Source: Candidatus Zixiibacteriota bacterium
GTDB lineage: Bacteria; Zixibacteria; MSB-5A5; GN15; FEB-12
Reading direction: 5' to 3'
Length of the DNA stretch: 64,000 bases
NCBI GenBank assembly: GCA_024276275.1
Contig: JAJRXM010000020.1
Span: forward strand, 3,231 to 67,230
The notes under the pieces were generated by a model. That model saw only the letters and a program-made list of their open reading frames with translations. It had not been told where the DNA came from and did no database searches. Shown piece by piece: positions 1-64,000 of the stretch. The position numbers were made by a program, and so were the translations under genes. Positions within the stretch are counted from its first letter, which is position 1; the number at the start of each line of letters is the position of its first letter.

Positions 1-166
1 CGATGGTTGTTATTATGGCAGACTGAAACCCAAACCTTGCCATACCTACCGCAACATTTGGAATAGGACCGCCACCTTGCATCAAAAAAGATTTCGCATC
101 GACTTTAATACCGACAGGCGGATATTTATCAACCGTAAATAACAAATCAAACGGAATAATACCCAT
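1..166 (-). CDS. PfkB-family carbohydrate kinase, N-terminal fragment (gene continues past window start)
   Basis: Reverse-strand ATG at 166-164 opens MGIIPFDLLFTVDKYPPVGIKVDAKSFLMQGGGPIPNVAVGMARFGFQSAIITTI, open to base 1. The GGGxxxNxA pattern is typical of ribokinase/PfkB N-termini. Confidence 0.6.
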   Translation of the reverse strand, partial: MGIIPFDLLFTVDKYPPVGIKVDAKSFLMQGGGPIPNVAVGMARFGFQSAIITTI

Positions 167-176
167 CCCTAAAAAG

Positions 177-794
177 TCAATTTGTTTTAATTTGTTCAAT
201 GACAGCCTTTCCACCGGAAAGTTCTACTATTTCGCTTTGTAGCTTATCTAACAGTGAATTTCTAATTTCAATAGTAATATCAATTTCATCTGAAAACTTT
301 GCTTCAACCTGTGTTGCTTCCAATTTTGTCATTGTCAGAAGTAATTTGTTGTAAAGTGGAAAAGCTATAATAACTCGCAATAGAGAAGTCTGAAAAACTT
401 TTTTAGTATCTGATTTTTCTAAAACAGCTTTTACACAATCTCCATAAGCCCGAACTAACCCACCTGTCCCCAGTTTTGTTCCGCCAAAATATCTCGTAAC
501 AATAACAAGCGTGTTTGTAAGCGAATGTCCGTTTATCACATCAAACATCGGTTTACCTGCTGTGCCGCTCGGTTCACCGTCATCTGAGTACTTGAATAAC
601 TCTTTAGTTCCTATTCCGATTTTATAACAGTAACAATTATGATTGGCGGTATATTCTTTTTTGCGTATTGTTAGTAATTGTTTGTTTATATCGTTTAAAG
701 AACAAACTTTAAAAGTTCTACCGATAAATCGTGATGCTTTGATTTTTATTTCACACTCCGCTTCATCGGCAATTGTTATATAAAAATCATCCAT
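177..794 (-). CDS. yigZ: YigZ/IMPACT-family protein (UPF0029)
   Basis: 205-aa ORF with family signatures DDGEPSGTAGKPM and TRYFGGTKLGTGGLVRAYG. Confidence 0.85.
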   Translation of the reverse strand: MDDFYITIADEAECEIKIKASRFIGRTFKVCSLNDINKQLLTIRKKEYTANHNCYCYKIGIGTKELFKYSDDGEPSGTAGKPMFDVINGHSLTNTLVIVTRYFGGTKLGTGGLVRAYGDCVKAVLEKSDTKKVFQTSLLRVIIAFPLYNKLLLTMTKLEATQVEAKFSDEIDITIEIRNSLLDKLQSEIVELSGGKAVIEQIKTN

Positions 795-799
795 ATAAA

Positions 800-1708
800 T
801 TACACCAAAGATTTTATTATATCATCCAGTTTATCTAACCCTACCATAGGTACAGCACCGCACTTAACCGCATGATTTAATGAATCGGTATCAACCAAAC
901 TGTATTTGGGGTCTATAAGTATAAATACCATTTTCCCGATTTGAGAACAACAGTCCAATAGATCATACACAAACAAATCATCTTTATAAAATTCCGTAAT
1001 TATAACAGCCTGTGAAATTCCAATCAATAATCTATTAGATGATTTCGTGTTTTCATTAGAAAATTCTCTACCTTCAGTAAACTCAGTAATCAACCCCCCC
1101 GTCTGTACAATATCAACCGCAATCGGCCGATTTTCTTCAGGGTAAATTTTTTCCAACCCCGACTCCAAAACAGCAAATGTTTTACCCTCTGATGCTTTAG
1201 CTCCCAAATGTGTTGATATGTTCACCCCGGTTTGTAAACCTGATAATACCTGAACGCCGGCTTCTACTAATTTTTTAGAAATTGTTGTTGTCAGTTCAAT
1301 ACCTTCATTTGATGCTATTTTCGTACCTACCAGAGTAACTGTATTTGCATCATCTTCAGGTATTATACCGCGATAATAAAGCAGAGAAGGAGGGTCATGA
1401 AGTTCAAATAAACTCTGCGGATATTCTTTATCAAACCTCGTAACTACCTGAATATTTTTATCTAAGAGAAGTTTATAATATGATTCTGCATCCTCTAAAT
1501 AATCAGTTGCCCTGGCAATTTGATTGGCGGCATCTGTTGTCATGCCGCTTATAGCCATAAGTGTTCCGGCATCGCTTGCCAGAATCATTTCTATAGTACT
1601 GTAATGTCTCAGCAGAGCTTCCATCATTCTAGGTTCAACCTCACCATAACGAACAAGGGCTAATACTGCTATTTTCTTTTCTCTATCTTTTATTTTTGTC
1701 ATAGACAT
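800..1708 (-). CDS. dprA: DNA-processing protein DprA/Smf
   Basis: 302-aa ORF with a DprA Rossmann-like core: VTLVGTKIAS, VLSGLQTGVNISTHLGA, FAVLESGLEKIYPEEN, GGLITEF. Confidence 0.8.
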   Translation of the reverse strand: MSMTKIKDREKKIAVLALVRYGEVEPRMMEALLRHYSTIEMILASDAGTLMAISGMTTDAANQIARATDYLEDAESYYKLLLDKNIQVVTRFDKEYPQSLFELHDPPSLLYYRGIIPEDDANTVTLVGTKIASNEGIELTTTISKKLVEAGVQVLSGLQTGVNISTHLGAKASEGKTFAVLESGLEKIYPEENRPIAVDIVQTGGLITEFTEGREFSNENTKSSNRLLIGISQAVIITEFYKDDLFVYDLLDCCSQIGKMVFILIDPKYSLVDTDSLNHAVKCGAVPMVGLDKLDDIIKSLV

Positions 1709-1751
1709 AATGTAGCAGATTAGGGATAAATGTCAACAAACCTTACTATCG

Positions 1752-2657
1752 TTATGAGCTAAATGTAACCAGTAACACCCCGGCAACAGCAAGGATTATT
1801 CCAATGATTTTTTTTTAGATTGATTTTTTCTTTTAGTATAAAGTAAGCAAAGATAAATATAAAAATTGAACTAGTCTGATTCAATGCTGCCGCAGTAGAG
1901 GCTTGCGTATATTTCATCCCACCCAACCAAAGTATCATAGCGATATACGCACCTAAAACCGAACCCAAAATAGTGCTGGTACGAATACCGTTTTCAAAAA
2001 CTGAACGGACTATTGTACGACGGTTTTTATTAAAAAGCAGAATAAAAGATAAAACTACAACTCCACTCAATAATCGAAGCTCGGTGACCCACATAAGCGG
2101 CTGACTTTCCAAAACCGGTTTAACTATCACGACTCCAAAACCGGTAAGAAACATGGCAACAACACCGTAGAATAATCCTTTAATAATTCTTTTTTTATCA
2201 GTTGTTTTGTTTTCCGATTGGTTTGTGGCGGTGAGAACAGCTGAGAGAATCAAAAAGACTCCTACTATTTGCCAGTAAGTAAGAGATTCACCTAAAAGTA
2301 GAAATGCAAATCCAATCACAAAGGGGGAGTATAAACAATCTACTATAGCTGTTAACCCGGCACCAAGATAGTTCAGGCATTTAAAAAAAATGTATCAGCT
2401 ATACCTATACCGATAACTCCGCTTACAAATATTAAAAAATAATCATTCAACGGAATATCTCTTAAATTCAGCTGATTGAGAAAGAAAAGTGTAGGTATTA
2501 AAAGAAGTACTCCGACAAGATTTTTAAACAGATTTAGACCTATAGGATGTACTGTCTCACCACTTTTTTTAAAAAGGATTACAGCAACCGCCCATATAAT
2601 TGCGGTGCTGACAGCCATTATTTCCCCGATAAACGGAATCTGTTCTATCTGTAACAT
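1752..2657 (-). pseudogene. EamA/DMT-family transporter, frame broken twice in homopolymer runs (pseudogene or assembly error)
   Basis: ORFs 2373-2657 and 1759-2319 are two pieces of one 10-TM EamA-type protein. Adding one base to the A8 run at 2383-2390 gives ...ADTFFFKCLNYLGAGLTAIVDCLYSPFVIGFAF.... Removing one base from the T9 run at 1808-1816 replaces the odd tail KKNHWNNPCCCRGVTGYI with LKKIIGIILAVAGVLLVTFSS, ending at TAA 1754-1752. Confidence 0.8.
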
Positions 2658-2830
2658 AAATTTTCTTTCATTAAACAGTCAATCTATCAATTCTTAATTC
2701 TAAATCAAGCAGAGAACTATAAAAAATAAGCTTAACGGCTATTTAAGATATTCTTATTTTCAATTTTTGCAATTGACCTCAGTTCATTTTGCACTATATT
2801 TTATTCTTAATATATTACAAGAAGGATTGT

Positions 2831-3667
2831 ATGAAAAAAGTTATATTCTTATTTACACTTCTATTAGTCGGCTGTACTCAAGAACCACAAACCCTCGATG
2901 AATTGCGAACAGCCGGTGAAAAAGCTTTTTTAAATGCAGATTATAAAGCTGCCCAACTTTACCTACAAAAAGCTTTACTAATCAAAGCATCAGATAGGGA
3001 TGCTCTCTATTATCTCGGTCAAACATTTCAAAAGTTACAGCTTGATGATTCAGCCGTTTATTATTTTAAACGTGCCGACATATTATATCCAAATGACAGA
3101 GAACTGAACAAAGCTATTTACAAATCAGCAGCAATGATAGGTGATAATGAAAACAAAATTAAAGCAATAAATGTGCTGGTCAAAACCGGCGATTCACCTG
3201 ATCGGTATTATTTTGAATTAGCCAACCTGAATTTAAAAACTGGAAATATAATAGTGAGTTTCCATCTGTTGAGAAAAATATGGGAAGATGGAACCGATGA
3301 TCAAAATATCTACTTAGCACTAGGTAATGTAGCAGCCCAAGTTGATTCTGTAGATTTTGCAGTCAAAATAACCAAAGAGGCTATCGAGCGATTTGGTGAA
3401 AAAGAGCAGTTTGTTACAAATTTGGCGATATATCTTGCTGGGGCAGGTAAATTAGCTGAAGCAGAAAAAGTTATTAAAAATCAATTACGAAAAAATCCTA
3501 AGTCACAAAATATTCAAATTACTTTAGCTAATATCTTAACGCTTTATGACTCTAAAGCTAAAAAGCACGAAGGACTTAAAATATATCAAGACCTTCGTAT
3601 AGAATACGGTAATATCATGAGTCTTGATTCTCTAATTTTTAACTTAGTTCAGGAGTTAGGGATATAA
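2831..3667 (+). CDS. TPR-repeat lipoprotein
   Basis: ATG at 2831 gives MKKVIFLFTLLLVGC (lipobox). The rest is helical-repeat sequence with TPR-like A/Y/L spacing (AQLYLQKAL, ALYYLGQTF, AVYYFKRA). Confidence 0.6.
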   Translation: MKKVIFLFTLLLVGCTQEPQTLDELRTAGEKAFLNADYKAAQLYLQKALLIKASDRDALYYLGQTFQKLQLDDSAVYYFKRADILYPNDRELNKAIYKSAAMIGDNENKIKAINVLVKTGDSPDRYYFELANLNLKTGNIIVSFHLLRKIWEDGTDDQNIYLALGNVAAQVDSVDFAVKITKEAIERFGEKEQFVTNLAIYLAGAGKLAEAEKVIKNQLRKNPKSQNIQITLANILTLYDSKAKKHEGLKIYQDLRIEYGNIMSLDSLIFNLVQELGI

Positions 3668-3737
3668 AAGAGGGGCAGGATTTTAACATCCTGCCCAACG
3701 CAGGGCTGTCTCGGAAAGAGACAGAGGGGGGTTTACT

Positions 3738-3763
3738 GTAGGTTCTATATATTTAACATAGAA
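3738..3763 (+). repeat. REP-like element (GTAGG followed by a hairpin)
   Basis: GTAGG at 3738-3742, then ttctat...atagaa, a 6-bp stem, in a convergent intergenic region. Confidence 0.3.
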
Positions 3764-3817
3764 AGACTATGTTTTGTTCAAATAAATTTACAAGAAATTT
3801 GAATCGCAATCTATACG

Positions 3818-3852
3818 AAAAACCCCGATAGAATTCTATCGGGATTTTCTGT
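3818..3852. terminator. Bidirectional intrinsic terminator between convergent genes
   Basis: Perfect 20-nt palindrome cccgatagaattctatcggg (3824-3843), flanked by an A-run upstream and attttct downstream. Confidence 0.5.
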
Positions 3853-3872
3853 TCTATTAACCGGTCGTCTGA

Positions 3873-5039
3873 TTACATACCGTTGCCCATTCCGTCATTC
3901 ATGGAATCTTCAGAATTATCATTACCACCGTCTCGGCAACGGAGTTTCCATCGACCCTGCATAAATCCATTGTCCATATCAGATGATGAACTGTATCTGC
4001 CTTTTAATACTCCGATAGGCATGCGTTCAGAGTTGACTATTCTCGCTACAACAAATCCTTTTGTCATAGTACTGTCACTATTATTACCCCAACGTTCATG
4101 ATACGTACCTTTTATAAATCCTTCAAACTGACCACTTCTACTTATATATTTTCCAAAAAGTACATTTCGACCTTCGTCATTTACGCCAAAATGACCTTTA
4201 ATATAACCGGAAATATAACCATCTTCGGTAATCCACATTCCGCTGAAACGTCCTCTGCCTTCATCATCATATCCCCAGAATCCGTTAAAGAAACCGGCAG
4301 GACAATCACGCTTGTCTGACTTTAAAGCATGAAATGCTACTGCGTTTGAATCGGCTACATATACAATAGTATCCAATGATGCCAATTCTTCTAAATTGAA
4401 TGTTCTGGTATATGGTCCTGTTGTAAATGTTACTTCAACCGGATCAGCTACTGGTGGCAATGTATCAATTACAAGAACTTGAATAGAATCACCGTTCATA
4501 TCGGTTTCCCATATATAGGAACTGTCGAAAACCGGAGGAAGAGGTGGTACTATCAAATCAACTGCGATTCCGTCATTATGAACCGATGTAAATGATACCC
4601 ATTCAATCAATTTACGATTTGTGCGAGGTATAATGTAATCCTGATTTAATTCCCAATGAATCAATCTTCTAATTACTTCACCGCCCCGACTAATTTCTAA
4701 AGAACCTGTCCAATCTGTATTTGTGGTAACTGTAGAGTCATAACGAAGTTTCCCCCAGGCAATTCTTAAGTGATATCTTCCTGCTTCAGGATGACTGTTT
4801 AAAGAATCAAATCCAGGTGAACTTAAAATTGGATCACCATAATCGGTATCATCATTTGACTCGGTAATAAGTTGTGGGTCTTCAAAAGCAAAAGCTTCTG
4901 ATGTTGCTGAATATCCACCGAATTCTGAGCTTAAATCAAGCTCGCCTGCATTTTGAGTAGTATCAGCCGGGTTGTTGGAACAACCGACAAATGCCATTAA
5001 AAGCACTAAGCTGAGCAGAGTTATTGTTTTTCTAATCAT
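3873..5039 (-). CDS. Secreted lipoprotein of unknown function with Gly/aromatic repeats
   Basis: ATG at 5039 is preceded by GGAGG (5049-5045). It gives MIRKTITLLSLVLLMAFVGC (lipobox). The C-terminal third repeats G-[FY]-x-x-G-x-[WFI] units (GFFNGFWG, GRFSGMWI, GYISGYIKG, GQFEGFIKG, GFMQGRWK). Confidence 0.6.
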   Translation of the reverse strand: MIRKTITLLSLVLLMAFVGCSNNPADTTQNAGELDLSSEFGGYSATSEAFAFEDPQLITESNDDTDYGDPILSSPGFDSLNSHPEAGRYHLRIAWGKLRYDSTVTTNTDWTGSLEISRGGEVIRRLIHWELNQDYIIPRTNRKLIEWVSFTSVHNDGIAVDLIVPPLPPVFDSSYIWETDMNGDSIQVLVIDTLPPVADPVEVTFTTGPYTRTFNLEELASLDTIVYVADSNAVAFHALKSDKRDCPAGFFNGFWGYDDEGRGRFSGMWITEDGYISGYIKGHFGVNDEGRNVLFGKYISRSGQFEGFIKGTYHERWGNNSDSTMTKGFVVARIVNSERMPIGVLKGRYSSSSDMDNGFMQGRWKLRCRDGGNDNSEDSMNDGMGNGM

Positions 5040-5295
5040 CAAATCCTCCAAGAATTTGTTTTGAGCCGGCTAAGTTATTGTTATAATTTCTTTTACTGAT
5101 TTCCTATTTCTTTAGTTACGGCTTTAAGACAAACCTATAATAAAAAAGATTAATAAAATTTGACTTTTTACCTAATTAGTTCTGGGAATAGATAAATGCC
5201 TACATATCTTTGGAAGAAAAAAAGGGTGAATATGCTGTGTTGTCTGTTTTAATGCTTTAAGCAATGAAAATTCTAAGCCGGGTGCCTGTTGCTAA

Positions 5296-5323
5296 ACAAA
5301 AAGGGGGAGTGTTGTACTCCCCC
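5296..5323 (-). terminator. Intrinsic terminator of the haem-binding protein gene
   Basis: Minus strand: stem gggggagt/actccccc (5323-5303) followed by TTTTT (complement of 5298-5302), 8 nt after the stop at 5331. Confidence 0.6.
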
Positions 5324-5330
5324 TAAATTT

Positions 5331-5897
5331 TTATTCGGTATCTTCTTTTTCGTCATGTAGTGATTTTTCGGTATTATACGGAATCGAATAACGGTCGCAA
5401 AAAGCTTTTAATGTCGCTTCACTTTTTTCAATCCATTGAAACAATGAATCCTGTTGCTCCCCCTCAATAAGACGACCCCAATGCATAATACGGTAACTCA
5501 ATAAAGGCATCTCACCTTCTTCAACCTCCTCTTTCATTTCATGTAGAATCTCTAAAAGTGATTCTTTGGTTTTAAAAGGAAAGCCGTTAGTAAAATCAAG
5601 ATGTTCTAGACCTTCATCTATATGAGATTTTATAAAAGAACTTACTCCCGGTATATTAAAATACCACGGTTCTTTTGTTTGGGTTGAATGACAATCATAA
5701 CAGGAATACTCAAGCATCGGCTTTATCTTTTGAAATCCTTTATTGATGATAGCATAAAGAGAATCCTGTTCAGCTTTCATTTTATTGATTTCAGCTTCAG
5801 GAGTTACATCTTTTGGTACTGCTGAGTAACTAATTTGTGTATTTATAATTATACAAATTATAAAAGTAGCAATAACAATTCTTTTGATTGAAAACAT
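5331..5897 (-). CDS. Haem-binding-domain protein (single CxxCH), secreted
   Basis: Signal peptide present. CYDCHSTQTKEPWYFNIPGVSSFIKSHIDEGLEHLDF matches my memory of the bacterial Haem_bd domain (CxxCH followed by PWY...P). Confidence 0.6.
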   Translation of the reverse strand: MFSIKRIVIATFIICIIINTQISYSAVPKDVTPEAEINKMKAEQDSLYAIINKGFQKIKPMLEYSCYDCHSTQTKEPWYFNIPGVSSFIKSHIDEGLEHLDFTNGFPFKTKESLLEILHEMKEEVEEGEMPLLSYRIMHWGRLIEGEQQDSLFQWIEKSEATLKAFCDRYSIPYNTEKSLHDEKEDTE

Positions 5898-6827
5898 TTA
5901 CATATCTCCTTCTTTAATTTTTGAAATAAATCCATTTGCTTTATCTATCATAGTTTTTGACTTTTCTATAGTACAATTAAATTTTTTCATAACAAGAGCA
6001 ATTTTAACAGACCCGTTTGCCGAAAGTAAAAGCTTGTCAGCCTCTTCAAATGTTATATCTAATAGATCTATCAATGTTTTTCTAGAACGAGCAGATAGTT
6101 TTTTTGAGGTTGCCTGTAAATCAACCATCCGATTTCCATACGTTTTCCCGAGCAAAACCATTGCAGTAGTCGAAATCATATTTAACACCAACTTTTGAGC
6201 CGTACCTGATTTCATCCTTGTAGACCCGGTAATAACTTCAGGACCGACCGGCAGTTCGATAAGAAAATCTACAAACGACCGATTATCGTTTAAATCCCAT
6301 TTGTTGCAAATTACAAAAGCTGTCGTACATTTTATCGAATGTGCATACGATAGACCGCTTAATGTGTAAGGTGTCCTTCGTGAGGCAGCAATCCCGATTA
6401 CCATGTCATTATTATGTAATTTATGTTTTTGCAAATCATCAATTGCCGCTTTTGTGTTATCTTCAACACCTTCTTTGGAAAGAACAAGTGTTTCATATCC
6501 ACCGGCAATGACACCGATTATTTGGTCTCGCTCAGAGCCAAAAGTAGGAGGACATTCAGCAGCATCTAAAACACCCAGTCTTCCTGATGTTCCCGCTCCG
6601 ATATAAAAAATTCGTCCGTTATTTCGAATAGTTTTGGCAAATTGTTCTGCCGTTTTAGCGATAACGTCAATTTGTGATTTAACTACATCGGCAACAGTTT
6701 TATCTTCATTGTTGATTATTTGAAGAATTTCAGATGCCGACTTTTTATCTATATCTAATGATTTGCTGTTTACTTGTTCAGTTGCAAGCGTATCCAGAGT
6801 TTTTATGATTTCTTGAAATTCATTCAT
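5898..6827 (-). CDS. murQ: N-acetylmuramic acid 6-phosphate etherase
   Basis: SIS-domain motifs GRIFYIGAGTSGRLGVLDAAECPPTFG and GSTRMKSGTAQKLVLNMISTTAMVLLGKTYGNRMVDL. Confidence 0.9.
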   Translation of the reverse strand: MNEFQEIIKTLDTLATEQVNSKSLDIDKKSASEILQIINNEDKTVADVVKSQIDVIAKTAEQFAKTIRNNGRIFYIGAGTSGRLGVLDAAECPPTFGSERDQIIGVIAGGYETLVLSKEGVEDNTKAAIDDLQKHKLHNNDMVIGIAASRRTPYTLSGLSYAHSIKCTTAFVICNKWDLNDNRSFVDFLIELPVGPEVITGSTRMKSGTAQKLVLNMISTTAMVLLGKTYGNRMVDLQATSKKLSARSRKTLIDLLDITFEEADKLLLSANGSVKIALVMKKFNCTIEKSKTMIDKANGFISKIKEGDM

Positions 6828-6869
6828 ACATAATGTATAGGGAGAAAAATATGATAGAGCAATTAAAAC

Positions 6870-7685
6870 TTAGTTCGTACCTGCGACTATTTGAACAACT
6901 GTTTTACGGGAGACAAAAATAGAGCCAAAATGACCGGTAAATTTTGTTTGATTTATATTGTCCGGTAATTCTGAGGGTAGAGGTGCCGGAAGTATACTTG
7001 AGGACAATACCGAATCGGGAGCACCTGTATAACCATACACATAGATATCATACCAACCGGTATCAAGTGTTTGTGTAGGATTAGCCCTGAAAGCATCGGT
7101 CGGTATAAAAGTCGATGTACCGGCTTCAGTTACATAAGCAGAAAAACCTTTACCTGTATAAGCATTCTGAGTCAATACAACAGCAACAATATACCCGTCG
7201 ACTCCTAAAACCGGAGTCCATTCTACAAATATAGGACTGTTTGTATGCGGAATAGTAGAATCAGGTGCGTTTAATATCCAAAGAGAATCAATGACTTGAG
7301 ATGAGGTAGTATCTGAAAAGATTGTCGAATCAACTATATTGATTACATATTTTCCGCTAGCCAAATAGGGTGTCGGAGAATTTGCAAAAGTATATACAGA
7401 ATCAGTAACATTATATTCGGTACCATATATCAAAGCCGATGAGCCGAAAAAGAGTTGAGCAGAATTCAAGTTTAATGTATTTCTGGTCATCGTAGCAGCA
7501 AAATAGTTATAGTCCTGCTTTTGAGCAGAAAGATTTAAATCCTGCACAAAACAACCTTTGAGTGTATAAGCGTAACCTGAACCGGGAGGGTTAGTTATGT
7601 CGGAATTACCGTTACAGCCACTTAAAATAGCTGTTAGGGCTATCAGTAAACTAAGACTAATTAATTTGTATTTATTCATATTCAT
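6870..7685 (-). CDS. Lipoprotein of unknown function
   Basis: MNMNKYKLISLSLLIALTAILSGC lipobox. No recognisable domain. Confidence 0.55.
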   Translation of the reverse strand: MNMNKYKLISLSLLIALTAILSGCNGNSDITNPPGSGYAYTLKGCFVQDLNLSAQKQDYNYFAATMTRNTLNLNSAQLFFGSSALIYGTEYNVTDSVYTFANSPTPYLASGKYVINIVDSTIFSDTTSSQVIDSLWILNAPDSTIPHTNSPIFVEWTPVLGVDGYIVAVVLTQNAYTGKGFSAYVTEAGTSTFIPTDAFRANPTQTLDTGWYDIYVYGYTGAPDSVLSSSILPAPLPSELPDNINQTKFTGHFGSIFVSRKTVVQIVAGTN

Positions 7686-8010
7686 ATTTCTTTATATCGA
7701 CAATTTCAGGCTATTATTAAACTAAAAAATATAAAAAAGTTCCGACCTGTAGTATTACTTAAACAGGGCAATGTCCTGTCGGTATAACTATCCACTTCTA
7801 TCAAAGAGTTACTCTTATTCTATAGAACAACTTTTTAGCTGTAATCTTAATAATGAGTATAAGTTACGACAAAATGGGTTTGTTTCATACAAATTTAGTA
7901 TTTTTATTTTTCTGTCTTATTGTAAAAAAGAACATCATCTCATTGAACAGGGGGAAGCATGAATCAACCAAATTTATATAGATAATTTGAAGCAATTATA
8001 AACTATAATA

Positions 8011-8038
8011 AAGCAGAATTGTTTTCACAATTCCGCTT
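8011..8038 (-). terminator. Probable terminator at the end of the MMPL cluster
   Basis: Imperfect hairpin aagcagaattg/caattccgctt, 24 nt past the stop of the 64-aa gene. T-rich tracts on both strands. Confidence 0.4.
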
Positions 8039-8061
8039 TATTATTAAGGGGGAGAATTTTA

Positions 8062-8256
8062 TTACTTATTCGAGTAGAATAATTTTTTAAATATAATCTC
8101 AGCCGGACAAAACTTAGTTATTGATGATTGAAAAAGATTTAATCCGACAAATGCTGTCAAATAAAGCCAGTATCCATTTGGATATAAATAATTAAAAGTA
8201 AGCGAGATGAGTATCATTGTACCTGCAAGAAACCTGATTGAATTTTCTAAGCTCAT
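8062..8256 (-). CDS. DUF2892 (YgaP-like) small membrane protein
   Basis: 64 aa with two TM helices. RFLAGTMILISL ... FVGLNLFQSSITKFCPAE matches the family as I remember it. Confidence 0.6.
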   Translation of the reverse strand: MSLENSIRFLAGTMILISLTFNYLYPNGYWLYLTAFVGLNLFQSSITKFCPAEIIFKKLFYSNK

Positions 8257-8271
8257 GATATAGTCCTTCTA

Positions 8272-9543
8272 TTAAAAATTATAAGTCATTTTTGTATATA
8301 TGTTATCATTAAGGTCTAATGAACCAAATTCAGTATTGGCATATTTACCGTCAAAAACATTTGCACCAATAGTAAGTTTGATCTCATCAGAGTATTTGTA
8401 TTCGGTTGAGAATCTAAAATAGAAATCTTTTTCATCAGGAGAGTAAAATATAAAAGCCGAAACCGTCACAGTTTCATCACTCATCATTTTTGTCCATCGA
8501 CTTGTGACAAGATGTTTTATCTCATCACGGTAATGTGTTGCTCCCATAGATTCTTGTTCGGCAACAAAATAATTATAATCAAACATTTTATCAGCCTGCC
8601 ATTGTAGATTGACAGTGAAACCGGTAGCAACCTGTCGTTCAAAGCCGACCATACCGCTTACAGAAGAGTTAGGCATAAGTGGGTTGTCACCATCGGGGTC
8701 ATCTTTTGAGTTATAATAACCTCCTTCAAGCCAAAAAATTCCACCGAATTTTGCTCCTCTAATTGATGCACCATGGATTTCCATCCGAGGGTAAACAGGC
8801 ATTAATCCATTGGTTGCTACTTCAAGCCCTATTGGGTTCTTATAAAAACCTTTGTAAAAATAAAATGCTAAGGAATACATTCCTACCTGACGTTGAAATC
8901 TTGCCGCAAATTCAGAATTTTTAAATGTTTTTTCAGGCTCATCAGCATTAAAATAGAATTCTTCACCCATGCCGGTGGCAACAATTCCATACGAAGGATG
9001 ATAGTAGCTTAACTTCTCACCTGTTGGGAGACGGTTAGATTCAAATGTCGGTGAAAAAACAAACGAAAAAGAACCGAGGGAATTATAGTATTCCATTCGA
9101 ACTGCATTTTGTGGTGCTTTCAAGTATTGGTCATCACGTCCTAAGAAAAACGAACGGTAATCTTTGGCAAAGACATCATTGATAAAAATTAAATCACCGG
9201 TTCCCCAAGTAAGAATCTGCCGTCCGACTTTAAAATCTAGTTTACTTCCTAAACGAAATTTCAGATATGCTTCTCGAATTTCCCAATCATATTGTTTTTG
9301 TTCTTCAGCAAGACCGTCATAGACAAAATCTATGCGAGAGACAAACTCACCTTGGTCTCCGACAGACTCCATGCGCATCTGTAGCCTTGTTTCAGAAACC
9401 GACTGGTCAGACTTTGTCGGGTTATCTTTGTTCAGTTGTCCGCCGAAAAGTCCCTGTACATACCCGTCGGTATATAGTTCCGCATTTATCTGCGGAACTA
9501 TTATGAATAAAAATATTGCTGTTAAATATATTATTTTTTTCAT
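8272..9543 (-). CDS. Outer-membrane beta-barrel protein (porin-like), partner of the LolA-like/MMPL genes
   Basis: Signal peptide MKKIIYLTAIFLFIIVPQINA, alternating-hydrophobic beta-strand pattern throughout, C-terminal ...MTYNF (terminal Phe). Confidence 0.55.
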   Translation of the reverse strand: MKKIIYLTAIFLFIIVPQINAELYTDGYVQGLFGGQLNKDNPTKSDQSVSETRLQMRMESVGDQGEFVSRIDFVYDGLAEEQKQYDWEIREAYLKFRLGSKLDFKVGRQILTWGTGDLIFINDVFAKDYRSFFLGRDDQYLKAPQNAVRMEYYNSLGSFSFVFSPTFESNRLPTGEKLSYYHPSYGIVATGMGEEFYFNADEPEKTFKNSEFAARFQRQVGMYSLAFYFYKGFYKNPIGLEVATNGLMPVYPRMEIHGASIRGAKFGGIFWLEGGYYNSKDDPDGDNPLMPNSSVSGMVGFERQVATGFTVNLQWQADKMFDYNYFVAEQESMGATHYRDEIKHLVTSRWTKMMSDETVTVSAFIFYSPDEKDFYFRFSTEYKYSDEIKLTIGANVFDGKYANTEFGSLDLNDNIYTKMTYNF

Positions 9544-9557
9544 TTTATTAGTCTCAC

Positions 9558-10271
9558 TTACTTCTTAATATATTTCCTTGGAGGATTTTTTAAATAGCGT
9601 TCAGTGAAAATATCTTCTTTAATGCCTACGTTATAACTGATTTTGTTAAACGAAACAGTTGTATGTCCGCCTTTTTTTATGTTGTTCATTGTGCGAACCG
9701 TTATAGTAGGAATTCCGTCTATAACTTCAATTTTGTCAGCAGAAAATTCTTTCACAAGTTTATCTTTTTTGTTAAAGTATTCTTCTTTTAACGGAAGCAT
9801 CGATTCTTTGTCAATGTAAGAGACTTTGCGGGAGAATCCTTTGTATTTTTTCTTAGGAACAGATTCAATCACGTAAACAGCTTTACCGTCTAAAGTTTCC
9901 TCACCTTTTAATGAGTGGGTATCTTCGGTCCAATGACGACCGGAGACATCTTCATACGAAAAATCAGAGCCGACAAAACTTGAATTTTTGTCATCTGCTG
10001 AAATAGGTTTGATTAAATCAATGGATGGAATATAAATCCAGCGTTGATCGTTTCCCTCAGAAGTTTTATGCACCATAAAAGTAATGCGTGAAACATCGGA
10101 TGGTTTTTTGAAATAGGTGTAATATTTTTGATTACCGCCTTCTTCAATGTCCAAACGAATCATGATAAACTCACGAATCCGCTCTTTACCTTTTTTGGAT
10201 ACGATAGTCATCTTGACATCGGAAAGACCGTCATCACCTGAATAAAAATATGCCAAGTGCGATTCTTTCAT
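9558..10271 (-). CDS. LolA-like outer-membrane lipoprotein-sorting family protein (N-terminus cut off by an in-frame TAA)
   Basis: The 237-aa ORF resembles the LolA-like family usually found next to MMPL/RND exporters. The same frame continues upstream to ATG 10361 and encodes a signal peptide, MKKLTTLFLTFLLIFSLSGSRT, interrupted only by TAA at 10295-10293. Confidence 0.6.
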   Translation of the reverse strand: MKESHLAYFYSGDDGLSDVKMTIVSKKGKERIREFIMIRLDIEEGGNQKYYTYFKKPSDVSRITFMVHKTSEGNDQRWIYIPSIDLIKPISADDKNSSFVGSDFSYEDVSGRHWTEDTHSLKGEETLDGKAVYVIESVPKKKYKGFSRKVSYIDKESMLPLKEEYFNKKDKLVKEFSADKIEVIDGIPTITVRTMNNIKKGGHTTVSFNKISYNVGIKEDIFTERYLKNPPRKYIKK

Positions 10272-10391
10272 TATTTGGTTAGCATCCTGTGCTTAAGTTC
10301 TGCTGCCGGAAAGAGAAAAGATTAGCAGGAACGTTAAAAATAATGTTGTTAGTTTTTTCATTTTAAATCCTTTATTATTATTTGTTATTTT

Positions 10392-12686
10392 CTAATTAAA
10401 TAATGTTTTTTTAAACATTCTGGTTAAGGACGGAAGCAATAGCATTGTTACTAAGCCCGAGACAATCATTATTGCGAAGAAAAAAGCTCCGACAGTTATA
10501 TATGGTACCAATGTTGAAAACAACATAGGAAGAAATCCTATTGCTATTACCATTACATTTCGAGAGATTGCTCTGCCGGTACCTTCAAATATTTCATGAT
10601 ATGAATCATTAAAGTTTTTAGTTCGTTTATGGATAACCCGAAGTCGTTGTATGAAATGTATCGCAAAGTCAATAGAGAGTCCAAGCGTAAGTGACGAAAG
10701 AACCGCAACCGGCATATCATACGGTTTGCCGATATATCCTATAAAGGCATAAATAGCCATGACCGTAATGGTGAGCGGCAGCATTGAGAAAAATCCCCAT
10801 TTAAATGAACGGAATAAAAATACCATCATGATAAAGACGACAACAAATGATGATGCCAATGATTTTTGCATACCGGATACCATCTGATTTTGCCATTCAA
10901 TATTTATAAAGGGAAGACCCGCCCATTTTGCGGTGATACCTACCGGTGGTGGATTATCACTTATGAACTGATTACCGCGGTCAACGACGGCAGATACTGC
11001 CATGTTATCACCATTCTTCAATTGTACCCAAAGATTTGCTTTATCATATTCAGGAGTAACAAATTTAAAGAGATCATCAGGATTCCCGCCGGACATTTCA
11101 AACAGGAACAGAAGTTGAGCTATTTCATTGCTGTTATCAGGTATAACCATTTTAGCGGAATCTTCGGAATACAATTCATAACGAATTTTCTTTACAATAT
11201 CAGTAACACCTGTGGTAGAACCGACAGTTTTATCTTTAGCCAATTCTTTTTGCAGGCTTAACATGTAGTTGAGCAGTTCCGGTGACTTCATAGAACCTTC
11301 ATCTTCACCTTCAAAAACTAAGTAGTTCATGTAAGTTCCTGCAAGATGTGAGTTCATAGCATTGTCGGCTATTCGGATAGGGTGAGATTTTTTAAACCAC
11401 TTTACCGGGTTATCATTGACAACTATAAGGGATAAACCGACAGCAGCAACTACGACGACAACAGCAAATGATGATATAATAAGCTTATAATTTTTATGTG
11501 AAAAGTTTCTAAAAGAGTGCATTACCTTAGCAAGCATGCCATGTTGTTCTCCCGTATCTTTACCAAAATTACGGAGAGTTTTATCAGATATTAGCATAGC
11601 AATTGCCGGGTTAATTGTGAGAGATAAGAACCACGCAACTACAATGCCAAAGGCGACAAAAATACCAAAAACACGAACCGGCGGAATCGGGGTAAGAGCA
11701 AGCGAGAGAAATCCGGCAACGGTGGTCATTGAAGTAAAAAGCATAGGTACAAAAAGTTCATTTATGGAATGTCGTATTGTAGCATCTCTATGTTTATATT
11801 TTTTAAAGTTATCATGAAATTCTGAAATAATATGAATAGAGTTCAGAACTGAAATCGGCATTAGAAATATAGGAATCATTGATGACATTATATGAACAGT
11901 ATTACCGGTAAAAATCAGAAGTCCCATTGCCCAAATAACAGACATCATTGCAACAACCATTGGGGCAATAATAATTTTTACCTGTCTAAAAAACAAAAAG
12001 AGAAGCAAAAATATCACTCCCATAGCAGCCGGAGCCGAGACTGCCATCTGCACAAACATTTCAGACCCAAAGGAATCTTCAGCAAGAGGTAATCCTGCTA
12101 CATGATATTCAGCATTGCCCCCCAAACGGTCGGTAATCTCCTTAATCTCAGTATATAAGCGGTGCGATATTTTTTTTGATTCAATAGGGATAAAAATAGC
12201 AACTGCTTTACCGTCATCAGAAGCAATCTTACCACGTAAAATAGGGTTATTCATTATACGCTGATATATATGCTGTGCTTCTTCGTCAGTTTCGATTTCA
12301 TCTTCCATCAAAGGCTCAATAACAATAGAACCGCCTGCTCCCTGTTTTATATCATCAACCATAGAGATTGACATAATATCATCAACTATGACACCGTCAA
12401 GTTCGGCAATTTCTTCAGTTATACGATAAACTCTGTTAAGTTGGTCGGGCGTGAAAGCGGTCGGTTCGGCAACGATACCAACAGCAATAAAGTCGTATAG
12501 ATTAAAATTATCTTTAGTTGCTGCATGAAACAGGCGAGTCGGTTCGTCAGCTTCTAACATGTTTTGAGGGTCGGTATCAATTTTGATTTTTGGAAACTGC
12601 ATTGCAAAAAATGCTGTTATTAAAACAGCAAGACCGATAACAACCCAAGGTCTTTTAATTGAAAACTCTATAATTGCCTTTTTCAT
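10392..12686 (-). CDS. MMPL/RND-superfamily exporter
   Basis: 764 aa. Two repeats of one TM helix, a large soluble loop, then a cluster of about five TM helices, which is the RND/MMPL topology. Confidence 0.8.
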   Translation of the reverse strand: MKKAIIEFSIKRPWVVIGLAVLITAFFAMQFPKIKIDTDPQNMLEADEPTRLFHAATKDNFNLYDFIAVGIVAEPTAFTPDQLNRVYRITEEIAELDGVIVDDIMSISMVDDIKQGAGGSIVIEPLMEDEIETDEEAQHIYQRIMNNPILRGKIASDDGKAVAIFIPIESKKISHRLYTEIKEITDRLGGNAEYHVAGLPLAEDSFGSEMFVQMAVSAPAAMGVIFLLLFLFFRQVKIIIAPMVVAMMSVIWAMGLLIFTGNTVHIMSSMIPIFLMPISVLNSIHIISEFHDNFKKYKHRDATIRHSINELFVPMLFTSMTTVAGFLSLALTPIPPVRVFGIFVAFGIVVAWFLSLTINPAIAMLISDKTLRNFGKDTGEQHGMLAKVMHSFRNFSHKNYKLIISSFAVVVVVAAVGLSLIVVNDNPVKWFKKSHPIRIADNAMNSHLAGTYMNYLVFEGEDEGSMKSPELLNYMLSLQKELAKDKTVGSTTGVTDIVKKIRYELYSEDSAKMVIPDNSNEIAQLLFLFEMSGGNPDDLFKFVTPEYDKANLWVQLKNGDNMAVSAVVDRGNQFISDNPPPVGITAKWAGLPFINIEWQNQMVSGMQKSLASSFVVVFIMMVFLFRSFKWGFFSMLPLTITVMAIYAFIGYIGKPYDMPVAVLSSLTLGLSIDFAIHFIQRLRVIHKRTKNFNDSYHEIFEGTGRAISRNVMVIAIGFLPMLFSTLVPYITVGAFFFAIMIVSGLVTMLLLPSLTRMFKKTLFN

Positions 12687-12748
12687 AAAAAATGAAATCC
12701 TTTCAATTTATTTTTTCTTTTCATTGTTATTTAGACAGAGCCTGCTTG

Positions 12749-12770
12749 TAAATGATGCAAAATATATTAC
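12749..12770 (-). promoter_or_regulatory. Shared upstream motif, copy 1 (candidate ECF-dependent promoter or operator)
   Basis: Minus-strand TATTTTGCATCATTTA is identical to a 16-mer upstream of the sigma gene (20/22 identity with flanks). It lies 63-84 nt upstream of the MMPL ATG. Confidence 0.35.
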
Positions 12771-12871
12771 CGAATGTGTGATAAATCAAATATAACTTTA
12801 TGTCGGGGAAGTATTAAGAAGATATTTACGGTTGTGTTTTAGATTTTAATATGAGCTGAAATTCAGTTATG

Positions 12872-13126
12872 TCAGCCTTGTTTGCCGAATTTCTTGTCCC
12901 ATCGTTCTTTGAGTAAATTATTGAGTTTACTCTCAAGAGATTCCGGGAGATTTATCACTTTGCCTTCACGACAAAGCTTTACTGTTTGACGCATCGTATC
13001 AACCATAATACGGCAATTCTGACACTCACCTAAATGAGCCTCTATTTCAGCACATAATGACGAGTCAATCTCACCATCAAGATAATCATTTAATTCATTT
13101 ATATATTCAAGACATTTTTTGGCCAT
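12872..13126 (-). CDS. Zinc-finger (HxxxCxxC) anti-sigma factor
   Basis: AHLGECQNCRIMV carries the H-x3-C-x2-C ZAS motif. The gene overlaps the 3' end of the ECF sigma gene. Start taken as ATG 13126 (alternative TTG at 13138). Confidence 0.7.
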   Translation of the reverse strand: MAKKCLEYINELNDYLDGEIDSSLCAEIEAHLGECQNCRIMVDTMRQTVKLCREGKVINLPESLESKLNNLLKERWDKKFGKQG

Positions 13127-13649
13127 ACCGCTCCTCAAATCTCTTTGATAAGTTATCTCTGACAGCTAGTTTAGCTCGAAGGACTCTTGATTTTATCGAT
13201 GCTATCGATTCATTTGTCATCTTAGCTATTTCTTTGATAGATAACTCCTCATAATAACGCAAAAGAAAAACTTCTTTAAATTTTATTGGAAGTAGATCTA
13301 TCGCTTGCTGTATAATCTCTTTTAACTCGCTAGCTTCCAGTTGGCTATGAGGATCTTGCCAGTCAAAGAGTTGTATGCTCCTGTTTTGGTGCATATCTTC
13401 ACCCTGTTTTCCGGGCAAATAAGCCTCAATCTCTTGTAAATCAGCCTGTTTGCGTTTTGCCAAAAATGCTCTCGATTGATTTAAAGCTATTGAGTACAAC
13501 CAGGTACCAAATGCAGATTCACCTCGGAATTTTTCAATATTGTCTATTGCCTTTATAAGTGTTTCCGAGACAATATCTTCAGCATCATGCTTGTTGCCTG
13601 TCATCTTCAAAGCCAAAGCATATAACTTTGATTTATTAGACTGAATCAA
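13107..13649 (-). CDS. ECF-type RNA polymerase sigma-70 factor
   Basis: Region 2 (DAEDIVSETLIKAIDNIEKFRGESAFGTWLYSIALN) and region 4 (FLLRYYEELSIKEIAKMTNESIASIKSRVLRAKLAV). The frame stays conserved-looking upstream (DIKLAQSGDFEAFSRL) to ATG 13709, but with TAA at 13697-13695. Confidence 0.85.
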   Translation of the reverse strand: MIQSNKSKLYALALKMTGNKHDAEDIVSETLIKAIDNIEKFRGESAFGTWLYSIALNQSRAFLAKRKQADLQEIEAYLPGKQGEDMHQNRSIQLFDWQDPHSQLEASELKEIIQQAIDLLPIKFKEVFLLRYYEELSIKEIAKMTNESIASIKSRVLRAKLAVRDNLSKRFEERYGQKMS

Positions 13650-13727
13650 TCTGCTAAATGCTTCAAAGTCACCGGACTGAGCTAACTTAATATCTTATTT
13701 TTCATTCATTAGATAAATAGTATAGTA

Positions 13728-13749
13728 TAAATGATGCAAAATAAATAAC
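13728..13749 (-). promoter_or_regulatory. Shared upstream motif, copy 2
   Basis: Same 16-mer TATTTTGCATCATTTA (minus strand), 19-40 nt upstream of ATG 13709 of the sigma reading frame. Confidence 0.35.
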
Positions 13750-13995
13750 ATATTTTTCATTTTTGTTCATTTTTCAACATTTTTATTCATCAAGTGAAAC
13801 GGGCATTTTTTAAGTGGGGGAACTTAGTCTATTTATTTTTCTATTTTGTGAAAAAGATGTTGGAAAATAAAAATTATTTATTACATTATTTTCACTTGTT
13901 GAAACAAAACAGGTAAAAGTTTGTTTAAAGATTACAAGATTTGGATATCCGATTTGATTGACTTCTTGTTCTTCAGCAGTGATATCCAATATTAT

Positions 13996-14041
13996 CCCGT
14001 AACGTTCCCCTCCCCCGTTACGGGAATTTTTTTGCTTTTTT
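13996..14041 (+). terminator. Strong intrinsic terminator directly upstream of a CDS (orphan sRNA end or leader/attenuator)
   Basis: Stem cccgtaacg/cgttacggg (9 bp, 10-nt loop) followed by aatttttttgctttttt. There is no plus-strand gene upstream. The next start codons are at 14049 and 14079. Confidence 0.65.
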
Positions 14042-14078
14042 CTAAATTATGGTTTACTTTCAATTTATGATTTCAAAA

Positions 14079-14612
14079 ATGCATATAACCGGAGCCTCAG
14101 GGTCCGGCACAACCACATTGGGTAAAGCTCTTGCTCAAAAATATAAATTTGTTCAATTAGATTCTGACAACTATTTCTGGCTTCCGACAAATCCGCCATA
14201 TCAGAAGATACGAAAAAATCCTGAACGGCAAGCCTTACTTAATTCAGACATGCTCAAATATCCAAATTGGGTTTCAACCGGTTCGTTATGCAGTTGGAGA
14301 GATTTTGCTTTGCCATATTTTGACTTGGTTATTTTTCTTTTTATACCTCAAGAGTTAAGAATCAAAAGATTAATCGAAAGAGAAAATATTCGCTCACCAG
14401 AGTCATTTATAGAGGGTACTGTTCGGGCAAAACAGTTCAATGAATTTATAGACTGGGCAAAACAATATGATACGGGAGGTCTTGAAGTTCGTTCTTTATA
14501 TATGCATAAGGAATGGCTCAAAAAATTAAGTTGTCCTGTCTTAAACATCGAGGGAGAGCTGACAGTTGATGAATCAGTTAAAATAGTAGAGAATTTTATA
14601 ATAGAATTATAG
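14079..14612 (+). CDS. P-loop NTPase / adenylate-kinase-like small kinase
   Basis: MHITGASGSGTTTLGKALA is a Walker A motif right at the N-terminus. About 177 aa, the size and layout of AAA_18/FlaR-like kinases. Confidence 0.6.
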   Translation: MHITGASGSGTTTLGKALAQKYKFVQLDSDNYFWLPTNPPYQKIRKNPERQALLNSDMLKYPNWVSTGSLCSWRDFALPYFDLVIFLFIPQELRIKRLIERENIRSPESFIEGTVRAKQFNEFIDWAKQYDTGGLEVRSLYMHKEWLKKLSCPVLNIEGELTVDESVKIVENFIIEL

Positions 14613-14786
14613 AAAAATAGATACGGTTCAAGTAGAATAGTAAACAGGTGGAAACAGACCCCGACAACGAATTTACCAATACCTAAAATGCCTATCCTAC
14701 AATTCCCTTGATTTTTTCCTCTATCTAAAGTACTTTCTAACCATATTTTAAACAGACAATAAATATATAATAGAAAACAAAAAAGT

Positions 14787-16976
14787 ATGTCTATATCTAA
14801 GCCGACAGTTTCAACTCCTTATATCAGTACTCAATTGATATTAGTTAGTTTTGTCATGCTTTTTACCGAAATTGCGCTTATTAGGTGGCTTTCTACAGAA
14901 GCACGTATTTTTTCTTATGTAAACAACCTTGTGTTGCTTTCATGTTTTTTGGGAATCGGATTGGGAGCTTTTTATTCCGCCCGAAAAGTGTATCTTTCCC
15001 TTTTAGGTTTTGGTCTGTCTTTGCAGATATTTTTAATTTGGGTACCGATAAGTTTTTCAATTCAAGGACAATCTTTACATCCGTTCCGAGATATTCCTCT
15101 ACTTTTAAGTTCGTTCACAGATTCCGTAATATGGTATGAGTCAGATATTAACCTAACTATCTTCTTAACAGTCTTAGGCATAACTACTACCATGTTCATT
15201 TTTGCTGTCATCTTGTTTACATTCATTCCTCTCGGACAACTTTTAGGAAAACTACTCGATGATCACCCAAATACTATCAAAGCATACTCTTTGAATGTAC
15301 TGGCAAGTATCATCGGTGTTTGGGCATTCAGTATTTGTTCATTTTTATATACACCCTCTTGGTTATGGTTTGCAATTTCTCTGCTAAGTATATCATCAAT
15401 GCTCCTATTTAAGTCTTACCGTTCCAAAAAAATGTATACTTCGCTCGGATTACTTGCCACTATGGTTCTCTTGTTGGCATTCTTTCCGGGTAAAAAAACG
15501 GATTTGTTAAAGACAGTTTGGTCTCCTTATCAAAAGCTGGAACTTTATCCACAGTTTCTTCTGAATAGTGATATTCAACGAGGTTATTTGTTAAATGTAA
15601 ACAACGTCGGCTATATGAGTATGCTTGACCTTTCCGATAGTATCATGCTTGAACATCCGAATGTGTTTAGTATTGACCAAAGAAGTTTTTCCCAGTACGA
15701 CCTTCCATATCTTTTGAAAAAAAATCCTGATAATGTTTTAATCCTTGGTGCCGGAGCCGGAAATGATGCTTCAGGTGCTTTGAGAAACTCAGCAAAATCT
15801 GTCGATGCGGTAGAAATTGATCCCGGTATTTATAAACTTGGAAAAAAATATCATCCCGAACATCCGTACAGTAATCCGAAGGTGCATGTGTATGTTGATG
15901 ATACCCGTTCTTTTTTAAAACGTACCGATAAACAATATGATTTAATTTCTTTCGGTTTGCTTGATGCCCATACACTCTCAAGTTCTTATAACAATATGCG
16001 GATTGATCATTACGTGTACACTTTGGAAAGTTTCTTAGAGGCAAAGTCCCGATTGAAAAAGGACGGTATCCTTACAATTGCCTTTGAAGCAAGACGACCA
16101 TGGATACAACAGAGACTTTTCAATTTGTTAGAAGAAGCATTTGGGATTCCCCCTGAAGTGATTGTGTATCCACACAGTATTTTTGGCTGGGGGGGAAGTA
16201 TGTTTGTCACGGCGATTGATTCTACTACGCTACATTCAGCTCTCAATTCTGACCCGCTTGTAAAGCGTTTTATCTCAATGTATCGAAAAGATAAAAATCA
16301 TGCTCCTCCCGATGAAGATAAAATAAAACTTACCGTTGATGACTGGCCGTATCTCTATCTTGAAAAGCCGTCGATACCGAAACTGCACTTGAGTATAATG
16401 GCGATTCTGGTTATTCTAATTCTAGTCGGTAAAAATGTTGTCTTTAGAAAAGGTGTCCAACTTGATTATCACTTTTTCTTTTTAGGCACAGCATTTCTCC
16501 TGTTGGAATTTCAGAATATCAGCAAATCGTCTCTTTTATTCGGTTCCACCTGGCTGGTAAATTCATTTGTTATTACAGGTATTTTACTTCTTATATTATT
16601 AGCAAATTATGTCGTAGCAACTTGGAAAATTAATAATATTCGTCCGATTTACATTCTGCTTATTGTCTCATCACTGATAATTTATTTCATACCGCTTGAT
16701 ATTTTCAGTGGTCTCAGTTATTGGACCAGGTCTATTGTTGTATCTATAATGCTTAATATCCCTATTTTTTTTGCAGGTATGATATTTATTATATCATTTA
16801 AAAAGACTGAATCCAAAAACCTGGCCTTTGGCTCTAATCTATTTGGGGCTGTAGTCGGGGGAGTCTTAGAGTCGGTATCATTTATAGTGGGGATAAATGC
16901 TTTACTTCTTATAGTTGTCTTAAGTTATCTTTTATCATATCTCTTTATAAAAAAATCAACATCTTTAAGTTCATAA
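14787..16976 (+). CDS. Membrane-embedded spermidine-synthase-like (class I methyltransferase-fold) protein
   Basis: 729 aa. About 7 N-terminal and 5 C-terminal TM helices flank VLILGAGAGNDASGAL...VDAVEIDPGI...YVDDTRSFL...YDLISFGLLD (SpeE-like fold). Confidence 0.7.
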   Translation: MSISKPTVSTPYISTQLILVSFVMLFTEIALIRWLSTEARIFSYVNNLVLLSCFLGIGLGAFYSARKVYLSLLGFGLSLQIFLIWVPISFSIQGQSLHPFRDIPLLLSSFTDSVIWYESDINLTIFLTVLGITTTMFIFAVILFTFIPLGQLLGKLLDDHPNTIKAYSLNVLASIIGVWAFSICSFLYTPSWLWFAISLLSISSMLLFKSYRSKKMYTSLGLLATMVLLLAFFPGKKTDLLKTVWSPYQKLELYPQFLLNSDIQRGYLLNVNNVGYMSMLDLSDSIMLEHPNVFSIDQRSFSQYDLPYLLKKNPDNVLILGAGAGNDASGALRNSAKSVDAVEIDPGIYKLGKKYHPEHPYSNPKVHVYVDDTRSFLKRTDKQYDLISFGLLDAHTLSSSYNNMRIDHYVYTLESFLEAKSRLKKDGILTIAFEARRPWIQQRLFNLLEEAFGIPPEVIVYPHSIFGWGGSMFVTAIDSTTLHSALNSDPLVKRFISMYRKDKNHAPPDEDKIKLTVDDWPYLYLEKPSIPKLHLSIMAILVILILVGKNVVFRKGVQLDYHFFFLGTAFLLLEFQNISKSSLLFGSTWLVNSFVITGILLLILLANYVVATWKINNIRPIYILLIVSSLIIYFIPLDIFSGLSYWTRSIVVSIMLNIPIFFAGMIFIISFKKTESKNLAFGSNLFGAVVGGVLESVSFIVGINALLLIVVLSYLLSYLFIKKSTSLSS

Positions 16977-17005
16977 GTTTTTCTGAAATATTATTCCTTC
17001 TTCTT

Positions 17006-17065
17006 AAAAACAATATCAACATATACCAAATAGTTGCTATCGCCAACACAAAGAAAATCAGAAAA
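17006..17065. repeat. 60-bp direct repeat, copy A (non-coding duplicate of a gene 3' end)
   Basis: 58/60 identical to 17710-17769. Followed immediately by GTAGG at 17066. Confidence 0.85.
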
Positions 17066-17210
17066 GTAGGTTGGGTTCATAACGAACACCGATAGGTGGA
17101 TGCTGTACCCGACAAAAATACCGTCATTGCGAATCCGTCTAGGCGGATAGGGAGTGTGGCACACTCATGTTTAAAATTGACAAACATATAAAGTCTTTCG
17201 TATTTACAAT

Positions 17211-17588
17211 ATGAGAAAACAATATCACTTCCAACCATCTGAAAAGGGGTTTTACGCTTGGGATGTTGACCGTTTGGTTGAGCTCAGTAAAGACTTACCT
17301 ATTATCGAAATAGATATTTCTGGTATTAAAGAATTAGATGAAGCTTTCTGGTATGGCGATAAAAATGATATACCAACTTGCCGTTCAATAGTAAGTCATG
17401 TCAGATTAATAAATGATTCAAGTTTAGATTACCCCATTATTTTATCTGCTGAAAATTTTGTAATGGATGGAATGCATCGCGTATGTAAAGCATTATTAAA
17501 TAATATCTCAAAAATAAAAGCAGTCAAATTCAAAACAACTCCTTCACCTGATTATAAAGATGTTCGTCCTGATGATTTACAGTATTAA
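17211..17588 (+). CDS. Small ParB/sulfiredoxin-fold domain protein
   Basis: 125 aa. ILSAENFVMDGMHRVCKALL contains the DGxHR motif of ParB N-terminal-domain proteins. Confidence 0.5.
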   Translation: MRKQYHFQPSEKGFYAWDVDRLVELSKDLPIIEIDISGIKELDEAFWYGDKNDIPTCRSIVSHVRLINDSSLDYPIILSAENFVMDGMHRVCKALLNNISKIKAVKFKTTPSPDYKDVRPDDLQY

Positions 17589-17600
17589 CTTATATACAAA

Positions 17601-17628
17601 ACGGAACCGTTAAAAGATTCCGTCCTAC
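17601..17628 (-). repeat. REP-like element (GTAGG + hairpin)
   Basis: Minus strand GTAGG (17628-17624), then stem acggaa/ttccgt. Confidence 0.3.
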
Positions 17629-17693
17629 TTAACTTGCTTGTTTCACTACATATGAACAGACAGGAATGTCTGTTCTGCCGAGTGGTTTGATGT

Positions 17694-18707
17694 TTACTTC
17701 TGTTTTCCAAAAAACAATTTCAACATATACCAAATAGTTGCTATCGCCAGCACAAAGAAAATCAGAAAAATCACAAACGGTGACCATTGCGGATTAACTG
17801 CCATCGTAGACGGATCATGAAAATCAATCAATGCCAGTTTCCGTACTATATGTCGGATGGTTACCATCGAAACAAATGAGACAGCAAGCATAATGCTTGA
17901 AACAGTAAATTTCTTTTTAAAGAGGAAATACAAAGAACCTAAAGAAAGTACAAGAGAGACTAAAACAAGCCATATCGCCGGTGATTTCATAAACGGTTTC
18001 ATAAGTTCACCCAGCCCCATCATGTATACCAACCCGGTAGCAATCGAGGCAACCATTCCCCACAGATAAAACTGTTTTCCAACCGCAAATGCTGGCTCGT
18101 TTTTTCGTCCAAAGAGTGCAACAAAAAATCCACCGACAGTAACCGCACCGGTAAGCATGTGTAGCCACCGAAAGAGATACGAGTTTAAATCCGGATTTAT
18201 AATCGTCCCACCTTGGTTCTGTGCATAGAGCAGTTTATACAAATCAGGTTTTTCTGCCAATGCAAACACCGATGTATATATATAGGAAACATATAACAAA
18301 CAGACAAAAGCAATAGATAGATATATCTTTTGTCTGCTGTCAGTTTTTTTAGAAAAAGCAGATGCATACAATGCATAGTATGCGATAATTACAACTGCAA
18401 CGACAAGAAGCCAGTACCACCCCGAAACAATTGCTGATGAATAAATCTGTTGAGGATAGACGAGCTGCACAAACAAAAGAGGAGCCACACCAAATGAAAC
18501 AGTCATAGCCATCGCATTCGGAAAGAGCTTGATAAACTTTTCTACAATTGGATTATTCCATTTATCTTCAAATTTTCCAAAGAGTAAAATTATAATTCCA
18601 CCGAACATAAAGTTCATCGAAATCAAATGAAGTGATAATGTTACAATACTGAGAGTATCAATTATCCACAAAGGAACCGAAAGAAAATTAGAATCAGGAA
18701 GCATCAT
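17694..18707 (-). CDS. Polytopic membrane protein, probable partner subunit of the bd-like/cytochrome c protein
   Basis: 337 aa, about 9 TM helices. Its start overlaps the upstream stop (ATGA at 18704-18707). No motif I can name. Confidence 0.5.
   Translation of the reverse strand: MMLPDSNFLSVPLWIIDTLSIVTLSLHLISMNFMFGGIIILLFGKFEDKWNNPIVEKFIKLFPNAMAMTVSFGVAPLLFVQLVYPQQIYSSAIVSGWYWLLVVAVVIIAYYALYASAFSKKTDSRQKIYLSIAFVCLLYVSYIYTSVFALAEKPDLYKLLYAQNQGGTIINPDLNSYLFRWLHMLTGAVTVGGFFVALFGRKNEPAFAVGKQFYLWGMVASIATGLVYMMGLGELMKPFMKSPAIWLVLVSLVLSLGSLYFLFKKKFTVSSIMLAVSFVSMVTIRHIVRKLALIDFHDPSTMAVNPQWSPFVIFLIFFVLAIATIWYMLKLFFGKQK
17710..17769. repeat. 60-bp direct repeat, copy B (encodes the C-terminal helix of the 337-aa membrane protein)
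   Basis: On the reverse strand this copy encodes ...FLIFFVLAIATIWYMLKLFF. Confidence 0.85.
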
Positions 18708-20215
18708 TCAGTCTCCTTCTTATTTAGTGACATAATATAATCAATTAAAGCTTTCCGTTCTTGAGCATCTCCTGTAAATTCTGGCATTTCTTCGGCAAAT
18801 TCTCCCGCCATATCCAAAATATCCCCGATATCTTCTTCGGTTATTTCCAGCAGAGATTCTGATTTGTCATTGAACCCGTTAAAAACATGGCATTTCCCAC
18901 ATCGAACATCGTATACCTTTTTCCCCAATGCGGTACCTTCAAGATTATATATTTCAGAAAGATGTCGTTTATCTATTTGCGTATAAATATGCGAGGCAAT
19001 CATCTGAGCTTCATCTTCAGCACCGACAAACGGAGGCATATTTCCTCTGATAGCTTGAGTTCCCATAATTATTCCTGCAATAAAAGCTTCATCAGTACCG
19101 TCAAAGGCTTGTTTTAACGGTTTGTACCCATCCATAGTATGACAAGAACGACAGGCACGCCTGAACAAATCAGCAGGCTTGTCGGACGTTTTAAACTGTA
19201 TATACTCATGTAATCCTTCTTCCTGATATGTTTCAGCTTTGGCAACATCAATACCGTTGGCATACATATAATTAGTAATTACATACGGTTTCCGTACAGA
19301 CTCCCGCATCCACTCATATTCTCCAAACCAGGAAAGAGCAAATATCATAGCTAAAGTTCCAACAACGATATTGTATCTTTTCGGAATCAAAAATCCAAAA
19401 ACTATTATGACAACCCCAAGCAGCATAGCATTGATATATGATGCGTTCATAGCAACAACAGGTGTCAGTTTGGATTCTAAGGCAGCATCGTAAATCTCTT
19501 TAGGTATAGTCGAAATATACCAGACAAGAGTCGGCATCATAATTGCCAATCCAACAATTGCCCAGAGCGAATTAAAACGAATAAGTCTTTTTTTGAATTC
19601 ATCAGCCTTTAACCGCGATGCCACAAACAGTGCATAAACCCCCGCAAGCATTATACAGATACCGGTGCGAAGCCAAAGTGATGACCAAAATGTCGGGTTA
19701 AAGAATCCGTCCCAAAAGTTACCGGTAGTAATCCAATCACCGGGGGAGAGCATGAAAGTAATAATACCATTAATAATAAAGAGTGACATCCATGCCGAGA
19801 TAAAATAAATCCATCCTATAATAAGATGATTTTTCGGTGAGAGTTTTTTCCATCCGTAGAAATAGAGCAAAGCGGCACAAATTTCGATAGTGAAAAATGC
19901 CCATTCAGCAGCCCACGCCCAAACAAAGTTATGTATCAGAATTTCAGTCGCAGCCGGGTTTAGCAGTCCGATAATAAACCAAATACCAACACCTGTTAAT
20001 GCTCCAAAAACAACCGAGACTAGTACAAAAAACTTACTTAGTTTTTCTAAAAACTGTAGTTTCAGTAAGTAATTTTTTTTACGGGCGATAGTTTCGGCAA
20101 CGACCAAATACAACCCGCCGCCGATTGCAAAATGTGCTATAAAAACATGGATTACAGCAATAAATGCCATGATAATGCCGTATCCGATTTCAATATCCCA
20201 AAAAGGGTAACTCAT
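18704..20215 (-). CDS. Cytochrome-bd (CydA)-like membrane domain fused to a dihaem cytochrome c domain
   Basis: 503 aa. The N-terminal ~330 aa has ~8 TM helices, with helix 1 IAVIHVFIAHFAIGGGLY resembling the CydA helix-1 His region. The C-terminal soluble part carries CRSCH and CGKCH plus GNMPPF. Confidence 0.55.
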   Translation of the reverse strand: MSYPFWDIEIGYGIIMAFIAVIHVFIAHFAIGGGLYLVVAETIARKKNYLLKLQFLEKLSKFFVLVSVVFGALTGVGIWFIIGLLNPAATEILIHNFVWAWAAEWAFFTIEICAALLYFYGWKKLSPKNHLIIGWIYFISAWMSLFIINGIITFMLSPGDWITTGNFWDGFFNPTFWSSLWLRTGICIMLAGVYALFVASRLKADEFKKRLIRFNSLWAIVGLAIMMPTLVWYISTIPKEIYDAALESKLTPVVAMNASYINAMLLGVVIIVFGFLIPKRYNIVVGTLAMIFALSWFGEYEWMRESVRKPYVITNYMYANGIDVAKAETYQEEGLHEYIQFKTSDKPADLFRRACRSCHTMDGYKPLKQAFDGTDEAFIAGIIMGTQAIRGNMPPFVGAEDEAQMIASHIYTQIDKRHLSEIYNLEGTALGKKVYDVRCGKCHVFNGFNDKSESLLEITEEDIGDILDMAGEFAEEMPEFTGDAQERKALIDYIMSLNKKETE

Positions 20216-20322
20216 ATAAATACTCCGAGTCTATGGTTACTATCACTAGATATTAATAACTATTACGAAGTAAAACACAAGTTTAATTGTGAAATAATTA
20301 ACAAAAATTGTATCCATAAAAA

Positions 20323-20349
20323 GTAGGTCGAAACCCCTGCGGTTTCGAC
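20323..20349 (+). repeat. REP-like element (GTAGG + hairpin)
   Basis: GTAGG, then the 9-bp stem gtcgaaacc/ggtttcgac. On the minus strand it is followed by a T-run, so it may also terminate the 169-aa gene. Confidence 0.45.
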
Positions 20350-20404
20350 AATAAACTGTACCGATAGAGCATTGTCCTGTCTAAGGGTAAGTTTAGAACA
20401 TCAA

Positions 20405-20914
20405 TTAAAACGACCAATTCACAATAGGAAAGACAGGAAACTGACCGTTCTGCTTAATGACATTTACAAGCCCGATTTGTAATCCCTTCATTGTTCCGGC
20501 ATAATTGACAAGCCCTAATTGAAAACCGTTCATGTTATGTGCATGATTTACCAGTCCCCATTGGAATCCTTCAAAATTTCCTTTTGTGGAGTTTATGAAA
20601 TTATTCTGAAACCCGACAAAATCTTCTTCAACTATTCCCACAAAACCGTGCTGAAAACCTTTTGATAATCCTGATGTGTTATGGTTTACAAAACCTAAAT
20701 CAAGACCTGTTACTGATTTGTTTTTCCCGTATAGCAAACTAAGTCGTACACCTTTTATATCAGTATCTTCAGAATAAAGCTGAATAGGATTAAAAATTGA
20801 TAATTGAATCGGCTTAGGTTCTTCTGCTGGAGCCGATATAGAAAAAATACTGATAAAAAACAGGGTAATTGCGGTACGAGTGATAGATTTTTTTGACATA
20901 ATGATTCCTTTCAA
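20405..20914 (-). CDS. Secreted repeat protein (six G-[FL]-Q-x-G-[LF]-V-N units)
   Basis: Signal peptide, then GLDLGFVN, GFQHGFVG, GFQNNFIN, GFQWGLVN, GFQLGLVN, GLQIGLVN at 14-16-aa spacing. Ends ...VNWSF. Confidence 0.5.
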   Translation of the reverse strand: MKGIIMSKKSITRTAITLFFISIFSISAPAEEPKPIQLSIFNPIQLYSEDTDIKGVRLSLLYGKNKSVTGLDLGFVNHNTSGLSKGFQHGFVGIVEEDFVGFQNNFINSTKGNFEGFQWGLVNHAHNMNGFQLGLVNYAGTMKGLQIGLVNVIKQNGQFPVFPIVNWSF

Positions 20915-20935
20915 GTTGTATCCATATTATTATAT

Positions 20936-21687
20936 TTATTTCATCTGATGATTCTGGGTAAAAAACTGGCGAATAGTCAGATCGACAATAACTACCGATG
21001 TTACCGCTACCGCCATTAAAATCATATACATGACAATAATCTGCAGAAGAACCGCATCAAGAGGGTCAGCCCCCGCTAAAATCATTCCGGTCATCGCACC
21101 CGGCAAGGCAACCAGTCCGACAGTTTTCATACTGTTTAAAATCGCTATCATACCGGTTACGACAGCCTCACGAAAATATTTCGATGATGCCGATCTCCAG
21201 CTTTTGCCCAAAGCAAGAGCAGTTTCGACAGCATGACGGTTAGAGCGGATATCCGATGAAATTCTGTTAATCGCAAGTGCCGACGCATTCATAGAGTTGC
21301 CGATTATCATCCCCCCAAGCGGTATGATATAACGGGCTTCAAAAGATATAATTTGTAAAACAGCCATCAATCCAATAGTTACAAATGAACCGAACAGCAT
21401 TGATAGTATTATAAGCAGAAACGGTGATTTAATATTTACTACTTTGCTCGATGCTGCCTGAGCTCCTACAAGAATCATAATTAAAAGCGTTCCAAGAATC
21501 ATCCAGGTTGACTGCAAATCAAAATATAATTTAAGGCATAGCCGACTGCCACAAGCTGTATAAATGAACGGACAGAGCCGATAGCAATATCTTTTTCAAC
21601 ATTGATTTTCCAAAACCTGCTTATAGCGATGGAGACAAGAACTAAAATAAGCGAGAACAGTACTTCTGTTATACCGGGATTGTTCAT
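20936..21687 (-). pseudogene. FetB/YbbM-like ABC-transporter permease (UPF0014), split by a 1-nt frame break
   Basis: ORFs 21499-21687 and 20936-21517 are consecutive parts of one permease. Adding one base to the A4 run at 21521-21524 gives ...VAVGYALNYIFDLQSTWMILGT.... Confidence 0.75.
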
Positions 21688-22397
21688 GACAACTCTCTTG
21701 CCTTGTATCTTTTGCCCGCATCCGATTGCGGGTTTTCAAGAAGAGACTTTATATCACTCGATTCAGCAATCTTTCCATCAGCCAATAATATACCTGTCTG
21801 GTTAAACCGCATCGCCTGTTCAGGAGAATGAGTTACAATAATGGTTGTCAGTTTTTCTTCGATTGTGATTTCTTGTATTAATCTTTCAAGAGATTCGGTT
21901 ATTGAAGGGTCAAGTGCCGAAGTCGGCTCATCAAGAAGAAGCACCTCTGGTTTGGTCAAAAGCATTCTGGCAAATGCAACCCTCTGTTTTTCTCCGACTG
22001 AAAGTTTTTCAACTGAGCTGAAAATCATTTTTTTTGGAAGCTCTGCTTTTGCCAGTAAATCGGCAACCTGACTTTCAGAAGTTTCCGTATCGACAAACAA
22101 AAAATTATCTAAAACAGTTTTTTCAAATAGATACGGCAATTGAAAGAGATACCCGACTTTTTTTCTTAGTTCGCATACCGGATATGACTTAATATCTTCT
22201 CCGTCAAAAATAATCTTTCCCGTACTCGGTTCATCAAGTCGGTTGAACAGTCTCAACAGCGAAGATTTCCCCGAACCTGAGGGACCTAAAATTGTGTAAA
22301 TCTTATTTTGTTCAAAAGAGAAAGAAATATCTTGTAGAATAACTTTATCACCGACTTGCCTGCCGACATGAGAAACTTCAAGAATTGACCTATTCAT
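21684..22397 (-). CDS. ABC-transporter ATP-binding protein (FetA/YbbL-like)
   Basis: Walker A GPSGSGKSS, signature LSVGEKQR, Walker B LLLDEPTSALD. Its stop overlaps the permease start. Confidence 0.85.
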   Translation of the reverse strand: MNRSILEVSHVGRQVGDKVILQDISFSFEQNKIYTILGPSGSGKSSLLRLFNRLDEPSTGKIIFDGEDIKSYPVCELRKKVGYLFQLPYLFEKTVLDNFLFVDTETSESQVADLLAKAELPKKMIFSSVEKLSVGEKQRVAFARMLLTKPEVLLLDEPTSALDPSITESLERLIQEITIEEKLTTIIVTHSPEQAMRFNQTGILLADGKIAESSDIKSLLENPQSDAGKRYKARELS

Positions 22398-23381
22398 TTA
22401 ACCGTCATCTTTTTTTGTCGGGTCAGCCTCGCCAAAATATAGGAACCGTCCAAGCAGATTAACATACTCAGACCACCCGACACCATTGTTTCTCTCTCGG
22501 ATACGTTCAATAGCACCCATTTTAGAATCAATTTCATCACAGTAGTACAAAACAAACGCCTCTGTCATTTGCGGTACAACCGGAGTAGCAAAAGCAAGCT
22601 CACCCTGATGCGATAGCACCATGTGCCGAAGTTTCATCAATAATTTTTCGGGGAAATTTTCTATCTGTTTTGCCCGTTCGCTAATCCAGACATCAGCAAG
22701 ACAAATATGCCCTACCAACCGTCCTTCATCAGTGTAGTCAATGGTCGTTGTTGTTATGTAGGTATCAATTTTACCGACATCATGAAACAGCCCGCCAAAA
22801 ATAAGATAATCTCTTTCTAAAAAATCATATCCATGCGAGACCCGCAATGCCAATTCGGCTACATTGGCAGAATGTTCCGCTAATCCTCCGATAAAAGAAT
22901 GGTGCCATAATTTTCCTGCAGGAGCCTGCAAAAATTTATGTAGAAATTCTTCATCATCCCAAAACAGTTCGACAAGTTTTTTTATATAACTGTTTTCAAT
23001 TTTATCGGTCAATGCCAAAATACGGGCTTTCCGTTCTTCATAAGTTTGTGTCGAAAACGGCAGAATATCTTCAATTGTATATTCATCATCTTCGGCAAGA
23101 CGTATCTGCCCGACTGTCATCTGCATTTTATTATTATATTCACTAATCTGACCGCGTATTTTGACAACAGTTCCTTCTTCAAGTTCGGTCAGCACAAAAT
23201 GATCCGGCTCCCAGACAACAGCATTTATACGGCCGGAATAATCACCGATTTCAAGCGATACAAACTGCCCTTTTGCATATTCTCGTATTGTTTTCTTCCG
23301 AATCGAGAAAAATGATGTAATCGTATCACCGACGGTATAATCGGCGATTTTTTTATCAGCTATGTTTTTTTGATCTGCCAT
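22398..23381 (-). CDS. OB-fold + HD-domain phosphohydrolase (YhaM-like 3'-5' exoribonuclease family)
   Basis: N-terminal OB fold (FVSLEIGDYSGRINAVVWE) and an HD domain (GGLAEHS ... GGLFHDVGK). Confidence 0.75.
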   Translation of the reverse strand: MADQKNIADKKIADYTVGDTITSFFSIRKKTIREYAKGQFVSLEIGDYSGRINAVVWEPDHFVLTELEEGTVVKIRGQISEYNNKMQMTVGQIRLAEDDEYTIEDILPFSTQTYEERKARILALTDKIENSYIKKLVELFWDDEEFLHKFLQAPAGKLWHHSFIGGLAEHSANVAELALRVSHGYDFLERDYLIFGGLFHDVGKIDTYITTTTIDYTDEGRLVGHICLADVWISERAKQIENFPEKLLMKLRHMVLSHQGELAFATPVVPQMTEAFVLYYCDEIDSKMGAIERIRERNNGVGWSEYVNLLGRFLYFGEADPTKKDDG

Positions 23382-23501
23382 ATTTAAAATATATATATTC
23401 TACCTTCAGAATGCCAATAGAATATTTTTACAAAATTTTGCAATAAAAAAAATTGTTATCTTGAATATGATTGTATAACATGTATCTTGTAAAGACATGT
23501 T

Positions 23502-24830
23502 ATGAAAATACTAAGCCGTTACATACTCAAAGAACATATTGCACCGTTTTTCTTTGCATTTTTTACAATTACATTTCTGCTCGTAATCGACTATGTACCA
23601 AAAATTACCGATTCGGTGATGGACAAAGATATTTCGGTTTGGATTGCTTTGGAACTGTTGGCGTTGAACCTTGCCTGGATGCTGGCTTTATCGGTTCCGA
23701 TGTCGGCACTGGTTGCCACTCTTATGGCGTTCGGGCGGTTAACTTCCGATTTTGAAATCACTGCAATCAAGGCATCCGGTATCAATATGCTCAGAATACT
23801 TATCCCGGTTCTTATGGCGGGTGGTGTGCTGACCTACGGAATGGGGCAATTTAACGATAAGATACTTCCCGACTTAAATAAAAAAGCACGTGAATTACGC
23901 GGAGATATTAAAGCTATGCGTCCGACTCTGATTTTTCGTTCAGGTGTTTTTATCTCAGATATTCCGGGTTACCTGGTTATGATTGACAAAATAGATCATA
24001 CGACCTCTCGAGTTGAAAATATCCGAATTACCGATACAAAAAATCCAAGCAAGCCAAAAATTATTATTGCTGAATACGGCTACTTAAAAATGACTGACGG
24101 AAACAAAAATATGCAGTTTGATTTATTTAATGGCGAGATTCATTCGTTGGATATCAATGAATCAGAAAATTCTCGAAAGGTTAATTTTAAAAACCAAATT
24201 ATCAATGTCTCGGGTACCGGTTCAGAACTAAAACGAAACGAATCATCAAGCCGCTCAGACAGAGAAAAATCTATTTCAGCAATGCAAAAAATAGTTGATA
24301 GATCAGCAGAACAACTTGCTCCAAACCGTGAAAAAATTATGAACAAACTTTCAAAGCATATAGAATATCTTTTCTCTGATACATTTGCAAGTATTGACAC
24401 TATTTCTGTTAATGATTCCACCGCTCAGCAGTTTGTTAAAAACTCAATGGTAAATCTCATGAGATCTATAGAAAACAACCGAAAAAATATAAACCATGCC
24501 AAAGCAAGAATAGCAAAATTTAAAGTAGAGATATATAAAAAATATTCTATCCCCGGAGCAATTATCGCATTTATATTAATAGGAGCTCCATTGGGCATAA
24601 TGTCAAAGAAAAAGGGGATGGGTATTGCTATCACAATCTCTATTACTCTTTTTATCTTTTATTGGGCATCATTGATAGCCGGTGAGGATATTGCCGACCG
24701 TGGTCTGTTGTCACCTTTTTGGTCGATGTGGGGAGCAAACTTTTTACTGGGAACGATAGGAGTTTATCTGCTTTATCTAGTTGTAACAGAAAAACCTATA
24801 TTCTCTTACTTTCGGAAAAAGAGAAAATGA
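23502..24830 (+). CDS. LptF/LptG-family LPS export permease
   Basis: MKILSRYILKEHIAPFFFAFFTITFLL is a YjgP/YjgQ N-terminus, with 6 TM helices around a large periplasmic insert. Confidence 0.8.
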   Translation: MKILSRYILKEHIAPFFFAFFTITFLLVIDYVPKITDSVMDKDISVWIALELLALNLAWMLALSVPMSALVATLMAFGRLTSDFEITAIKASGINMLRILIPVLMAGGVLTYGMGQFNDKILPDLNKKARELRGDIKAMRPTLIFRSGVFISDIPGYLVMIDKIDHTTSRVENIRITDTKNPSKPKIIIAEYGYLKMTDGNKNMQFDLFNGEIHSLDINESENSRKVNFKNQIINVSGTGSELKRNESSSRSDREKSISAMQKIVDRSAEQLAPNREKIMNKLSKHIEYLFSDTFASIDTISVNDSTAQQFVKNSMVNLMRSIENNRKNINHAKARIAKFKVEIYKKYSIPGAIIAFILIGAPLGIMSKKKGMGIAITISITLFIFYWASLIAGEDIADRGLLSPFWSMWGANFLLGTIGVYLLYLVVTEKPIFSYFRKKRK

Positions 24831-25915
24831 TACTATTTACAAAATTAGATAGATATATTCTCAAACTCTTTTTTGTAACTTTGGCCGTTGTTATGGTTTC
24901 TATCGGTGTTATGATAATTGTTATCAACCTTGTAGAACTGCTGAGACATTTCATTGATAACAATGTACCGGTTGAACAAATAGTTGAATACTATTTATAC
25001 TTTGGCGGATGGGTCCTAAAACTATTTTTCCCTGTATTTATTCTGTTGGCTACTCTATTCTCTCTTTCGTACTTAGCAAAAAATAATGAGATTTTGGCTA
25101 TGAAAGCATCAGGCTTATCACTCTACCGGATTACCGCACCGATTTTAATTGTAGTTCTTTTATTATCAGCCTGTCATTTTTATTATAATGAATATATTTT
25201 CCCACCGGCTAATAAACGGCTGATTGAAATAAAAGAATTTAATATCAAAAAACGTTCAAAACGAAGGTATGACCAAGTAACAAATCTTTATCGACAAATC
25301 TCTCCCGGAAATTTTTATACTATCTCTGTCTTTTATGTATCAAAAGGCGAAGGTAAAGATTTTAAACTATATCGTACCGAAGGAAGTTCACTAAAAGAAC
25401 TTATAATCGCATCGACAATTACATATACCGATTACCGATGGATTGCCCGTAACGGAGTTGTCCGAACATTTGGAGACTCTATTAACCAGACTTTCACCGA
25501 GTTTGATTCTCTCTATTTAGATTATATCAAAGACAAACCTTCCGACTTATCCCGCAGAGTTGGTAAACCGGAAGATATGGGACTTGATGAGCTGCATGAA
25601 TACATTGCACTTATGAAACGGACAGGCGGACCCCATATCAGAGCTTCAGTTGATGAGCAGATAAAGTTTGCCTATCCATTAGCATCATTTATTGTAGTTC
25701 TGCTTTCTATACCTTTTGCTGCTAACCCCCGTAAGGGAGGTATTGCGGTTTCATTTTCAATCGGTGCTTTAATTGCACTAGTCTATTTTGTTCTTTTTAA
25801 AGTATTGCAGTCCGCAGGCTACAATGAAAAAGTTCCGGATTATGTTGCGGTCTGGGGTGTAAATACTCTTTTCTTTTTAATCGGTCTTATAGGACTTATA
25901 AAAGCGAGGAAATAA
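24827..25915 (+). CDS. LptF/LptG-family LPS export permease (second subunit)
   Basis: ATG 24827 overlaps the upstream TGA (ATGA). MILFTKLDRYILKLFFVTLAV shows the same family topology. The longer ORF-track start at 24719 lies inside the upstream gene. Confidence 0.8.
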   Translation: MILFTKLDRYILKLFFVTLAVVMVSIGVMIIVINLVELLRHFIDNNVPVEQIVEYYLYFGGWVLKLFFPVFILLATLFSLSYLAKNNEILAMKASGLSLYRITAPILIVVLLLSACHFYYNEYIFPPANKRLIEIKEFNIKKRSKRRYDQVTNLYRQISPGNFYTISVFYVSKGEGKDFKLYRTEGSSLKELIIASTITYTDYRWIARNGVVRTFGDSINQTFTEFDSLYLDYIKDKPSDLSRRVGKPEDMGLDELHEYIALMKRTGGPHIRASVDEQIKFAYPLASFIVVLLSIPFAANPRKGGIAVSFSIGALIALVYFVLFKVLQSAGYNEKVPDYVAVWGVNTLFFLIGLIGLIKARK

Positions 25916-26697
25916 TGGCAAACCTAGATCATGAAAAAAACAGAGCTGCCTGGAACGACATGGTTGAAATTCATTATGATCATCCCGACTATAAACTCAA
26001 AGAATTTCTAAACGGATGGAACTCTCTGAAAGAAATCGAACGCACTGCTCTTGGTGATGTAAACGGTAAGTCATTACTGCATCTGATGTGTCAATTCGGG
26101 ATGGACACACTTTCGTGGGGTCGTCTCGGTGCCGATGTTACCGGAGTTGATATCTCCGATAAATCTATTGAGTATGCTCACAAACTTAAACAGGCTGCCG
26201 ACATGCCCGATGCCGACTTTATTCGTTCTGACTTGTTAGAATTAAACGGTAAGATAGATACAAAATTTGATATTGTTTTTCAGTCGCACGGTACTCTCTG
26301 CTGGCTTGCCGATTTGAATAAATGGGCAGAGGTTATCGCTTATCACTTAAAACCCGACGGGACATTTTTAGTCGTCGATGGTCACCCGTATAACGTTCTT
26401 TGGGAAACAGAAACAATGACCTATCTTGATAAAAAACCGGAACGGTACAAAAACGAACGGGACTATTGCGACCGTGATTTTATAATTGAAAAAGAATTAG
26501 TAGAATGGCAGCATCCTCTTTCTGAAATCATTAACTCACTTATATCAGTCGGATTAACAATTGAATTTCTGCATGAATATGATAAAGGATTTTATGCTGT
26601 TGAAGAGGATTGGTATCAAGTCGGTGACTACTGGTATCCACCGAACGGAGCCCCTCGCTACCCACTAATGTTCGCACTAAAAGCTGTAAAAAAATAA
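25915..26697 (+). CDS. Class I SAM-dependent methyltransferase
   Basis: SLLHLMCQFGMDTLSWGRLGADVTGVDIS is motif I. 260 aa. Confidence 0.75.
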   Translation: MANLDHEKNRAAWNDMVEIHYDHPDYKLKEFLNGWNSLKEIERTALGDVNGKSLLHLMCQFGMDTLSWGRLGADVTGVDISDKSIEYAHKLKQAADMPDADFIRSDLLELNGKIDTKFDIVFQSHGTLCWLADLNKWAEVIAYHLKPDGTFLVVDGHPYNVLWETETMTYLDKKPERYKNERDYCDRDFIIEKELVEWQHPLSEIINSLISVGLTIEFLHEYDKGFYAVEEDWYQVGDYWYPPNGAPRYPLMFALKAVKK

Positions 26698-26703
26698 TTG
26701 TAT

Positions 26704-26735
26704 GTCAGAACCCTTTAGTGGTTCTGACATCTTTC
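26704..26735 (+). terminator. Hairpin after the methyltransferase gene
   Basis: gtcagaacc/ggttctgac is a 9-bp stem, followed by a weak T tract (atctttc). Confidence 0.4.
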
Positions 26736-27080
26736 AAAGTTACCCACAATTTTCAAAACAATATATTCTTTGTAATTCTTTTATACTTATAGCGTTATAA
26801 CAAATTGGCTTTGGGATGTGGTATTGCATTATTTTTGGTGCAAATGTTTTTCTCCAAAATTTGAGGTATAAGTATAGTTATATTGTAATGTGTGTTATAA
26901 TTGTTGTAGATTTTTTGTACTGTCATAGTTTCTCTAAATGGATGTGTCATACATAAGAGGGTTGAATATTCTTTTGTGTTGAATTCGTATAAAAAGCGAT
27001 TGGCTATTAATCAATTTCAATTTATAATACACTATGAAAAGTTCTCATAAAATAATTTTAGTTTTAGAAAATTAATTCAG

Positions 27081-28400
27081 ATGAAATTTGAAAAAAATTA
27101 TTTCCAACTAAAGGGAAAAAATGCTGAAGACGCAATTAATCAGCTTGCTTACAAGTCATTTCTAAAAGAATGGTGTTATCCAAATCCTAAAGATAAGACT
27201 GGAAAAGAAATTTGTGATTTATTGGTTGTTTTTGATGACATTGTTATAATTATTCAAATTAAAGATATTAAATTTAATGGAAATGATGAAAGATATATTA
27301 AAAAAGCATTTGAACATCCTATGAAACAAATTTTTGGAGCGGAACGTAATTTATTTTCTTTATCAGAGAATCTTGAACTTGAAAATCCAAATGGCGATAT
27401 AATAACTTTTAATAAATCAGAGATAACAAATATATATCGACTAGTATTTAGTATCGGGAGTGGTGATGTTCCTTATAATATTATACAGGAACAAAAAGGA
27501 AAATTAATTCATACTTTTGATTCTACTATCGAAAGTATTTTAAATGAACTAGATACTATTTCTGATTTCTGTAAATATTTGAAAGATAAAGAAGATTTAA
27601 TAATTTCAAATCCTAAATTACAAATCATAGCTTCACGTGAACTTGATATCTTATGTGAATATATCAAAGATAAAAAAACATTTGACCATTTAGAAAATGT
27701 GAATTTAAAAAATTATGATGATGGCATCTGGGAAAAATTTATATATAGTAATGTATATAAGGCAAAAAAAGAAGCAGATAAAATTAGTTATTTTTGCGAT
27801 GATTTAATTGAATTAACTAGTACATGCCCAGAAAAAGAAGATAGGGAAATTGCTAGAGAATTATCCAAATTAGATCGTTTTTCAAGAAGAATATTTTCCG
27901 ATTTTTTTATATCTGCACATGAACAAGCAGAAAAAAGAAATGTAACATATAGAAGATATTTTGAGAATGAAGGTACTACATATTGTTTCTTATTTACACC
28001 AAAGGATTTTGAAAGAATAAATCGAAAAGATCTATTACATGGCTCTTGTTATGTAACAAGAAATGAATATAGAAACAACTTTTTGGTAATTGGAATTGCT
28101 ACAGAAATAGGAAGTTTAATCCCTCATTCATATGATTTCCTCTATTTGTACTTTGAAGAATGGGAAGAAGAAAATATCCAAGAGGCGAAAAGAATTCAAG
28201 ATAAATTTAATATTCATGAATCACCTAAAGAAACTTTAAGTACAATTGATGAATATCCTATAAGTGATGAAACGATTCAAGTTAAGCGTGAAGTGTCGGG
28301 AGTAAAAACATTTAAAAGGAAGTATAAAAAAATAGGTCGTAATGAGAAATGTCCCTGTGGTAGTAACTTGAAATATAAAAATTGTTGTATTATTGACTAG
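27081..28400 (+). CDS. NERD-like (PD-(D/E)xK-type) N-terminal domain protein with C-terminal SEC-C zinc motif
   Basis: GKNAEDAINQL...GKEICDLLVVFDDIVIIIQIKDIKFNG follows the NERD pattern (E-x-D-hhhh...h-x-h-[EQ]-x-K). The extreme C-terminus CPCGSNLKYKNCC is a SEC-C motif. The gene is markedly AT-richer than its neighbours. Confidence 0.55.
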   Translation: MKFEKNYFQLKGKNAEDAINQLAYKSFLKEWCYPNPKDKTGKEICDLLVVFDDIVIIIQIKDIKFNGNDERYIKKAFEHPMKQIFGAERNLFSLSENLELENPNGDIITFNKSEITNIYRLVFSIGSGDVPYNIIQEQKGKLIHTFDSTIESILNELDTISDFCKYLKDKEDLIISNPKLQIIASRELDILCEYIKDKKTFDHLENVNLKNYDDGIWEKFIYSNVYKAKKEADKISYFCDDLIELTSTCPEKEDREIARELSKLDRFSRRIFSDFFISAHEQAEKRNVTYRRYFENEGTTYCFLFTPKDFERINRKDLLHGSCYVTRNEYRNNFLVIGIATEIGSLIPHSYDFLYLYFEEWEEENIQEAKRIQDKFNIHESPKETLSTIDEYPISDETIQVKREVSGVKTFKRKYKKIGRNEKCPCGSNLKYKNCCIID

Positions 28401-28713
28401 TTCTTCATTTTTACGTACTACAAAAACCTTACAAACTCCCAGTATATTTACATCACATCCTCTTCTATGAACAACTTAATTTGATGTGAGAAAAAACAAT
28501 GAACAAAATCACTACAATAAATATGACCGAAAATGGCTTTAAGCCATTTTATATGGCAAAGCCATTTCGCCGTAAAAGGCTATGCCTGATTTGTTTATCA
28601 GAAAAAATAGCTGTAAAAATGGAAGTTTTAGTGTCCCTTTATATGCGAAACGAACCCATTTCTAAATTAATTTAGTTATTGAGTTCTTAATAATTTGAGA
28701 ATATATTTTATCT

Positions 28714-29187
28714 ATGATAATAATTATTCGAGGTCCATCGGGTGCGGGTAAATCTACTGTATCTAACGAACTGGCAAAACAGCACAAGGCATCGCTTGTA
28801 ATATCGCTTGATGAAATCCGTCATTGGATAACTGACTGGACATTTGCCGACAAAGAAGCCCTTCTCGCATTACAATCGGCAGCATCAACAGCACAGATTT
28901 ATCACGACAAAGGCTATACCGTTTTTATCGATCATGTCTTTTTAAATCGCTGGGAGTTTGATAAGTTTGTAGAATCGGTTAAAATAGACGAACCTCAAAT
29001 TAAGTTATTTACTTTAACAGCAGACTTAGATATGCTGGTAAATAGAGATAACGGTCTGCCTGATAATTTAAAAATGGGAAAACGAGTCGAGACATTATAT
29101 GATGAATTTAAAAACTCTGATGAAACCCGAGGCATTACAATAGATACAACAAATATGACAGTTGATAAAATAAATTCTGAATTATAA
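28714..29187 (+). CDS. Small P-loop kinase-like ATPase (AAA_33/zeta-like size class)
   Basis: MIIIIRGPSGAGKSTVSNELA is a Walker A motif at the N-terminus. 157 aa. Confidence 0.55.
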   Translation: MIIIIRGPSGAGKSTVSNELAKQHKASLVISLDEIRHWITDWTFADKEALLALQSAASTAQIYHDKGYTVFIDHVFLNRWEFDKFVESVKIDEPQIKLFTLTADLDMLVNRDNGLPDNLKMGKRVETLYDEFKNSDETRGITIDTTNMTVDKINSEL

Positions 29188-29271
29188 AAGAGTAGGTCGT
29201 CGTTCCGATTTAAAAAAATATAATTGTGAGAAACCCGACAGACGAACTGTTCCGTTTAGAAAAGATAAAAT

Positions 29272-29763
29272 ATGGATTACAAACATGCGATAAAAAAACA
29301 GTACGAAGCATCACTCAATATGCTTGGACAGGCAATAAAAAATTGTCCTGACTCACTTTGGAACGACCAATCATACACAAACAAATACTGGCATATTGCT
29401 TTCCACACTCTTTACTTTACCGATTTATATACCCAAGGGACTGATAAAAATTTTGTGAAATGGGTAAAATATAAGGACAGTTTCGAATTTCTTGACCGTG
29501 AACCTGGCGAAGCACCTATACCTGCAGAAGATGCCTACACCAAAGAAGAAGTTTTAGAGTATTACAATTATGTAGTTAATAACTTAGATGCACGAATCGA
29601 CTCAACCGATATGGAATTAGCCTCCGAAGTTTCTTGGATTCCGTTTACATCGTTTGAGCTGCAGATACATAATATCAAGCATATCCAGCATCATGTCGGG
29701 ATGTTGTTTGAACGACTGCGAAATAATAACATAGATGTCGAATGGGCAAGACGGGAAGGATAG
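29272..29763 (+). CDS. DinB-superfamily four-helix-bundle protein
   Basis: His-rich helices WHIAFHTLYF and HNIKHIQHHVGML; 163 aa. Confidence 0.5.
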   Translation: MDYKHAIKKQYEASLNMLGQAIKNCPDSLWNDQSYTNKYWHIAFHTLYFTDLYTQGTDKNFVKWVKYKDSFEFLDREPGEAPIPAEDAYTKEEVLEYYNYVVNNLDARIDSTDMELASEVSWIPFTSFELQIHNIKHIQHHVGMLFERLRNNNIDVEWARREG

Positions 29764-29767
29764 GATA

Positions 29768-29791
29768 GTAGGGGCGTTTCGTGAAACGCCC
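29768..29791 (+). repeat. REP-like element (GTAGG + hairpin)
   Basis: GTAGG, then the 8-bp stem gggcgttt/aaacgccc. Confidence 0.45.
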
Positions 29792-29915
29792 TGTGTTAAC
29801 ATTAGCAGGAGAGGACGTCTTACATGTATAAAAAAAAGAGCGGTGATAACACCACTCTTTCTGGATTCCCAATCAAGTTGGGAATGACATTATTGTAAAT
29901 CAGCCTTCAGGCTGC

Positions 29916-31178
<1,263 letters not shown>

Positions 31179-32339
31179 TTATGCATCCTTTGCGAGTAAT
31201 TTTGCTTTATTAGTTTGTTCCCAAGTGAACTCTTTTTCGGTTCTTCCAAAATGACCGTAAGCTGCGGATTTACCATAGATAGGTCTGAGAAGATTAAGAG
31301 TTTTAATAATTCCTCTTGGAGTCATATCAAAATGTTTATTTATAAGCTGTACAATTCTTTTTTCTTCAACCTTGTTTGTTTTGTCGGTGAAAACCATAAG
31401 TGAAACAGGTTTGGCAACACCGATAGCGTAGGCAAGTTGAATAGTACATTTATCGGCAAGACCCGATGCTACCACATTCTTGGCAATATAGCGAGCCATA
31501 TATGATGCCGAACGGTCAACCTTTGTAGGATCTTTCCCTGAAAATGCACCACCGCCGTGCGATGCCATACCGCCGTATGTATCGACAATAATTTTACGTC
31601 CGGTCATCCCGGTATCAGACTGAGGACCGCCGATGACAAACTTACCGGTCGGGTTTACTAAGAACTTAGTCTTTTTGTCAATCATCTTTTTTGGAATAAT
31701 CGGTAAGATGATTTTAGAAATCATTTCATCGATTGATTTTTTTGTAATCTTTTTACCGGTACGGTCTAAAATATTTTCGGTATGCTGTGAAGAAATAACA
31801 ACAGTATCAACACGGAAAGGCTTACCGTCTTTATACTCAACAGTTACCTGCGACTTACCGTCAGGTCCGAGATATTTTAACTTGTTTGATTTACGAACTT
31901 TTGCTAACTGTCGGGATAATTTATGAGCCAGCATTATCGGTAACGGCATAAGCTCTTTTGTCTCGCGACAGGCATATCCTGTCATAAGTCCCTGATCGCC
32001 GGCACCGCCGGTGTTGACTCCTTGAGCAATATCGGGAGACTGCATACCAATAGCATTTAAAATTGCACAAGTGTCATAAGCAAATCCATATTTACTATGA
32101 GTATATCCGATATCTTTGACAACTTTTCGAACAAGTCCCTGGACATCAACATATCCTTTGGTCGTAATTTCACCGCCGACTATTATAAGTCCGGCAGTTA
32201 CAAATGTTTCGCAGGCGACCCGCCCTTTTTTATCCTGTTTTAATATCGCATCTAAAACAGCATCCGAAACTTGATCACAGAGTTTATCAGGGTGACCTTC
32301 GGTCACAGACTCTGATGTAAATAAGAAGTTATTAGCCAT
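31179..32339 (-). CDS. metK: S-adenosylmethionine synthetase
   Basis: [62 protein letters not shown]. Confidence 0.95.
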
Positions 32340-32509
32340 CTATAATCTCCATATTGCTATTATATCAATTCTAACAGGCTATATATCGCAAATTTATCAC
32401 AAAATAACAACCTTTAATTGTATGAATTATATAAATTTGATTTTATATGAAATAATGAAAACGGATTATACCTAGAGAAGTGTAATTTTGATATAAGTAA
32501 ATTGAAGCT

Positions 32510-33139
32510 TCAGCCCGTAAACGAGCCGATCCAGTCATTGATTAAAAACTGTACCCGTCCGATAAGCAAAGATACCCGTCCCATAACGGTATAGCCAAAA
32601 TGAGCCCCAAAAGAAATCATGATAAACCAAATTCCAAGTTTAGCAGTTACGCCTAAGGCACCGGTATGTTCGTGCGAGAAGTAAAAATAGATGAGAGTTG
32701 AGATAACACCGACAACGATTATGATTGCAAGGAGTGTTGCACCAAATCCGTCACCGTTAAATAATGGAAGCATAGTATTTTGCATTTGAGGTAAAACTAA
32801 TCCGTGAAGCTGAGAGACTATGAAAATACCTGCTGTTACACCCATCACAAAAGCCAAAGAGATACGGGACAACCATGAGTACTTTGTAGTAAACCGAGTA
32901 AACATCAAAAAGCCTAATAATCCGGGTATAAACAGCCACCATTTTCCGGCAAGCATCGGGTCCCAAAGTGTTTGAAGAATAACAGAATCCCAAACTAATC
33001 CTACTTGATAGCCGGCAGTCAGTCCCGCAAAAATATGTTCAGCTATACGATAAAACGGATTGTCTTTGTACATAAACGAGAACAAAGCCAGCGTTACAAA
33101 CGCCATAAGCCAAAGTTGGAAAATTTCTATTCCACTCAT
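32510..33139 (-). CDS. Polytopic membrane protein, unknown function (operon gene 4 of 4)
   Basis: 209 aa, about 6 TM helices. Its start overlaps the upstream stop by 4 nt. Confidence 0.55.
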   Translation of the reverse strand: MSGIEIFQLWLMAFVTLALFSFMYKDNPFYRIAEHIFAGLTAGYQVGLVWDSVILQTLWDPMLAGKWWLFIPGLLGFLMFTRFTTKYSWLSRISLAFVMGVTAGIFIVSQLHGLVLPQMQNTMLPLFNGDGFGATLLAIIIVVGVISTLIYFYFSHEHTGALGVTAKLGIWFIMISFGAHFGYTVMGRVSLLIGRVQFLINDWIGSFTG

Positions 33140-33969
33140 GCCGTCTCCAGTGATTTTCTACGACCGATAAAGAAACTAAGATTACCGAGAATAACTAAAA
33201 AGATTATAAGTAAATGTACGAGGGATTGAGCAGACATACCTGTAACAGCCGAGGCTTTATGTCCGACCAAAATTTCATACTCTGCGGCACCTTTCATCCC
33301 ACCAAGCAGACCTTTAAACTGACCTGATGCGACAAAAGCATAATACTTCGGGGCTGATACAGCAGTAGTACCGCAAACCATAGGAAGCCCAAATTGTGCA
33401 TTTACAATCGACACCCAATAATCAGCGGTAGCATTGTCGGCAATTTCAAAGAGAAACGATATATCCGCATAGTTTTTCGTTTTTGTCATCAGAGGAAGTT
33501 CTGATAGAGGAGTGCCGGAGTTATCGGTCGGGAAAATATCTTCAATTGATTGTCCCATGCCGGACATTACCGCAACATAGTTTGCTTTATAACCTAAGTT
33601 TACAAAATCAATACCATACTCTTTATTGTATTCCTTCGCCATCATACGGGTGATAGTCTCAGCCATTGAGGGACCGCCTAACGGAATATTTGAAAGAGTT
33701 ATAACTTTTATATCTTTACTAAAGAACTGATGCAACGCTGCTATTGCCATCGGTTCACATTCGGCAATAGTTGAAGGGTAGTAATCAAAAACAAGCATAA
33801 CAGTAGAACCGTCGGGGAGTGCTTCAATAGTATCATAAACTGCTTGAGCTTCAGGAGTGATAGAAATAGGTAATGACATAGGATAAAGAAACGGTATCAC
33901 TACAGAAATCGCAACCATCAGGTAAATCCACCTGCGGTCCATCTTTTCCATTTTATTCCAAATAGACAT
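33136..33969 (-). CDS. Bitopic membrane protein with large extracytoplasmic domain, unknown function (gene 3 of 4)
   Basis: 277 aa. N-terminal TM (WIYLMVAISVVIPFLY), a ~200-aa soluble domain, C-terminal TM (LVHLLIIFLVILGNLSFF). Confidence 0.55.
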   Translation of the reverse strand: MSIWNKMEKMDRRWIYLMVAISVVIPFLYPMSLPISITPEAQAVYDTIEALPDGSTVMLVFDYYPSTIAECEPMAIAALHQFFSKDIKVITLSNIPLGGPSMAETITRMMAKEYNKEYGIDFVNLGYKANYVAVMSGMGQSIEDIFPTDNSGTPLSELPLMTKTKNYADISFLFEIADNATADYWVSIVNAQFGLPMVCGTTAVSAPKYYAFVASGQFKGLLGGMKGAAEYEILVGHKASAVTGMSAQSLVHLLIIFLVILGNLSFFIGRRKSLETA

Positions 33970-33972
33970 TGT

Positions 33973-34635
33973 TTACCCTTTTCCCATATATGTTCGTTCA
34001 ATACCTAAAATAATACGAAGCGACATCGAGGCAGCTCCTAAAGCAGCACCGATAATAATACCACGTTGAACCGCCATATTAATACCGCCCATTATATATG
34101 TATTGAGCAAATAAGGAATATCAATCCATGGGAATAGATTCAAAAACCATTCACCCATAGGGACACGCCAGAGCATTACCAAAGTTGCTGTTACCAACAA
34201 TAATGTTGCTTCAGCAGAGCGAGCACGAAATGCCCGATATGCTGCCGATGCGATATAAAAAGCTAAAGTAGCAAACATAGTTGCCATCATTGGTGACATA
34301 AGATATTGGAATAACCAGTCATACACAGAACCTTCGTTACGACCAAAACGGATAGACCAATCAGGAGATAAAACCGAGGGAATCGCCATTGCAAAAATAG
34401 CTATAAGAGTGAGAACTTTATACTCCCATCTTTCTTTTTTCCGCCGAACAGCTGCCCAGTTGACTCGTGTTATAGAAACGACACCTAACAAAAGTGTAAA
34501 CCCACCGACAATTGTGAGCCAAATTTTAAGTTCCTGTCCTAATAATCCAAGCCAGTTTTTATCGTCAAAAAAGAATGAAATGACTAAAATAACTCCTGAT
34601 AAAAATGCAACAGCTACCGGTAAAGTAGTTCTCAT
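33973..34635 (-). CDS. Polytopic membrane protein, unknown function (gene 2 of 4)
   Basis: 220 aa, about 6 TM helices. 3-nt gap to the next gene. Confidence 0.55.
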   Translation of the reverse strand: MRTTLPVAVAFLSGVILVISFFFDDKNWLGLLGQELKIWLTIVGGFTLLLGVVSITRVNWAAVRRKKERWEYKVLTLIAIFAMAIPSVLSPDWSIRFGRNEGSVYDWLFQYLMSPMMATMFATLAFYIASAAYRAFRARSAEATLLLVTATLVMLWRVPMGEWFLNLFPWIDIPYLLNTYIMGGINMAVQRGIIIGAALGAASMSLRIILGIERTYMGKG

Positions 34636-34661
34636 TTATATTTTTACTCCAATAATCATCA

Positions 34662-35540
34662 TTATACCGCATCAAATAAAGAGATAAAAAATTCACCGTA
34701 TCCAAAAGAAACTAATAGTGTACCTATAATAATACAAAGTCCAATCAGTACTTTTACAAAATCCTGTCCTTTTAACCCACCAAGCATAACAGGCTCATGT
34801 GATAGATATGCCGAGGCAGCGTACAGCTCTTCACCCATCAAAGTATAATCGCAGGCTGCGATAAAAAACGGAAGCTGTTCCGGTCGGGCGGTTCCGGCAA
34901 TTTGAATAGAACCGGCGGCATTGCCTGTTTCTGCCAAGAGAAGTGATTCGGCAAAAAATGCTCCCATATATATATTGGTGGCAGGACGTTCCCGCATCAT
35001 ATAGCCGTTTACTGTAGCAGTGAATGCAAACTGTTCACCGGCAACATATTGTACCGTATCTTGATTATACGAATCCTTTTTACCCATCTCGATATATGCT
35101 TGTTCTACAACTTCTTGACCTGCGGCTAATACCAAAGGATACCGAACTGGCACATGAAGCGGAGTTTCATATTGAGCGGTAATTTTAGCAACACGACCTA
35201 ATATTGAAATACCTGCTATTGTTTCAATCTCATCTAATTCAGCTATTCCCGGAATAAACAGAACAGGACGACCCATTTCGGTGGCACGTCCGACAGCTTC
35301 TTCAACAGCATCAAGTCCAGGAATTTTACGCAAAAAGAGAGACTTACCTTGTCTTGCCCACTTTGTATATAAGAGAACTGATGCCGAAAAGATGATTACA
35401 AACACTAAAGCATTAATACGGTCAGAGCGGAAAACAGAATTTGCCGTTTCTTGAGCAAAGACAATATCAACATTAATAAATACCTGAAATAGAATTACGT
35501 ATAATGCCGTATGTTTGAGTTGGTTAGTAGTGGATTTCAT
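34662..35540 (-). CDS. Membrane-anchored protein with central soluble domain, unknown function (gene 1 of 4)
   Basis: 292 aa. Two N-terminal hydrophobic segments, a ~190-aa soluble domain (GRPVLFIPGIAELDEIETIAGISILG...), and a C-terminal TM. Confidence 0.55.
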   Translation of the reverse strand: MKSTTNQLKHTALYVILFQVFINVDIVFAQETANSVFRSDRINALVFVIIFSASVLLYTKWARQGKSLFLRKIPGLDAVEEAVGRATEMGRPVLFIPGIAELDEIETIAGISILGRVAKITAQYETPLHVPVRYPLVLAAGQEVVEQAYIEMGKKDSYNQDTVQYVAGEQFAFTATVNGYMMRERPATNIYMGAFFAESLLLAETGNAAGSIQIAGTARPEQLPFFIAACDYTLMGEELYAASAYLSHEPVMLGGLKGQDFVKVLIGLCIIIGTLLVSFGYGEFFISLFDAV

Positions 35541-35626
35541 TGATGCGAATATACCGATAAATGTGGAAAAGTCAATTGTTATATAAATGAAAGCAGATTC
35601 TGTTTGTTGACATTTATAGTAAACTC

Positions 35627-36463
35627 TTGTTAGTTTTGCAGGTGAAAATTAATCTCAAATCTATTGTAGTTCTATTATTACTTATTTTTATCGGAACCAA
35701 GTCTTATGCCGACAACTATCTGAATAAATCCGAACTTATAAAAATTGGAGCAGCTTCTTTTGGAGTTGCAGGTATCGGATTGATATTAGAAAATCAGGTA
35801 GATCTGTCCCAAACGCCGATTATTAAAGGCCCTATACTTTTTGATAAGTATTTTCAAGAACTAATAGGTGGCGATTTGTCAATCAACAGTCGCAAAACAA
35901 ACTTTTTGGATAATAAAACAGGAGCTCTTTTCACTCCGGCACTCGGTTTTACCGTTTTATTGGCAGTTAACTACTCACAAAATAGAAATAGCAAGAGAAA
36001 ACAGCTATTGCAAGACAGCTATCTTTTTACAACCGGTCTTTTAGCGACAGGTGGAATAACGGCGACATTTAAAGGTCTCATCGCTCGTGAGCGACCATAT
36101 TATTATGAAAATCCACAATCTAGACTATTTGAAAAAGACAGTAAATTGTCGTTTTTCTCAGGTCATGCTTCGACAGCATTCTTCTCTATGCATTATCTGA
36201 ACAAACGGATATCATATCTAATGAAAGAAAACAATGTTTCCCTGAAATGGCAGTTGTTAAAATCAATTACAGGTTATGGATGGGCTAGTTATGTCGCTGT
36301 CTCACGCATTCATGCTTCTAAACATTATGCCACAGATGTGATTGTCGGGTCGGGTGTCGGATTTTTGATTGCGGAACTGTTTTATCGTTTCGGAGAGAAA
36401 AAAAATAGTAATTTCTCGCTTCGGTCTACAAGTTCAAGTTTTGTTCTCAATTATTATTTTTAA
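35627..36463 (+). CDS. PAP2-family phosphatase
   Basis: The three PAP2 motifs are present: KGLIARERPY, SFFSGHAS, SRIHASKHYATDV. The start is uncertain (TTG 35627 or GTG 35642). Confidence 0.8.
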   Translation: MLVLQVKINLKSIVVLLLLIFIGTKSYADNYLNKSELIKIGAASFGVAGIGLILENQVDLSQTPIIKGPILFDKYFQELIGGDLSINSRKTNFLDNKTGALFTPALGFTVLLAVNYSQNRNSKRKQLLQDSYLFTTGLLATGGITATFKGLIARERPYYYENPQSRLFEKDSKLSFFSGHASTAFFSMHYLNKRISYLMKENNVSLKWQLLKSITGYGWASYVAVSRIHASKHYATDVIVGSGVGFLIAELFYRFGEKKNSNFSLRSTSSSFVLNYYF

Positions 36464-36532
36464 TTTATTGATAGGGTACAGGCTTATCAGTACGTAATAC
36501 TTGTGCCAACAGGGTATCGCCCTGTCTAAACG

Positions 36533-36555
36533 GAACAGAAAATTCTGTTCGCTAC
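36533..36555 (-). repeat. REP-like element (GTAGC + hairpin)
   Basis: Minus-strand GTAGC, then the stem gaacag/ctgttc. Confidence 0.3.
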
Positions 36556-36743
36556 AAATGACTTACGTTATCGCCTAGTCAGACGTACTCCTGACTATTT
36601 ATTTAAAGTTTTCGTTTGGTGGGTCGGACATTCTTGTTCTACTATAAAATAATGGATTTTATACAAATACCTTCATTAATAGAGAAAGTGGAGAAAATTT
36701 TCGACAACCAAGACAAAAAAATTCTCCACAATTCTTTTTAAAT

Positions 36744-36815
36744 TAGCGATAAGGGGAATCGAACCCCTATTTGACGGATGAGAACCGCCGGTCCTAGCCG
36801 TTAGACGATATCGCC
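36744..36815 (-). tRNA. tRNA-Glu (anticodon CUC), CCA not encoded
   Basis: Reverse complement GGCGATATCGTCTAACGGCTAGGACCGGCGGTTCTCATCCGTCAAATAGGGGTTCGATTCCCCTTATCGCTA folds as a cloverleaf: 7-bp acceptor stem (G1-U72 wobble), D arm GTCT/GGAC, anticodon stem GGCGG/CCGTC with loop TTCTCAT, T arm AGGGG-TTCGATT-CCCCT. Confidence 0.85.
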
Positions 36816-37108
36816 AATTCAATGCGCAATGCTAAAAAACAACAGGCTTGAATATACTCAGATTCAACAAACTGTCAAGTAAAGTGAACCTTTTGGCGTA
36901 CAATGTGTTATAAGAGTATGAAATGTAATGTGATGACACCAAATAACTTACTTCACATCACAAATTTACATTTTTTTGATTTATTTTTCTTACTGAATAG
37001 TACAGAAGAACTAACTTAATGCGATACATATTATTGCCGTCATTTTTATTTTTACAACTGTATGTCGGTTATTTATATTGAAGCTGACTTTAAATAAATG
37101 GAGATTAT

Positions 37109-39562
37109 ATGCCCCGTCAGAAACAAATATCATTGAAAAAACATAAAGAATTGACCGCAAAAGAGCTTGATTATCAGATAAATTATGCTCCCAAAAAAAT
37201 TAAATCCTCGGATTCTATTAATCCCTGTTTGGAGATAATCGGTCAGGAAAATGCTATAAATTCAATAAAACTTGGCTTAAATATTGAATCTACCGGCTAT
37301 AACATCTTTGTGACCGGACCGGCCGGAACAGGTCGAACATCTACAATTCAACATCTTTTAGAACAACTTGACCTTAAGGAACCGGATTTAAAAGATATCT
37401 GTTATGTACATAATTTTAAAAATGAAGATGCCCCAAAAGTCCTGATTTTCAAAGCAGGTGACGGTTGCCGTTTTAAGAAAGACATGGGCTATCTTATATC
37501 ATCAATACGTAAAGCTATTCCCAAAATTTTTATATCAGAAGATTTCAAAGATCGCCAAAATAGAATAATACGAGAATATGAAGGAAGACAAAAAGAGCTG
37601 ATAAATAAGTTTGAGGAAAAACTGACCGATACCGGCTTTGTTATGGTACAGATACAAGCAGGAGCCGGTGTGCGAAATGAAATACAACCTCTTATAGATG
37701 AAGAGCCTTCATCGCTGGAAAAACTTGAACGACTTTCAAAAGAGGGAAAATTTTCTCCCTCCCGTCTTGAAGAACTTGGGCGAGTTTGGGATTCTTTAAG
37801 AAGAGAATTTGATGTTGTAACAGTAGAATCAAAAAAACTCTCTGACAAATTAGATGATGCACTCGCGAAACTGGAATTGACAATCGTATCACCGCTTGTG
37901 ATGGATAAGATAAATCTGTTAAAGAAAAGATATCCGATTGAAAAATTACTAATTTATTTAGATGAAGTAGAGGAAGCACTTCTTGATGATCTCGATAGAT
38001 TTCGTGAGGCACAACCACGACGCGGCGAGGAAGAAGCACCACCTTTTCGTAAGCGTGAACCGTTTGAAGAGTTTTCAGTAAATGTTATCCTAGATAATTC
38101 AACAACAGAAACAATCCCGATAATTTCAGAAAAGTCACCTTCATATAAAAACATATTCGGTTCGTTGGAACGTGTTGTTGACAGATTTGGATACTGGCGT
38201 ACAGATTTCTCCCGTATTTTTTCAGGTTCTCTTTTACAAGCATCGGGTGGGTTTTATATTTTAAACGCTCTTGATCTACTTTCAGAGCAGGGTATGTGGA
38301 TTCAACTCAAGCGTGCTTTAAAAAATCAGGAAATACAAATTGCAGGATATGATCCGTTTTATATGATGGCAGGTGCAGGAATTAAGCCGGAACCTATACC
38401 TTTAAATGTTAAAGTTGTTTTAATTGGTGAACCTCATATTTATAATCTTCTATTGCGAATGGACCCGGATTTCAAAAAAGTTTTTAAGGTAAAAGCAGAA
38501 TTTGACAACACAATGAAAGCTGTGAATAGTAATTTTAATTATTATTATCAATTTATTAAACGAGTAATACTAGATGAACAATTAAAAACTTTTGATATAT
38601 CAGGTCTACAGGCAGTTACCGAGTATGGCATGAAACTCGCAGGCACCCGTGATAAGATTACAACACAATTTACCGGTATTGCCGATATAGTTCGTGAGGC
38701 TGACTATTGTGCGGCTCATAAAAAGAGAAAAATAGTTTCGCGGGCAGATGTATATAATGCAATTGCTAGTCAAAAATCACGTGTGAATCTTCTCGAAGGT
38801 AAAATTCAGGAAATGTTCGATAAAGAAACTATTATGGTATCTTTATCAGGAAAAGCAGTCGGTCAAATAAACGGTCTTTCTGTTTATTCTTTAGGTGAAC
38901 ATTCATTCGGACGACCTACCCGCATTACTGTTAATACATCTCTCGGTAAAGAAGGAGTAATTAACATAGAACGTGAATGTGATCTATCAGGTCCGATACA
39001 TAACAAAGGAGTTTTAGTTTTATCAGGATATTTACGAATGATGTTTGCACAGGATAAACCTCTTGCCATGGCAGCATCAATTTCGTTTGAACAATCTTAC
39101 TCGGGAGTTGACGGTGATTCGGCATCTTCGACAGAAATTTATGCAATTCTTTCATCTTTAGGGAATATTCCGATACATCAGGGAATTGCTGTAACAGGTT
39201 CTGTTAATCAAAAAGGTGAGATTCAGCCTATTGGCGGTGTCAATTATAAGATAGAAGGATACTTTGATGTTTGTAAAAGTAAACGATTAACAGGTAAACA
39301 GGGTGTTATAATACCGCATCAAAATGTAAACGAACTTATGTTACGTCCCGATGTCATCGAAGCGGTTAAACAAAAAAAGTTTCATATCTATCCGGTGAAA
39401 ACTATTGTTGACGGTATAGAGATTCTTACCGGTTTACCTGGGGGAAAACGTTTACGGAGTGTAAAATTTACAAACGGTTCTGTCATGCAGATTGTTGATG
39501 ATAAACTTCGTCAAATGGCATTAGACTTACAATTTTTTGGAAGAAAAGATAATAATAAATAA
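37109..39562 (+). CDS. Lon-like S16 serine protease with AAA-like domain (LonC/Lon-insertion type), Walker A Lys replaced by Arg
   Basis: 817 aa. NIFVTGPAGTGRTSTIQ is a P-loop with R in the Lys position. The C-terminal Lon protease domain has the Ser site VDGDSASS and the Lys site PIGGVNYKIEG. Confidence 0.8.
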   Translation: MPRQKQISLKKHKELTAKELDYQINYAPKKIKSSDSINPCLEIIGQENAINSIKLGLNIESTGYNIFVTGPAGTGRTSTIQHLLEQLDLKEPDLKDICYVHNFKNEDAPKVLIFKAGDGCRFKKDMGYLISSIRKAIPKIFISEDFKDRQNRIIREYEGRQKELINKFEEKLTDTGFVMVQIQAGAGVRNEIQPLIDEEPSSLEKLERLSKEGKFSPSRLEELGRVWDSLRREFDVVTVESKKLSDKLDDALAKLELTIVSPLVMDKINLLKKRYPIEKLLIYLDEVEEALLDDLDRFREAQPRRGEEEAPPFRKREPFEEFSVNVILDNSTTETIPIISEKSPSYKNIFGSLERVVDRFGYWRTDFSRIFSGSLLQASGGFYILNALDLLSEQGMWIQLKRALKNQEIQIAGYDPFYMMAGAGIKPEPIPLNVKVVLIGEPHIYNLLLRMDPDFKKVFKVKAEFDNTMKAVNSNFNYYYQFIKRVILDEQLKTFDISGLQAVTEYGMKLAGTRDKITTQFTGIADIVREADYCAAHKKRKIVSRADVYNAIASQKSRVNLLEGKIQEMFDKETIMVSLSGKAVGQINGLSVYSLGEHSFGRPTRITVNTSLGKEGVINIERECDLSGPIHNKGVLVLSGYLRMMFAQDKPLAMAASISFEQSYSGVDGDSASSTEIYAILSSLGNIPIHQGIAVTGSVNQKGEIQPIGGVNYKIEGYFDVCKSKRLTGKQGVIIPHQNVNELMLRPDVIEAVKQKKFHIYPVKTIVDGIEILTGLPGGKRLRSVKFTNGSVMQIVDDKLRQMALDLQFFGRKDNNK

Positions 39563-39585
39563 AGTATTTGTGTACATGTTGTTTG

Positions 39586-39618
39586 AAGATGCATCACAAA
39601 GTGATGCATCTTTTTTTT
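39586..39618 (+). terminator. Intrinsic terminator of the Lon-like gene
   Basis: 12-bp stem aagatgcatcac/gtgatgcatctt, 3-nt loop, then a T-run. Confidence 0.8.
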
Positions 39619-39763
39619 ATTTACAATAATAATTGTTTACATCTGACATTAAATGAATTATGTATTTATAAATAAAACATAATAAAACTTTATTTTTTTC
39701 TTGACTTAAATAAAAAAAAAATCGTTTTTTAAATGCGAACAAACAAAAACAGGAGAATGTTCA

Positions 39764-40087
39764 ATGCGCAAAGCTAAAAAAACAACCAGAAAGAAAGTCG
39801 CAAAGAAAAAAGTTGCGAAGAAAAAAGTAGCCAAGAAAAAAGCTGCAAAGAAAAAAGCTGCAAAGAAAAAAGCTGCAAAGAAAAAAGTCGCAAAGAAAAA
39901 AGTTGCGAAGAAAAAAGTCGCTAAGAAAAAAGCTGCCAAGAAAAAAGTAGCTAAAAAGAAAGTCGCAAAGAAAAAAGTTGCGAAGAAAAAAGCTCGTTGT
40001 GCCGGTAAAACAAAAGACGGTAAAAGATGTAAACGTTTTACAGACGGCAGAGGTAAATTCTGTTCAGCGCATAAGAAACGCAGATAG
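39764..40087 (+). CDS. Lysine/alanine-rich histone-H1-like basic protein with C-terminal Cys3-His motif
   Basis: 107 aa. 13 consecutive AKKK[VA] pentapeptides, then C-x9-C-x10-C-x2-H ([26 protein letters not shown]). Confidence 0.7.
39797..39991 (+). repeat. 13 tandem 15-bp coding repeats
   Basis: Units of gyn-gcn-aag-aaa-aaa. The 30-nt block gtcgcaaagaaaaaagttgcgaagaaaaaa occurs three times (starting 39797, 39887, 39962). Confidence 0.9.
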
Positions 40088-40095
40088 TCTTATCT

Positions 40096-40126
40096 AAAAA
40101 AAAGCCCGCTTAGGCGGGCTTTTTTA
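40096..40126. terminator. Bidirectional intrinsic terminator
   Basis: A-run, stem agcccgc/gcgggct, T-run, placed between convergent genes. Confidence 0.8.
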
Positions 40127-40149
40127 TTGCATGCTTATATGTCGGTCTT

Positions 40150-43100
40150 TTAAAAATCAGCACCGGCAGAAAAATATGATGTTGTTCTAGGCGATATTGA
40201 ATTCATGTCTGTCGACCATGCAATATCATATCTTAAAAGTAAGAAACCTAAATTAAGTCTTAACCCGGTACCAAAACCCATTTTAATATCTTGTAGCCTA
40301 TTAACACCACCCACAGAAGTTCCGCCTTTAAAATTAGATCCCGTCCAGGCTGTTCCAATATCTGAAAAGAGTACTCCTTGGATTCTGCTAAATACTAAAG
40401 GAAGCGGGAATCTCATAGCAAAATAATCTATTAATGGAAAACGAAATTCAGCATTGATTAATCCATATCTATCGCCGGCCAGTTCATAATATGGTACACC
40501 GCGCAAAGGAGTTACAACATCGGCAAAATAAAGGTTCTTGAGATCATATACCGATGCATCGTATACTCTTCTTCCTATCCAGTTTGTAGTCCCACCCAAG
40601 AAATACAGCTTCGGAGTTGTTCCGAATGATGCTCCACTTGAAAATCTAAAGGCAAAGGAAAAAGAATTTTTAATATGCCAATATTTTCTATAATCAAATT
40701 CAACAGATGTAAATTGAATATCTTTTGAATCAAAGATATTTATACCGGAACTCAATGATAACTTTGCCCGTCTTCCGTTCACCGGTCCGGTTAATCCCCA
40801 TACTACATTATCAGAAATATATGAAAACTCTGCGACGGTAACTTTTGAATTCTTTTTAAATCCGTAAGTAGGGCTATATGTGCTAATAGCATCTGATGTT
40901 AAATAATTGTATTGTCGGTCAATAAAGTATTGTGAAACTGTTAGATCAACTCTTTTGAAGGTTGAAAATGGGTATCTGGCAAGACCTTGGAACCCATAAA
41001 AACGATCAGAGAAAAACACATTATTTACAAATGAATAAAACCTTTTTGAATGAAAAAGACCAAACCCGATATTCGTGCGTTTTTTATTATAGAAATATAA
41101 TATCTGTATATTGGACTGGTCGATAGTATTCACCAAGTCAGTCGCAAAGTAGAACTGATGATTTCCTAGGTAATCTGTCAAAATAAAATATGCTTGGCCC
41201 TGAAAACCATAAAATGTACTATATCCTGGTGTGGCATGCATGAAATCAGGTGTAAACTTCGGTTTATATTTTTTAATTTCATAGTTACCGTCAAGTCCCG
41301 GCCCGGGGCGTTCATCAAAATACTTTGGTTCATTGACCGGTTTACTGTTTTGTGAAGAATCTATATCGTTCGGAATTCCGATAAAAAGAGAATCAAAATT
41401 ATTATCAGTTTCTTCAGATACAAACACAAACCCTTCATCATATACACCGGTTTCAGAGGTAATCAATGAATCAGCAGGGTCTTCTGTATGTTCTGCTAAA
41501 AGTGTATCAGTTACCGTAGAATCATTTACGGTTGTGTCTGTTCCAAGAGTGTCTTCTAACAAAGCAATTTCATCAGGAGTTTTTAATATATTATAATCAC
41601 CGTTAACAAAAGCAGTGTTTGCCAAGACATTGTTTTCACCTTTCGGTAACAATTTTTCAAGCAAGAAGATATCAAATGCACCTTTATTAACAACCGAATA
41701 AGCAATTTTGCGTCCTCTAGGTCCCCAGGAAATTGATCGCACGCCTGTTAAGACGTCTGTAATCGGATAGATTGCCGATGAATCCAAATAAGCGATATAG
41801 ATATTATCGATTCCGTTTCTATTAGAAATAAAAGCTACTTTGGTACCATCAGGAGAAACAGAGGGAAAGATATTTGGACCTTGCCCGACATCAAGTTCTG
41901 TAACTACATCTTTTATATTGATATTAATTCTAAAAATATTATAAAATCCATATTTAAAATCACCGGGTAAATATGCCCCCTGTGAAACATATATATTTTT
42001 TTCCCATTCTGCCATTTGTGATTTTGAATGAGGTCTGTCAGATGAAAAAATCAACTCTTCAGAATTTGGAAGCCAACTTGGTTCTTTGTCGTCGTAGCGG
42101 TCATGAGTAATTTGTGTTAATTTTTCAGTTTCGATTTCATATATATATAAATCTCTGCGGTGTCCTTGTAATGCTGAGAATGCAATTTTTTTATTATCCG
42201 GTGACCATTTAGGTGAAAGGATATTATAAAAATTAAATTTTTTCTTTTGATAAATTTTATCTCTATTTAAGTCATAAAACATTAGAGTCGGATCACCGTT
42301 TGATTTTGCTACAAAAACCATTTTATCCCCGTCAGGAGAAAAAGACATTCCCGATACAAATGAATGAAGCGATTCTAAATCACCCGAACGAGAACCCTTG
42401 ACTAATTTTTTTATCTGAAATCCTTTATCTGAATCAATTAATACAATTTCGGTGTAATCGGACTTGTCGGTAAAAATTGCTATCTTGGTTCCATCGGGAT
42501 GGAATTCAGGTTTTTCATTAAAATACGACCCGTCTTTGCGGGCATGGGTAAGCTGTTTAGAAAATTCATCCGCTTCTTCACGCAAAGCAATCTCAGGCCA
42601 GTAACGGCGTTTCATCTCTTTTGAAAAACCTTTCCATAGTTTTTCTTCAGTAATTCCGAGAACCTCAACAAGGGCTTTATTCAGCGTTAGATATATCTTC
42701 CCTTTTTTTAAAATCTCACCCAGTTTATCCTCACCGTAAGTTTCGGCAATATATTTTATCATTGCCTGCCCTTGTTTGTAGGCTAAGAATCCTCCCAAAT
42801 AAGCAGGAGGTGCCAGATAATTATTTATTGTCGCATCGCGAACAAACATATCTGAAACATAATCCCAGCCATGTCTTGATGAATACTCGGCAAATCCTTC
42901 CGCATACCAAAGAGGTAGATTAAATAGTTTACCTCGGGAAATAAGCGATGAAAACGATTTACCGTAGATTAAATCATATACAAAAGCGTGTGTCAGCTCG
43001 TGATGCAGCACATGTCGGAACTCTTCATACGAACCGTTAAACGGTATAACAATTCTGTTTTTAAATGCTTCGGTAAAACCGCCGACCCCTTCGGGCAGAA

Positions 43101-43410
43101 GCCCCTGTGTAATATTTGTCTGTTGAAAATCATTGTGAGAGTTATAAACAAAAACCGGAATCTCTTTTTGAATTTTATAGTTTAGTTCTTTGGCAATTTC
43201 TACGTATGCTGATTCCATGACAGTAGCCGTAAACTTAGCCGTTTCATACGCATCTTCATAGAAATAAATGTCAAAATGCCTGGTTTGAATGTAACTCCAG
43301 TCAAAGTCTTTATAGCGAACTTTGTTTTTACCGAAATATGTTTCTTGAGCAGAGGCGATTGATGTCATTAAAATCAGAAGAGTTATAAAGAATAAAACAG
43401 CTTTTTTCAT
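40150..43410 (-). CDS. Large outer-membrane fusion protein: HExxH metallopeptidase-like domain + PD40/TolB-like beta-propeller + Omp85-type beta-barrel
   Basis: 1086 aa. Signal peptide, then VLHHELTHAFVYD. Six propeller-type motifs (FHPDGTKIAIF, FSPDGDKMVFV, WSPDNKKIAFS, WLPNSEELIFS, VSPDGTKVAFI, WGPRGRKIAYS). An acidic Thr/Asp linker. The C-terminal ~370 aa has a beta-strand pattern ending ...FSAGADF. Confidence 0.65.
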   Translation of the reverse strand: MKKAVLFFITLLILMTSIASAQETYFGKNKVRYKDFDWSYIQTRHFDIYFYEDAYETAKFTATVMESAYVEIAKELNYKIQKEIPVFVYNSHNDFQQTNITQGLLPEGVGGFTEAFKNRIVIPFNGSYEEFRHVLHHELTHAFVYDLIYGKSFSSLISRGKLFNLPLWYAEGFAEYSSRHGWDYVSDMFVRDATINNYLAPPAYLGGFLAYKQGQAMIKYIAETYGEDKLGEILKKGKIYLTLNKALVEVLGITEEKLWKGFSKEMKRRYWPEIALREEADEFSKQLTHARKDGSYFNEKPEFHPDGTKIAIFTDKSDYTEIVLIDSDKGFQIKKLVKGSRSGDLESLHSFVSGMSFSPDGDKMVFVAKSNGDPTLMFYDLNRDKIYQKKKFNFYNILSPKWSPDNKKIAFSALQGHRRDLYIYEIETEKLTQITHDRYDDKEPSWLPNSEELIFSSDRPHSKSQMAEWEKNIYVSQGAYLPGDFKYGFYNIFRININIKDVVTELDVGQGPNIFPSVSPDGTKVAFISNRNGIDNIYIAYLDSSAIYPITDVLTGVRSISWGPRGRKIAYSVVNKGAFDIFLLEKLLPKGENNVLANTAFVNGDYNILKTPDEIALLEDTLGTDTTVNDSTVTDTLLAEHTEDPADSLITSETGVYDEGFVFVSEETDNNFDSLFIGIPNDIDSSQNSKPVNEPKYFDERPGPGLDGNYEIKKYKPKFTPDFMHATPGYSTFYGFQGQAYFILTDYLGNHQFYFATDLVNTIDQSNIQILYFYNKKRTNIGFGLFHSKRFYSFVNNVFFSDRFYGFQGLARYPFSTFKRVDLTVSQYFIDRQYNYLTSDAISTYSPTYGFKKNSKVTVAEFSYISDNVVWGLTGPVNGRRAKLSLSSGINIFDSKDIQFTSVEFDYRKYWHIKNSFSFAFRFSSGASFGTTPKLYFLGGTTNWIGRRVYDASVYDLKNLYFADVVTPLRGVPYYELAGDRYGLINAEFRFPLIDYFAMRFPLPLVFSRIQGVLFSDIGTAWTGSNFKGGTSVGGVNRLQDIKMGFGTGLRLNLGFLLLRYDIAWSTDMNSISPRTTSYFSAGADF

Positions 43411-43521
43411 ATAAATATCAATTCCTTCGTAGTAGTTTGCATATCTATTATTAAAACGTATAAATACATCTTTTTGTTCACAGACCTCTTATAATTACTT
43501 TGTTAAGTAAAACTCAAAAAA

Positions 43522-44784
43522 TTAGCCTTGTATTCTTTTTATATCGGCTCCGAGAGCTTGTAACTTCTCTTCGATTTTATAATATCCACGGTCTACATGG
43601 TATATTCTGTTTACTTCAGTATGCCCTTTTGCCGCCAATCCGGTCAATATTATACCTGCTCCGGCTCTGATATCCGATGCCATTACTGCGGCACCCTCTA
43701 ATGACTTAACCCCGTTTATTATAGCCTCATCGGATGAGATATTTATATCTGCCCCTAAACGACGCATTTCCATCGTATGAGAAAATCGGTCATTGAAGAC
43801 TGTTTCTCTGATGTAAGAGGTTCCCGATGAAAGAGTTGTAACAGCCATAAGACAGGCTTGCAAATCAGTCGGAAAGCCGGGATAAGGAAAGGTTGTCATA
43901 TTTATCTGTTTTGTCCTTTTGGGAGCAGTAAGGGAAAGACCGTTTTTCAGTATTTTGATTTCACAGCCCATTTCAGTCAATTTATGGTTTACTATAGCAA
44001 GATGATGTGGGTTAAATCCCGAAAGTTTTACATTTCCACCAGTTATTGCGGCTGCCATCATAAATGTTCCCGCTACCAATCTGTCTCCCTGCACGGAATA
44101 TTCAATAGCTTTCAGTTCCTTGACCGGTTCAATAACTATATGAGGTGTTCCGGCTCCTTTGATTTTTGCACCTGCTTTGTTTAAAAATTCGGCAACATCT
44201 ACAATCTCAGGGTCACAGGCGGCATTAAAAATTTCGGTTGTTCCCTTGGCATTAACGGCACCGTAGAGGATATTTTCTGTTCCCGTATGTGAAGGTCGGT
44301 CAAAGTATATCTTCCCGCCGGTCAGTTTTTTAGCTTCGGCGATGACATACCCTTTTTTCTCGGTTACCGTTGCTCCCAGTTTCTGAAACCCACCGATAAT
44401 GAAATCGACAGGACGAGACCCGAGTACACATCCGCCCGGAAGCGACACTTGTGCCTCTCCCATTCGGACCAAAATAGGACCTAAAACCAAAAATGATGCC
44501 CGCATTTGACGCATAAGTTCATAAGGAGCAGTATTTTGATGAATATACGATGCGTCGACAGTCATAATATGAGCATTTTCATCATAACTGACCTTGGCAC
44601 CAAGATATTCAAGCACTTTTATAGCGGTAAATATATCTCGTAGTGGAGGAACATTTGTTAATGTTGTTTCACCTTTTTTAATAAGCAGAGTAGCAAATAT
44701 AATCGGCAGAGCGGCATTTTTGGAACCTTCTACTTTGAGTGAGCCTTTAAGAACTTTAGATCCTTTTATAATAAATTTATCCAT
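43522..44784 (-). CDS. murA: UDP-N-acetylglucosamine 1-carboxyvinyltransferase
   Basis: 420 aa. MDKFIIKGSKVLKGSLKVEGSKNAALPI, the active-site loop with Cys in PGGCVLGSRPVD, FPTDLQA. Confidence 0.95.
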   Translation of the reverse strand: MDKFIIKGSKVLKGSLKVEGSKNAALPIIFATLLIKKGETTLTNVPPLRDIFTAIKVLEYLGAKVSYDENAHIMTVDASYIHQNTAPYELMRQMRASFLVLGPILVRMGEAQVSLPGGCVLGSRPVDFIIGGFQKLGATVTEKKGYVIAEAKKLTGGKIYFDRPSHTGTENILYGAVNAKGTTEIFNAACDPEIVDVAEFLNKAGAKIKGAGTPHIVIEPVKELKAIEYSVQGDRLVAGTFMMAAAITGGNVKLSGFNPHHLAIVNHKLTEMGCEIKILKNGLSLTAPKRTKQINMTTFPYPGFPTDLQACLMAVTTLSSGTSYIRETVFNDRFSHTMEMRRLGADINISSDEAIINGVKSLEGAAVMASDIRAGAGIILTGLAAKGHTEVNRIYHVDRGYYKIEEKLQALGADIKRIQG

Positions 44785-45005
44785 CGTAATCCTTTTACTT
44801 GTAACCCTAAGCTGAGTCGGAAAGAGTGTTCAATTGTATCTTTTATCCAAGTATGCCTAACTATTAGACACCTGAAAGAGTAGTATGGATTAATAAATAT
44901 AAAAAGGAAAGTTTTAAATAAAAACTCAGACAAAAACATCGGTAAAATCGGTTCCCTTCTATTCTTTTTGTTGATTTTACCTTAAAAATAAATTACTCAT
45001 TTGCT

Positions 45006-45560
45006 ATGGCTCGTATAAAACAACCACCGCCCGGAAAACTGATTGTCTCAATCATCTATTCTTCTTTGGATGCACTATCCGATGCTCTTACCGCCCTTGA
45101 GAAAAAGTTCGGGAAAATCCAATATTAAACTCTCGAACTTGAATGCGAACAGGCACCGCTCTATGCCGAGGAAATGGGAGACAAACTGTCCCGACGATTT
45201 TTTTCGTTTGAAAAAAATATCTCGCGTGATACCCTGACCTCGATTAAAGCATCCTGTTACAAAATCGAGGCACAGTTTTCAGATAGAATTGATAATTTCC
45301 ATTTCCGCACAGTCAATATTGACCCCGGGCTTTTAACTCCGACAACTTTAGTAATAGCATCGCACAAAGAGGAATCGCATAAAATATATCTCAAAGACGG
45401 TGTCTATGGTGAGATTGTTATGATATATGCTCACGGAGGGTTTTGTCGTCTGCCTTGGACAAAATCGGACTTTTGCGATGAAGAGACTATTGCATTTTTG
45501 GACTCTGTTAAAGCTACCTTTGATGAGCCGAAATCAGAACAGGAGTTGCTGAACTTTTAG
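45006..45560 (+). pseudogene. DUF4416-family protein interrupted by an in-frame TAA
   Basis: ATG 45006 gives MARIKQPPPGKLIVSIIYSSLDALSDALTALEKKFGKIQY, then TAA (45126-45128), then the same frame continues TLELECEQAPLYAEEMGDKLSRRFFSFEK...NIDPGLLT...HKIYLKDGVYGEIVMIY. This is collinear with DUF4416 proteins as I remember them. Confidence 0.7.
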
Positions 45561-45580
45561 GGGTGTTAAAAGGGGATTGA

Positions 45581-46130
45581 TTGTTTAGAAATAACTCAAA
45601 CAGATTAAAAGATTTTGATTATGCCAATAACGGAGGGTATTTCATAACGATTTGTACCCAAAATAGTGTGCATATCTTTGGCGAAATTAAAGATGAAAAG
45701 ATGATATTAAACGATGTTGGGAGAATGGTTGAAAAATGGTGGTTAGAATTATCAAATAAGTTTAATAACATTAAGTTAGATGAATTTACTATTATGCCAA
45801 ATCATGTACATGGAATAATTATACTTGTAGGGGCAGACCTGCGTGTCTGCCCAAATGAAAAGGGCGAACACACAGGTTCGCCCCTACAGGAGATAATGCT
45901 AATGAATATTTTAGAAATGTAAAAAACAAGAATTGGAAACCGGTTGAAAAAAACTATGGCAACGGGGATATTACGACCATATTATTCGTGAAGAAAAAGA
46001 ACTATCAAATATTCGTACATATATTCAAAACAATCCTCTAAAATGGCATCTTGATATTGAAAACAGAAGTAATAATCGAAAAATTGAGTTGTTAGAATAT
46101 TATAAAGATATATATGAAAATAAATTGTAG
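45581..46130 (+). pseudogene. REP-associated tyrosine transposase (RayT / IS200-like Y1 HUH), degraded
   Basis: N-terminal YFITICTQNSVHIFG and the HUH motif MPNHVHGIIIL are in frame 1. NEYFRNVKNKNWKPVEK is in a second frame. LWQRGYYDHIIREEKELSNIRTYIQNNPLKWHLD is in a third, after the A7 run at 45947-45953. The usual segment between GSPLQ and NEY appears shortened. Confidence 0.7.
45827..45887. repeat. Inverted pair of GTAG-type REP hairpins (BIME-like), inside the RayT-like reading frame
   Basis: GTAGGGGCAGACCTGCGTGTCTGCCC on the plus strand and GTAGGGGCGAACCTGTGTGTTCGCCC on the minus strand, tail to tail, with spacer aaatgaaaa. Confidence 0.7.
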
Positions 46131-46185
46131 GCACAGACCTGCGTGTCTGCCCAAATAAAAAGGACGGTTTGCGAACCGCCCAAAA
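46127..46185 (+). repeat. Second copy of the REP unit, just 3' of the RayT-like gene
   Basis: GTAGGCACAGACCTGCGTGTCTGCCCAAATAAAAAGG is 34/37 identical to 45827-45863. It is followed by a different hairpin, ggacggtt/gaaccgcc. Confidence 0.6.
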
Positions 46186-46190
46186 CAATT

Positions 46191-46712
46191 TCAATCTTTC
46201 AATTTTGCGTATATATAACGATCGTACATTTTGCCGTTTATACATAAATAATTTTTCAATAACCCTTCCCGTTCAAACCGAGCTTTTTCCAAAATTTTCC
46301 AGGAAGCAATATTTTTTGGGTGAACATGGGCGTAGATTCGTACCAATTTAATTTTATCAAAACAATAACCGGTAAACATCTGTATTGCCTCAAGCATAAT
46401 CCCTTTTCCCCAAAAAGGTTTTGCCAGCCAGTATCCTAATTCGCCGTGTTGATGGGTCTCGTTGATAGAGTTTAAATCAATCATCCCGATAATCTCTTGT
46501 GTCTCTTTATTTTCTATACCGAAATGCAACGATGTCATAGATTTACGGTCATTTATACACATTGTAATAAAGTCTACTGCATTTTGAATTGTATACGGAT
46601 GAGGAATAACAGTAAACTGAGAAATTTCTCTCTCAGAACAATACTTAGCAATGGAGTCAGCATCTTCAAGAGTTGTATAGCGTAGATTTATTTTGTCCCC
46701 GATTATCTTCAT
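46191..46712 (-). CDS. GNAT-family N-acetyltransferase (RimJ/RimL-like)
   Basis: 173 aa. ELGYWLAKPFWGKGIMLEA (acetyl-CoA site region) and HPKNIASWKILEKARFEREG. Confidence 0.8.
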   Translation of the reverse strand: MKIIGDKINLRYTTLEDADSIAKYCSEREISQFTVIPHPYTIQNAVDFITMCINDRKSMTSLHFGIENKETQEIIGMIDLNSINETHQHGELGYWLAKPFWGKGIMLEAIQMFTGYCFDKIKLVRIYAHVHPKNIASWKILEKARFEREGLLKNYLCINGKMYDRYIYAKLKD

Positions 46713-47536
46713 GGTTCTACAATGTTAAAATGTTTTTTGGCTAATTCCCAAATATCTATTGGTTCGATATGGATTGAATCAATGATAAAATCAGTATGAG
46801 AAACACCATCTACAGTTTTTGGGTTTATATGTTCAAACTGATTTTTCTTAAATATTCTATAATTGTTATATTTCAAATTACTCGTAATTAGTTCAGGCTT
46901 TTCATGAGTGTAACCAATATCAAACATGCTACCATTATGACTTTTCGAAGTAACTCTAGGTGTACGTCTTTCATCAACTAAGGAATGAAATATAACAAAA
47001 TGCTGTTTTTTTACTTCTTTTAAAAAATAAAAAGCATCACATGCATTATGAAAATCATCAAAATAAGTTGAAGTTATGAGATAATTTGAACTATCTGGAA
47101 ACTTACCTTGATATTCGATTTTACTGTACGGACTACATGCGGGATTGTATGCAAATGCATTGATATATTCTAGGCTATCATTGTTTAAGACATTCCAAGA
47201 TGTAATAATACTTTTTGATAAATTAAGACCTGAATTCTGAAATGTGGATATAAAAAATGTATCTTTGGTTGGTATTTCTAATTTATCTTCAATGTATAGA
47301 CTAAACCAAAGATTTGATAATTGAGGTGCGACTCCAACCCAAATTTGTTCATCTATTATGTTAAAGTCTAAAGTCCATTCTTTTGGAGTAATAAAGTTAT
47401 TAACTTTTCTATCTTGTATATTTTTGAAATCATATGCGATTCGAACTTTTTTCAAATCATCCCGATGGATTGTTTGGCTTGAGATGCTGGAGGAGGAAAA
47501 TATAAATACTAAACAGCTTATTACGATAAGTTTCAT
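46709..47536 (-). CDS. Secreted protein of unknown function
   Basis: 275 aa. Signal peptide MKLIVISCLVFIFSSSSISS. AT-rich, with no recognisable domain. Confidence 0.5.
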   Translation of the reverse strand: MKLIVISCLVFIFSSSSISSQTIHRDDLKKVRIAYDFKNIQDRKVNNFITPKEWTLDFNIIDEQIWVGVAPQLSNLWFSLYIEDKLEIPTKDTFFISTFQNSGLNLSKSIITSWNVLNNDSLEYINAFAYNPACSPYSKIEYQGKFPDSSNYLITSTYFDDFHNACDAFYFLKEVKKQHFVIFHSLVDERRTPRVTSKSHNGSMFDIGYTHEKPELITSNLKYNNYRIFKKNQFEHINPKTVDGVSHTDFIIDSIHIEPIDIWELAKKHFNIVEP

Positions 47537-47540
47537 TCTT

Positions 47541-48062
47541 CTAATCTTTCAATTTGGCGTACAAATAATGGTCATGCATTGTACCGCCTACACAGAAATG
47601 ATTTCTTAACAACCCTTCACGCTCAAACCCTGCTTTTTCCAAAACTTTCCATGAACCGATATTATCAGGCTGTACATGGGCATATATTCGTTCTAACTGC
47701 ATTTCATTAAGACAGAATGAGGTTAGAATATTGATTGCATCAAGCATAATTCCTTGACCCCAAAAAGGTTTTGCCAGCCAATATCCCAGCTCACCTCGAA
47801 AATGAATTTTGTTAATAGAGTTTAAACCGATCATCCCTATTATTTCTTTGGTTTCACAATTTTCAATACCGCAATGTAACGATGTCATAGATTTTCGATC
47901 TTCAATACACATAGTAATAAAGTCTACCGCATCTTGATGAGTGTAGGGGAAAGGGATAAAGGTAAATTCGGAAATTTCTTTATCGGCACAATATTTAGCG
48001 ATAGAATCGGCATCATCAAGTGTCGGGTAACGTAGATTTATTTTTTGTCCGTTTAGTTGCAT
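47541..48062 (-). CDS. GNAT-family N-acetyltransferase, paralogue of 46191-46712
   Basis: From ATG 48062 (MQLNGQKINLRY...). About 70 percent identical to the other GNAT by manual alignment (46 mismatches over about 164 positions). Confidence 0.8.
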   Translation of the reverse strand: MQLNGQKINLRYPTLDDADSIAKYCADKEISEFTFIPFPYTHQDAVDFITMCIEDRKSMTSLHCGIENCETKEIIGMIGLNSINKIHFRGELGYWLAKPFWGQGIMLDAINILTSFCLNEMQLERIYAHVQPDNIGSWKVLEKAGFEREGLLRNHFCVGGTMHDHYLYAKLKD

Positions 48063-48093
48063 AGTATTCACTTTCAATTTATTTGTGAGGAAC

Positions 48094-48585
48094 TTACATT
48101 TTATTTGACGGTTTTTTCTTGTAGTACACAGAAATATATCCATCCTCAAAATTATCAATCAAATATAATGAAGTGCCTTCATCGTCGACATAAAATTCAA
48201 TTAGTTGGTCGTACCATCCATTTATTATAATAGCATTATAGCTTTCATCGTCAAAAACCGAAACTCTGCTATCGATATAATAATCTTTTACTTCATAAAT
48301 TTTATCATTACGAATTACAGAGTATTTAAAATTATCATTAATAACTATAGTTTTTGTTTCCTCTTCAGTTTCAGGAAACAGATAATCATTACTTATTTCA
48401 TTGTACGACTCAACCCATTCCCACTTTCCATAGATTGACGGCTCACTTTCAATAATTTCTTCATAACTATCATCAACAATTTCTACTTCTTTAATAATTT
48501 CTTCCATTCGTATAAGGCCACAAGAGATAAAAAAGAAGCTGATAAACAGAAAAAGTATTAATATTTTCAAATTATAACCCCTCAA
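48094..48585 (-). CDS. Small lipoprotein of unknown function
   Basis: Lipobox FFFISCG. Shares GKWEWVES with GKWQWVSS of the next gene. Confidence 0.5.
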   Translation of the reverse strand: MRGYNLKILILFLFISFFFISCGLIRMEEIIKEVEIVDDSYEEIIESEPSIYGKWEWVESYNEISNDYLFPETEEETKTIVINDNFKYSVIRNDKIYEVKDYYIDSRVSVFDDESYNAIIINGWYDQLIEFYVDDEGTSLYLIDNFEDGYISVYYKKKPSNKM

Positions 48586-49009
48586 TCTTCACATATTTAT
48601 GCCCGAAACAGTCATAACATATGTCAGTTAAAAACAGTGTGTCGTTTTCGATTTCCATTTCAGAACGTAAAAAACCGTCCATATAAATAACATCACCTGA
48701 ATCGTTCACATTCCAAATTTTTTCATAAGCTATAGTATATGACCCATTTGTATTTTCGATTCCGGTAGAATCAATTTTGCGGGATATAAATGTAGAGTAA
48801 CTGTCAAATATCAGCATTTTATCATATCCTTCAGTTGCGGGTGTTAAAGTCCATCCTGCAAACCCACCAATCGAACTCACCCATTGCCATTTTCCAAGAA
48901 GCTGTTCGTTTATTTTTAACGGTGAAACAGTAGATTTTCCGCATTGTAATAGAACCATAGATGTAACAATAATCCCTACTATTAACAAAATTACGATTTT
49001 TCGTGACAT
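48572..49009 (-). CDS. Small secreted/lipoprotein of unknown function, distant paralogue of 48094-48585
   Basis: ATG 49009 is preceded by AGGAGG (49020-49015). MSRKIVILLIVGIIVTSMVLLQCG. Confidence 0.5.
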   Translation of the reverse strand: MSRKIVILLIVGIIVTSMVLLQCGKSTVSPLKINEQLLGKWQWVSSIGGFAGWTLTPATEGYDKMLIFDSYSTFISRKIDSTGIENTNGSYTIAYEKIWNVNDSGDVIYMDGFLRSEMEIENDTLFLTDICYDCFGHKYVKIEGL

Positions 49010-49083
49010 TAAATCCTCCTTATTTAACAAGAACTAACAAAATACTTCTGTTTCTTTATACAATCAAGCCTAAAAACTGACGA

Positions 49084-49112
49084 TTGACTTATACCCTCTG
49101 TCTAATTATATT
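49084..49112 (+). promoter_or_regulatory. Sigma-70-type promoter candidate for hutU
   Basis: TTGACT (49084-49089), a 17-nt spacer, TATATT (49107-49112). AAGGAG at 49126-49131 lies 5 nt before ATG 49137. Confidence 0.45.
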
Positions 49113-49136
49113 CGCTGTACTATTTAAGGAGCAGAA

Positions 49137-50789
49137 ATGAAAGCAAAAAATATAAAAGCGGCAAGAGGACTCAAACTGTCCTGTAAAGGCTGGCACCAAG
49201 AAGCAGCCCTGAGAATGTTACAAAATAACCTTGATAACGAGGTTGCCGAAGAACCGGAAAATCTAATTGTATACGGTGGCTCAGGTAAAGCAGCCCGAAA
49301 CTGGGATTGTTATAACGGGATTGTAAAATCTCTAAAGTCATTAAAAAATGATGAAACCCTTCTAGTCCAATCCGGTAAACCGGTAGGTATTTTTCAAACC
49401 TATGAACATTCTCCCCGTGTAATTATTGCAAACTCGCATTTAGTACCGAACTGGGCGAGCTGGGATAAATTCCGTCAGCTTGACAAACTTGGTCTCATAA
49501 TGTACGGGCAAATGACTGCCGGAAGCTGGATATATATCGGCACCCAGGGTATTATTCAAGGCACCTACGAAACATTTGCAGCAGCAGCTACTCAACATTT
49601 TAAAGGTTCTCTGGCCGGAAAATGGATTCTCACGGGAGGTATGGGCGGTATGGGCGGAGCTCAACCACTGGCAGGAACAATGGCTGGAGCATCGATACTC
49701 TGTGTTGATGTTGACGAAAAGAAAATTAACCGTCGGGTCAAACAAGGGTTCTGTGATGTCAAAGTCAAAGAACTTGATAAAGCTTTAAAATTGATTAAAG
49801 AACATACCAAATCAAAAGAACCGATTTCAATCGGCTTAGTCGGCCACTGTGCCGAAATTTTCCCCGAGATTTTCAGACGGGGCATCCTTCCAGATATAGT
49901 CACCGACCAAACATCAGCACATGATGAACTGCATGGATATATTCCGGAGGGTCTCACAATGATTGAGGCGAACAAACTTCGAAAAAAAGATTCTAAAGGG
50001 TATATCTCACGTTCATTTGCTTCGATGCAAAAACATTGTGCTGCTATGGTCAAATTTCATAAAGCCGGTTCTATTGTTTTTGATTACGGTAATAACCTTC
50101 GCGGTCAGGCAAAAGATGCCGGACTTGTCAATGCCTTTGATTATCCCGGTTTTGTGCCGGAATATGTAAGACCTCTTTTCTGTGAAGGGAAAGGTCCTTT
50201 CCGTTGGGCTGCTCTCTCAGGTGACCCAAAAGATATCGCAATTACCGATGAACTTATACTGACACATTTTAAAAAGAATAAATTGTTAACCAACTGGATA
50301 AAACTTGCTCAGGAAAAAATACCGTTCCAGGGACTTCCGGCTCGTATCTGCTGGCTTGGGTATGGTGAACGGGCAGAGTTTGCCGACATCATCAACAACT
50401 ATGTTAAAAAAGGTAAAATCTCAGCACCGATTGTTATCGGTCGTGACCATCTTGACTGCGGTTCGGTAGCCTCGCCAAACAGAGAGACAGAATCGATGAA
50501 AGACGGCTCCGATGCGATAGCTGATTGGCCGATTTTAAACGGTATGCTTAACTGTGTCTCGGGTGCAAGCTGGGTGTCGATACACCACGGAGGCGGAGTC
50601 GGTATAGGGAATTCTATCCATGCCGGGATGGTTGTTGTTGCCGATGGAACCGATGAAATGGCAACTCGTTTAAATCGGGTACTGACTAATGACCCCGGAA
50701 CAGGTGTCATGCGTCATGCCGATGCCGGGTATCCCGAAGCGAAGAAATTTGCCAAAAAAAATAAAATCAAACTCCCAATGATAAAATAA
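49137..50789 (+). CDS. hutU: Urocanate hydratase
   Basis: 550 aa. [35 protein letters not shown]. Confidence 0.95.
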
Positions 50790-50813
50790 TTTTTATTAAA
50801 TCGGTCAGATGAA

Positions 50814-52247
50814 TTGAAAATTCAAATAGGTACAAAAGAACTAAAACCTGAAACAATTTTATATGCTGTTCTTTTTATCTTTTTTCTGTTGCATTTATAT
50901 CAAATATCTGCTCCTCCAAACGGTTATCATCAATGGCGTGAGTCTGATACCGCCGCTGTGTCGCTAAACTTTTATCAGGAAGATATGAACTTCCTGCATC
51001 CGAGAGTGAACCAACGAGGCTCCCATTCCGGGATAACCGGCTCAGAACTTCCTATTTATAATTATACCGCTGCTTTGGCGTATCAAATTTTTGGTCCTTC
51101 TCATACAGTACACAGATTGATAACATTAGTAGCTGCTTTGTTTGCGATATGGTTCTTTTTTAAAATTATATTATGTATGACACGAGATAAAAATATCGCT
51201 CTTTTTTCAGCTTTTGCCTTGGCTTTTTCACCTTTGTTCTTCTTTTATTCATTTAAAATAATGCCTGATATATGGATGCTGTCTTTTCTACTAGGCTCGA
51301 TATATTTCTATCTCAAATTTTTAGAATCTAAAAAAATATCTGCAATTGTTTTTTCAGCTATAACACTCATTTTGTCAGCAACTCTGAAACCGTTATCTCT
51401 TTCGATTTATCTTGTATATCATGTTTTAGGCTTAAAATCAAAACTGACTAAATCAAAAACATATACAACACTTGCTTTTTTTATTGTTTTAACTTTTTTG
51501 CCGACCTTAAGCTGGTATCTGTATGCCCGCCACATAAATGAAATAAACCAAACACCCGGGTTTTATTTAGGCAATCTGCTTGATACTTTTTATACCTACT
51601 TAACTTTACCGGATTTTTACAAGATGCTTTTCTTGCAATGGCCGTTTGATTTATGGATCGGTTGGCCCTTAGTGATTTTCTTTGTAACAGGCATATATAT
51701 TCTTATAAAAAACAAACTAAAATATGGTTTTTTCATTTGGACTTTTGCCTGTTATGCAGTTTTTGTTTTGGTAAGTTCACACTCATACTCCCATGATTAT
51801 TACACTCTTATTATAGTTCCTCCGCTGGCAGCTATTACTGGGGTTGGTATAAACCATATAACGCAAATGAAAAAGTACGGCAAAGCAATACTAATTCTTT
51901 TATTACTACTTATTCCGTTTACCCCATTCCTTCGTATTCACCAACGCTTTATAGATGTCCCCAATTTTGATAAAATTCGTTCAGATGCCGCCGAAGTAAT
52001 CCCATCAAAATCATTAGTTATGGTAGAAGATGCCACCACAGCTATTAGGCTATATCAATTAAATAAAACAGGTTGGCCCTTACGGGGAACTATTACGTAT
52101 AGTCATGTGAAACAACTTGTAAATGAGGGTGGCAATATTATAGTATTAGAAAATGAAATAGGGAAATATGATGATTCTTTAAAGTATCTATTTGAGAGAA
52201 AATATAAAAAAATAGATAACCTTTTTTGTTATCTTGTAAAAAAATAA
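50814..52247 (+). CDS. ArnT/PMT-like (GT-C fold) membrane glycosyltransferase
   Basis: 477 aa, about 11 TM helices. The first loop has YHQWRESDTAAV, and ELPIYNYTAALAYQIFGPSHTVHRLITLVAAL resembles the GT39/GT83 N-terminal region. The start is TTG. Confidence 0.5.
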   Translation: MKIQIGTKELKPETILYAVLFIFFLLHLYQISAPPNGYHQWRESDTAAVSLNFYQEDMNFLHPRVNQRGSHSGITGSELPIYNYTAALAYQIFGPSHTVHRLITLVAALFAIWFFFKIILCMTRDKNIALFSAFALAFSPLFFFYSFKIMPDIWMLSFLLGSIYFYLKFLESKKISAIVFSAITLILSATLKPLSLSIYLVYHVLGLKSKLTKSKTYTTLAFFIVLTFLPTLSWYLYARHINEINQTPGFYLGNLLDTFYTYLTLPDFYKMLFLQWPFDLWIGWPLVIFFVTGIYILIKNKLKYGFFIWTFACYAVFVLVSSHSYSHDYYTLIIVPPLAAITGVGINHITQMKKYGKAILILLLLLIPFTPFLRIHQRFIDVPNFDKIRSDAAEVIPSKSLVMVEDATTAIRLYQLNKTGWPLRGTITYSHVKQLVNEGGNIIVLENEIGKYDDSLKYLFERKYKKIDNLFCYLVKK

Positions 52248-52311
52248 TAGATTGTCTTTAAAGAAGATTCTAACTATACTTAAAGTTGATTAAATTAAAA
52301 GAAAATCCAAA

Positions 52312-53580
52312 ATGACAAAAATGAAAAAAGCGACATTAATTATAAAAAATATAGGGCAACTGATAACTATGGCAGGACCTGCTCCCAGAACAGGTGCTCA
52401 AATGTCCGACTTAGGTCTTATTGAAAACGGCGGTATAGCTGTCTCCGGTGAAGAAATTCTTTTTGTCGGTGAGTCCGAAAAAATAGAAGGACAAGCGGAG
52501 CTTGCCGAAGGTTGTACAGTAATAGATGCCAAAGGTATGGTTGTAACTCCCGGATTTATTGACCCGCATACTCATCCCGTCTTTTCTAAAACTCGTGAAA
52601 AAGAGTTCGAAATGAGAATTCAAGGCAAAACCTATATGGAAATCGCCGAGTCGGGTGGCGGTATCCGTTCATCTGTTCGAGACCTTCGAGAAACCGACTT
52701 TGCTACCCTTAAAGAGAAAACAAAAGAACGATTAGATCGTTTTCTCTCGTATGGTGTAACTACTATTGAAGCAAAATCAGGCTATGGGCTTTCGCTTGAA
52801 TCTGAACTGAAACAACTTGAAGTAATAAACGAATTAAACAAAACTCATATTTTAGATTTAATCCCTACATTTTTGGGAGCTCATGAAGTTCCCGATGAGT
52901 ACCGTTCAGACAGAGAGGCATATATTAATATTATCATAAACGAAATGATTCCTGCTGTTACAAAAAATAATCTAGCTGAGTTTTCAGATATTTTTACCGA
53001 AGAAGGCGTTTTTACAATTGCTGAATCAAAAAAAATTCAACAGACTGCAAAAGATGCCGGCTTAAAATTAAAATTCCATGCCGATGAATTACAATCAACA
53101 GGAGGCGGTGAACTTGCCGCTGAACTCGGTTCTGTTTCTGCCGACCATTTGGTATATATTTCCGATGACGGTATAGAAGCAATGGCAAAATCAAAAACTG
53201 TAGCGGTGTTGCTTCCGGGAACAACATTTTCACTCTCAGGTAAACAGTATGCTCCTGCCCGTAAAATGATTGACGAGGGTGTAATCGTTGCTCTCTCTAC
53301 AGACTGTAACCCCGGTTCCAGCTGTTCAGAATCTCTGCCGATTATTATTTCGCTGGCGGCATTACAATTAAAAATGACAGCTGCCGAGGCAATTACAGCA
53401 GTAACGGTAAATGCTGCTGCTGCGGTTGACCGAATAGGCAAAATCGGACAACTGGTGGAAGGTATGCAGGCAGATATTACTATTTGGGATATGGGTGACT
53501 ATCGTGAATTACCTTACCATTATGGAGTAAATTTGGTTTCTCAGGTTGTTAAAAAGGGAAAACTCGCAATCAGCAATTAA
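52312..53580 (+). CDS. hutI: Imidazolonepropionase
   Basis: PGFIDPHTHPVF, GVTTIEAKSGYGL, KFHADEL, ALSTDCNPGS. Confidence 0.92.
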   Translation: MTKMKKATLIIKNIGQLITMAGPAPRTGAQMSDLGLIENGGIAVSGEEILFVGESEKIEGQAELAEGCTVIDAKGMVVTPGFIDPHTHPVFSKTREKEFEMRIQGKTYMEIAESGGGIRSSVRDLRETDFATLKEKTKERLDRFLSYGVTTIEAKSGYGLSLESELKQLEVINELNKTHILDLIPTFLGAHEVPDEYRSDREAYINIIINEMIPAVTKNNLAEFSDIFTEEGVFTIAESKKIQQTAKDAGLKLKFHADELQSTGGGELAAELGSVSADHLVYISDDGIEAMAKSKTVAVLLPGTTFSLSGKQYAPARKMIDEGVIVALSTDCNPGSSCSESLPIIISLAALQLKMTAAEAITAVTVNAAAAVDRIGKIGQLVEGMQADITIWDMGDYRELPYHYGVNLVSQVVKKGKLAISN

Positions 53581-53620
53581 ACTGATTGGAACGAGTTGAC
53601 TGCGAAACCGTAAAACTATT

Positions 53621-54106
53621 ATGACCCTAAAATCGACTTTTGTTGTTCTGATTCTTTTTTTGTTTGTGGGATGTTCCGTGTATACTTTTAATCCAAAGGG
53701 GAAATCCTCATTACAATCTATTTCTGTTGAGCTGTTTGAGAATACAACAGGTGAATACGGTCTGGAAGATAGAATGACCGAGCAGGTGATTGAGGCATTT
53801 ATTACTGACGGGTCTATTAAAATTGTTCCTGAAAATAGTGCCGAGGCGTTGCTTTATGGAAAATTGATAAAATATATTCGAAAACCGTATGAATATGATG
53901 AATCTGACATAGTAAAAACCTATGCTGTGACGATGACATTTGAAATAAAACTGGTTAATACTCTTGATAACATTGAATTATGGACAAACACAATCAGTCA
54001 GTTTGGCGTCTACAATATAGAATCAGAAGTTGAAATAGACGGACAGCAGAGAGCCATTGAAAAATTAGTTGATGATATAATTAACAAAACAACAAAAAGC
54101 TGGTAA
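53621..54106 (+). CDS. LptE-like LPS-assembly lipoprotein
   Basis: Lipobox LFLFVGC. The size (161 aa) and the pattern SISVELFENTTGEYGLEDRMTEQVIEAF are typical of LptE. Confidence 0.5.
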   Translation: MTLKSTFVVLILFLFVGCSVYTFNPKGKSSLQSISVELFENTTGEYGLEDRMTEQVIEAFITDGSIKIVPENSAEALLYGKLIKYIRKPYEYDESDIVKTYAVTMTFEIKLVNTLDNIELWTNTISQFGVYNIESEVEIDGQQRAIEKLVDDIINKTTKSW

Positions 54107-54187
54107 ATCTTTATCTCTATTCTGCCGTTTTAATATATTGACAGCTAATTTGTTACAAAGTATGTTCGTATAAACAAAGGATACTTA

Positions 54188-55135
54188 ATGAAATCAAAAG
54201 TTCGTAATCTTGGCATATCTTTTATATGTATATTACTTCTCACAAACTGCCTGAATGCCCAAGAAATTAATTCCAATGCGGGTACTTCGGCATTTTCTTT
54301 TCTGAAAATAAATGTTTCAGCTCGTGCGGTCGGTATGGGGGGAGCATTTACCGGATTGGCAGATGATGAGTCAGCCCTTTATTATAATCCTGCCGGGATT
54401 ACATCTATTGAAGATTCAAAATATATTGTAGGCTACCATAATTATTTCTTTGATATGCAGACCGGTTTTTTAGGGTATATCAAACCGATTAATGAAAAAA
54501 GAACAATAGGATTTTATCTCAGCTATCTAAACTACGGCTCTTTTACACAAACCGCCCAGACCGGTTCTGTAATCGGTGATTTTGGCGGTGGGGATTTACT
54601 TTTTGCTCTGTCTATTGCCCAAAAAAAAGACCATAATATTTCTTATGGTCTGACAGCCAAATTTATCTATGAACGTATAGATACATATACAGCTACCGGA
54701 GCGGCATTTGACCTCGCTTTGAAATATAATTCTGACCGTGGTCGTTTTGGAGCGGGTATCATGCTGCAAAATGTCGGCGTTCAACTTTCATCGCTTGGAA
54801 CTACCAAAGATAAACTACCGAGTACAATTCGGTCCGGTATATCATTTAAACCGAGAGGAGTACCGATGACGATAACATCTGACCTGATACTTCCGTTTGA
54901 CAATGATATGATTTTTGCTATTGGTGCCGATTATTACAATTTTAAACCGTTTTATATTAGGCTCGGATGGAACAGCTTTGGCTCCAATTACAAAGCAACA
55001 AACTCGAATGCTTCTCTTACCGGGCTTTCGTTAGGATGTGGATTTGATATTAAAAAGATGCAAATATCGTATGCTTTTTCACCTTCTGCTGATTTAGGTG
55101 ATTCGCATCGTATAACTGTAACCGGAGAATTGTAA
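54188..55135 (+). CDS. PorV/PorQ-like outer-membrane beta-barrel protein
   Basis: Signal peptide, then GTSAFSFLKINVSARAVGMGGAFTGLADDESALYYNPAGI, the N-terminal signature I associate with PorV/PorQ-family proteins. Confidence 0.45.
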   Translation: MKSKVRNLGISFICILLLTNCLNAQEINSNAGTSAFSFLKINVSARAVGMGGAFTGLADDESALYYNPAGITSIEDSKYIVGYHNYFFDMQTGFLGYIKPINEKRTIGFYLSYLNYGSFTQTAQTGSVIGDFGGGDLLFALSIAQKKDHNISYGLTAKFIYERIDTYTATGAAFDLALKYNSDRGRFGAGIMLQNVGVQLSSLGTTKDKLPSTIRSGISFKPRGVPMTITSDLILPFDNDMIFAIGADYYNFKPFYIRLGWNSFGSNYKATNSNASLTGLSLGCGFDIKKMQISYAFSPSADLGDSHRITVTGEL

Positions 55136-55614
55136 TGGTTATCAAAATAAAAGATTTTGCCTTGGTTGTTGTAATTTCATCTTTGATTTTTAGCATGATC
55201 GGTTGTATGGGAGGAACCGGCAATACTCCAAAACAGGCTGTCATTGAGATGTTTGGAGCAATGGAGAAAGATGATAAAGCTGCTTTGGCTCACCTTCTAG
55301 ATTTAGAAGAGCTAATGAAAATCACAAGTGATGATTATGCTTTACAAACTGATAAACCGAGAATGTTTACATCCCCACAACAAATTCTTGAAGATTTAAC
55401 AGAAAACGGAAAAACAAAAATAAGATGGTTTTCGTATCAAAGAATTATCAATAAAGAAGAAATAACAGGTGAGTCGGCAAAGGTTGAAGTTACATTTGTA
55501 GATAATGAAAAGTCGCAGGCATACCTTGTTAAATTTGGTGTACATATTAAAAACGGTAAATGGAAAATTTATTCATTTAACACAATTCAGGATACTAACA
55601 ATGCAAACTATTAA
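55135..55614 (+). CDS. Lipoprotein of unknown function
   Basis: Lipobox FSMIGC. 159 aa. Confidence 0.45.
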   Translation: MVIKIKDFALVVVISSLIFSMIGCMGGTGNTPKQAVIEMFGAMEKDDKAALAHLLDLEELMKITSDDYALQTDKPRMFTSPQQILEDLTENGKTKIRWFSYQRIINKEEITGESAKVEVTFVDNEKSQAYLVKFGVHIKNGKWKIYSFNTIQDTNNANY

Positions 55615-56056
55615 ACTTCTAATAATACTGGCTCTCACAATGACATTTTCTAACTGTAACAACTACAGCAAAGTAGACAAAACACAACAAACTCAGAAAA
55701 ATTCAGTACAATCTATCCCCGAAACTACCACAGATGAAGTTTCTGTGCAATTTCTAAAGTCAGAATTTGATTTGGGTAAAGAGTTTTATCTGTTGGATGT
55801 GAGAACAAAACCTGAATTTGATGAAACGCGACTGAGTTTTGCGAATGATCAAATTCCGTATGATGCTATGGAGCAGTATCTCGATAAACTTCCTCAAGAT
55901 AAAGAGAAAACGATTTATCTCTTCTGTCGTTCAAGTAGGCGGTCTGGCATCGCTACTAAATACCTTCGCTCTCTAGGGTATACTCGTGCATATAACGTTA
56001 CCGGCGGACTTTTAGCTTGGCAAGAAGCAGGGTATGAGGTTGTCTCCGACAAATAA
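55601..56056 (+). CDS. Rhodanese-domain sulfurtransferase, secreted
   Basis: ATG 55601 gives MQTIKLLIILALTMTFSNC. Active-site loop LFCRSSRRSG, and ...VTGGLLAWQEAGYEV. Confidence 0.8.
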   Translation: MQTIKLLIILALTMTFSNCNNYSKVDKTQQTQKNSVQSIPETTTDEVSVQFLKSEFDLGKEFYLLDVRTKPEFDETRLSFANDQIPYDAMEQYLDKLPQDKEKTIYLFCRSSRRSGIATKYLRSLGYTRAYNVTGGLLAWQEAGYEVVSDK

Positions 56057-56463
56057 TAAATCTAGTTAAATAAAAAAAGCCCACTAATGAAATAAAACAG
56101 AAAAAGAGGGGGATTTTCTGTCTTGGGAGCATTAGCGAGCTATCTATAATATCACACTCAACGTTTATTTGTCAATATATTTATTTGTCAATTTATCTGA
56201 TTTTAAGTAAATGCTACCCAAACCCACAACTAAACTGATATATGACAGTTTGTTAGAGGGATGTATAGTTTTTATATCTTACCGGTTTTATCTATTATAT
56301 GAGCAGTGAAATTTTATAATTATTTATTTTAAATTGTTTTAGATAAACAGGTGTACATAACCGTCAAAATAGTAGATAAATATAATTTTTCGGTTGTGCC
56401 ATTTTAAAATTCTACTTATATTCATGACCTGATTTTTAAAAGAGCAAATAGGAGATTTTTTTG

Positions 56464-56907
56464 ATGAATAAAGTTTTTAAAAAGATAGCGATTTCTGTAA
56501 TCAGCTTGGGAATAGTGCTTTTTACCGTTGCCGGTTGTTCTGATGATATTATTTTGGAACCGCTTGATTCAATAGTAGGTAGTTATGAAGGTCATTTTTA
56601 TCTGACAGACTTAACACAGGGTGGAGCTGCCGATACTTTAATAAGTATTGATATTTTGTGGGATTTCAGAGAATTAACATACCAATTAGACGATACGACT
56701 CAGACTATTTGTACACCGAAAGGTGATTATGTATTAAGTGGAGACCAAATCAAACTTGACGAAAATTTTGACGGAAATAGTGGTGGTGTTTGTAACCCTT
56801 CATTAAACCCGTTGGGTGATTTTTCTATCCGTCGTCCGGCTGATTCACTTATACTTACCCAAAGTACACCCTCTAATTTTTATGAAATTAGACTCAAAAG
56901 AAAATAA
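56464..56907 (+). CDS. Lipoprotein of unknown function
   Basis: Lipobox LFTVAGC. 147 aa. Confidence 0.5.
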   Translation: MNKVFKKIAISVISLGIVLFTVAGCSDDIILEPLDSIVGSYEGHFYLTDLTQGGAADTLISIDILWDFRELTYQLDDTTQTICTPKGDYVLSGDQIKLDENFDGNSGGVCNPSLNPLGDFSIRRPADSLILTQSTPSNFYEIRLKRK

Positions 56908-56933
56908 TAAGATTACTTAGATTCTAAATTAGT

Positions 56934-56968
56934 AAAAAAGCAGTCCGCCAAAACGGGCTGCTTTTTTT
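56934..56968. terminator. Bidirectional intrinsic terminator
   Basis: A-run, stem agcagtccg/cgggctgct (one mismatch), then a T7 run. It sits between convergent genes. Confidence 0.65.
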
Positions 56969-57017
56969 AATGTTACGGATTTAAGAGGTATAAAGAAAAA
57001 AATTATTTATAAGTATT

Positions 57018-57692
57018 TTATTCTTCTTCACTTTGATGTCTGATAATTTCACCGCTTACCATATAAATTATATCTTCGGCTATATTCGTTGCATGATCGG
57101 CTATACGCTCTAAATTCCGTGATACTGATAACAAAGAGACATAAAACGGTACAAAATCAGGTTCCTGTTTTAATAATTTTTTAATTTCTTTATATGCCTT
57201 TTTGTGAATAGTATCAATTGTATTATCCGTTTTCAAAACAGTTTTAGCTTTGTCGGCATCCCAGGCGATTAACGCATCCGAAGCATCTTTTACCATCTGC
57301 ATAGGTATAGATAACATTTTATCTATATCAAAAGGAACCTTGCTGTTTGTAAAAGGAGCTAAATCTTTTATTCGTTTAGAAATATTTACCGATAAATCCC
57401 CAATACGTTCCAAATCATTATTTATTTTTAATACCGCAATAACAAAACGTAAATCGGCGGCAACCGGTTGATGAAGGGCTAGAATTTTTAAACATTCTTC
57501 TTCTACTTCAACTTCATAATTATCAATTTCAATATCCACGGCTTTGATTTGTTCTACAACAGAAACATCACGGTTGATGATTGCCATAACCGACTTTTCC
57601 AATGAACCTTCAACCATCGCAGTCAAATGAAGAATCATTTTTTTTAATCTATCTATTTCGTTTTCAAAATGTCTGGTCATATTATACTCCAA
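57018..57692 (-). CDS. phoU: Phosphate signalling/transport regulator PhoU
   Basis: Two PhoU repeats with DLERIGD and NLERIADHATNIAEDI. Confidence 0.9.
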   Translation of the reverse strand: MEYNMTRHFENEIDRLKKMILHLTAMVEGSLEKSVMAIINRDVSVVEQIKAVDIEIDNYEVEVEEECLKILALHQPVAADLRFVIAVLKINNDLERIGDLSVNISKRIKDLAPFTNSKVPFDIDKMLSIPMQMVKDASDALIAWDADKAKTVLKTDNTIDTIHKKAYKEIKKLLKQEPDFVPFYVSLLSVSRNLERIADHATNIAEDIIYMVSGEIIRHQSEEE

Positions 57693-57695
57693 CTA

Positions 57696-58511
57696 TCACC
57701 CGAAACGACCGGTGATATAATCTTCAGTTTTTTGTTTTTTCGGTTTTGTGAATATCATCTTAGTTTCACCTGTTTCGATAACGACACCTTCATAGAAAAA
57801 TGCAGTCGTGTCAGAAACTCTGGCCGCTTGTTGCATATTGTGTGTAACGATTATAATAGTATAATTCTTTTTTAATTCAGCAATTAAATCTTCAATCTTT
57901 GAGGTAGAAAGAGGGTCAAGTGCCGAGGCAGGTTCGTCCATTAAAAGGACTTCCGGTTGGACGGCCAATGCCCGGGCAATACAAAGCCTTTGCTGTTGTC
58001 CACCGGAGAGGAGAAATGCCGATTTATCTAATTTATCTTTAACTTCTTCCCAAAGAAATGCTTTTTTTAAAGTTTCCTCGACAGCCTCGGCAATTATCCC
58101 TTTGTCTTTGATACCGTTTACTTTTAAACCATAAGCGACATTTTCAAAAATAGATTTTGGAAACGGGTTTGATTTTTGAAATACCATCCCGATTTTAGTA
58201 CGAAGCATAGATACATCGCTAAATTCCTTATAGATATTTACACCTTCTAAAAGAACCGAACCGGTAAGTTTGGTTCCCGGAATCGTATCATTCATTCGGT
58301 TTAAAGTTCTCAAAAATGTTGATTTTCCGCAACCGGAAGGACCGATTAAAGCTGTCACATTATTTTCAACTATATCCATATCGATGTTATATAATGCCTG
58401 CTGGCTTCCATAGAAAAAATTTACATTACGAATAGACATTTTTATCGATTGTGATGGAACGAAAGTCTGATTAGACTCAGATAGTCTAACAGTCATTTTG
58501 TTCTGTTGCAT
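57696..58511 (-). CDS. pstB: Phosphate ABC transporter ATP-binding protein
   Basis: [35 protein letters not shown], and the C-terminal YITGRFG typical of PstB. Confidence 0.95.
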
Positions 58512-58514
58512 AGT

Positions 58515-59468
58515 TTAGGTTCTCACTTTTCTAGTACGTAACTTATAACGGAATAGTATTGCCATAAAATTTAATGAAAATGTTAAGAGTAACAATACTA
58601 ACACCGTACCATAGAGTATCGGTTTTGTCGCTTCTATATCCGGAGATTGAGTTGCCATTACAAAAATATGATACCCCATTTCCATAAACTGGTCGTTGAG
58701 TTTATGAGGAAGATACGGCAGGTAATATGCCGCTCCGGTAAACATAATAGGGGCAACCTCTCCGGCACCACGGTTGATTGCTAGAATTGCTCCGGTAAGT
58801 ATTCCGGGCATAGCTTGAGGCAGCACGATTTTTCTAATTGTTTGTAGCTTTGTAGCACCTAAAGCATAAGATGCGTCTTTCATCTCTTGCGGAATAGTTC
58901 TGAGTGCTTCTTCGGTTGAAATAATTACTACCGGAAGAGTTAACAAGGACATTGTAAGGGCAGACCAAACAATGGCCGGTTGCCCCCATACCGGCCTACT
59001 GCTTGAGTAAAAAATTGAATCGATCCCTGTTCCGATAAATCCGATAAAAAACCCCAACCCAAAAAGTCCAAAAACTATAGAGGGAATTGATGCTAAGTTA
59101 TTTATTGCGATGCGAATCAAACGAGTTACTTTTGATGTTGAGTTTCTATATTCGTGTAAATACAAAGCTGTCATGACACCGATTGGAATAACTGCTATTG
59201 TCATTAAAAAAACTAAAGCAACAGTACCGAATATAGCAGGAAATATACCGCCGCTTTCCATCCCGTTTTTTGGTGGTGAACTTAAAAATTCCCAACTGAT
59301 AGTACCTATTCCGTTGTAGAAAATATCTATTACGATAAAAGCAAGAATTGATATAATTATAATAACAGAAGTTAATGTTATTGTTCTAGGAATTATACCT
59401 GAAGATTTTTTTTCAAAATGCGAAGTGATATCTTGATGAACCTGTTTTTGTGAAACTGTTTGTATCAT
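58515..59468 (-). CDS. pstA: Phosphate ABC transporter permease PstA
   Basis: 317 aa, 6 TM helices, with the EAA-type loop EEALRTIPQEMKDASYALGATK. Confidence 0.9.
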   Translation of the reverse strand: MIQTVSQKQVHQDITSHFEKKSSGIIPRTITLTSVIIIISILAFIVIDIFYNGIGTISWEFLSSPPKNGMESGGIFPAIFGTVALVFLMTIAVIPIGVMTALYLHEYRNSTSKVTRLIRIAINNLASIPSIVFGLFGLGFFIGFIGTGIDSIFYSSSRPVWGQPAIVWSALTMSLLTLPVVIISTEEALRTIPQEMKDASYALGATKLQTIRKIVLPQAMPGILTGAILAINRGAGEVAPIMFTGAAYYLPYLPHKLNDQFMEMGYHIFVMATQSPDIEATKPILYGTVLVLLLLTFSLNFMAILFRYKLRTRKVRT

Positions 59469-60420
59469 CTTTCGCCTTGCAACTTTTCTTTAAGTTTTAT
59501 CAAAACAATATCACCGCTGAGATTTATGATAAATGTGAATATGAAAAGTAAACTACCCAGAAAAAAAGAACACTATAGTGAGCTGATCCAAAAACAACCT
59601 CAGCTAATTCCGAAGCAATAGTTGCTGAAAATGTTCGGATTGAATCAGAAAATGATGCAGATATAACAGCAGCGTTTCCCGATGCCATGAGAACTATCAT
59701 CGTTTCGCCGATTGCTCTTCCAAATCCTAAAATTATTCCTGCGGCTATCCCGGGCAATGCTGCAGGTAAAATAACAGTTGATGATACCTGCCATTTGTTT
59801 GCTCCGAGAGCTAGAGCGGCATCTGAAAGAGATTCGGGTACCGAAGTCAAAGCATCTTCAGATATAGTAAATATGATCGGTATTACCGCAATTCCCAATG
59901 CGATGCCTGCATTAATAGCATTTAACCTATATGTAAATCCAAATATATTTTGTAAAATTGATGCCAAAACTATTAATGCAAAAAAACCAAGTACAACCGA
60001 CGGTATCCCCGACAACATTTCAATTGCAGGCTTAATTACCTCCCGCATTTTTTTTGAGGCAAACTGTGATGAATAAATTGCTCCTCCGACCCCAAGCGGT
60101 ATCGCAAAGAGCATTGCTACAATTGATGCTTTCAAAGTTCCGATGAACAAAGGCAGGAGAGAGTATCTTGGATTATCTGAATTAGGTTGCCACGAAAACT
60201 TGGCTTCTCTACCTTCTGAAAATGATTGCTTCACAATCATTTTCTCAATAGTCACTTCTTCCTGAATAAATTCATCATAGAAAATAGGAAGAGCTTCTTT
60301 AAAAATAAAAATAAATATCAATAGTACCGCAGCCAATGCAACAAAAGCGTTTATAGCAATAAACTTTTCGCCAATAAATTCGATTATTCTTGATTGTTTC
60401 TTAAAGTTATATTTTTTCAT
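59465..60420 (-). CDS. pstC: Phosphate ABC transporter permease PstC (3' end frameshifted in an A7/T7 run)
   Basis: EAA loop EDALTSVPESLSDAALALGANK. Adding one base to the run at 59561-59567 replaces the tail FFWVVYFSYSHLS with FFLGSLLFIFTFIINLSGDIVLIKLKEKLQGER. That tail ends in a TGA overlapping the pstA ATG (ATGA at 59465-59468). Confidence 0.85.
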
Positions 60421-60493
60421 AGTTTTGTATAACCGATGAAAGAGAAGAGCATAACTCTTCTCCTTGCATCTTTCTACATAATAAAAATAAGGT

Positions 60494-61345
60494 TTATTTT
60501 AAAACTTGTGCTTGTGCTTTCACATCTGACAATGGAACATAGTCAATAGATGCGGACACTTTTTGCCCTTTCGTAGAGAGACACCAGTTTAAAAGTTTTT
60601 GCAAATCTCCGGTCGGTTTTTCAGAAAAGAACCAGTACAAATCTCTAGAAATCGGATAAGAACCGTTAGAGACTGTTTCTACTGATGGAATAATAGCATC
60701 GGAATCATCATTCTCGCGAACAGCGGCAAACTTGACACCTTTTGCCCAGGCAATACCACCGTACCCGATACCATAACGGTCTTGAGCAACAGCATTTACT
60801 ACTGCTGCAGTTCCCGGCAAGGCTTGAGTTTTTTCAGTATAATCTTCTTTGAGTAAGGCTCTTTTTTTGAAGAAAGCATAGGTGCCGGAGTTGTTCTCAC
60901 GACCGTATAGTATGATAACGTGGTCTTCTCCGCCGACTTCATTCCAATTTGTTATAGCACCTGTGTACATTCCTTTTAATTGTGCTAATGAAAGTTCTTT
61001 AACAGGGTTCTTTACATTTAAATATACAGAGATACCGTCTAAAGCTACTGAAACGCGGTAAGGAGTAATTCCTTTTCGTTCAGCAAGTTTATACTCTTTT
61101 GCTTTCATATCACGTGATGCTTCACAAACATCGGTTGTACCGTTCAAAAGGGCAGCGATGCCGGTTCCTGACCCACCACCGGATACTTGAATAATAGTTC
61201 CGGGATTTTCTTTCATATACTCTTCAGCCCATCGTTGTCCTAAACGAACCAGAGTATCAGATCCTTTAATTGTTATAGTCTGACCGGAAAATACATACCC
61301 GGCAGAAAGAGCTAAAGCGAGAACAATCAGAATTACTTTTTTCAT
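60494..61345 (-). CDS. pstS: Phosphate-binding protein PstS
   Basis: Signal peptide, then IKGSDTLVRLGQRWAEEY and VSGGGSGTGIAAL. Confidence 0.9.
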   Translation of the reverse strand: MKKVILIVLALALSAGYVFSGQTITIKGSDTLVRLGQRWAEEYMKENPGTIIQVSGGGSGTGIAALLNGTTDVCEASRDMKAKEYKLAERKGITPYRVSVALDGISVYLNVKNPVKELSLAQLKGMYTGAITNWNEVGGEDHVIILYGRENNSGTYAFFKKRALLKEDYTEKTQALPGTAAVVNAVAQDRYGIGYGGIAWAKGVKFAAVRENDDSDAIIPSVETVSNGSYPISRDLYWFFSEKPTGDLQKLLNWCLSTKGQKVSASIDYVPLSDVKAQAQVLK

Positions 61346-61368
61346 TTTTTCTTACCTTGATAAGTGTG

Positions 61369-62490
61369 TTAAAATTTAAATAATGTATTTACGTATACAT
61401 GAGATTCAGAATCTACACCGGCAGCTTCATAAGATACCGTACGGAAATTTATTGATGCTTTAAAACCTTTAGTTGGATTACATTCCATGCCGGCGATAAA
61501 TAATGACTTACCGTCGTTGTCTATCTCTGTGTTTGGATCTAAAATATCAAATCGACCAAATATGTTCAGCATGTCGGCAAAAGATTCTGATTTAGCAAAG
61601 CTTTTAAAATAGAGTGTTCCAAAAAATGATAAACCGGATGATTTCTTGTCCGCAATTTCAGTACCTGTTATGTCGTTATAACCGGACCCGGAAGTTCTGA
61701 AATTAGCATCAAAACCCAGGTCAAGTTTATTACTATATCCAAGAATACCGCCAAGAGATATAATCTGATTTTTAAACTGCGATGCTACCATATCAGCTCC
61801 GGTTGCTGTTGTATCAACACCGGGCATAAGAGTAACGTTTTTTGTACCGATATATGCTTGGGCCAACAATTTGGAGCGTTTAAAATTTTCGTTATTGGCC
61901 AAAGGCTTTAAAAGTACAAACGCCGAGATATCTTTGTTTTTATTCTTCTCTTTGACAGAGGTATATTTGGTTCCGTTAAAAATCTGTAAAGCCAGATAAC
62001 CTGTCTTACCTTTTTCTCCAAGATTTACAAAGGCACCGATACCAAGGTCAGATGTTGTCAAATATTTATTTAAATCACCGACTGTTTTCTGTAGATATCT
62101 CCGACCCCATAATTTATTCATGTTATCAATATAAAGGGTAGGTTGCATACCGTATCTGACTTTGAAATTACCGTTGCCAAATTCCGGTTTCCAATCAACA
62201 TATCCATATTTTAAAATAACTGAATATCCGTCAAATGATGATGTTTCCCGAACATCGGTAGTGATACGGACAGAAGTATTATTTGATAATTTTGATTTTA
62301 TGGTGATATACGCTCTTTTTATGTTAAAACTGTTGGCAGATTCACTACCGTTTGTTGAGTTAAGATTCCAATCGGCATATAATCTCCCATGCACATTGGT
62401 GTCTGCTGCAAAAGATGTGGAGTATAAACTCAACAGAAGCAGTAGACTTAAAGCGTTAATGATTTTTTTCAATTTTTCCTCACTTGACAT
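61369..62490 (-). CDS. Outer-membrane porin, probably phosphate-selective (OprO/P-like by context)
   Basis: Signal peptide, beta-strand pattern, C-terminal ...NTLFKF. Positioned first in the pst operon behind Pho-box-like repeats. Confidence 0.55.
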   Translation of the reverse strand: MSSEEKLKKIINALSLLLLLSLYSTSFAADTNVHGRLYADWNLNSTNGSESANSFNIKRAYITIKSKLSNNTSVRITTDVRETSSFDGYSVILKYGYVDWKPEFGNGNFKVRYGMQPTLYIDNMNKLWGRRYLQKTVGDLNKYLTTSDLGIGAFVNLGEKGKTGYLALQIFNGTKYTSVKEKNKNKDISAFVLLKPLANNENFKRSKLLAQAYIGTKNVTLMPGVDTTATGADMVASQFKNQIISLGGILGYSNKLDLGFDANFRTSGSGYNDITGTEIADKKSSGLSFFGTLYFKSFAKSESFADMLNIFGRFDILDPNTEIDNDGKSLFIAGMECNPTKGFKASINFRTVSYEAAGVDSESHVYVNTLFKF

Positions 62491-62516
62491 AGTTAATATT
62501 TCTTGTTTATATTATC

Positions 62517-62555
62517 TGACTAGAAAAAACTAATGAAATGTTAGGATTGTGTTAA
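62517..62555 (-). promoter_or_regulatory. Pho-box-like array: four hexamers at 11-bp phasing upstream of a -10-like TATAAA
   Basis: Minus strand: TTAACA-caatc-CTAACA-tttca-TTAGTT-ttttc-TAGTCA-gataa-TATAAA, ending 15 nt before the porin ATG (62490). Confidence 0.45.
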
Positions 62556-62631
62556 GATAAAGTTTTTTTTATATCAAATTTTAGGGTATAAATCAGTTAG
62601 ATTTGCATTTAATTATGGTTTTTGCTGAAAA

Positions 62632-64000
62632 TTAGGTAGGAAGATGAATTGAAAATGTTGAGCCTTCATTAGGCACCGAGTGTACTTCTACACTGCCGTT
62701 ATGTATACGGGCGATATGTTTGACAATTGCCAGCCCTAGTCCGGTACCGCCTATATCCCGACTGCGAGCTAAATCTACTCTATAAAATCGCTCAAATAAT
62801 CGGGGGAGATGTTGCGATGCTATCCCGCACCCTTCATCAGAAACAGAGATTTTAATTTCATTAGTTTTTTGAACTATCTGAATTCTAATAGATGTATTCC
62901 TGTCAGAGTATTTTATAGCATTATCCAAAAGATTTATAAGAGCGTGTTCAAGGTATTTTCGTTGAGTCCGAATTTTAATTTCATCATTACAGTCAACAGA
63001 TATCGTTATTTCTTTCTCTTTGCTTTTTTGTTCTACAACTTCAACAGATGTTTTTATTAAATTGAGTAAATTTTCTTCAGCAAATTCAACTGTTTGAATA
63101 ACCGATTCATTTTCAAATTTTGCCAGAGAAAGTAAATCTTCGACAATCAATGCCAACCTAGAGGTATGACGATTTATTATCTGAGTGAACTTTTCAGCAC
63201 TTTCTTTATCGTCTAAAGCACCGTCAAGTAATGTTTCTACCGACCCTTTAATAGCGGTAATCGGTGTTCGCAGTTCATGAGAAACATTGGCTACAAAATC
63301 CCGTCTTATTTTATCCAGACGTTTTAACTTTGTTATATCGTTAAATACCATAACAGTACCAATTTTTTTGTTTTCATGATTATTTAATATTGTGCCGTAT
63401 ACTGCGATATATTTTTCATCTGATAACTGCAAATGTAAATCTCTTACAACATTTTCAGTCTCAAGTTGGGTAGCATTTATAAAATTGTGCAATTCTTTAT
63501 TTCGTACAATTTCCTGAATAGATTTTCCGTTTATATCTTTATCTGAAATTTCAAGAAGTTCCAAAACTTTCTTATTGTAATTCACAACCTTCTCATTCAA
63601 ATCAAGAGCTAAAACACCTTCAGACAATGAAGAAAGTATCGCTTCCCGTTCGTTTCGCTGTTGAATAATTATACCTATCCGCTTGTTGAGTTGTTGTGCC
63701 ATATCATTCATTGTGTCAGATAAAATTCCTAACTCTTCTGAATGAAACGGAGGTATTTGAGTTTGAAATTCTCCTCGAGAAAACCTTTTGATACCTTTTT
63801 GTAATTCTTTTAGAGGATGAGATACTTTTCCAAATATTAATAAACTCAACAAGGTTACTAAAATAGTTATTACAATACCGCTTATAAACATATCACGATT
63901 GAATTTATCAAGAATTATTTTTATCGCATGCATCGGTAGGGCAGTACGTATTACTCCGACAATCTGAGATTGTATTTTTAATGGTACAGCGATATACATC
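62632..64000 (-). CDS. PhoR-like sensor histidine kinase (N-terminus beyond window end)
   Basis: HAMP-like segment, PAS-like region, HisKA H-box FVANVSHELRTPITAI, and HATPase N/G boxes (NLLDNAIKY, DEGCGI, GGTGLGLAIVK). Confidence 0.8.
   Translation of the reverse strand, partial: MYIAVPLKIQSQIVGVIRTALPMHAIKIILDKFNRDMFISGIVITILVTLLSLLIFGKVSHPLKELQKGIKRFSRGEFQTQIPPFHSEELGILSDTMNDMAQQLNKRIGIIIQQRNEREAILSSLSEGVLALDLNEKVVNYNKKVLELLEISDKDINGKSIQEIVRNKELHNFINATQLETENVVRDLHLQLSDEKYIAVYGTILNNHENKKIGTVMVFNDITKLKRLDKIRRDFVANVSHELRTPITAIKGSVETLLDGALDDKESAEKFTQIINRHTSRLALIVEDLLSLAKFENESVIQTVEFAEENLLNLIKTSVEVVEQKSKEKEITISVDCNDEIKIRTQRKYLEHALINLLDNAIKYSDRNTSIRIQIVQKTNEIKISVSDEGCGIASQHLPRLFERFYRVDLARSRDIGGTGLGLAIVKHIARIHNGSVEVHSVPNEGSTFSIHLPT

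Follow-up and report, generated by a model that had tools for sequence, protein, structure and literature searches.

Results and Discussion

Layout of the locus

Six co-directional genes on the minus strand of the window, that is, of the whole analysed stretch of 64,000 nucleotides from a Candidatus Zixiibacteriota bacterium, encode what is probably a three-layer envelope transporter with its own sigma/anti-sigma switch, and this gene set is very widely conserved. All six genes were confirmed by the open reading frame listing and the translations. They are the genes that the first-pass annotation had described, and their identities follow from Pfam and NCBIfam models together with the translations. 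Its view of them as one module that covers every envelope layer also holds, and the gene order is conserved across genomes. The features are listed in the direction of transcription.

13709..13738, minus strand: ECF-promoter-like motif 5' of the sigma gene, TGCATC-N19-TCTAA
13107..13709, minus strand: ECF (group 4) sigma gene, 200 codons, in-frame TAA at codon 5
13695..13697, minus strand: nonsense TAA, sigma codon 5; GAA (Glu) in 5 of 5 close relatives, single G-to-T change
12872..13126, minus strand: soluble zinc-finger (ZAS) anti-sigma gene, 84 aa, Pfam zf-HC2 (9e-09)
12731..12759, minus strand: ECF-promoter-like motif 5' of the pump gene, TGCATC-N18-TCTAA
10392..12686, minus strand: HAE3/MMPL-type inner-membrane RND transporter (pump), 764 aa
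9558..10361, minus strand: periplasmic LolA_like protein (PF17131, TP_0789-like; carrier), 267 codons, Sec signal peptide
10293..10295, minus strand: nonsense TAA, carrier codon 23; TCA (Ser) in the relatives L082, L083 and L002, single C-to-A change
8272..9543, minus strand: outer-membrane beta-barrel of a short DUF1302 type, 423 aa
8062..8256, minus strand: DUF2892/YgaP-like two-helix membrane protein, 64 aa
8005..8044, minus strand: intrinsic-terminator-like hairpin, 18 pairs and a T-rich tail

The sigma and anti-sigma genes overlap by 20 nt. Gaps of 185 nt (anti-sigma to pump), 30 nt (pump to carrier), 14 nt (carrier to barrel) and 15 nt (barrel to DUF2892) separate the other genes. The hairpin starts 17 nt past the DUF2892 stop and likely marks the operon end. 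Two transcription units are predicted, one with sigma and anti-sigma and one that runs from the pump gene through carrier and barrel to DUF2892. Both are preceded by the same ECF-type bipartite motif, and the second ends at the hairpin terminator.

Conservation across genomes

Gene order was compared in 80 species-level genomes from the Zixibacteria, Ignavibacteriales and Calditrichota, which represent three FCB lineages. Beside the barrel gene we found the LolA-like gene in 76 of 76 loci, the pump in 64 of 65 and DUF2892 in 70 of 72. The regulators were less constant, with anti-sigma in 48 of 61 and sigma in 47 of 60 loci. In 70 of 72 loci DUF2892 comes after the barrel. An unbiased clustering of neighbour genes returned the same core. 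A loss of gene order in relatives, which the first-pass annotation had named as grounds for giving up its proposal, is thus decisively contradicted by the order kept across the 80 genomes. All five genes compared with those of the relative L003, including both genes with a TAA, gave dN/dS values of 0.03-0.08.

In distant metagenomic loci, whose barrel is about 35% identical to that of the window, the trio of pump, carrier and barrel was present in 32 of 33 cases. Here DUF2892 occurs at three positions, namely ahead of the pump, between the pump and the carrier, or after the barrel. Such recurrence at different positions is better explained by a functional link than by inheritance of the order. 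In the distant modules sigma and anti-sigma often give way to ArsR-family regulators that have conserved cysteines, and one of these regulators is fused to a rhodanese domain. No extra conserved family was found beside the module among the 80 + 80 loci, and no sulfur or detoxification enzyme was consistently nearby in the loci examined, which weighs against the working proposed below.

Regulation

The sigma factor matches Pfam Sigma70_r2 (2.5e-17) and Sigma70_r4_2 (6.6e-14) and scores 109 bits with the NCBIfam sigma70-ECF model (cut-off 42.9). It contains regions 2 and 4 only, and its partner anti-sigma carries H-x3-C-x2-C. Residues C5, H31, C35 and C38 of the anti-sigma were invariant in 50 orthologues (pattern C-x26-H-x3-C-x2-C), and no hydrophobic or membrane segment was found in its 84 aa. 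The identical 84-aa protein is already on public record. Its top NCBIfam model is antisig_RsrA (TIGR03988) with 34.8 bits, under the cut-off of 62.5, and it is probably not an RsrA orthologue. The spacing of its N-terminal cysteine agrees with the RsrA numbering.

The pair resembles SigR-RsrA of Streptomyces, in which a two-domain ECF sigma factor goes with an overlapping small soluble anti-sigma that has H-x3-C-x2-C and an N-terminal Cys 26 residues ahead of the His. It differs from SigR-RsrA in its promoter motif (TGAATC-N18-TCTAA, the family motif across loci) and in its apparent regulon, which here is the transporter operon and not a set of thiol-homeostasis genes. Many proteins with a ZAS motif do not sense redox state, and the motif alone is no proof that one does. 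The solubility and the RsrA-type cysteine spacing of the anti-sigma point to control by cytoplasmic thiol stress. Envelope-stress control, as initially proposed for this locus, does not fit a soluble protein of this size and cysteine pattern. Judged from its sequence, the sensor is probably cytoplasmic and thiol-based.

The exact 13-mer TTTTGCATCATTT occurs in only two copies in the window, 5' of sigma and 5' of the pump. The family consensus upstream of the pump is tttttTGAATCaTTT-N12-ctATCTAA with fixed spacing (58 of 62 loci), and the motif is retained where the sigma gene is not adjacent or is encoded elsewhere. From the 111 loose matches of the motif in 1.15 Mb, 89 sit 5' of the pump or sigma. 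Upstream of sigma the family consensus reads TgTtttttTGAATCaTtTt..cTATAtT...ATC.AATG (37 of 48 loci). The final A of the copy in the window is the A of the ATG, and in 29 of the 37 loci the -10-like element ends on the start-codon A. This is a misfit to standard ECF promoter geometry, so autoregulation of sigma through this motif is uncertain.

Structural components

The pump matches Pfam MMPL with 121.7 bits (4.3e-35) as well as the Sterol-sensing and Patched SSD domains. Its top NCBIfam model is HAE3 TIGR00921 (175 bits, 1.6e-51), below the trusted cut-off of 351.9, and only distant matches were obtained against PDB. Assignments to HpnN (102.9 bits, cut-off 751.85), MMPL TIGR00833 (137.7, cut-off 874.7), NF052374 (50.9, cut-off 1100), MmpL3 (17.9, cut-off 1400) and BstA (21.7, cut-off 1400) were rejected. 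With HpnN and MmpL proteins it shares a 12-TM RND architecture, sterol-sensing-like TM domains, two periplasmic loops and presumed lipophilic substrates. HpnN acts without dedicated periplasmic or outer-membrane partners (PMC6394551), unlike the pump described here.

The carrier matches Pfam LolA_like PF17131 over its full length (191 bits, 1.9e-56) and DUF1329 (PF07044) over 80 residues only (26.2 bits, cut-off 23.1); MucB_RseB was its only other Pfam match. Relatives of the carrier are intact at 267 aa. By sequence the closest solved structure is LolA3 of Bacteroidota (P. gingivalis PGN0947, PDB 9TP6; F. johnsoniae Fjoh_0605), which aligns across almost the entire length at E = 9.4e-32, and 4z48 and 3bk5 were matched as well. 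Like the carrier, LolA3 is periplasmic and Sec-exported and has a LolA fold with a hydrophobic groove. Its role is reported as unknown and as separate from LolA/LolB lipoprotein sorting, and the papers on LolA3 mention no pump or barrel partner for it.

A constitutive function in outer-membrane biogenesis, i.e. a lipid or lipoprotein route to the outer membrane under envelope-stress control as the first-pass annotation suggested, has to be weighed at this point. [quoted passage not shown] Against it, we rejected the carrier as a LolA-family protein of the Lol pathway, since Pfam places it in PF17131 and the adjoining transporter is a proton-driven RND pump. No LolCDE-type ABC transporter was found in the cluster, its flanks or the neighbour clustering. 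P. gingivalis LolA3 shows only weak binding to LolB (PMC13103446), and deletion of lolA3 in F. johnsoniae left gliding and secretion unaffected (PMC13103446, PMC11885536). The HpnN and BstA scores lie far under their cut-offs, and the regulators are an ECF sigma factor and a soluble thiol-type ZAS protein instead of a membrane-spanning envelope sensor. A lipoprotein conduit is therefore unlikely, and we would assign biogenesis as a whole only a slim chance compared with a dedicated, regulated transporter.

The barrel has a signal peptide and a C-terminus ending in TYNF, with Phe as the final residue. Its match to Pfam DUF1302 (PF06980) is marginal (25.1 bits, gathering threshold 23.2) and covers the conserved loop region only, and DUF1302 was also matched by 28 of 29 barrel homologues. 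The protein falls about 180 residues short of the length of the Pfam model. AlphaFold2 modelled a barrel with medium confidence (pLDDT 75.9, pTM 0.74), in which residues 110-144, the most conserved loop, are poorly modelled. In Foldseek the best PDB matches of this model were general porins (TM about 0.5), and no sequence relative was found in PDB. The DUF2892 protein matches Pfam YgaP-like_TM (PF11127) with 42 bits (cut-off 25.3; 1.1e-10). Its C-P-A motif is invariant in 73 sequences, and it differs from E. coli YgaP in having no rhodanese domain.

Comparison with AmeABCD-type cassettes

Among known systems, the DUF1302/DUF1329/BNR/RND cassette (AmeABCD) of Proteobacteria comes closest, and the module is a version of it without BNR and with DUF2892. 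We compared the module with four sources on such cassettes (PMC6394551; bioRxiv 10.1101/072470; 10.1101/2020.07.04.188060; PMC13499233). Cassettes of DUF1302, LolA-superfamily and HAE3 RND genes have already been described in the first two of these, and the arrangement is hence not without precedent. That it has no defined substrate, as noted before, is agreed. Both types combine an HAE3 pump (RND, COG1033), a DUF1302 barrel and a LolA-superfamily protein, have been proposed to reach across the envelope and to act on hydrophobic molecules, and have neither a solved DUF1302 structure nor a biochemically defined substrate. The differences are a barrel of 423 aa versus about 600 aa, a PF17131 protein of 267 aa versus a typical DUF1329 protein of about 450 aa, the DUF2892 membrane protein as a conserved fourth component, and an ECF sigma factor with a ZAS anti-sigma, or an ArsR-type regulator, in place of LuxR-type regulators. 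A BNR/Ycf48-like beta-propeller (COG4447, AmeC) was absent from the cluster, its flanks and the 80 + 80 loci. In several proteobacteria the DUF1302, DUF1329, BNR and RND genes are cofit (10.1101/072470), and a DUF1302-DUF1329 complex has been predicted by AlphaFold-Multimer (ipTM 0.84; PMC13499233).

These cassettes also raise the idea that the module serves not to export molecules but to take up hydrophobic nutrients (fatty esters, hydrocarbons, terpenes) or to process them at the surface. P. putida mutants in DUF1302/DUF1329 and BNR/RND genes show defects on Tween 20 and on butyl stearate (10.1101/2020.07.04.188060), a fatty-ester growth defect that can be read as uptake. Several catabolic islands for aromatics and steroids contain DUF1329 genes (10.1101/072470), and growth on monoterpenes requires ameB (PMC6394551). 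On the other side, AmeABCD of Castellaniella defragrans contributes to monoterpene tolerance and dye efflux, and deletion of ameABCD caused more dye accumulation and less tolerance, as expected for efflux (PMC6394551). In the 160 loci examined catabolic genes were not consistently adjacent, and what is conserved is the presence of stress-sensor-type regulators. The RND pumps characterised so far are known to export from the membrane or periplasm. Uptake is accordingly improbable for this module, and we favour export.

In-frame stop codons

The premature TAAs reported earlier in the carrier and sigma genes are indeed present. Such lesions are not peculiar to the module, as two unrelated genes in the window are frameshifted. 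Truncated ORFs of 237 aa and 165 aa are on public record on the same 82,537-bp NCBI contig as the recorded barrel, pump and DUF2892 proteins, and the TAAs are thus part of the deposited assembly. The carrier TAA sits just before the signal-peptidase site and splits the signal peptide from the mature domain. An intact sigma orthologue of 200 aa with the N-terminus MNEKEDIK is encoded in the relative L001. Without full-length sigma and with a carrier lacking its signal peptide, the module as written would be off here.

In appearance the lesions fit a recent or artefactual origin better than long-term decay. We see about an even chance that this metagenome-assembled genome, which is rich in lesions, shows the two TAAs through errors of sequencing, assembly or consensus or through minority-strain variation, and that the module works in the organism. 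Compared with all close relatives, each TAA differs by one G:C-to-T:A transversion, and both genes are under strong purifying selection (dN/dS 0.07 and 0.04). The frameshifts hit two unrelated conserved genes in the first 22 kb of the window, one of them in an eight-T run. The related assembly L021, which belongs to the same naming series, carries a GAA-to-TAA change of its own at another sigma codon and is also frameshifted in its pump and UPF0014 genes, and L003, a third assembly of the series, is intact. However, the TAAs stand in the public record, and ten more ORF pairs in other parts of the window, suspicious at first, proved to be intact genes. Substitution errors are, in addition, uncommon in short-read assemblies.

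Genuine recent loss-of-function mutations, by which the population switched the module off, are a tentative reading that deserves to be taken seriously. Two of the six genes are affected, sigma was struck independently in L021, and loss of sigma and carrier would both silence and disable the system. AT-rich genomes also favour TAA-creating mutations. Yet no further lesions or relaxed constraint were found in the TAA genes, and the similar lesion density in unrelated genes points to data quality.

Readthrough or recoding of TAA in this organism is very improbable, even though two in-frame TAAs lie in otherwise intact genes and a third occurs in L021. Long ORFs in the window end most often in TAA (54 TAA, 21 TGA, 11 TAG), and the sole tRNA of the window is tRNA-Glu(CTC), a suppressor tRNA being absent from it. 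The TAAs stand in place of different residues (Glu, Ser, Glu), and frameshifts occur alongside them.

Proposed working of the module

On balance, the locus probably encodes a dedicated, regulated trans-envelope transporter with four structural proteins, for which we infer direction, substrate and contacts. In the unstressed cell the soluble zinc-binding anti-sigma would hold the ECF sigma factor. A cytoplasmic thiol-reactive signal, such as an oxidant, an electrophile or a reactive sulfur species, would release sigma, which may then transcribe the transporter operon. The pump, driven by the proton gradient, would draw a hydrophobic molecule out of the inner membrane or the periplasm and hand it to the hydrophobic groove of the carrier, from which it may pass via the barrel through or into the outer membrane. 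The module is a compact relative of a known, poorly understood type of transporter.

Gene content and conservation

Positions 8062-13709 comprise six genes in the ORF listing, all on the minus strand and running in one direction.

Genes of the module, their Pfam matches, and the loci of relatives in which each was found adjacent to the barrel gene in the same order and on the same strand
13107-13709, minus: ECF sigma factor; Sigma70_r2/r4_2; 47 of 60 loci
12872-13126, minus: anti-sigma factor; zf-HC2; 48 of 61 loci
10392-12686, minus: RND transporter (pump); MMPL/sterol-sensing; 64 of 65 loci
9558-10361, minus: carrier; LolA_like PF17131 (191 bits), weak DUF1329 match; 76 of 76 loci
8272-9543, minus: barrel; DUF1302 (25.1 bits, cut-off 23.2); reference gene
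8062-8256, minus: DUF2892 protein; YgaP-like TM; 70 of 72 loci

The sigma and anti-sigma genes overlap by 20 nt, a spacer of 185 nt separates the anti-sigma gene from the pump gene, and the subsequent gaps are 30, 14 and 15 nt. A hairpin of 18 pairs with a T-rich tail is located 17 nt 3' of the DUF2892 gene. The nearest NCBIfam subfamily of the pump was HAE3, and its scores with the HpnN, MmpL and BstA models were all far below the cut-offs; the nearest model of the anti-sigma factor was RsrA, with a score below the cut-off.

The counts were derived from 80 species-level genomes that encode close homologues of the barrel (Zixibacteria, Ignavibacteriales, Calditrichota and a few others) by six-frame searches with the proteins of the window. 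All-against-all clustering of neighboring ORFs yielded the same core genes, and a four-gene version occurs in most of the sampled Zixibacteria, Ignavibacteriales and Calditrichota. The six genes noted in the first-pass annotation were confirmed, and its interpretation was borne out in part: a module that spans the envelope does exist, and its conservation is strong. The barrel family itself comprised 1273 proteins in a first search and 1583 clusters at 50% identity in an exhaustive search.

In distant relatives, whose barrels are about 35% identical, pump, carrier and barrel were retained together in 32 of the 33 loci with enough sequence. The sigma and anti-sigma genes were absent from these distant loci, and 8 out of 22 carried an ArsR-family regulator with conserved cysteines upstream. 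One of these regulators is fused to a rhodanese-like domain (locus L113 of a relative, 3112-3840, minus strand) and is divergent from the adjoining pump-carrier-barrel genes. The DUF2892 gene varied in position: it preceded the pump gene, lay between the pump and carrier genes, or followed the barrel gene. Its persistence through these rearrangements is good evidence that DUF2892 is part of the machine, and it is a probable component of such transporter systems. In the related locus L001 the DUF2892 gene of the module (9296-9475) is uncalled in the annotation on record. A second DUF2892-like gene of 64 aa adjoins an ArsR-type (HTH_20/HTH_5) regulator in the same locus, at 11937-12472, a few kb from the module.

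Clustering of the neighbors in the relatives' loci and the flanks of the window identified no conserved BNR/Ycf48 partner beside the module, and no conserved sulfur or catabolic enzymes were found there. Several other genes surround the module in the window:

5331-7685, minus: 271-aa lipoprotein without Pfam match, MurQ-like SIS-domain protein and Haem_bd protein, 3' of the module
14787-16976, plus: 729-aa polytopic membrane protein with a spermidine-synthase-like domain in its centre
18707-20215, minus: 503-aa protein with an N-terminal cytochrome bd oxidase subunit I-like part and a C-terminal cytochrome c domain
23493-25915, plus: LptF and LptG, adjacent and complete

The lipoprotein and the MurQ-like gene were syntenic downstream of the module in about 28 of the 80 loci; because the terminator separates them from the module in the window, they were treated as neighbors rather than parts. 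The gene of the 729-aa protein separates the module from the oxidase genes and is missing at this place in L003, a locus of a related assembly. The 503-aa oxidase-like protein is followed by a 337-aa partner without Pfam match. Adjacent and complete LptF and LptG genes indicate that the organism makes and exports lipopolysaccharide.

Barrel and carrier

The barrel protein carries a signal peptide and a C-terminal Phe, and AlphaFold2 modelled it as a large barrel (pLDDT 75.9, pTM 0.74). General porins were its top PDB fold matches, at a TM-score of about 0.5, and a PDB sequence search returned no relatives. Residues 107-145 (GRQILTWGTGDLIFINDVFAKDYRSFF.GRDDQYLKAPQ) are the most conserved stretch, mostly invariant in 29 sequences, and also the lowest-confidence part of the model. 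They occupy the place of the porin constriction loop L3, and the DUF1302 match falls on them.

In the PDB search the carrier matched the solved LolA-fold proteins 9TP6, 4Z48 and 3BK5. The closest homologue of known structure is P. gingivalis LolA3, whose function, its authors conclude, is separate from LolA-LolB sorting; gliding and secretion are unaffected in a lolA3 mutant of F. johnsoniae. The earlier reading of the module as a lipoprotein system found no support. Carrier-barrel fusions were considered as 'Rosetta stone' evidence and discarded, since the long members of the barrel family, which reach 752 aa, are extended at the N terminus by sequence without a LolA-like domain.

Regulation

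Only two exact copies of the 13-mer TTTTGCATCATTT are present in the window, one 5' of the sigma gene and one 5' of the pump gene. Across the relatives it forms part of a bipartite motif; upstream of the pump this takes the form tttttTGAATCaTTT-N12-ctATCTAA with fixed spacing in 58 of 62 loci, and that upstream of the sigma gene the form TgTtttttTGAATCaTtTt..cTATAtT...ATC.AATG in 37 of 48. Of 111 loose matches in 1.15 Mb of DNA from the relatives, 89 were located at one of these two sites, and the pump-upstream motif persists where the sigma gene is located elsewhere. The architecture resembles that of ECF promoters such as those of sigma-E (GGAACTT-N16-TCTGA) and sigma-W (TGAAAC-N16-CGTA). 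From these patterns we infer that the transporter operon is probably driven directly by the ECF sigma factor. A Bacteroidetes-type -7/-33 promoter was also considered for the shared motif and was rejected because it does not match the cross-locus consensus.

At the sigma gene the -10-like element shares its final A with the ATG start codon in 29 of 37 loci (window copy 13709-13738), and the conserved TATAtT sits 8 nt upstream. No Shine-Dalgarno sequence was found at the sigma start in the window (13709-13738) or in the sigma-upstream regions of the relatives' loci L002-L081. Variation in codons 2-6 is mostly synonymous across relatives, so this ATG is used. The arrangement may reflect either a leaderless sigma mRNA transcribed from the embedded TATAtT element or an unusual promoter geometry.

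The anti-sigma factor (84 aa) has no hydrophobic segment, and its Cys5, His31, Cys35 and Cys38 are invariant with the spacing of RsrA. Together, these features point to a cytoplasmic thiol-based signal rather than envelope stress, and the envelope-stress control proposed previously is not supported.

In-frame stop codons

The sigma and carrier genes of the window each contain an in-frame TAA, at codon 5 (13695-13697; MNEK*DIKLAQSGD...) and codon 23 (10293-10295; MKKLTTLFLTFLLIFSLSGSRT*AQDANQ...), respectively. The sigma site is GAA (Glu) in every close relative, and the carrier site is a Ser codon, TCA in L082, L083 and L002 and TCG in L003. Each lesion thus corresponds to one G:C-to-T:A transversion. 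The truncated ORFs that gene calling would produce from this sequence, 237 and 165 aa long, are recorded for the 82,537-bp NCBI contig that also encodes the remaining four proteins, so the stops belong to the deposited assembly. Taken at face value, the window sequence would yield a carrier devoid of its signal peptide and a sigma factor without a normal start, and the module would then be off.

Long-term pseudogene decay was ruled out by dN/dS values of 0.03-0.08; against L003 these were 0.07 for the sigma and 0.04 for the carrier gene, similar to intact genes, so that apart from the stops both are strongly constrained. Recoding of TAA can be excluded for practical purposes, because TAA ends most long ORFs and frameshifts co-occur; no suppressor tRNA was found in the window. 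The premature stops are a local lesion rather than a feature of the system, and two unrelated genes of the window are frameshifted:

2373-2394, minus: frameshift near 2380 within an eight-T run of a conserved EamA-type gene, whose two parts (1759-2394 and 2373-2678) match a single 313-aa orthologue in L003
21523-21538, minus: frameshift near 21530 in a conserved UPF0014/FetB-like membrane protein gene (20936-21595), whose N-terminal 63 residues are in a different frame from the remainder

Ten other suspicious overlapping ORF pairs in the window were all intact genes, including LptF, LptG, a MurA-like gene and GNATs. In L021, a related Zixibacteria assembly from the same naming series, another sigma codon (6217-6219) has independently changed from GAA to TAA, and the pump and UPF0014 genes are frameshifted (about 8055 and about 1190); the third assembly of that series (L003) is intact. 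We lean towards data quality as the origin of the stops, a reading with about an even chance of being correct; very recent mutation is a somewhat less probable explanation. In practice, the stop codons of this window should not be over-read.

Related systems and possible cargo

Among described systems, AmeABCD of Castellaniella defragrans and the proteobacterial DUF1302/DUF1329/BNR/RND cassette come closest to the module. The former consists of a DUF1302 outer-membrane protein, a DUF1329 protein of the LolA superfamily, a COG4447 propeller and an HAE3 pump, and its deletion lowers monoterpene tolerance and increases dye uptake (PMC6394551). The genes of the latter cofit (10.1101/072470), and mutants of the P. 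putida cassette show fatty ester defects. A study from 2026 reported that no DUF1302 structure was solved and predicted a DUF1302-DUF1329 complex (PMC13499233). In contrast to these systems, the module combines a short barrel with a PF17131 carrier, lacks the propeller, and has an additional DUF2892 protein and cysteine-based regulators. Our literature search found no description of the FCB-type module, which is a variant of a mechanistically open kind of transporter already known. What the analysis usefully adds is a core of four components with DUF2892 among them, cysteine-type regulators that differ by lineage, and a defined promoter motif. As to substrate, transport direction and physical assembly, we infer rather than observe.

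It is conceivable, if unlikely, that the module is a dedicated envelope-spanning exporter of lipophilic thiol-reactive species, switched on by cysteine-based cytoplasmic sensors. Candidate cargoes would be lipophilic electrophiles, or the zero-valent sulfur or organic polysulfanes that form in sulfidic sediments. The hints are circumstantial: both regulator types, the RsrA-like ZAS anti-sigma factor and the Cys-bearing ArsR proteins, of which one carries a rhodanese fusion, have conserved cysteines despite differing by lineage; the conserved fourth component, DUF2892, is the membrane domain that elsewhere forms part of the rhodanese YgaP; sulfide strongly induces a DUF2892 gene in Azospira (PMC5358917); and many module-bearing organisms originate from sulfidic or sulfate-methane-transition sediments.

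Combinations of an HAE3 RND pump with LolA-fold and DUF1302 partners occur widely, and the dedicated sigma/anti-sigma pair with its sharply defined promoter motif provides a simple handle on the module. Whatever releases the sigma factor is likely to point to the substrate. Furthermore, the module suggests which genes could be the genomic partners of the orphan 'LolA3' proteins in Bacteroidota.

Follow-up and report, generated by a model that had tools for sequence, protein, structure and literature searches.

Where the 3' end of a gene occurs twice in direct orientation, with a short insert and a small gene between the copies, it may be asked whether the repeat marks the site-specific integration of a mobile element or is the product of a more ordinary recombination. 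That question is raised by a locus in a 64-kb window (the whole stretch of 64,000 nucleotides from a Candidatus Zixiibacteriota contig that was analysed), in which positions 17006-17065 and 17710-17769 are identical at 58 of 60 nucleotides (the mismatches falling at 17015 and 17046) and enclose 644 bp of DNA in which an intact ORF of 125 aa (ORF125) lies between two GTAG-tagged hairpins. An earlier note on this DNA took the duplication for the ‘attL/attR’ footprint of site-specific integration. The arrangement is best read as an ordinary route of gene gain, not as a new mobile element: the repeat is probably the scar of two stacked versions of the spacer between two convergent genes (termed here K and M), a stacking that orphaned the old 3' end of M.

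The two copies of the repeat differ in status. M, which encodes a 337-aa membrane protein (17694-18707, minus strand), shares an operon with a gene for a cytochrome bd-I-like/cytochrome c fusion (18704-20215), and copy B (17694-17769, minus strand) lies inside its ORF, where it provides the last TM helix and the tail GKQK*; the encoded end (...FLIFFVLAIATIWYMLKLFFGKQK*) agrees with the conserved C-terminus of M orthologues. Copy A (16991-17065, minus strand) consists of about 25 codons and a relic stop (16991-16993), has lost 1 nt by deletion and is scrambled in its tail, and is aligned by BLAST to the M 3' ends of the relatives L033, L029 and L012, beginning from their stop codons. On the evidence of these orthologue alignments, copy A is the relic 3' end of M and copy B is its working end, as the earlier note had proposed; its figures for the repeat and the insert were likewise recovered, but its 60-nt length for the relic proved too short, in that, if one 1-nt gap is allowed, some 75 nt of copy A can be aligned to orthologous M 3' ends, as far as the relic stop. 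That stop lies 14 nt past the stop codon of a convergent 729-aa spermidine-synthase-like gene. Any transcript of this gene that ran on through copy A would be antisense, at 58 of 60 positions, to the end of the M mRNA. The 29-mer core of the repeat occurs twice in the window and in none of 100 shuffles, and the window holds neither a second copy of the ~700-bp unit nor any 60-mer beyond this pair.

The distribution of differences between the copies is itself informative. Changes are concentrated in the final ~15-20 nt: the core differs at 2/60 positions and the tail at 8/21 (Fisher p ~2e-4). The sequence GGAATAA at the relic stop of copy A, which is also found in L033, L012, L029 and L013, represents an ancestral state that copy A has kept and copy B has lost. 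Within the core, both copies display derived states that are present in no relative (ATA and ATT codons, and TTGTTTTT). A shared derived core joined to sharply differing tails suggests the mosaic that would be expected from an exchange point at the boundary between the 60-mer and the tail, while a later slippage event could be an alternative source of the cluster of changes in the tail of copy A (AAGAAGAAG).

The surroundings of the repeat are largely built from a conserved gene pair and a set of small palindromic blocks. K (14049-14612, plus strand) is a 187-aa kinase-like gene with a P-loop AAA_18 match in Pfam, and its place as convergent neighbour of M is conserved in relatives (the synteny being present in L012, L014, L029 and L030). 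Directly 3' of its stop codon the K-proximal spacer block occurs in degenerate form (REP_a'/c', 14613-14700); this copy aligns to REP_a of the window, of L014 and of L012, and its 22-nt core is 77% identical to positions 17094-17115 (70-77% for REP_a' against REP_a). There follows the membrane-anchored spermidine-synthase-like gene (speE729; 14787-16976, plus strand; PF01564), after which come copy A and then, at 17066-17117, REP_a, a GTAG-tagged imperfect palindrome identified by folding, with a putative illegitimate joint (17065/17066) at its foot. REP_a is 86-91% identical to L014 7179-7229, L012 5230-5274 and L032 5150-5193, and its stem displays a compensatory change between L012 and L014. 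The remainder of the conserved K-proximal block (block c, 17118-17184; ..CGTCATTGCGAATCCG..GGAGTGTGGCACACTCATGTTTAAAATTGACAA) is colinear with L014 7130-7178, with partial matches in L029 and at L012 6577-6645. Beyond ORF125 lie REP_b (17601-17628, minus strand), a GTAGG-tagged hairpin (GTAGGACGGAATC-N7-GGTTCCGT) recognized by its fold and by alignment to L014, L029 and L013, and a 9-bp hairpin termed h1 (17654-17675, also from folding), which separates REP_b from the stop codon of M. The counterpart of REP_b in relatives is a hairpin immediately past the M stop.

Thus GTAGG-tagged hairpins do flank the insert on its inside, at 17066 (+) and 17628 (-), as had been noticed from the sequence, and both have the 5' GTAG tag, the GC-rich imperfect palindrome and the extragenic location that characterize GTAG-tagged REPs. 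Sites that combine GTAGG with a hairpin number 9 in the 64-kb window, against 2.2 in shuffles. A scan of positions 14500-17900 against Rfam returned nothing above chance-level matches.

Comparison with seven relatives (74-78% identity in M) places the insert within a region that varies among them. In all seven the 60-mer is present as a single copy and ORF125 is absent downstream of M; two copies of the repeat with the ParB-like gene are therefore not universal, and the arrangement is lineage-specific among the relatives sampled. The DNA between K and M takes a different form from one genome to the next (54 nt in L030, 215 nt in L014, 224 nt in L029, a GNAT gene in L012, and speE in L033), and on this comparison the K-M interval of these Zixibacteria is a spacer of variable content. 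A speE gene between K and M is found only in the window and in L033, in which the order is K-speE-M, with a 187-nt spacer between speE and M; the orthologue there is 84-85% identical and occupies the same position, while in the L030 genome speE lies at another locus (L035). Flanking repeats were found neither at the GNAT insertion of L012 nor at the speE gene of L033. L033 is, as far as its gene order and sequence can tell, the empty site that the earlier note had suggested seeking, but at genus-level distance only (78% identity in M). A search with M of genome and metagenome contigs and of 5.8 billion proteins returned no relative closer than about 76-78% identity, and no strain-level empty site.

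The same comparison identifies the source of the insert's edges. Positions 17066-17175 of the window are colinear with L014 7130-7229, the ~100 nt that abut the K stop codon of that genome, and both stretches end at CCTAC; the order M, REP_b, ..., c, REP_a, K is identical in the window's insert and in L014. Both non-coding edges of the insert are colinear with the L014 K-M spacer, ending at its K stop, as would be expected if the inserted DNA came from the homologous chromosomal region of a related genome. REP_a-c and REP_b recur in the K-M spacers of L012, L013, L014, L029 and L032, all of which are without ORF125. In L012 REP_a and c follow another order, and L030 has a c-like block on the far side of K; from these positions the hairpin blocks seem to act partly like dispersed REPs, and the colinearity with L014 therefore weighs less than it would for unique sequence.

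ORF125 itself (17211-17588, plus strand) is the sole credible ORF inside the insert, which agrees with the original observation that the insert carries no recombinase. Its 125-aa product is intact and belongs to a large uncharacterised family with an invariant MDGMHR motif. It had been described as a DGxHR protein of the ParB/Srx fold, a description that has some support from predicted structure and none from sequence profiles: ORF125 has no match in Pfam or NCBIfam at E<=0.1 (including PF02195, ParBc), its 40 aligned homologues have none at E<=5, and a sequence search of the PDB gave none. An AlphaFold model (pLDDT 87), when compared with the PDB using Foldseek, returned members of the ParB/Srx superfamily as all 36 matches at E<1 and as most of the others, with weak scores (best E 2.7e-3, TM 0.35-0.42). 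The term ‘ParB/Srx fold’ is thus supported for ORF125 only at the level of the predicted fold. The protein resembles the superfamily at large (ParB N-domain, Noc, KorB, sulfiredoxin, SerK/SbnI) in its predicted fold and in a DGxHR-type motif at the equivalent loop; unlike those members it lacks a Pfam ParBc match, an HTH and a dimerisation domain, and is only 125 aa long. Its own family is a separate one, very conserved and without an annotated function.

The homologues of ORF125 are found as single genes in varied settings. The nearest (P0002, P0003 and P0006; 71-74% identity) reside beside ssb on Bacteroidota-like contigs, where the homology is limited to the ORF (73% DNA identity) and the flanks are unrelated. 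Five other independent contexts lack conserved neighbours, and unrelated flanks surround the homologues of L001, L004, L037-L041, L045 and pAMI4; in the two contexts tested for flanking repeats (L001 and L004) none was found. A recurring element, for which the earlier note had advised a search in other contexts, did not emerge. In the family as a whole, which comprises ~2300 clusters, a linkage to katG/oxyR is seen in Paracoccus and a partner of 114-119 aa in Bacteroidota. Distant homologues occur in phages, and the GC3 of ORF125 (21%) is below that of neighbouring genes (30-36%). A scan for sigma-70 consensus sites found none upstream of ORF125, and a TTGACA noted by eye at 17177, at a distance of 22 nt from a TACAAT directly adjoining the ATG, does not make a convincing promoter.

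How, then, might the two copies of the M 3' end have arisen? In the origin that we favour, two versions of the locus would have contributed: a version ‘S’, comprising K, the degenerate REP_a'c' block, speE and M, and a hypothetical version ‘O’, comprising K, the REP_a-c block, ORF125, REP_b, h1 and M. Two steps would account for their stacking: a homologous exchange within or close to the 60-nt block with which M ends, and an illegitimate joint at 17065/17066 through which M codon -25 became attached to the other spacer at its K-proximal end. M would have kept a functional 3' end (copy B), its earlier one (copy A) being displaced downstream as a non-coding stub. Since REP_a' follows the K stop of the window and REP_a is present as well, the K-proximal block is found twice, as expected for stacked spacers. 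The joint shows no extended homology; the sequence AGAAAA is common to M (17764-17769) and to the K-stop flank of the window (TAGAAAAA, 14610-14617), so that a microhomology of 6-7 nt is possible at this point. Also in favour of this origin are the presence of a DprA gene in the window (800-1708) and the failure to find a recombinase among the ORFs scanned between 177 and 29763. Candidate routes include homology-facilitated illegitimate recombination, template switching on incoming DNA, and a single crossover with a circularised fragment. ORF125 would have been carried along as cargo, and not as the agent of insertion.

Precedents for such a process are available. In homology-facilitated illegitimate recombination and single-crossover integration, described in Acinetobacter, S. 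pneumoniae, P. stutzeri and E. coli (PMC3240628), one junction falls in short homology and the other does not, the integrated DNA is flanked by a duplicated homologous locus, and no element-encoded recombinase takes part. When circular molecules were integrated into E. coli by single crossover, the duplication of the homologous locus extended over 109-950 bp (PMC3240628), whereas the duplication in the window measures 60-75 bp and its process would be reconstructed from one natural product. Orphaned 3' gene ends have been attributed to displacement by homology-facilitated illegitimate recombination at T6SS and Rhs loci (PMC5361080), and in such effector-immunity arrays (Rhs, CDI and T6SS) the arriving allele is homologous in its upstream part and carries a new 3' end with cargo behind it, and the old 3' end is moved downstream as a non-coding stub. 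M, by contrast, is not a polymorphic toxin, its stub is tiny and accompanied by no immunity-like cargo, and the event looks to be one-off rather than part of an array.

The polarity of the event cannot be set, because no relative is closer than ~78% in M; L033 has the order K-speE-M, and for that reason addition of the ORF125 block to such a chromosome is slightly preferred. The same mechanism run in reverse, which we regard as unlikely yet worthy of serious attention, would begin from a resident K, REP_a-c, ORF125, REP_b, M chromosome, and would have a 2.45-kb block, made up of REP_a'c', speE and a 75-nt M stub from the donor (14613-17065), arrive from a K-speE-M relative; homology in K would anchor the block, and its illegitimate joint would fall at the K-stop/REP_a boundary. 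The structure is symmetrical, so that all of the anatomical facts fit equally; speE is mobile among these genomes, as its other locus in the L030 genome indicates; the window's K resembles that of L033 (63-67% identity in two alignments) no more closely than it does the K genes of L012 and L014; and REP_a-c is nearer to L012 and L014 than REP_a'c' is. However, copy A would then be donor-derived, and yet it holds lineage-specific states in common with copy B that are missing from L033. Moreover, K-speE-M has been observed and version O has not. The favoured explanation, too, has against it that no genome with the K-ORF125-M arrangement and no donor allele was found, and that no donor-derived mosaic tract emerged when K, M and the cytochrome gene were compared in sliding windows.

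Against the stacking of spacers stands a reading close to the one with which the locus was first presented, that a non-autonomous mini-element of 704 bp was placed into the 3' end of M by a tyrosine or serine recombinase encoded elsewhere, with the 60-mers as attL and attR. Near-perfect 60-bp direct repeats do bracket the insert, which furnishes a replacement 3' end for its target gene in the manner of integrative elements (phages, ICEs and genomic islands), and the low GC3 of ORF125 and its phage homologues would suit such a history. But the DNA at either end of the insert has its homologue in the native K-M spacer of relatives without ORF125, so that these are not the ends of an element; no integrase or transposase was found among the ORFs scanned between 177 and 29763; the homologues of ORF125 are single genes without conserved flanks; and neither the unit nor the 60-mer is repeated elsewhere in the window. 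An insert of 644 bp with a single unrelated gene, no integrase and chromosomal spacer at its ends differs from known integrative elements, and site-specific integration now appears very unlikely.

No better is the prospect that a REP-associated tyrosine transposase (RAYT) made the joint, by cleaving single-stranded DNA and transferring a strand at the foot of the GTAG-tagged REP_a, a suggestion that we consider highly improbable. The joint falls exactly at the G of GTAGG (17066) and reads on the bottom strand as a C|T step (..CCTAC|TTTTCT..), GTAGG-plus-hairpin sites are enriched in the window, GTAG-tagged REPs form a known superfamily (PMC3733652), and the TnpA-REP of E. coli cleaves at CT dinucleotides next to REPs (PMC3479197). 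The window's hairpins resemble those elements (PMC3733652, PMC3479197) in their 5' GTAG(G) tag, their GC-rich imperfect palindromes and their placement downstream of convergent genes, but differ from them in hairpin sequence, in an apparently modest copy number (~9 in 64 kb), in the lack of a RAYT gene among the ORFs scanned, and in being present at this locus in relatives without the insert. A CT step at any given junction is a weak coincidence, and the K stop codon of L014 falls at this very REP boundary, which can equally well be explained as the end of a spacer. The position of the joint at the foot of a GTAG hairpin is the sole positive point in favour of a RAYT role in forming it, a role that is conceivable but highly doubtful. 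We know of no precedent for a gene insertion driven by a RAYT.

More speculative still, the ~700-bp unit might be a minimal hitchhiking cassette that carries the 60-mer of M, circularises with a junction identical to the A|REP_a joint, and enters M-bearing genomes via host RecA (in a Campbell-type event) or RAYT-assisted recombination, with ORF125, perhaps a nuclease or a factor dependent on nucleotides, promoting its own spread into intergenic sites between convergent genes; we hold this to be far-fetched. As for a tandem duplication of the 704-bp segment within the genome followed by deletion, or a chimera of metagenome assembly, the chance of either is close to negligible: the derived states shared by A and B are what within-genome copying predicts, but a second, precise deletion of one ORF125 copy would be required and the divergent tails and the 70-77% identity of REP_a' to REP_a would be left unexplained, and, although the sequence derives from a single MAG contig, a de Bruijn misjoin needs a shared k-mer at 17065/17066, where only AGAAAA (6 nt) is shared, and a chimera was rejected on that ground. 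Two further candidates were set aside: a transposon or IS, for which the inverted repeats amount only to GTAGG/CCTAC, the duplication is 60-75 bp and no transposase was found among the ORFs scanned, and an integron cassette, rejected on anatomy, no attC-type R''/R' pair having been noted.

The locus offers a clean natural example of a single accessory gene added between conserved core genes without mobile-element machinery, and it indicates that a long direct repeat of a gene's 3' end is not, by itself, evidence for site-specific integration. The practice chiefly affected is annotation, in which repeats of this kind can mislead a search for att sites or genomic islands. No new mechanism is opened by these observations; what they document is the turnover of a spacer by recombination in an uncultured phylum, and the family to which ORF125 belongs (large, highly conserved and unannotated) is a more promising lead than the repeat.

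The 60-bp direct repeat reported in the earlier note (17006-17065 and 17710-17769) is borne out: its two copies differ at only two positions, 17015 and 17046 (58/60 identical), and a 29-nt core, present exactly two times in the window, was absent from all 100 shuffles. The second copy (‘copy B’) lies within the gene for a 337-aa membrane protein (‘M’; 17694..18707, minus strand), where it encodes, as had been claimed, the final hydrophobic helix, followed by the tail ...WYMLKLFFGKQK*, a C-terminus that is conserved in all orthologues. The first (‘copy A’) lies beyond the convergent gene for a 729-aa spermidine synthase-like protein (‘speE’; PF01564), and its description as a relic 3’ end just past that gene was correct except in its length: aligned with orthologous M 3’ ends, copy A extends for ~75 nt, with one 1-nt gap, as far as their stop codons, its own relic stop (16991-16993) being located 14 nt from that of speE. 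Because of this alignment, and because copy A retains the ancestral GGAATAA (found in relatives L033, L012, L029 and L013) where copy B has AAGTAA, copy A is identified as the complete former 3’ end of M. The differences between the copies are concentrated in the tail (8/21 versus 2/60 in the core; Fisher p ~2e-4), which in copy B is close to the relatives’ TGGAAAACAG and in copy A reads AAGAAGAAG-GAATAA; derived states common to both copies (ATA, ATT and TTGTTTTT) are found in no relative. Should speE transcripts run through copy A (16977-17065, plus strand), they would acquire a 3’ UTR complementary at 58 of 60 positions to the M mRNA at the 3’ end of its coding region, a potential trans-antisense pairing.

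Searches of genome, metagenome and protein collections with M returned nothing closer than 76-78% identity, and it is at this distance that the single-copy 60-mer sites sought in close relatives were found. Synteny is nevertheless kept (ABC, UPF0014, cytochrome, M facing a convergent K, sigma70, zf-HC2, MMPL), where K encodes a 180-aa P-loop kinase. The spacer between M and K measures 54 nt in L030, 215 nt in L014, 224 nt in L029 and 1483 nt, with a GNAT-like gene, in L012; in L033, which was located via its speE homologue (84-85% identical), the order is K, 222 nt, speE, 187 nt, M, and in the window the spacer holds speE together with a 125-aa open reading frame (‘ORF125’). Within this clade, genes have repeatedly been gained in the M-K spacer. 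Neither ORF125 nor a second 60-mer is present in any of the relatives compared, and the arrangement is lineage-specific rather than a universal two-copy state. The membrane-anchored speE stands between K and M only in the window (14787-16976) and in L033 (2010-4208), with its promoter-proximal sequence CCCTTGATTTTT.CCTCTATCTAAAGTA conserved between the two; in the L030 genome (GCA_030590305.1) its homologue occupies a separate contig (L035, 1196-3382) in an unrelated context. By this distribution, speE has itself moved into the K-M spacer.

The 644-bp insert between the copies carries, as previously described, a GTAGG-tagged hairpin at either inner edge (REP_a at 17066, plus strand, beside copy A; REP_b at 17628, minus strand, on the copy B side), as well as a further hairpin, h1 (17654-17675), and the intact ORF125 (17211..17588). 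The nature of the insert’s edges is what decides its interpretation. Positions 17066-17175, comprising REP_a and an adjoining block, c, are colinear with ~100 nt that directly adjoin the K stop in L014 (7130-7229), identity being 75% across all 110 nt and 86% across the 52-nt core of REP_a; both alignments stop at ...CCTAC, and the L014 K stop, TAG, falls inside the GTAGG tag. L012 and L032 likewise have REP_a downstream of M (87-91% identity), L012 and L029 have parts of block c beside K, and REP_b (GTAGGACGGAATC-N7-GGTTCCGT) matches the hairpin that directly follows the stop of M in L014, L029 and L013. Starting at M and moving outward, the insert and the whole L014 spacer present one and the same order, REP_b, ..., c, REP_a, K stop; on the strength of that shared order the insert resembles an entire K-M spacer from a related genome, with ORF125 enclosed, and not an element that has ends of its own. 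A second, degenerate version of the same blocks (REP_a’/c’) directly follows the window’s own K stop (14613-~14700). The locus, which runs K, REP_a’/c’, speE, copy A, REP_a, c, ORF125, REP_b, h1, copy B and M, would then consist of two spacer versions in tandem, with an orphan M stub between them.

Genomes with protein identities of only 74-84% have the K-adjacent intergenic block (a GTAG-tagged hairpin and ~65 nt) in conserved form (window 17066-17184; L014 7130-7229; L012 5227-5281 and 6577-6645; L032 5150-5193; L029 ~5395-5454). Identity is 86-91% in its hairpin core and, for the whole block, ~75% to L014; the stem displays a compensatory change (GTCGGG..CCCGAC in L014, GTAGGG..CCCTAC in L012). 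It had no match in Rfam; a structured terminator, a small RNA and a REP are all candidate identities. In L012 the GNAT-like gene, a 320-aa ORF (5509-6471) so judged from sequence alone, lies between REP_a and block c.

The earlier description of ORF125 as a DGxHR, ParB/Srx-fold ORF is plausible at the level of the fold. MDGMHR is among the invariant residues of its family, and its AlphaFold model (pLDDT 87, pTM 0.80) retrieved almost only members of the ParB/Srx superfamily (ParB N-domains, Noc, KorB, sulfiredoxin, SerK, SbnI, PadC), with weak scores (best E 2.7e-3, TM 0.35-0.42); no match was found in Pfam or NCBIfam, alone or via 40 homologues, or among PDB sequences. A ‘ParB/Srx-like fold’ label is reasonable, as distinct from family membership. 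The family is large and uncharacterised: a word-indexed search gave 4770 matches and an exhaustive profile search 2303 50%-identity clusters (E<=1e-3), almost all ~125 aa long, the best-scoring members being ~60% identical across phyla. Among the contexts compared (L001, L004, L037-L041, L045 and L042, Paracoccus pAMI4), ORF125 is the last gene ahead of a convergent gene in the window, as it is in each of the five further independent contexts observed; its homologue comes after oxyR-katG in Paracoccus, and in Bacteroidota-like contigs after a partner gene of 114-119 aa adjacent to ssb. A few phages have distant homologues (29-41% identity), one annotated parB-like. The search of other contexts suggested in the earlier note yielded homologues that lack conserved flanks and, in the two contexts examined for them (L001 and L004), flanking repeats.

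Elsewhere in the window, further GTAGG-tagged, GC-rich hairpins are situated at gene ends (45825-45866, 46125-46166, 20323, 29768, 45887 and 58999), the first two being 90% identical and 300 nt apart. A tandem array of ~18 copies of a 15-nt unit (39746-40015; 66-84% identity to the reference copy) occupies the gap between ORFs 37109..39562 and 40150..43410, and a 300-nt direct repeat (46193-46492 and 47543-47842; 75% identity) lies inside two neighbouring same-strand ORFs, 46191..46712 and 47541..48158, which are probably paralogous genes.

At the joint 17065/17066, codon -25 of M is fused to a K-proximal spacer end, with no extended homology. AGAAAA(A) is common to M (CAGAAAAA, 17763-17770) and to the window’s own K-stop flank (TAGAAAAA, 14610-14617), and a 6-7-nt microhomology is plausible if the partner spacer carried that same flank. 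The other exchange must fall within the 60-mer or at its margin; given the shared derived 60-mer states and differing tails, an exchange at the 60-mer/tail boundary fits. It might have been a homologous switch at that boundary, via template switching or homology-facilitated illegitimate recombination (HFIR) on incoming DNA, or a circularised fragment might have been integrated through a Campbell-type single crossover; the mosaic of copies A and B is compatible with either. In E. coli, such single crossovers gave rise to duplicated homologous segments much more frequently than classical HFIR did (PMC3240628), and for T6SS and Rhs loci it has been proposed that displacement left 3’ ends orphaned (PMC5361080). 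The locus is symmetrical as to which spacer version came first, and no donor tract emerged from similarity profiles that covered K, M and the cytochrome gene. Slight preference goes to a K-speE-M chromosome that gained the ORF125 block, since L033 provides an observed example of that arrangement and the alternative has not been observed.

It is possible that the joint was instead made by a REP-associated tyrosine transposase (RAYT), since it falls at the foot of a REP with the GTAG tag of a known superfamily (PMC3733652), its bottom strand presents a C|T step, the dinucleotide cleaved by E. coli TnpA-REP (PMC3479197), and GTAGG hairpins are enriched in the window (9 versus 2.2 in shuffles); however, the spacer itself simply ends at this boundary too, and the scanned part of the window showed no RAYT gene. 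Tandem duplication and deletion would demand an extra precise deletion and leave the divergent tails unexplained. Site-specific integration, for which the repeats had been taken as attL and attR, is disfavoured even with a recombinase acting in trans: the insert edges are native K-M spacer DNA, the scanned ORFs (177 to 29763) include no integrase, and ORF125 homologues elsewhere lack conserved flanks and, in the two contexts examined, flanking repeats. An assembly chimera is unlikely, because only 6 nt are common at the joint.

The organism encodes DprA (800..1708, minus strand; PF02481, DNA recombination-mediator protein A) and may be able to process incoming single-stranded DNA, which is compatible with, without proving, DNA uptake by transformation. 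The earlier interpretation is upheld in part, copy A being a relic and the arrangement specific to this lineage. That the insert is a self-promoting minimal cassette seems very improbable; the best explanation of the arrangement is a scar left by recombination at a variable spacer between core genes, an event of a known kind, rather than a new mobile element.

Follow-up and report, generated by a model that had tools for sequence, protein, structure and literature searches.

Between the lptFG-methyltransferase block and ahcY of a Candidatus Zixiibacteriota bacterium (GCA_024276275.1 JAJRXM010000020.1:3231-67230; the whole stretch of 64,000 nt is referred to here as the window) lies an AT-rich islet at positions 26698-29915, which comprises a gene for a nuclease-like protein of 439 aa, a small kinase gene and a DinB gene. 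The initial annotation likened this islet to a horizontally acquired single-gene defence or stress module. The locus raises the question of which of its parts arrived together, and whether the 439-aa protein may act in defence.

Composition and synteny delimit a recent insertion

The 439-aa ORF at 27081-28400 has a GC content of 26.5% and a GC3 of 14.5%, its GC being the lowest among the 55 window ORFs with 120 aa or more (mean GC 36.9%, sd 3.3; z = -3.2), which bears out the earlier description of an AT-richer gene. The AT-rich, gene-free stretch of about 380 bp that had been claimed in front of it was recovered as 383 bp without an ORF at 26698-27080, with a GC content of 26.9%. The claimed composition shift holds for approximately 26697-28415, but not for the kinase (GC 36.1%) and DinB (38.2%) genes, both of which are ordinary in this respect.

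DNA homology with four related genomes (L081, L084, L085 and L086) stops at about position 26696 and picks up again at 28416. The genome-specific segment is 26697-28415, i.e. 1.7 kb with one self-contained gene and its own AT-rich upstream region (Table 1). It was inserted recently, by horizontal transfer, into the interval that separates the lptFG-methyltransferase block from ahcY. Acquisition of the 439-aa gene as a single gene, as previously proposed, agrees with its deviant composition and with the comparison of related genomes, whose AhcY is 81-96% identical: six of six lack it in the methyltransferase-ahcY interval, and it has no syntenic counterpart in them. The upstream spacer holds a promoter-like site at 27000-27028 (TTGGCT-17-TATAAT, 10 of 12 positions), consensus matches being no commoner than in shuffled sequence. 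The islet was also searched for att-like direct repeats, an integrase, a flanking tRNA and an Rfam family, and none was found that would account for the insertion. A RAGATH-30 match within the 439-aa ORF was discarded as chance (23 bits versus a cutoff of 59.5 bits).

Table 1 Features of the islet and of its flanks, in window coordinates.
Feature	Position	Strand	Description
Hairpin	26702..26730	.	Directly after the methyltransferase stop codon; 11-bp stem in terminator scan
AT-rich upstream spacer, 5' part of the insert	26697..27080	+	Genome-specific, GC 26.9%
439-aa ORF, member of an undescribed, horizontally mobile family	27081..28400	+	AlphaFold pLDDT 90, pTM 0.84
Predicted NERD-like PD-(D/E)xK nuclease-fold domain, about residues 10-148	27108..27524	+	Foldseek, phmmer, Pfam, hhalign, conservation
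Helical plus alpha/beta module, residues 149-395	27525..28265	+	Conserved; domain model pLDDT 90.4
Flexible linker between core and SEC-C	28266..28337	+	pLDDT <50 for residues 396-414; length and sequence vary in the alignment
SEC-C zinc-knuckle motif, residues 420-436	28338..28388	+	Pfam PF02810, E 5.8e-7, 29.7 bits versus 20.4-bit cutoff
Leader/operator region of the kinase gene, conserved, non-coding	28416..28713	+	77-78% identity to L081; blocks common to L084
157-aa AAA_33 P-loop kinase	28714..29187	+	Pfam E 3.5e-12, 47.3 bits versus 27-bit cutoff; GC 36.1%
163-aa DinB_2-fold protein	29272..29763	+	Pfam E 7.8e-7, 30.0 bits versus 24.8-bit cutoff; GC 38.2%
REP-like element, GTAGGGGC head followed by GC-rich hairpin	29768..29791	+	3' of the DinB gene; hairpin z = -4.2
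Hairpin site GATTCCCAATCAAGTTGGGAATGAC	29864..29888	+	Single-copy here, unique in the window

The kinase and DinB genes are older residents of the interval

The small P-loop kinase-like and DinB-fold genes that had been recognised downstream both scored above the Pfam thresholds, as AAA_33 and DinB_2, respectively. Kinase orthologues, with a DNA identity of 78%, adjoin DinB in L081, L082 and L084, and the two genes are older residents of the interval that are common to the closest relatives. The idea of the islet as one module had to be given up: kinase and DinB form an older unit in the four closest genomes and are unlinked to the 439-aa family.

The same applies to the spacer in front of the kinase gene. 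As stated earlier, it is structured (its 313 bp fold better than shuffled sequence, z = -3.6), but it belongs to the kinase gene: since 28416-28713 is 77-78% conserved in a relative without the 439-aa gene, this region lies outside the insert. It matched no Rfam family, and the start codon of a 58-aa ORF within it is not conserved in L081. The leader contains a hairpin element of 73 bp (28503-28575), which recurs in the lineage and is 86% identical to positions 4119-4191 of locus L001; a metagenome scan for this element returned one uninformative contig of 1 kb.

The arrangement of the three genes, which adjoin each other on the same strand, together with the detoxification-like cargo in the interval of relatives, would also suit a chromosomal stress or detoxification operon in which the 439-aa protein has a housekeeping or repair role. 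We consider this reading very improbable, and it is largely refuted by synteny already, the kinase-DinB pair being present without the 439-aa gene in L081, L082 and L084. Moreover, the 439-aa gene has its own upstream region of 383 bp and is separated from the kinase gene by the conserved 300-bp leader, its composition is unlike that of both neighbours, and a kinase or DinB neighbour was found in none of 80 other loci of the family.

The interval is an insertion hotspot with REP-like hairpins

The methyltransferase-ahcY interval is empty in L087 and holds different cargo in each of the other relatives, and is therefore an insertion hotspot. One sister genome carries a gene for a 425-aa PD_DExK/NucC-like protein that is non-homologous to the 439-aa family, another an Imm40 gene; further cargo in relatives is of detoxification type (GNAT, HhH-GPD, methyltransferase, DUF1801), so that the hotspot accepts more than defence genes. 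The DUF6602 protein of a sister hotspot was considered as a homologue of the 439-aa family and rejected (hhalign probability 2%).

REP-like hairpins were found at the cargo junctions in relatives. A 34-bp copy of the hairpin at 26702-26730, 91% identical, is located in L086 at the end of the island that faces ahcY. This hairpin probably served ancestrally as terminator for the convergent methyltransferase and ahcY genes, and it delimits the variable interval on the left. On the other side, the GATTCCCAATCAAGTTGGGAATGAC hairpin marks an empty second slot between DinB and ahcY; two copies of it flank the inserted DUF6602 nuclease gene in L082, and a related copy is present in L001. Two GTAGG REPs had been described around the DinB gene, of which the element at 29768-29791 was confirmed, but the site at 29191 was not. 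The former combines a repeated head with a stable GC-rich hairpin, whereas no hairpin forms at the latter (z = +0.12), which thus does not qualify as a REP. In a structural scan of heads and hairpins, GTAGGGGC was counted three times versus 0.47 expected, a number reached by 0 of 100 shuffles; AGTAGG by itself occurs at chance frequency.

The 439-aa protein consists of three parts

The zinc motif of SEC-C type that had been assigned to the last 20 or so residues lies above the Pfam gathering threshold, with Cys424, Cys426, Cys435 and Cys436 as predicted metal ligands, and this tail matches the C-terminal peptides of SecA and YchJ among PDB sequences. It shares with SecA, YecA and YchJ (PF02810) the CxC-x8-C(C/H) zinc or iron knuckle, the terminal position and the flexible linker; unlike there, it resides on a predicted nuclease-fold protein, is dispensable and may be found at either end. 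Among homologues, SEC-C is C-terminal, N-terminal or missing, and 48 of the 120 closest ones lack it.

Likewise, the motif EICDLLVVFDDIVIIIQIKD was located, at residues 43-62, and the region between the EICDLLVVFDDIVIIIQIKD domain and SEC-C proved unassigned as claimed, with no match in Pfam, NCBIfam or PADLOC. The module of residues 149-395 has no Pfam match and no PDB match at E<=1e-3 in Foldseek. It contains a set of invariant residues of its own, namely E156, T159, D162, W217, S236, D240, R266, R269, R270 and a terminal E-Y-P motif. The structure search also gave weak nuclease-fold matches for this C-terminal module.

The N-terminal domain resembles PD-(D/E)xK nucleases with a non-acidic position

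The N-terminus had been said to follow the NERD/PD-(D/E)xK pattern with Q in place of the acid. The pattern was found, but NERD itself remained below threshold and was detected only if the N-terminal domain was scanned alone: the isolated domain has NERD (PF08378) as its best Pfam match (E 0.052, 14.5 bits versus a cutoff of 22.1 bits), and the full-length protein does not match NERD at E<=1. An hhalign comparison with a genuine NERD domain with QxK (E 7.9e-4, probability 25%), which is Pfam-significant and derives from a plasmid protein likewise ending in SEC-C (L089), pairs D46 and Q-x-K of the family with D and L-Q-A-K. The two further have in common the same core strands, a conserved acid within helix 1 and, in the helix that follows strand 3, a conserved Q. 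They differ in that the score of the family is below the gathering threshold, ExK is replaced by (Q/S)xK, and the domain is fused to a conserved module of 250 residues that is foreign to the NERD domain itself.

Foldseek matches of the N-terminal domain include the small subunit of R.BspD6I (probability 0.95), Nt.BspD6I, RecE and CidB/CinB, all of them globally weak (TM-score <=0.2 normalised to the query), and phmmer matched the domain to the EcoT38I restriction endonuclease with E 0.046. The tandem PD-(D/E)xK proteins CidB/CinB are also the top Foldseek match of the whole model (7esy_B, E 5.3e-4), but with a very poor superposition (TM 0.16, rmsd 20 A) and no sequence similarity. A profile search of PDB sequences returned nothing above chance. 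The Foldseek matches, together with the weak NERD match and the weak profile alignment, suggest that the fold is of PD-(D/E)xK or NERD-like type.

The signature of the domain is E16...E43-x2-D46...(Q/S)59-x-K61...Q83. Across 81 diverse homologues, E16, E43, D46, K61 and Q83 are invariant, so that the putative catalytic residues E16, D46 and K61 are not missing from the alignment. Position 59 is Q in 44, S in 35 and C in one of the 81 sequences and never D or E, and the canonical NERD pattern E...D...ExK is thus not present. Because the second acid of (D/E)xK is absent throughout, catalysis is only putative. Several PD-(D/E)xK enzymes have a non-acidic residue at this position, namely TnsA of Tn7 (QxK) and Cfr10I, NgoMIV and Bse634I (SxK). 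These enzymes keep D...(Q/S)xK and are supplied with a glutamate from elsewhere, TnsA and Cfr10I/NgoMIV being catalytically active, and therefore such variants can be active. The family differs from them in that there is no sequence or Pfam match and no TnsB-like or methyltransferase partner; for TnsA, neither a Pfam match in the protein nor a TnsB-like partner among the neighbours of the family was found.

The family is sparse, very widespread and horizontally mobile

Searches for the 439-aa protein found 1,026 homologues, 1,998 clusters at 50% identity (E<=1e-10) and 399 matches among 185,579 species genomes (approximately 0.2%), the latter spread over numerous phyla of bacteria and archaea, with identities of about 40%. 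This undescribed family is of sparse but very wide distribution and moves horizontally between distant microbes. In 72 loci, the family genes lie 6.2 GC points under their flanks (65 negative, p = 1e-10), compared to +1.3 for control ORFs. A full-length enterobacterial member (WP_020324153.1; hhalign E 5.7e-44) is carried by IncN plasmids, which are conjugative and confer resistance, where it sits between the replication initiator gene (repA) and a resolvase gene. Tyrosine recombinases occur in seven and Fic/DOC proteins in six of 80 family loci, and in L003 an IS200-type transposase adjoins the family gene. Phage genomes yielded no member by tblastn; in PHROGs, the unannotated family phrog_18195 matches the 439-aa family. 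No neighbour gene is conserved across the 80 loci. A small ORF that might encode a conserved partner or antitoxin was likewise not found near the family genes, one candidate turning out to be a false ORF derived from a repeat.

The place of the IncN copy, beside replication initiator and resolvase, and the recombinases and the transposase mentioned above would be compatible with a protein that has kept the nuclease fold without catalysis and serves as a DNA- or RNA-binding or regulatory factor by which mobile elements are maintained, partitioned or established, chromosomal copies being remnants of such elements. Such a role would also accommodate the Q or S at position 59 and the second cluster of strictly invariant residues, which lies outside the nuclease-like domain. 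However, a dead active site would not usually keep E16, E43, D46 and K61 invariant from phylum to phylum, the QxK and SxK variants of TnsA and Cfr10I/NgoMIV are active, and genes of mobile elements are missing from the surroundings of most chromosomal copies. We thus regard a non-catalytic role as unlikely.

Improbable, in our estimate, is a selfish gene, i.e. a free-standing homing-type PD-(D/E)xK endonuclease that drives its own insertion at intergenic sites near hairpin repeats. Here, the insertion between conserved genes is exact and brought one gene together with AT-rich flanks of its own, the family gene is AT-rich relative to its host in 65 of 72 loci, and the 73-bp hairpin element follows it immediately both in the window and in L001, with REP-like hairpins at the cargo junctions of relatives. 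On the other hand, the protein is large, and a 250-residue module plus SEC-C would be unexpected in a homing endonuclease. Genomes do not hold several copies, the gene is not associated with introns or inteins, and the slot shows no target-site duplication. Since the other cargo in the same slot is unrelated, the position of the gene is explained by the hotspot and not by the gene itself.

Genomic neighbourhoods and the defence reading

The immediate neighbours of the family include Dsr1, Type I HsdR, Upx, a CBASS cyclase, AbiEii, MADS and LmuA. The number of PADLOC families matched was 176 among 146 immediate neighbours versus 96 among 146 distal genes of the same loci, and at E<1e-50 about 12 names versus about 4-5, which corresponds to a modest, approximately two- to threefold enrichment of defence genes, counted per family and not per locus. 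Many of the neighbours are housekeeping genes, such as those for DNA polymerase III alpha, acetate kinase, LytB and enoyl-CoA hydratase. The protein core itself has no match in PADLOC-DB 2.0; only the SEC-C tail (residues 409-437) matches, to models of PDC-S12 and E1-E2/E2.

We consider the recent insertion of a member of an undescribed three-part family, acting as a stand-alone conflict nuclease of defence type, the best explanation of the locus, with a probability of about 0.5, and the family, on circumstantial evidence, a plausible candidate for a single-gene defence system. Such a protein would serve in anti-phage or abortive-infection defence, or else when mobile elements compete with each other. 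Cleavage of nucleic acid would fall to the N-terminal domain via E16, D46 and K61, possibly with E43 as the source of the second acid, the C-terminal module would sense or gate, and the SEC-C knuckle may optionally tether the protein to a partner in the cell, as in SecA, whose knuckle binds SecB and ribosomes (bioRxiv 10.1101/613315).

A validated system with a similar outline is Rugutis (pUCCL633_059), a single-gene anti-phage system of the abortive-infection type on lactococcal plasmids, which has 359 aa, is triggered by the phage large terminase and has SEC-C as its only recognisable feature, the rest being a confident AlphaFold model without a significant PDB match (PMC11381338; PMC12184496). 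Compared by this published description, both are encoded by a single gene on mobile DNA and have a terminal SEC-C, which is N-terminal in many members of the 439-aa family; these members are of about 425 aa, as opposed to 359 aa. Plasmid searches for the family gave no lactococcal match, and an Enterococcus plasmid protein considered as a relative shares only the SEC-C motif.

More tentatively, and on balance doubtfully, the family might represent a widespread and hitherto unrecognised class of single-protein nucleases for immunity or inter-element competition, shared by uncultured phyla and IncN plasmids, in which (Q/S)xK catalysis is combined with a new sensor module, and the detachable SEC-C would place the protein on ribosomes or SecB-like partners, where it could sense nascent foreign proteins; it might then even be a distant relative of Rugutis.

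The locus itself is a compact hotspot of Zixibacteria in which unrelated cargo is swapped beside REP-like hairpins with no integrase visible, and it bears on how accessory genes travel in uncultured lineages. If the protein is a working conflict nuclease, the combination of a NERD-like domain, an unassigned module and SEC-C would be a new architecture of single-gene defence, with a family reaching across bacteria, archaea and IncN plasmids of clinical importance. It would then also provide the first functional context for SEC-C motifs outside Sec-pathway proteins, and could explain the 'hypothetical' gene beside repA on IncN backbones.

Insertion hotspot between the methyltransferase gene and ahcY

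We compared the interval carrying the 439-aa ORF with that of six Zixibacteria genomes, chosen through AhcY homologues among close relatives with long contigs; the same homologues place the host of the window within Zixibacteria. The 439-aa gene was absent there in six of six, and the content between the methyltransferase (MT) gene and ahcY differed in each; the interval is an insertion hotspot. DNA homology to the relatives stops at the stop codon of the methyltransferase gene (26696) and restarts at 28416, 16 bp past the stop codon of the 439-aa ORF, so that the genome-specific segment covers about 26697-28415. The initial annotation had observed an AT-rich islet at 26698-29915 largely correctly, but its extent has to be corrected: these breakpoints mark the kinase-DinB pair as an older unit that the four closest genomes have in common, rather than as part of the acquired segment.

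Coordinates of features in the window and at other loci
Feature	Locus	Position	Strand	Remark
Methyltransferase gene, SAM-dependent	window	25915-26697	+	after lptF, lptG
ORF-free stretch, 383 bp	window			between methyltransferase gene and 439-aa ORF
439-aa ORF	window	27081-28400	+	
RAGATH-30 Rfam match	window	28011-28062		inside 439-aa ORF
Spacer, 313 bp	window			between 439-aa ORF and kinase gene
Non-coding region before kinase gene, ~300 bp	window	28416-28713		
Same region	L081	13091-13381		
Same region	L084	13064-13262		
73-bp element	L001	4119-4191		
157-aa AAA_33 P-loop kinase	window	28714-29187		
163-aa DinB_2 protein	window	29272-29763		
GTAGGGGC plus hairpin	window	29768		3' of DinB gene
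GTAGGGGC plus hairpin	window	45827, 45887		inverted pair
Hairpin site GATTCCCAAT.AA.TTGGGAATGACATT	window	29864-29888		single copy
Same site	L082	11317-11348, 12776-12809		two copies
ahcY-metK pair	window			convergent, 3' of DinB gene
275-aa ORF	window	46709-47536	-	
Imm40 protein	L084	11417-11794		
83-aa ORF	L081	13433-13684		
IS200-type Y1 transposase	L003	9433-9927		
491-aa IncN protein	L088	5449-6921		WP_020324153.1
378-aa and 715-aa proteins	L089	8040-11336		convergent
SEC-C-ending proteins	L090, L091	2708-4072, 2575-3072		E. faecalis plasmids

The methyltransferase-ahcY interval in related genomes
Genome	AhcY identity	Content
L081	96%	MT, 154-aa ORF, 83-aa ORF, kinase, DinB, 100-aa ORF, ahcY
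L082	95%	270-aa ORF, kinase, DinB, 425-aa DUF6602 protein, ahcY; left flank rearranged
L084	94%	MT, 273-aa ORF, kinase, DinB, Imm40, ahcY
L085	93%	93-aa ORF, DUF1801/OmdA protein
L086	87%	second methyltransferase, HhH-GPD glycosylase, GNAT, small ORF
L087	81%	empty; MT and ahcY ~3 bp apart

The DNA comparison therefore defines two variable slots, one between methyltransferase and kinase genes and one between DinB gene and ahcY, the latter being empty in the window. In L082, this second slot holds the DUF6602 gene between two copies of a hairpin site, which suggests cassette insertion or duplication without a visible integrase; the DUF6602 protein has a PD_DExK/NucC-like N-terminal domain and is unrelated to the 439-aa protein. 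Further cargo includes Imm40, an immunity-type protein by precomputed Pfam annotation, and the 83-aa ORF, which weakly matches HNH (E 0.009). Around the 439-aa insert, neither an integrase nor a tRNA nor any att-type direct repeat was found.

The reported composition shift is real but narrower than the interval to which it had been ascribed, since the kinase and DinB genes (36.1% and 38.2% GC) are unremarkable among the 55 non-overlapping window ORFs of 120 aa or more. In this set, the 439-aa ORF has the lowest GC (26.5%, z = -3.2) and a GC3 of 14.5%, where the mean is 30.2% (z = -3.1); the 383-bp stretch before it has 26.9% GC, and the whole window 36.2%. Its proposed horizontal acquisition is well supported by this deviant composition, by the absence from six relatives and by the AT-richness of family genes relative to their flanks. 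The second most AT-rich window ORF, of 275 aa (28.9% GC), lies ~0.8 kb from the inverted pair of REP-like elements and gave no Pfam match; it may be a second acquired gene.

Spacer and REP-like elements

The spacer upstream of the kinase gene had been described as structured, and it does fold above shuffled sequence (z = -3.6), but L081 shares it at 77-78% identity and L084 in blocks, so that it lies outside the genome-specific segment. Near-invariant blocks are TCAAAATCACTACAA, the hairpin AAATGGCTT.AAGCCATTT and TTTATATGCGAAACGAACCCATTT. The spacer matched no Rfam family, and the start codon of a 58-aa ORF inside it is not conserved in L081. The most likely reading is a leader or operator serving the kinase and DinB genes. 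Within it, 73 bp recur with 86% identity in L001, in an unrelated genomic context, shortly after the gene for the closest homologue of the 439-aa protein (61% amino-acid and 72% nucleotide identity), and therefore also form a dispersed repeat; for the ~300-bp region with this part, the candidate roles are leader/operator, dispersed repeat and cassette boundary.

Two GTAGG REPs had been proposed to flank the DinB gene, one of which is real: GTAGGGGC has three copies versus 0.47 expected, all of which precede a GC-rich hairpin, whereas the site at 29191 folds into no hairpin. The AGTAGG pattern is at chance frequency. The inverted pair is 60 bp apart with a DNA folding z of -5.9, and similar GTAGGG heads are present at junctions of the cargo in L081, L082, L084 and L086. 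Directly upstream of the Zixibacteria homologue at L003, we observed an IS200-type Y1 transposase (Pfam Y1_Tnp, E 1.4e-12), a family that includes the REP-associated RAYTs.

Fold and putative active site of the 439-aa protein

The AlphaFold model is confident (pLDDT 90, pTM 0.84), with disorder in linker 396-414 alone. Global Foldseek scores against the PDB were weak; the best local alignments were to PD-(D/E)xK nucleases, namely R.BspD6I small subunit (probability 0.95), Nt.BspD6I (0.85), RecE, CidB/CinB, splicing endonucleases and Can2. Named BFVD matches were nearly all RecB/PDDEXK nucleases, and phmmer gave a weak match to EcoT38I (E 0.046). The NERD/PD-(D/E)xK assignment of the N-terminus is supported as a probable nuclease fold at superfamily level, but NERD proper, the best Pfam match of this domain alone, is sub-threshold. 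By hhalign, the NERD domain of a 715-aa Diaphorobacter plasmid protein was matched at E 7.9e-4 with a probability of just 25%, pairing D46 with the NERD D and IQIK with LQAK.

Across 81 diverse members, E16, W31, E43, D46, K61 and Q83 are invariant, and position 59 holds Q in 44, S in 35 and C in one of them and is never acidic. The Q noticed earlier in the usual E position is thus a family-wide trait and not a lesion of the window copy. QxK and SxK variants, such as TnsA and Cfr10I/NgoMIV, respectively, are catalytically active, which makes activity of the family plausible. Residues 149-395 have their own invariants (E156, T159, D162, W217, S236, D240, R266, R269, R270 and a terminal E-Y-P) and, modelled alone (pLDDT 90.4), matched no PDB entry at E<=1e-3. 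The RAGATH-30 match (23 bits, E 0.29), far under the gathering score of 59.5, was taken as chance.

The SEC-C motif was the only library match of the full protein; PADLOC likewise matched this tail alone, the core matching no model. In SecA, the SEC-C knuckle binds SecB and ribosomes (bioRxiv 10.1101/613315). Because the motif is variable in position (at the C-terminus in Zixibacteria-type sequences, at the N-terminus in many others) and frequently absent (48 of the 120 closest homologues), we argue for an accessory tethering role.

A widespread and mobile protein family

Homologue searches yielded 1,026 proteins, and scanning all 1.84 billion representatives of 50%-identity clusters gave 1,998 at E<=1e-10, nearly all of 380-440 aa. 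No description of the family was found in Pfam, PADLOC 2.0 or the literature searched. It is present in 399 of 185,579 species-representative genomes, with bacterial hosts including Zixibacteria, Ignavibacteriales, Chloroflexota, Planctomycetota, Acidobacteriota, Patescibacteria, Bacteroidota and Desulfobacterota, and with Woesearchaeota and Altiarchaeota among the further hosts; members typically show 35-45% identity, whatever the phylum. Family genes average 6.2 GC points under their flanks at 72 loci (negative in 65; Wilcoxon p = 1.3e-10), compared to +1.3 points for control ORFs of the same loci. Clustering of all ORFs at 80 loci with 10-kb flanks revealed no conserved neighbour, the most recurrent being ABC ATPases (8, window included), tyrosine recombinases (7) and Fic/DOC proteins (6), and no conserved small partner ORF was found near family genes.

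A 491-aa 'SEC-C metal-binding domain-containing protein' is a full-length member (hhalign probability 100%, E 5.7e-44). Many IncN conjugative plasmids, from Klebsiella, E. coli and Citrobacter, encode it between repA and a resolvase gene (NZ_KX881941.1 at L088). The protein corresponds to the unannotated phrog_18195; tblastn against deposited phage genomes gave no family match. On Diaphorobacter plasmid NZ_CP049911.1 (L089), a 378-aa member without SEC-C is convergent to the 715-aa protein, which combines a NERD domain (QxK) significant in Pfam with SEC-C at its C-terminus, so that two different SEC-C/NERD-type proteins stand side by side. On two Enterococcus faecalis plasmids, SEC-C-ending proteins are encoded directly upstream of a resolvase/recombinase gene; this recalls the IncN arrangement, but the protein bodies are not homologous and the IncN genes are ~1.4 kb apart on opposite strands.

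A possible role in defence

We class the family as a putative stand-alone PD-(D/E)xK conflict nuclease. A defence role is the best-supported reading, although circumstantial, with a probability of about 0.5. It is based on the hotspot location, horizontal-transfer signature, patchy distribution, plasmid carriage and stand-alone nuclease architecture, and on the PD_DExK/NucC-like protein (L082) and Imm40 (L084) as hotspot cargo in sister genomes. Some loci have strong defence genes right next to the family gene, namely Dsr1 (L013), Type I HsdR (L042) and Upx (L048), as well as CBASS cyclase, AbiEii, MADS and LmuA genes. A modest gradient was seen in that the 146 immediate neighbours matched 176 PADLOC families and 146 distal genes, 6.5 kb or more away, matched 96; the names at E<1e-50 were about 12 versus 4-5. 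Against defence count the many housekeeping neighbours, the detoxification-like cargo of L085 and L086, and the core of the protein, which matches no known defence model. Of interest are the breadth of the family, its conserved unassigned module and the directly testable enterobacterial IncN homologue.
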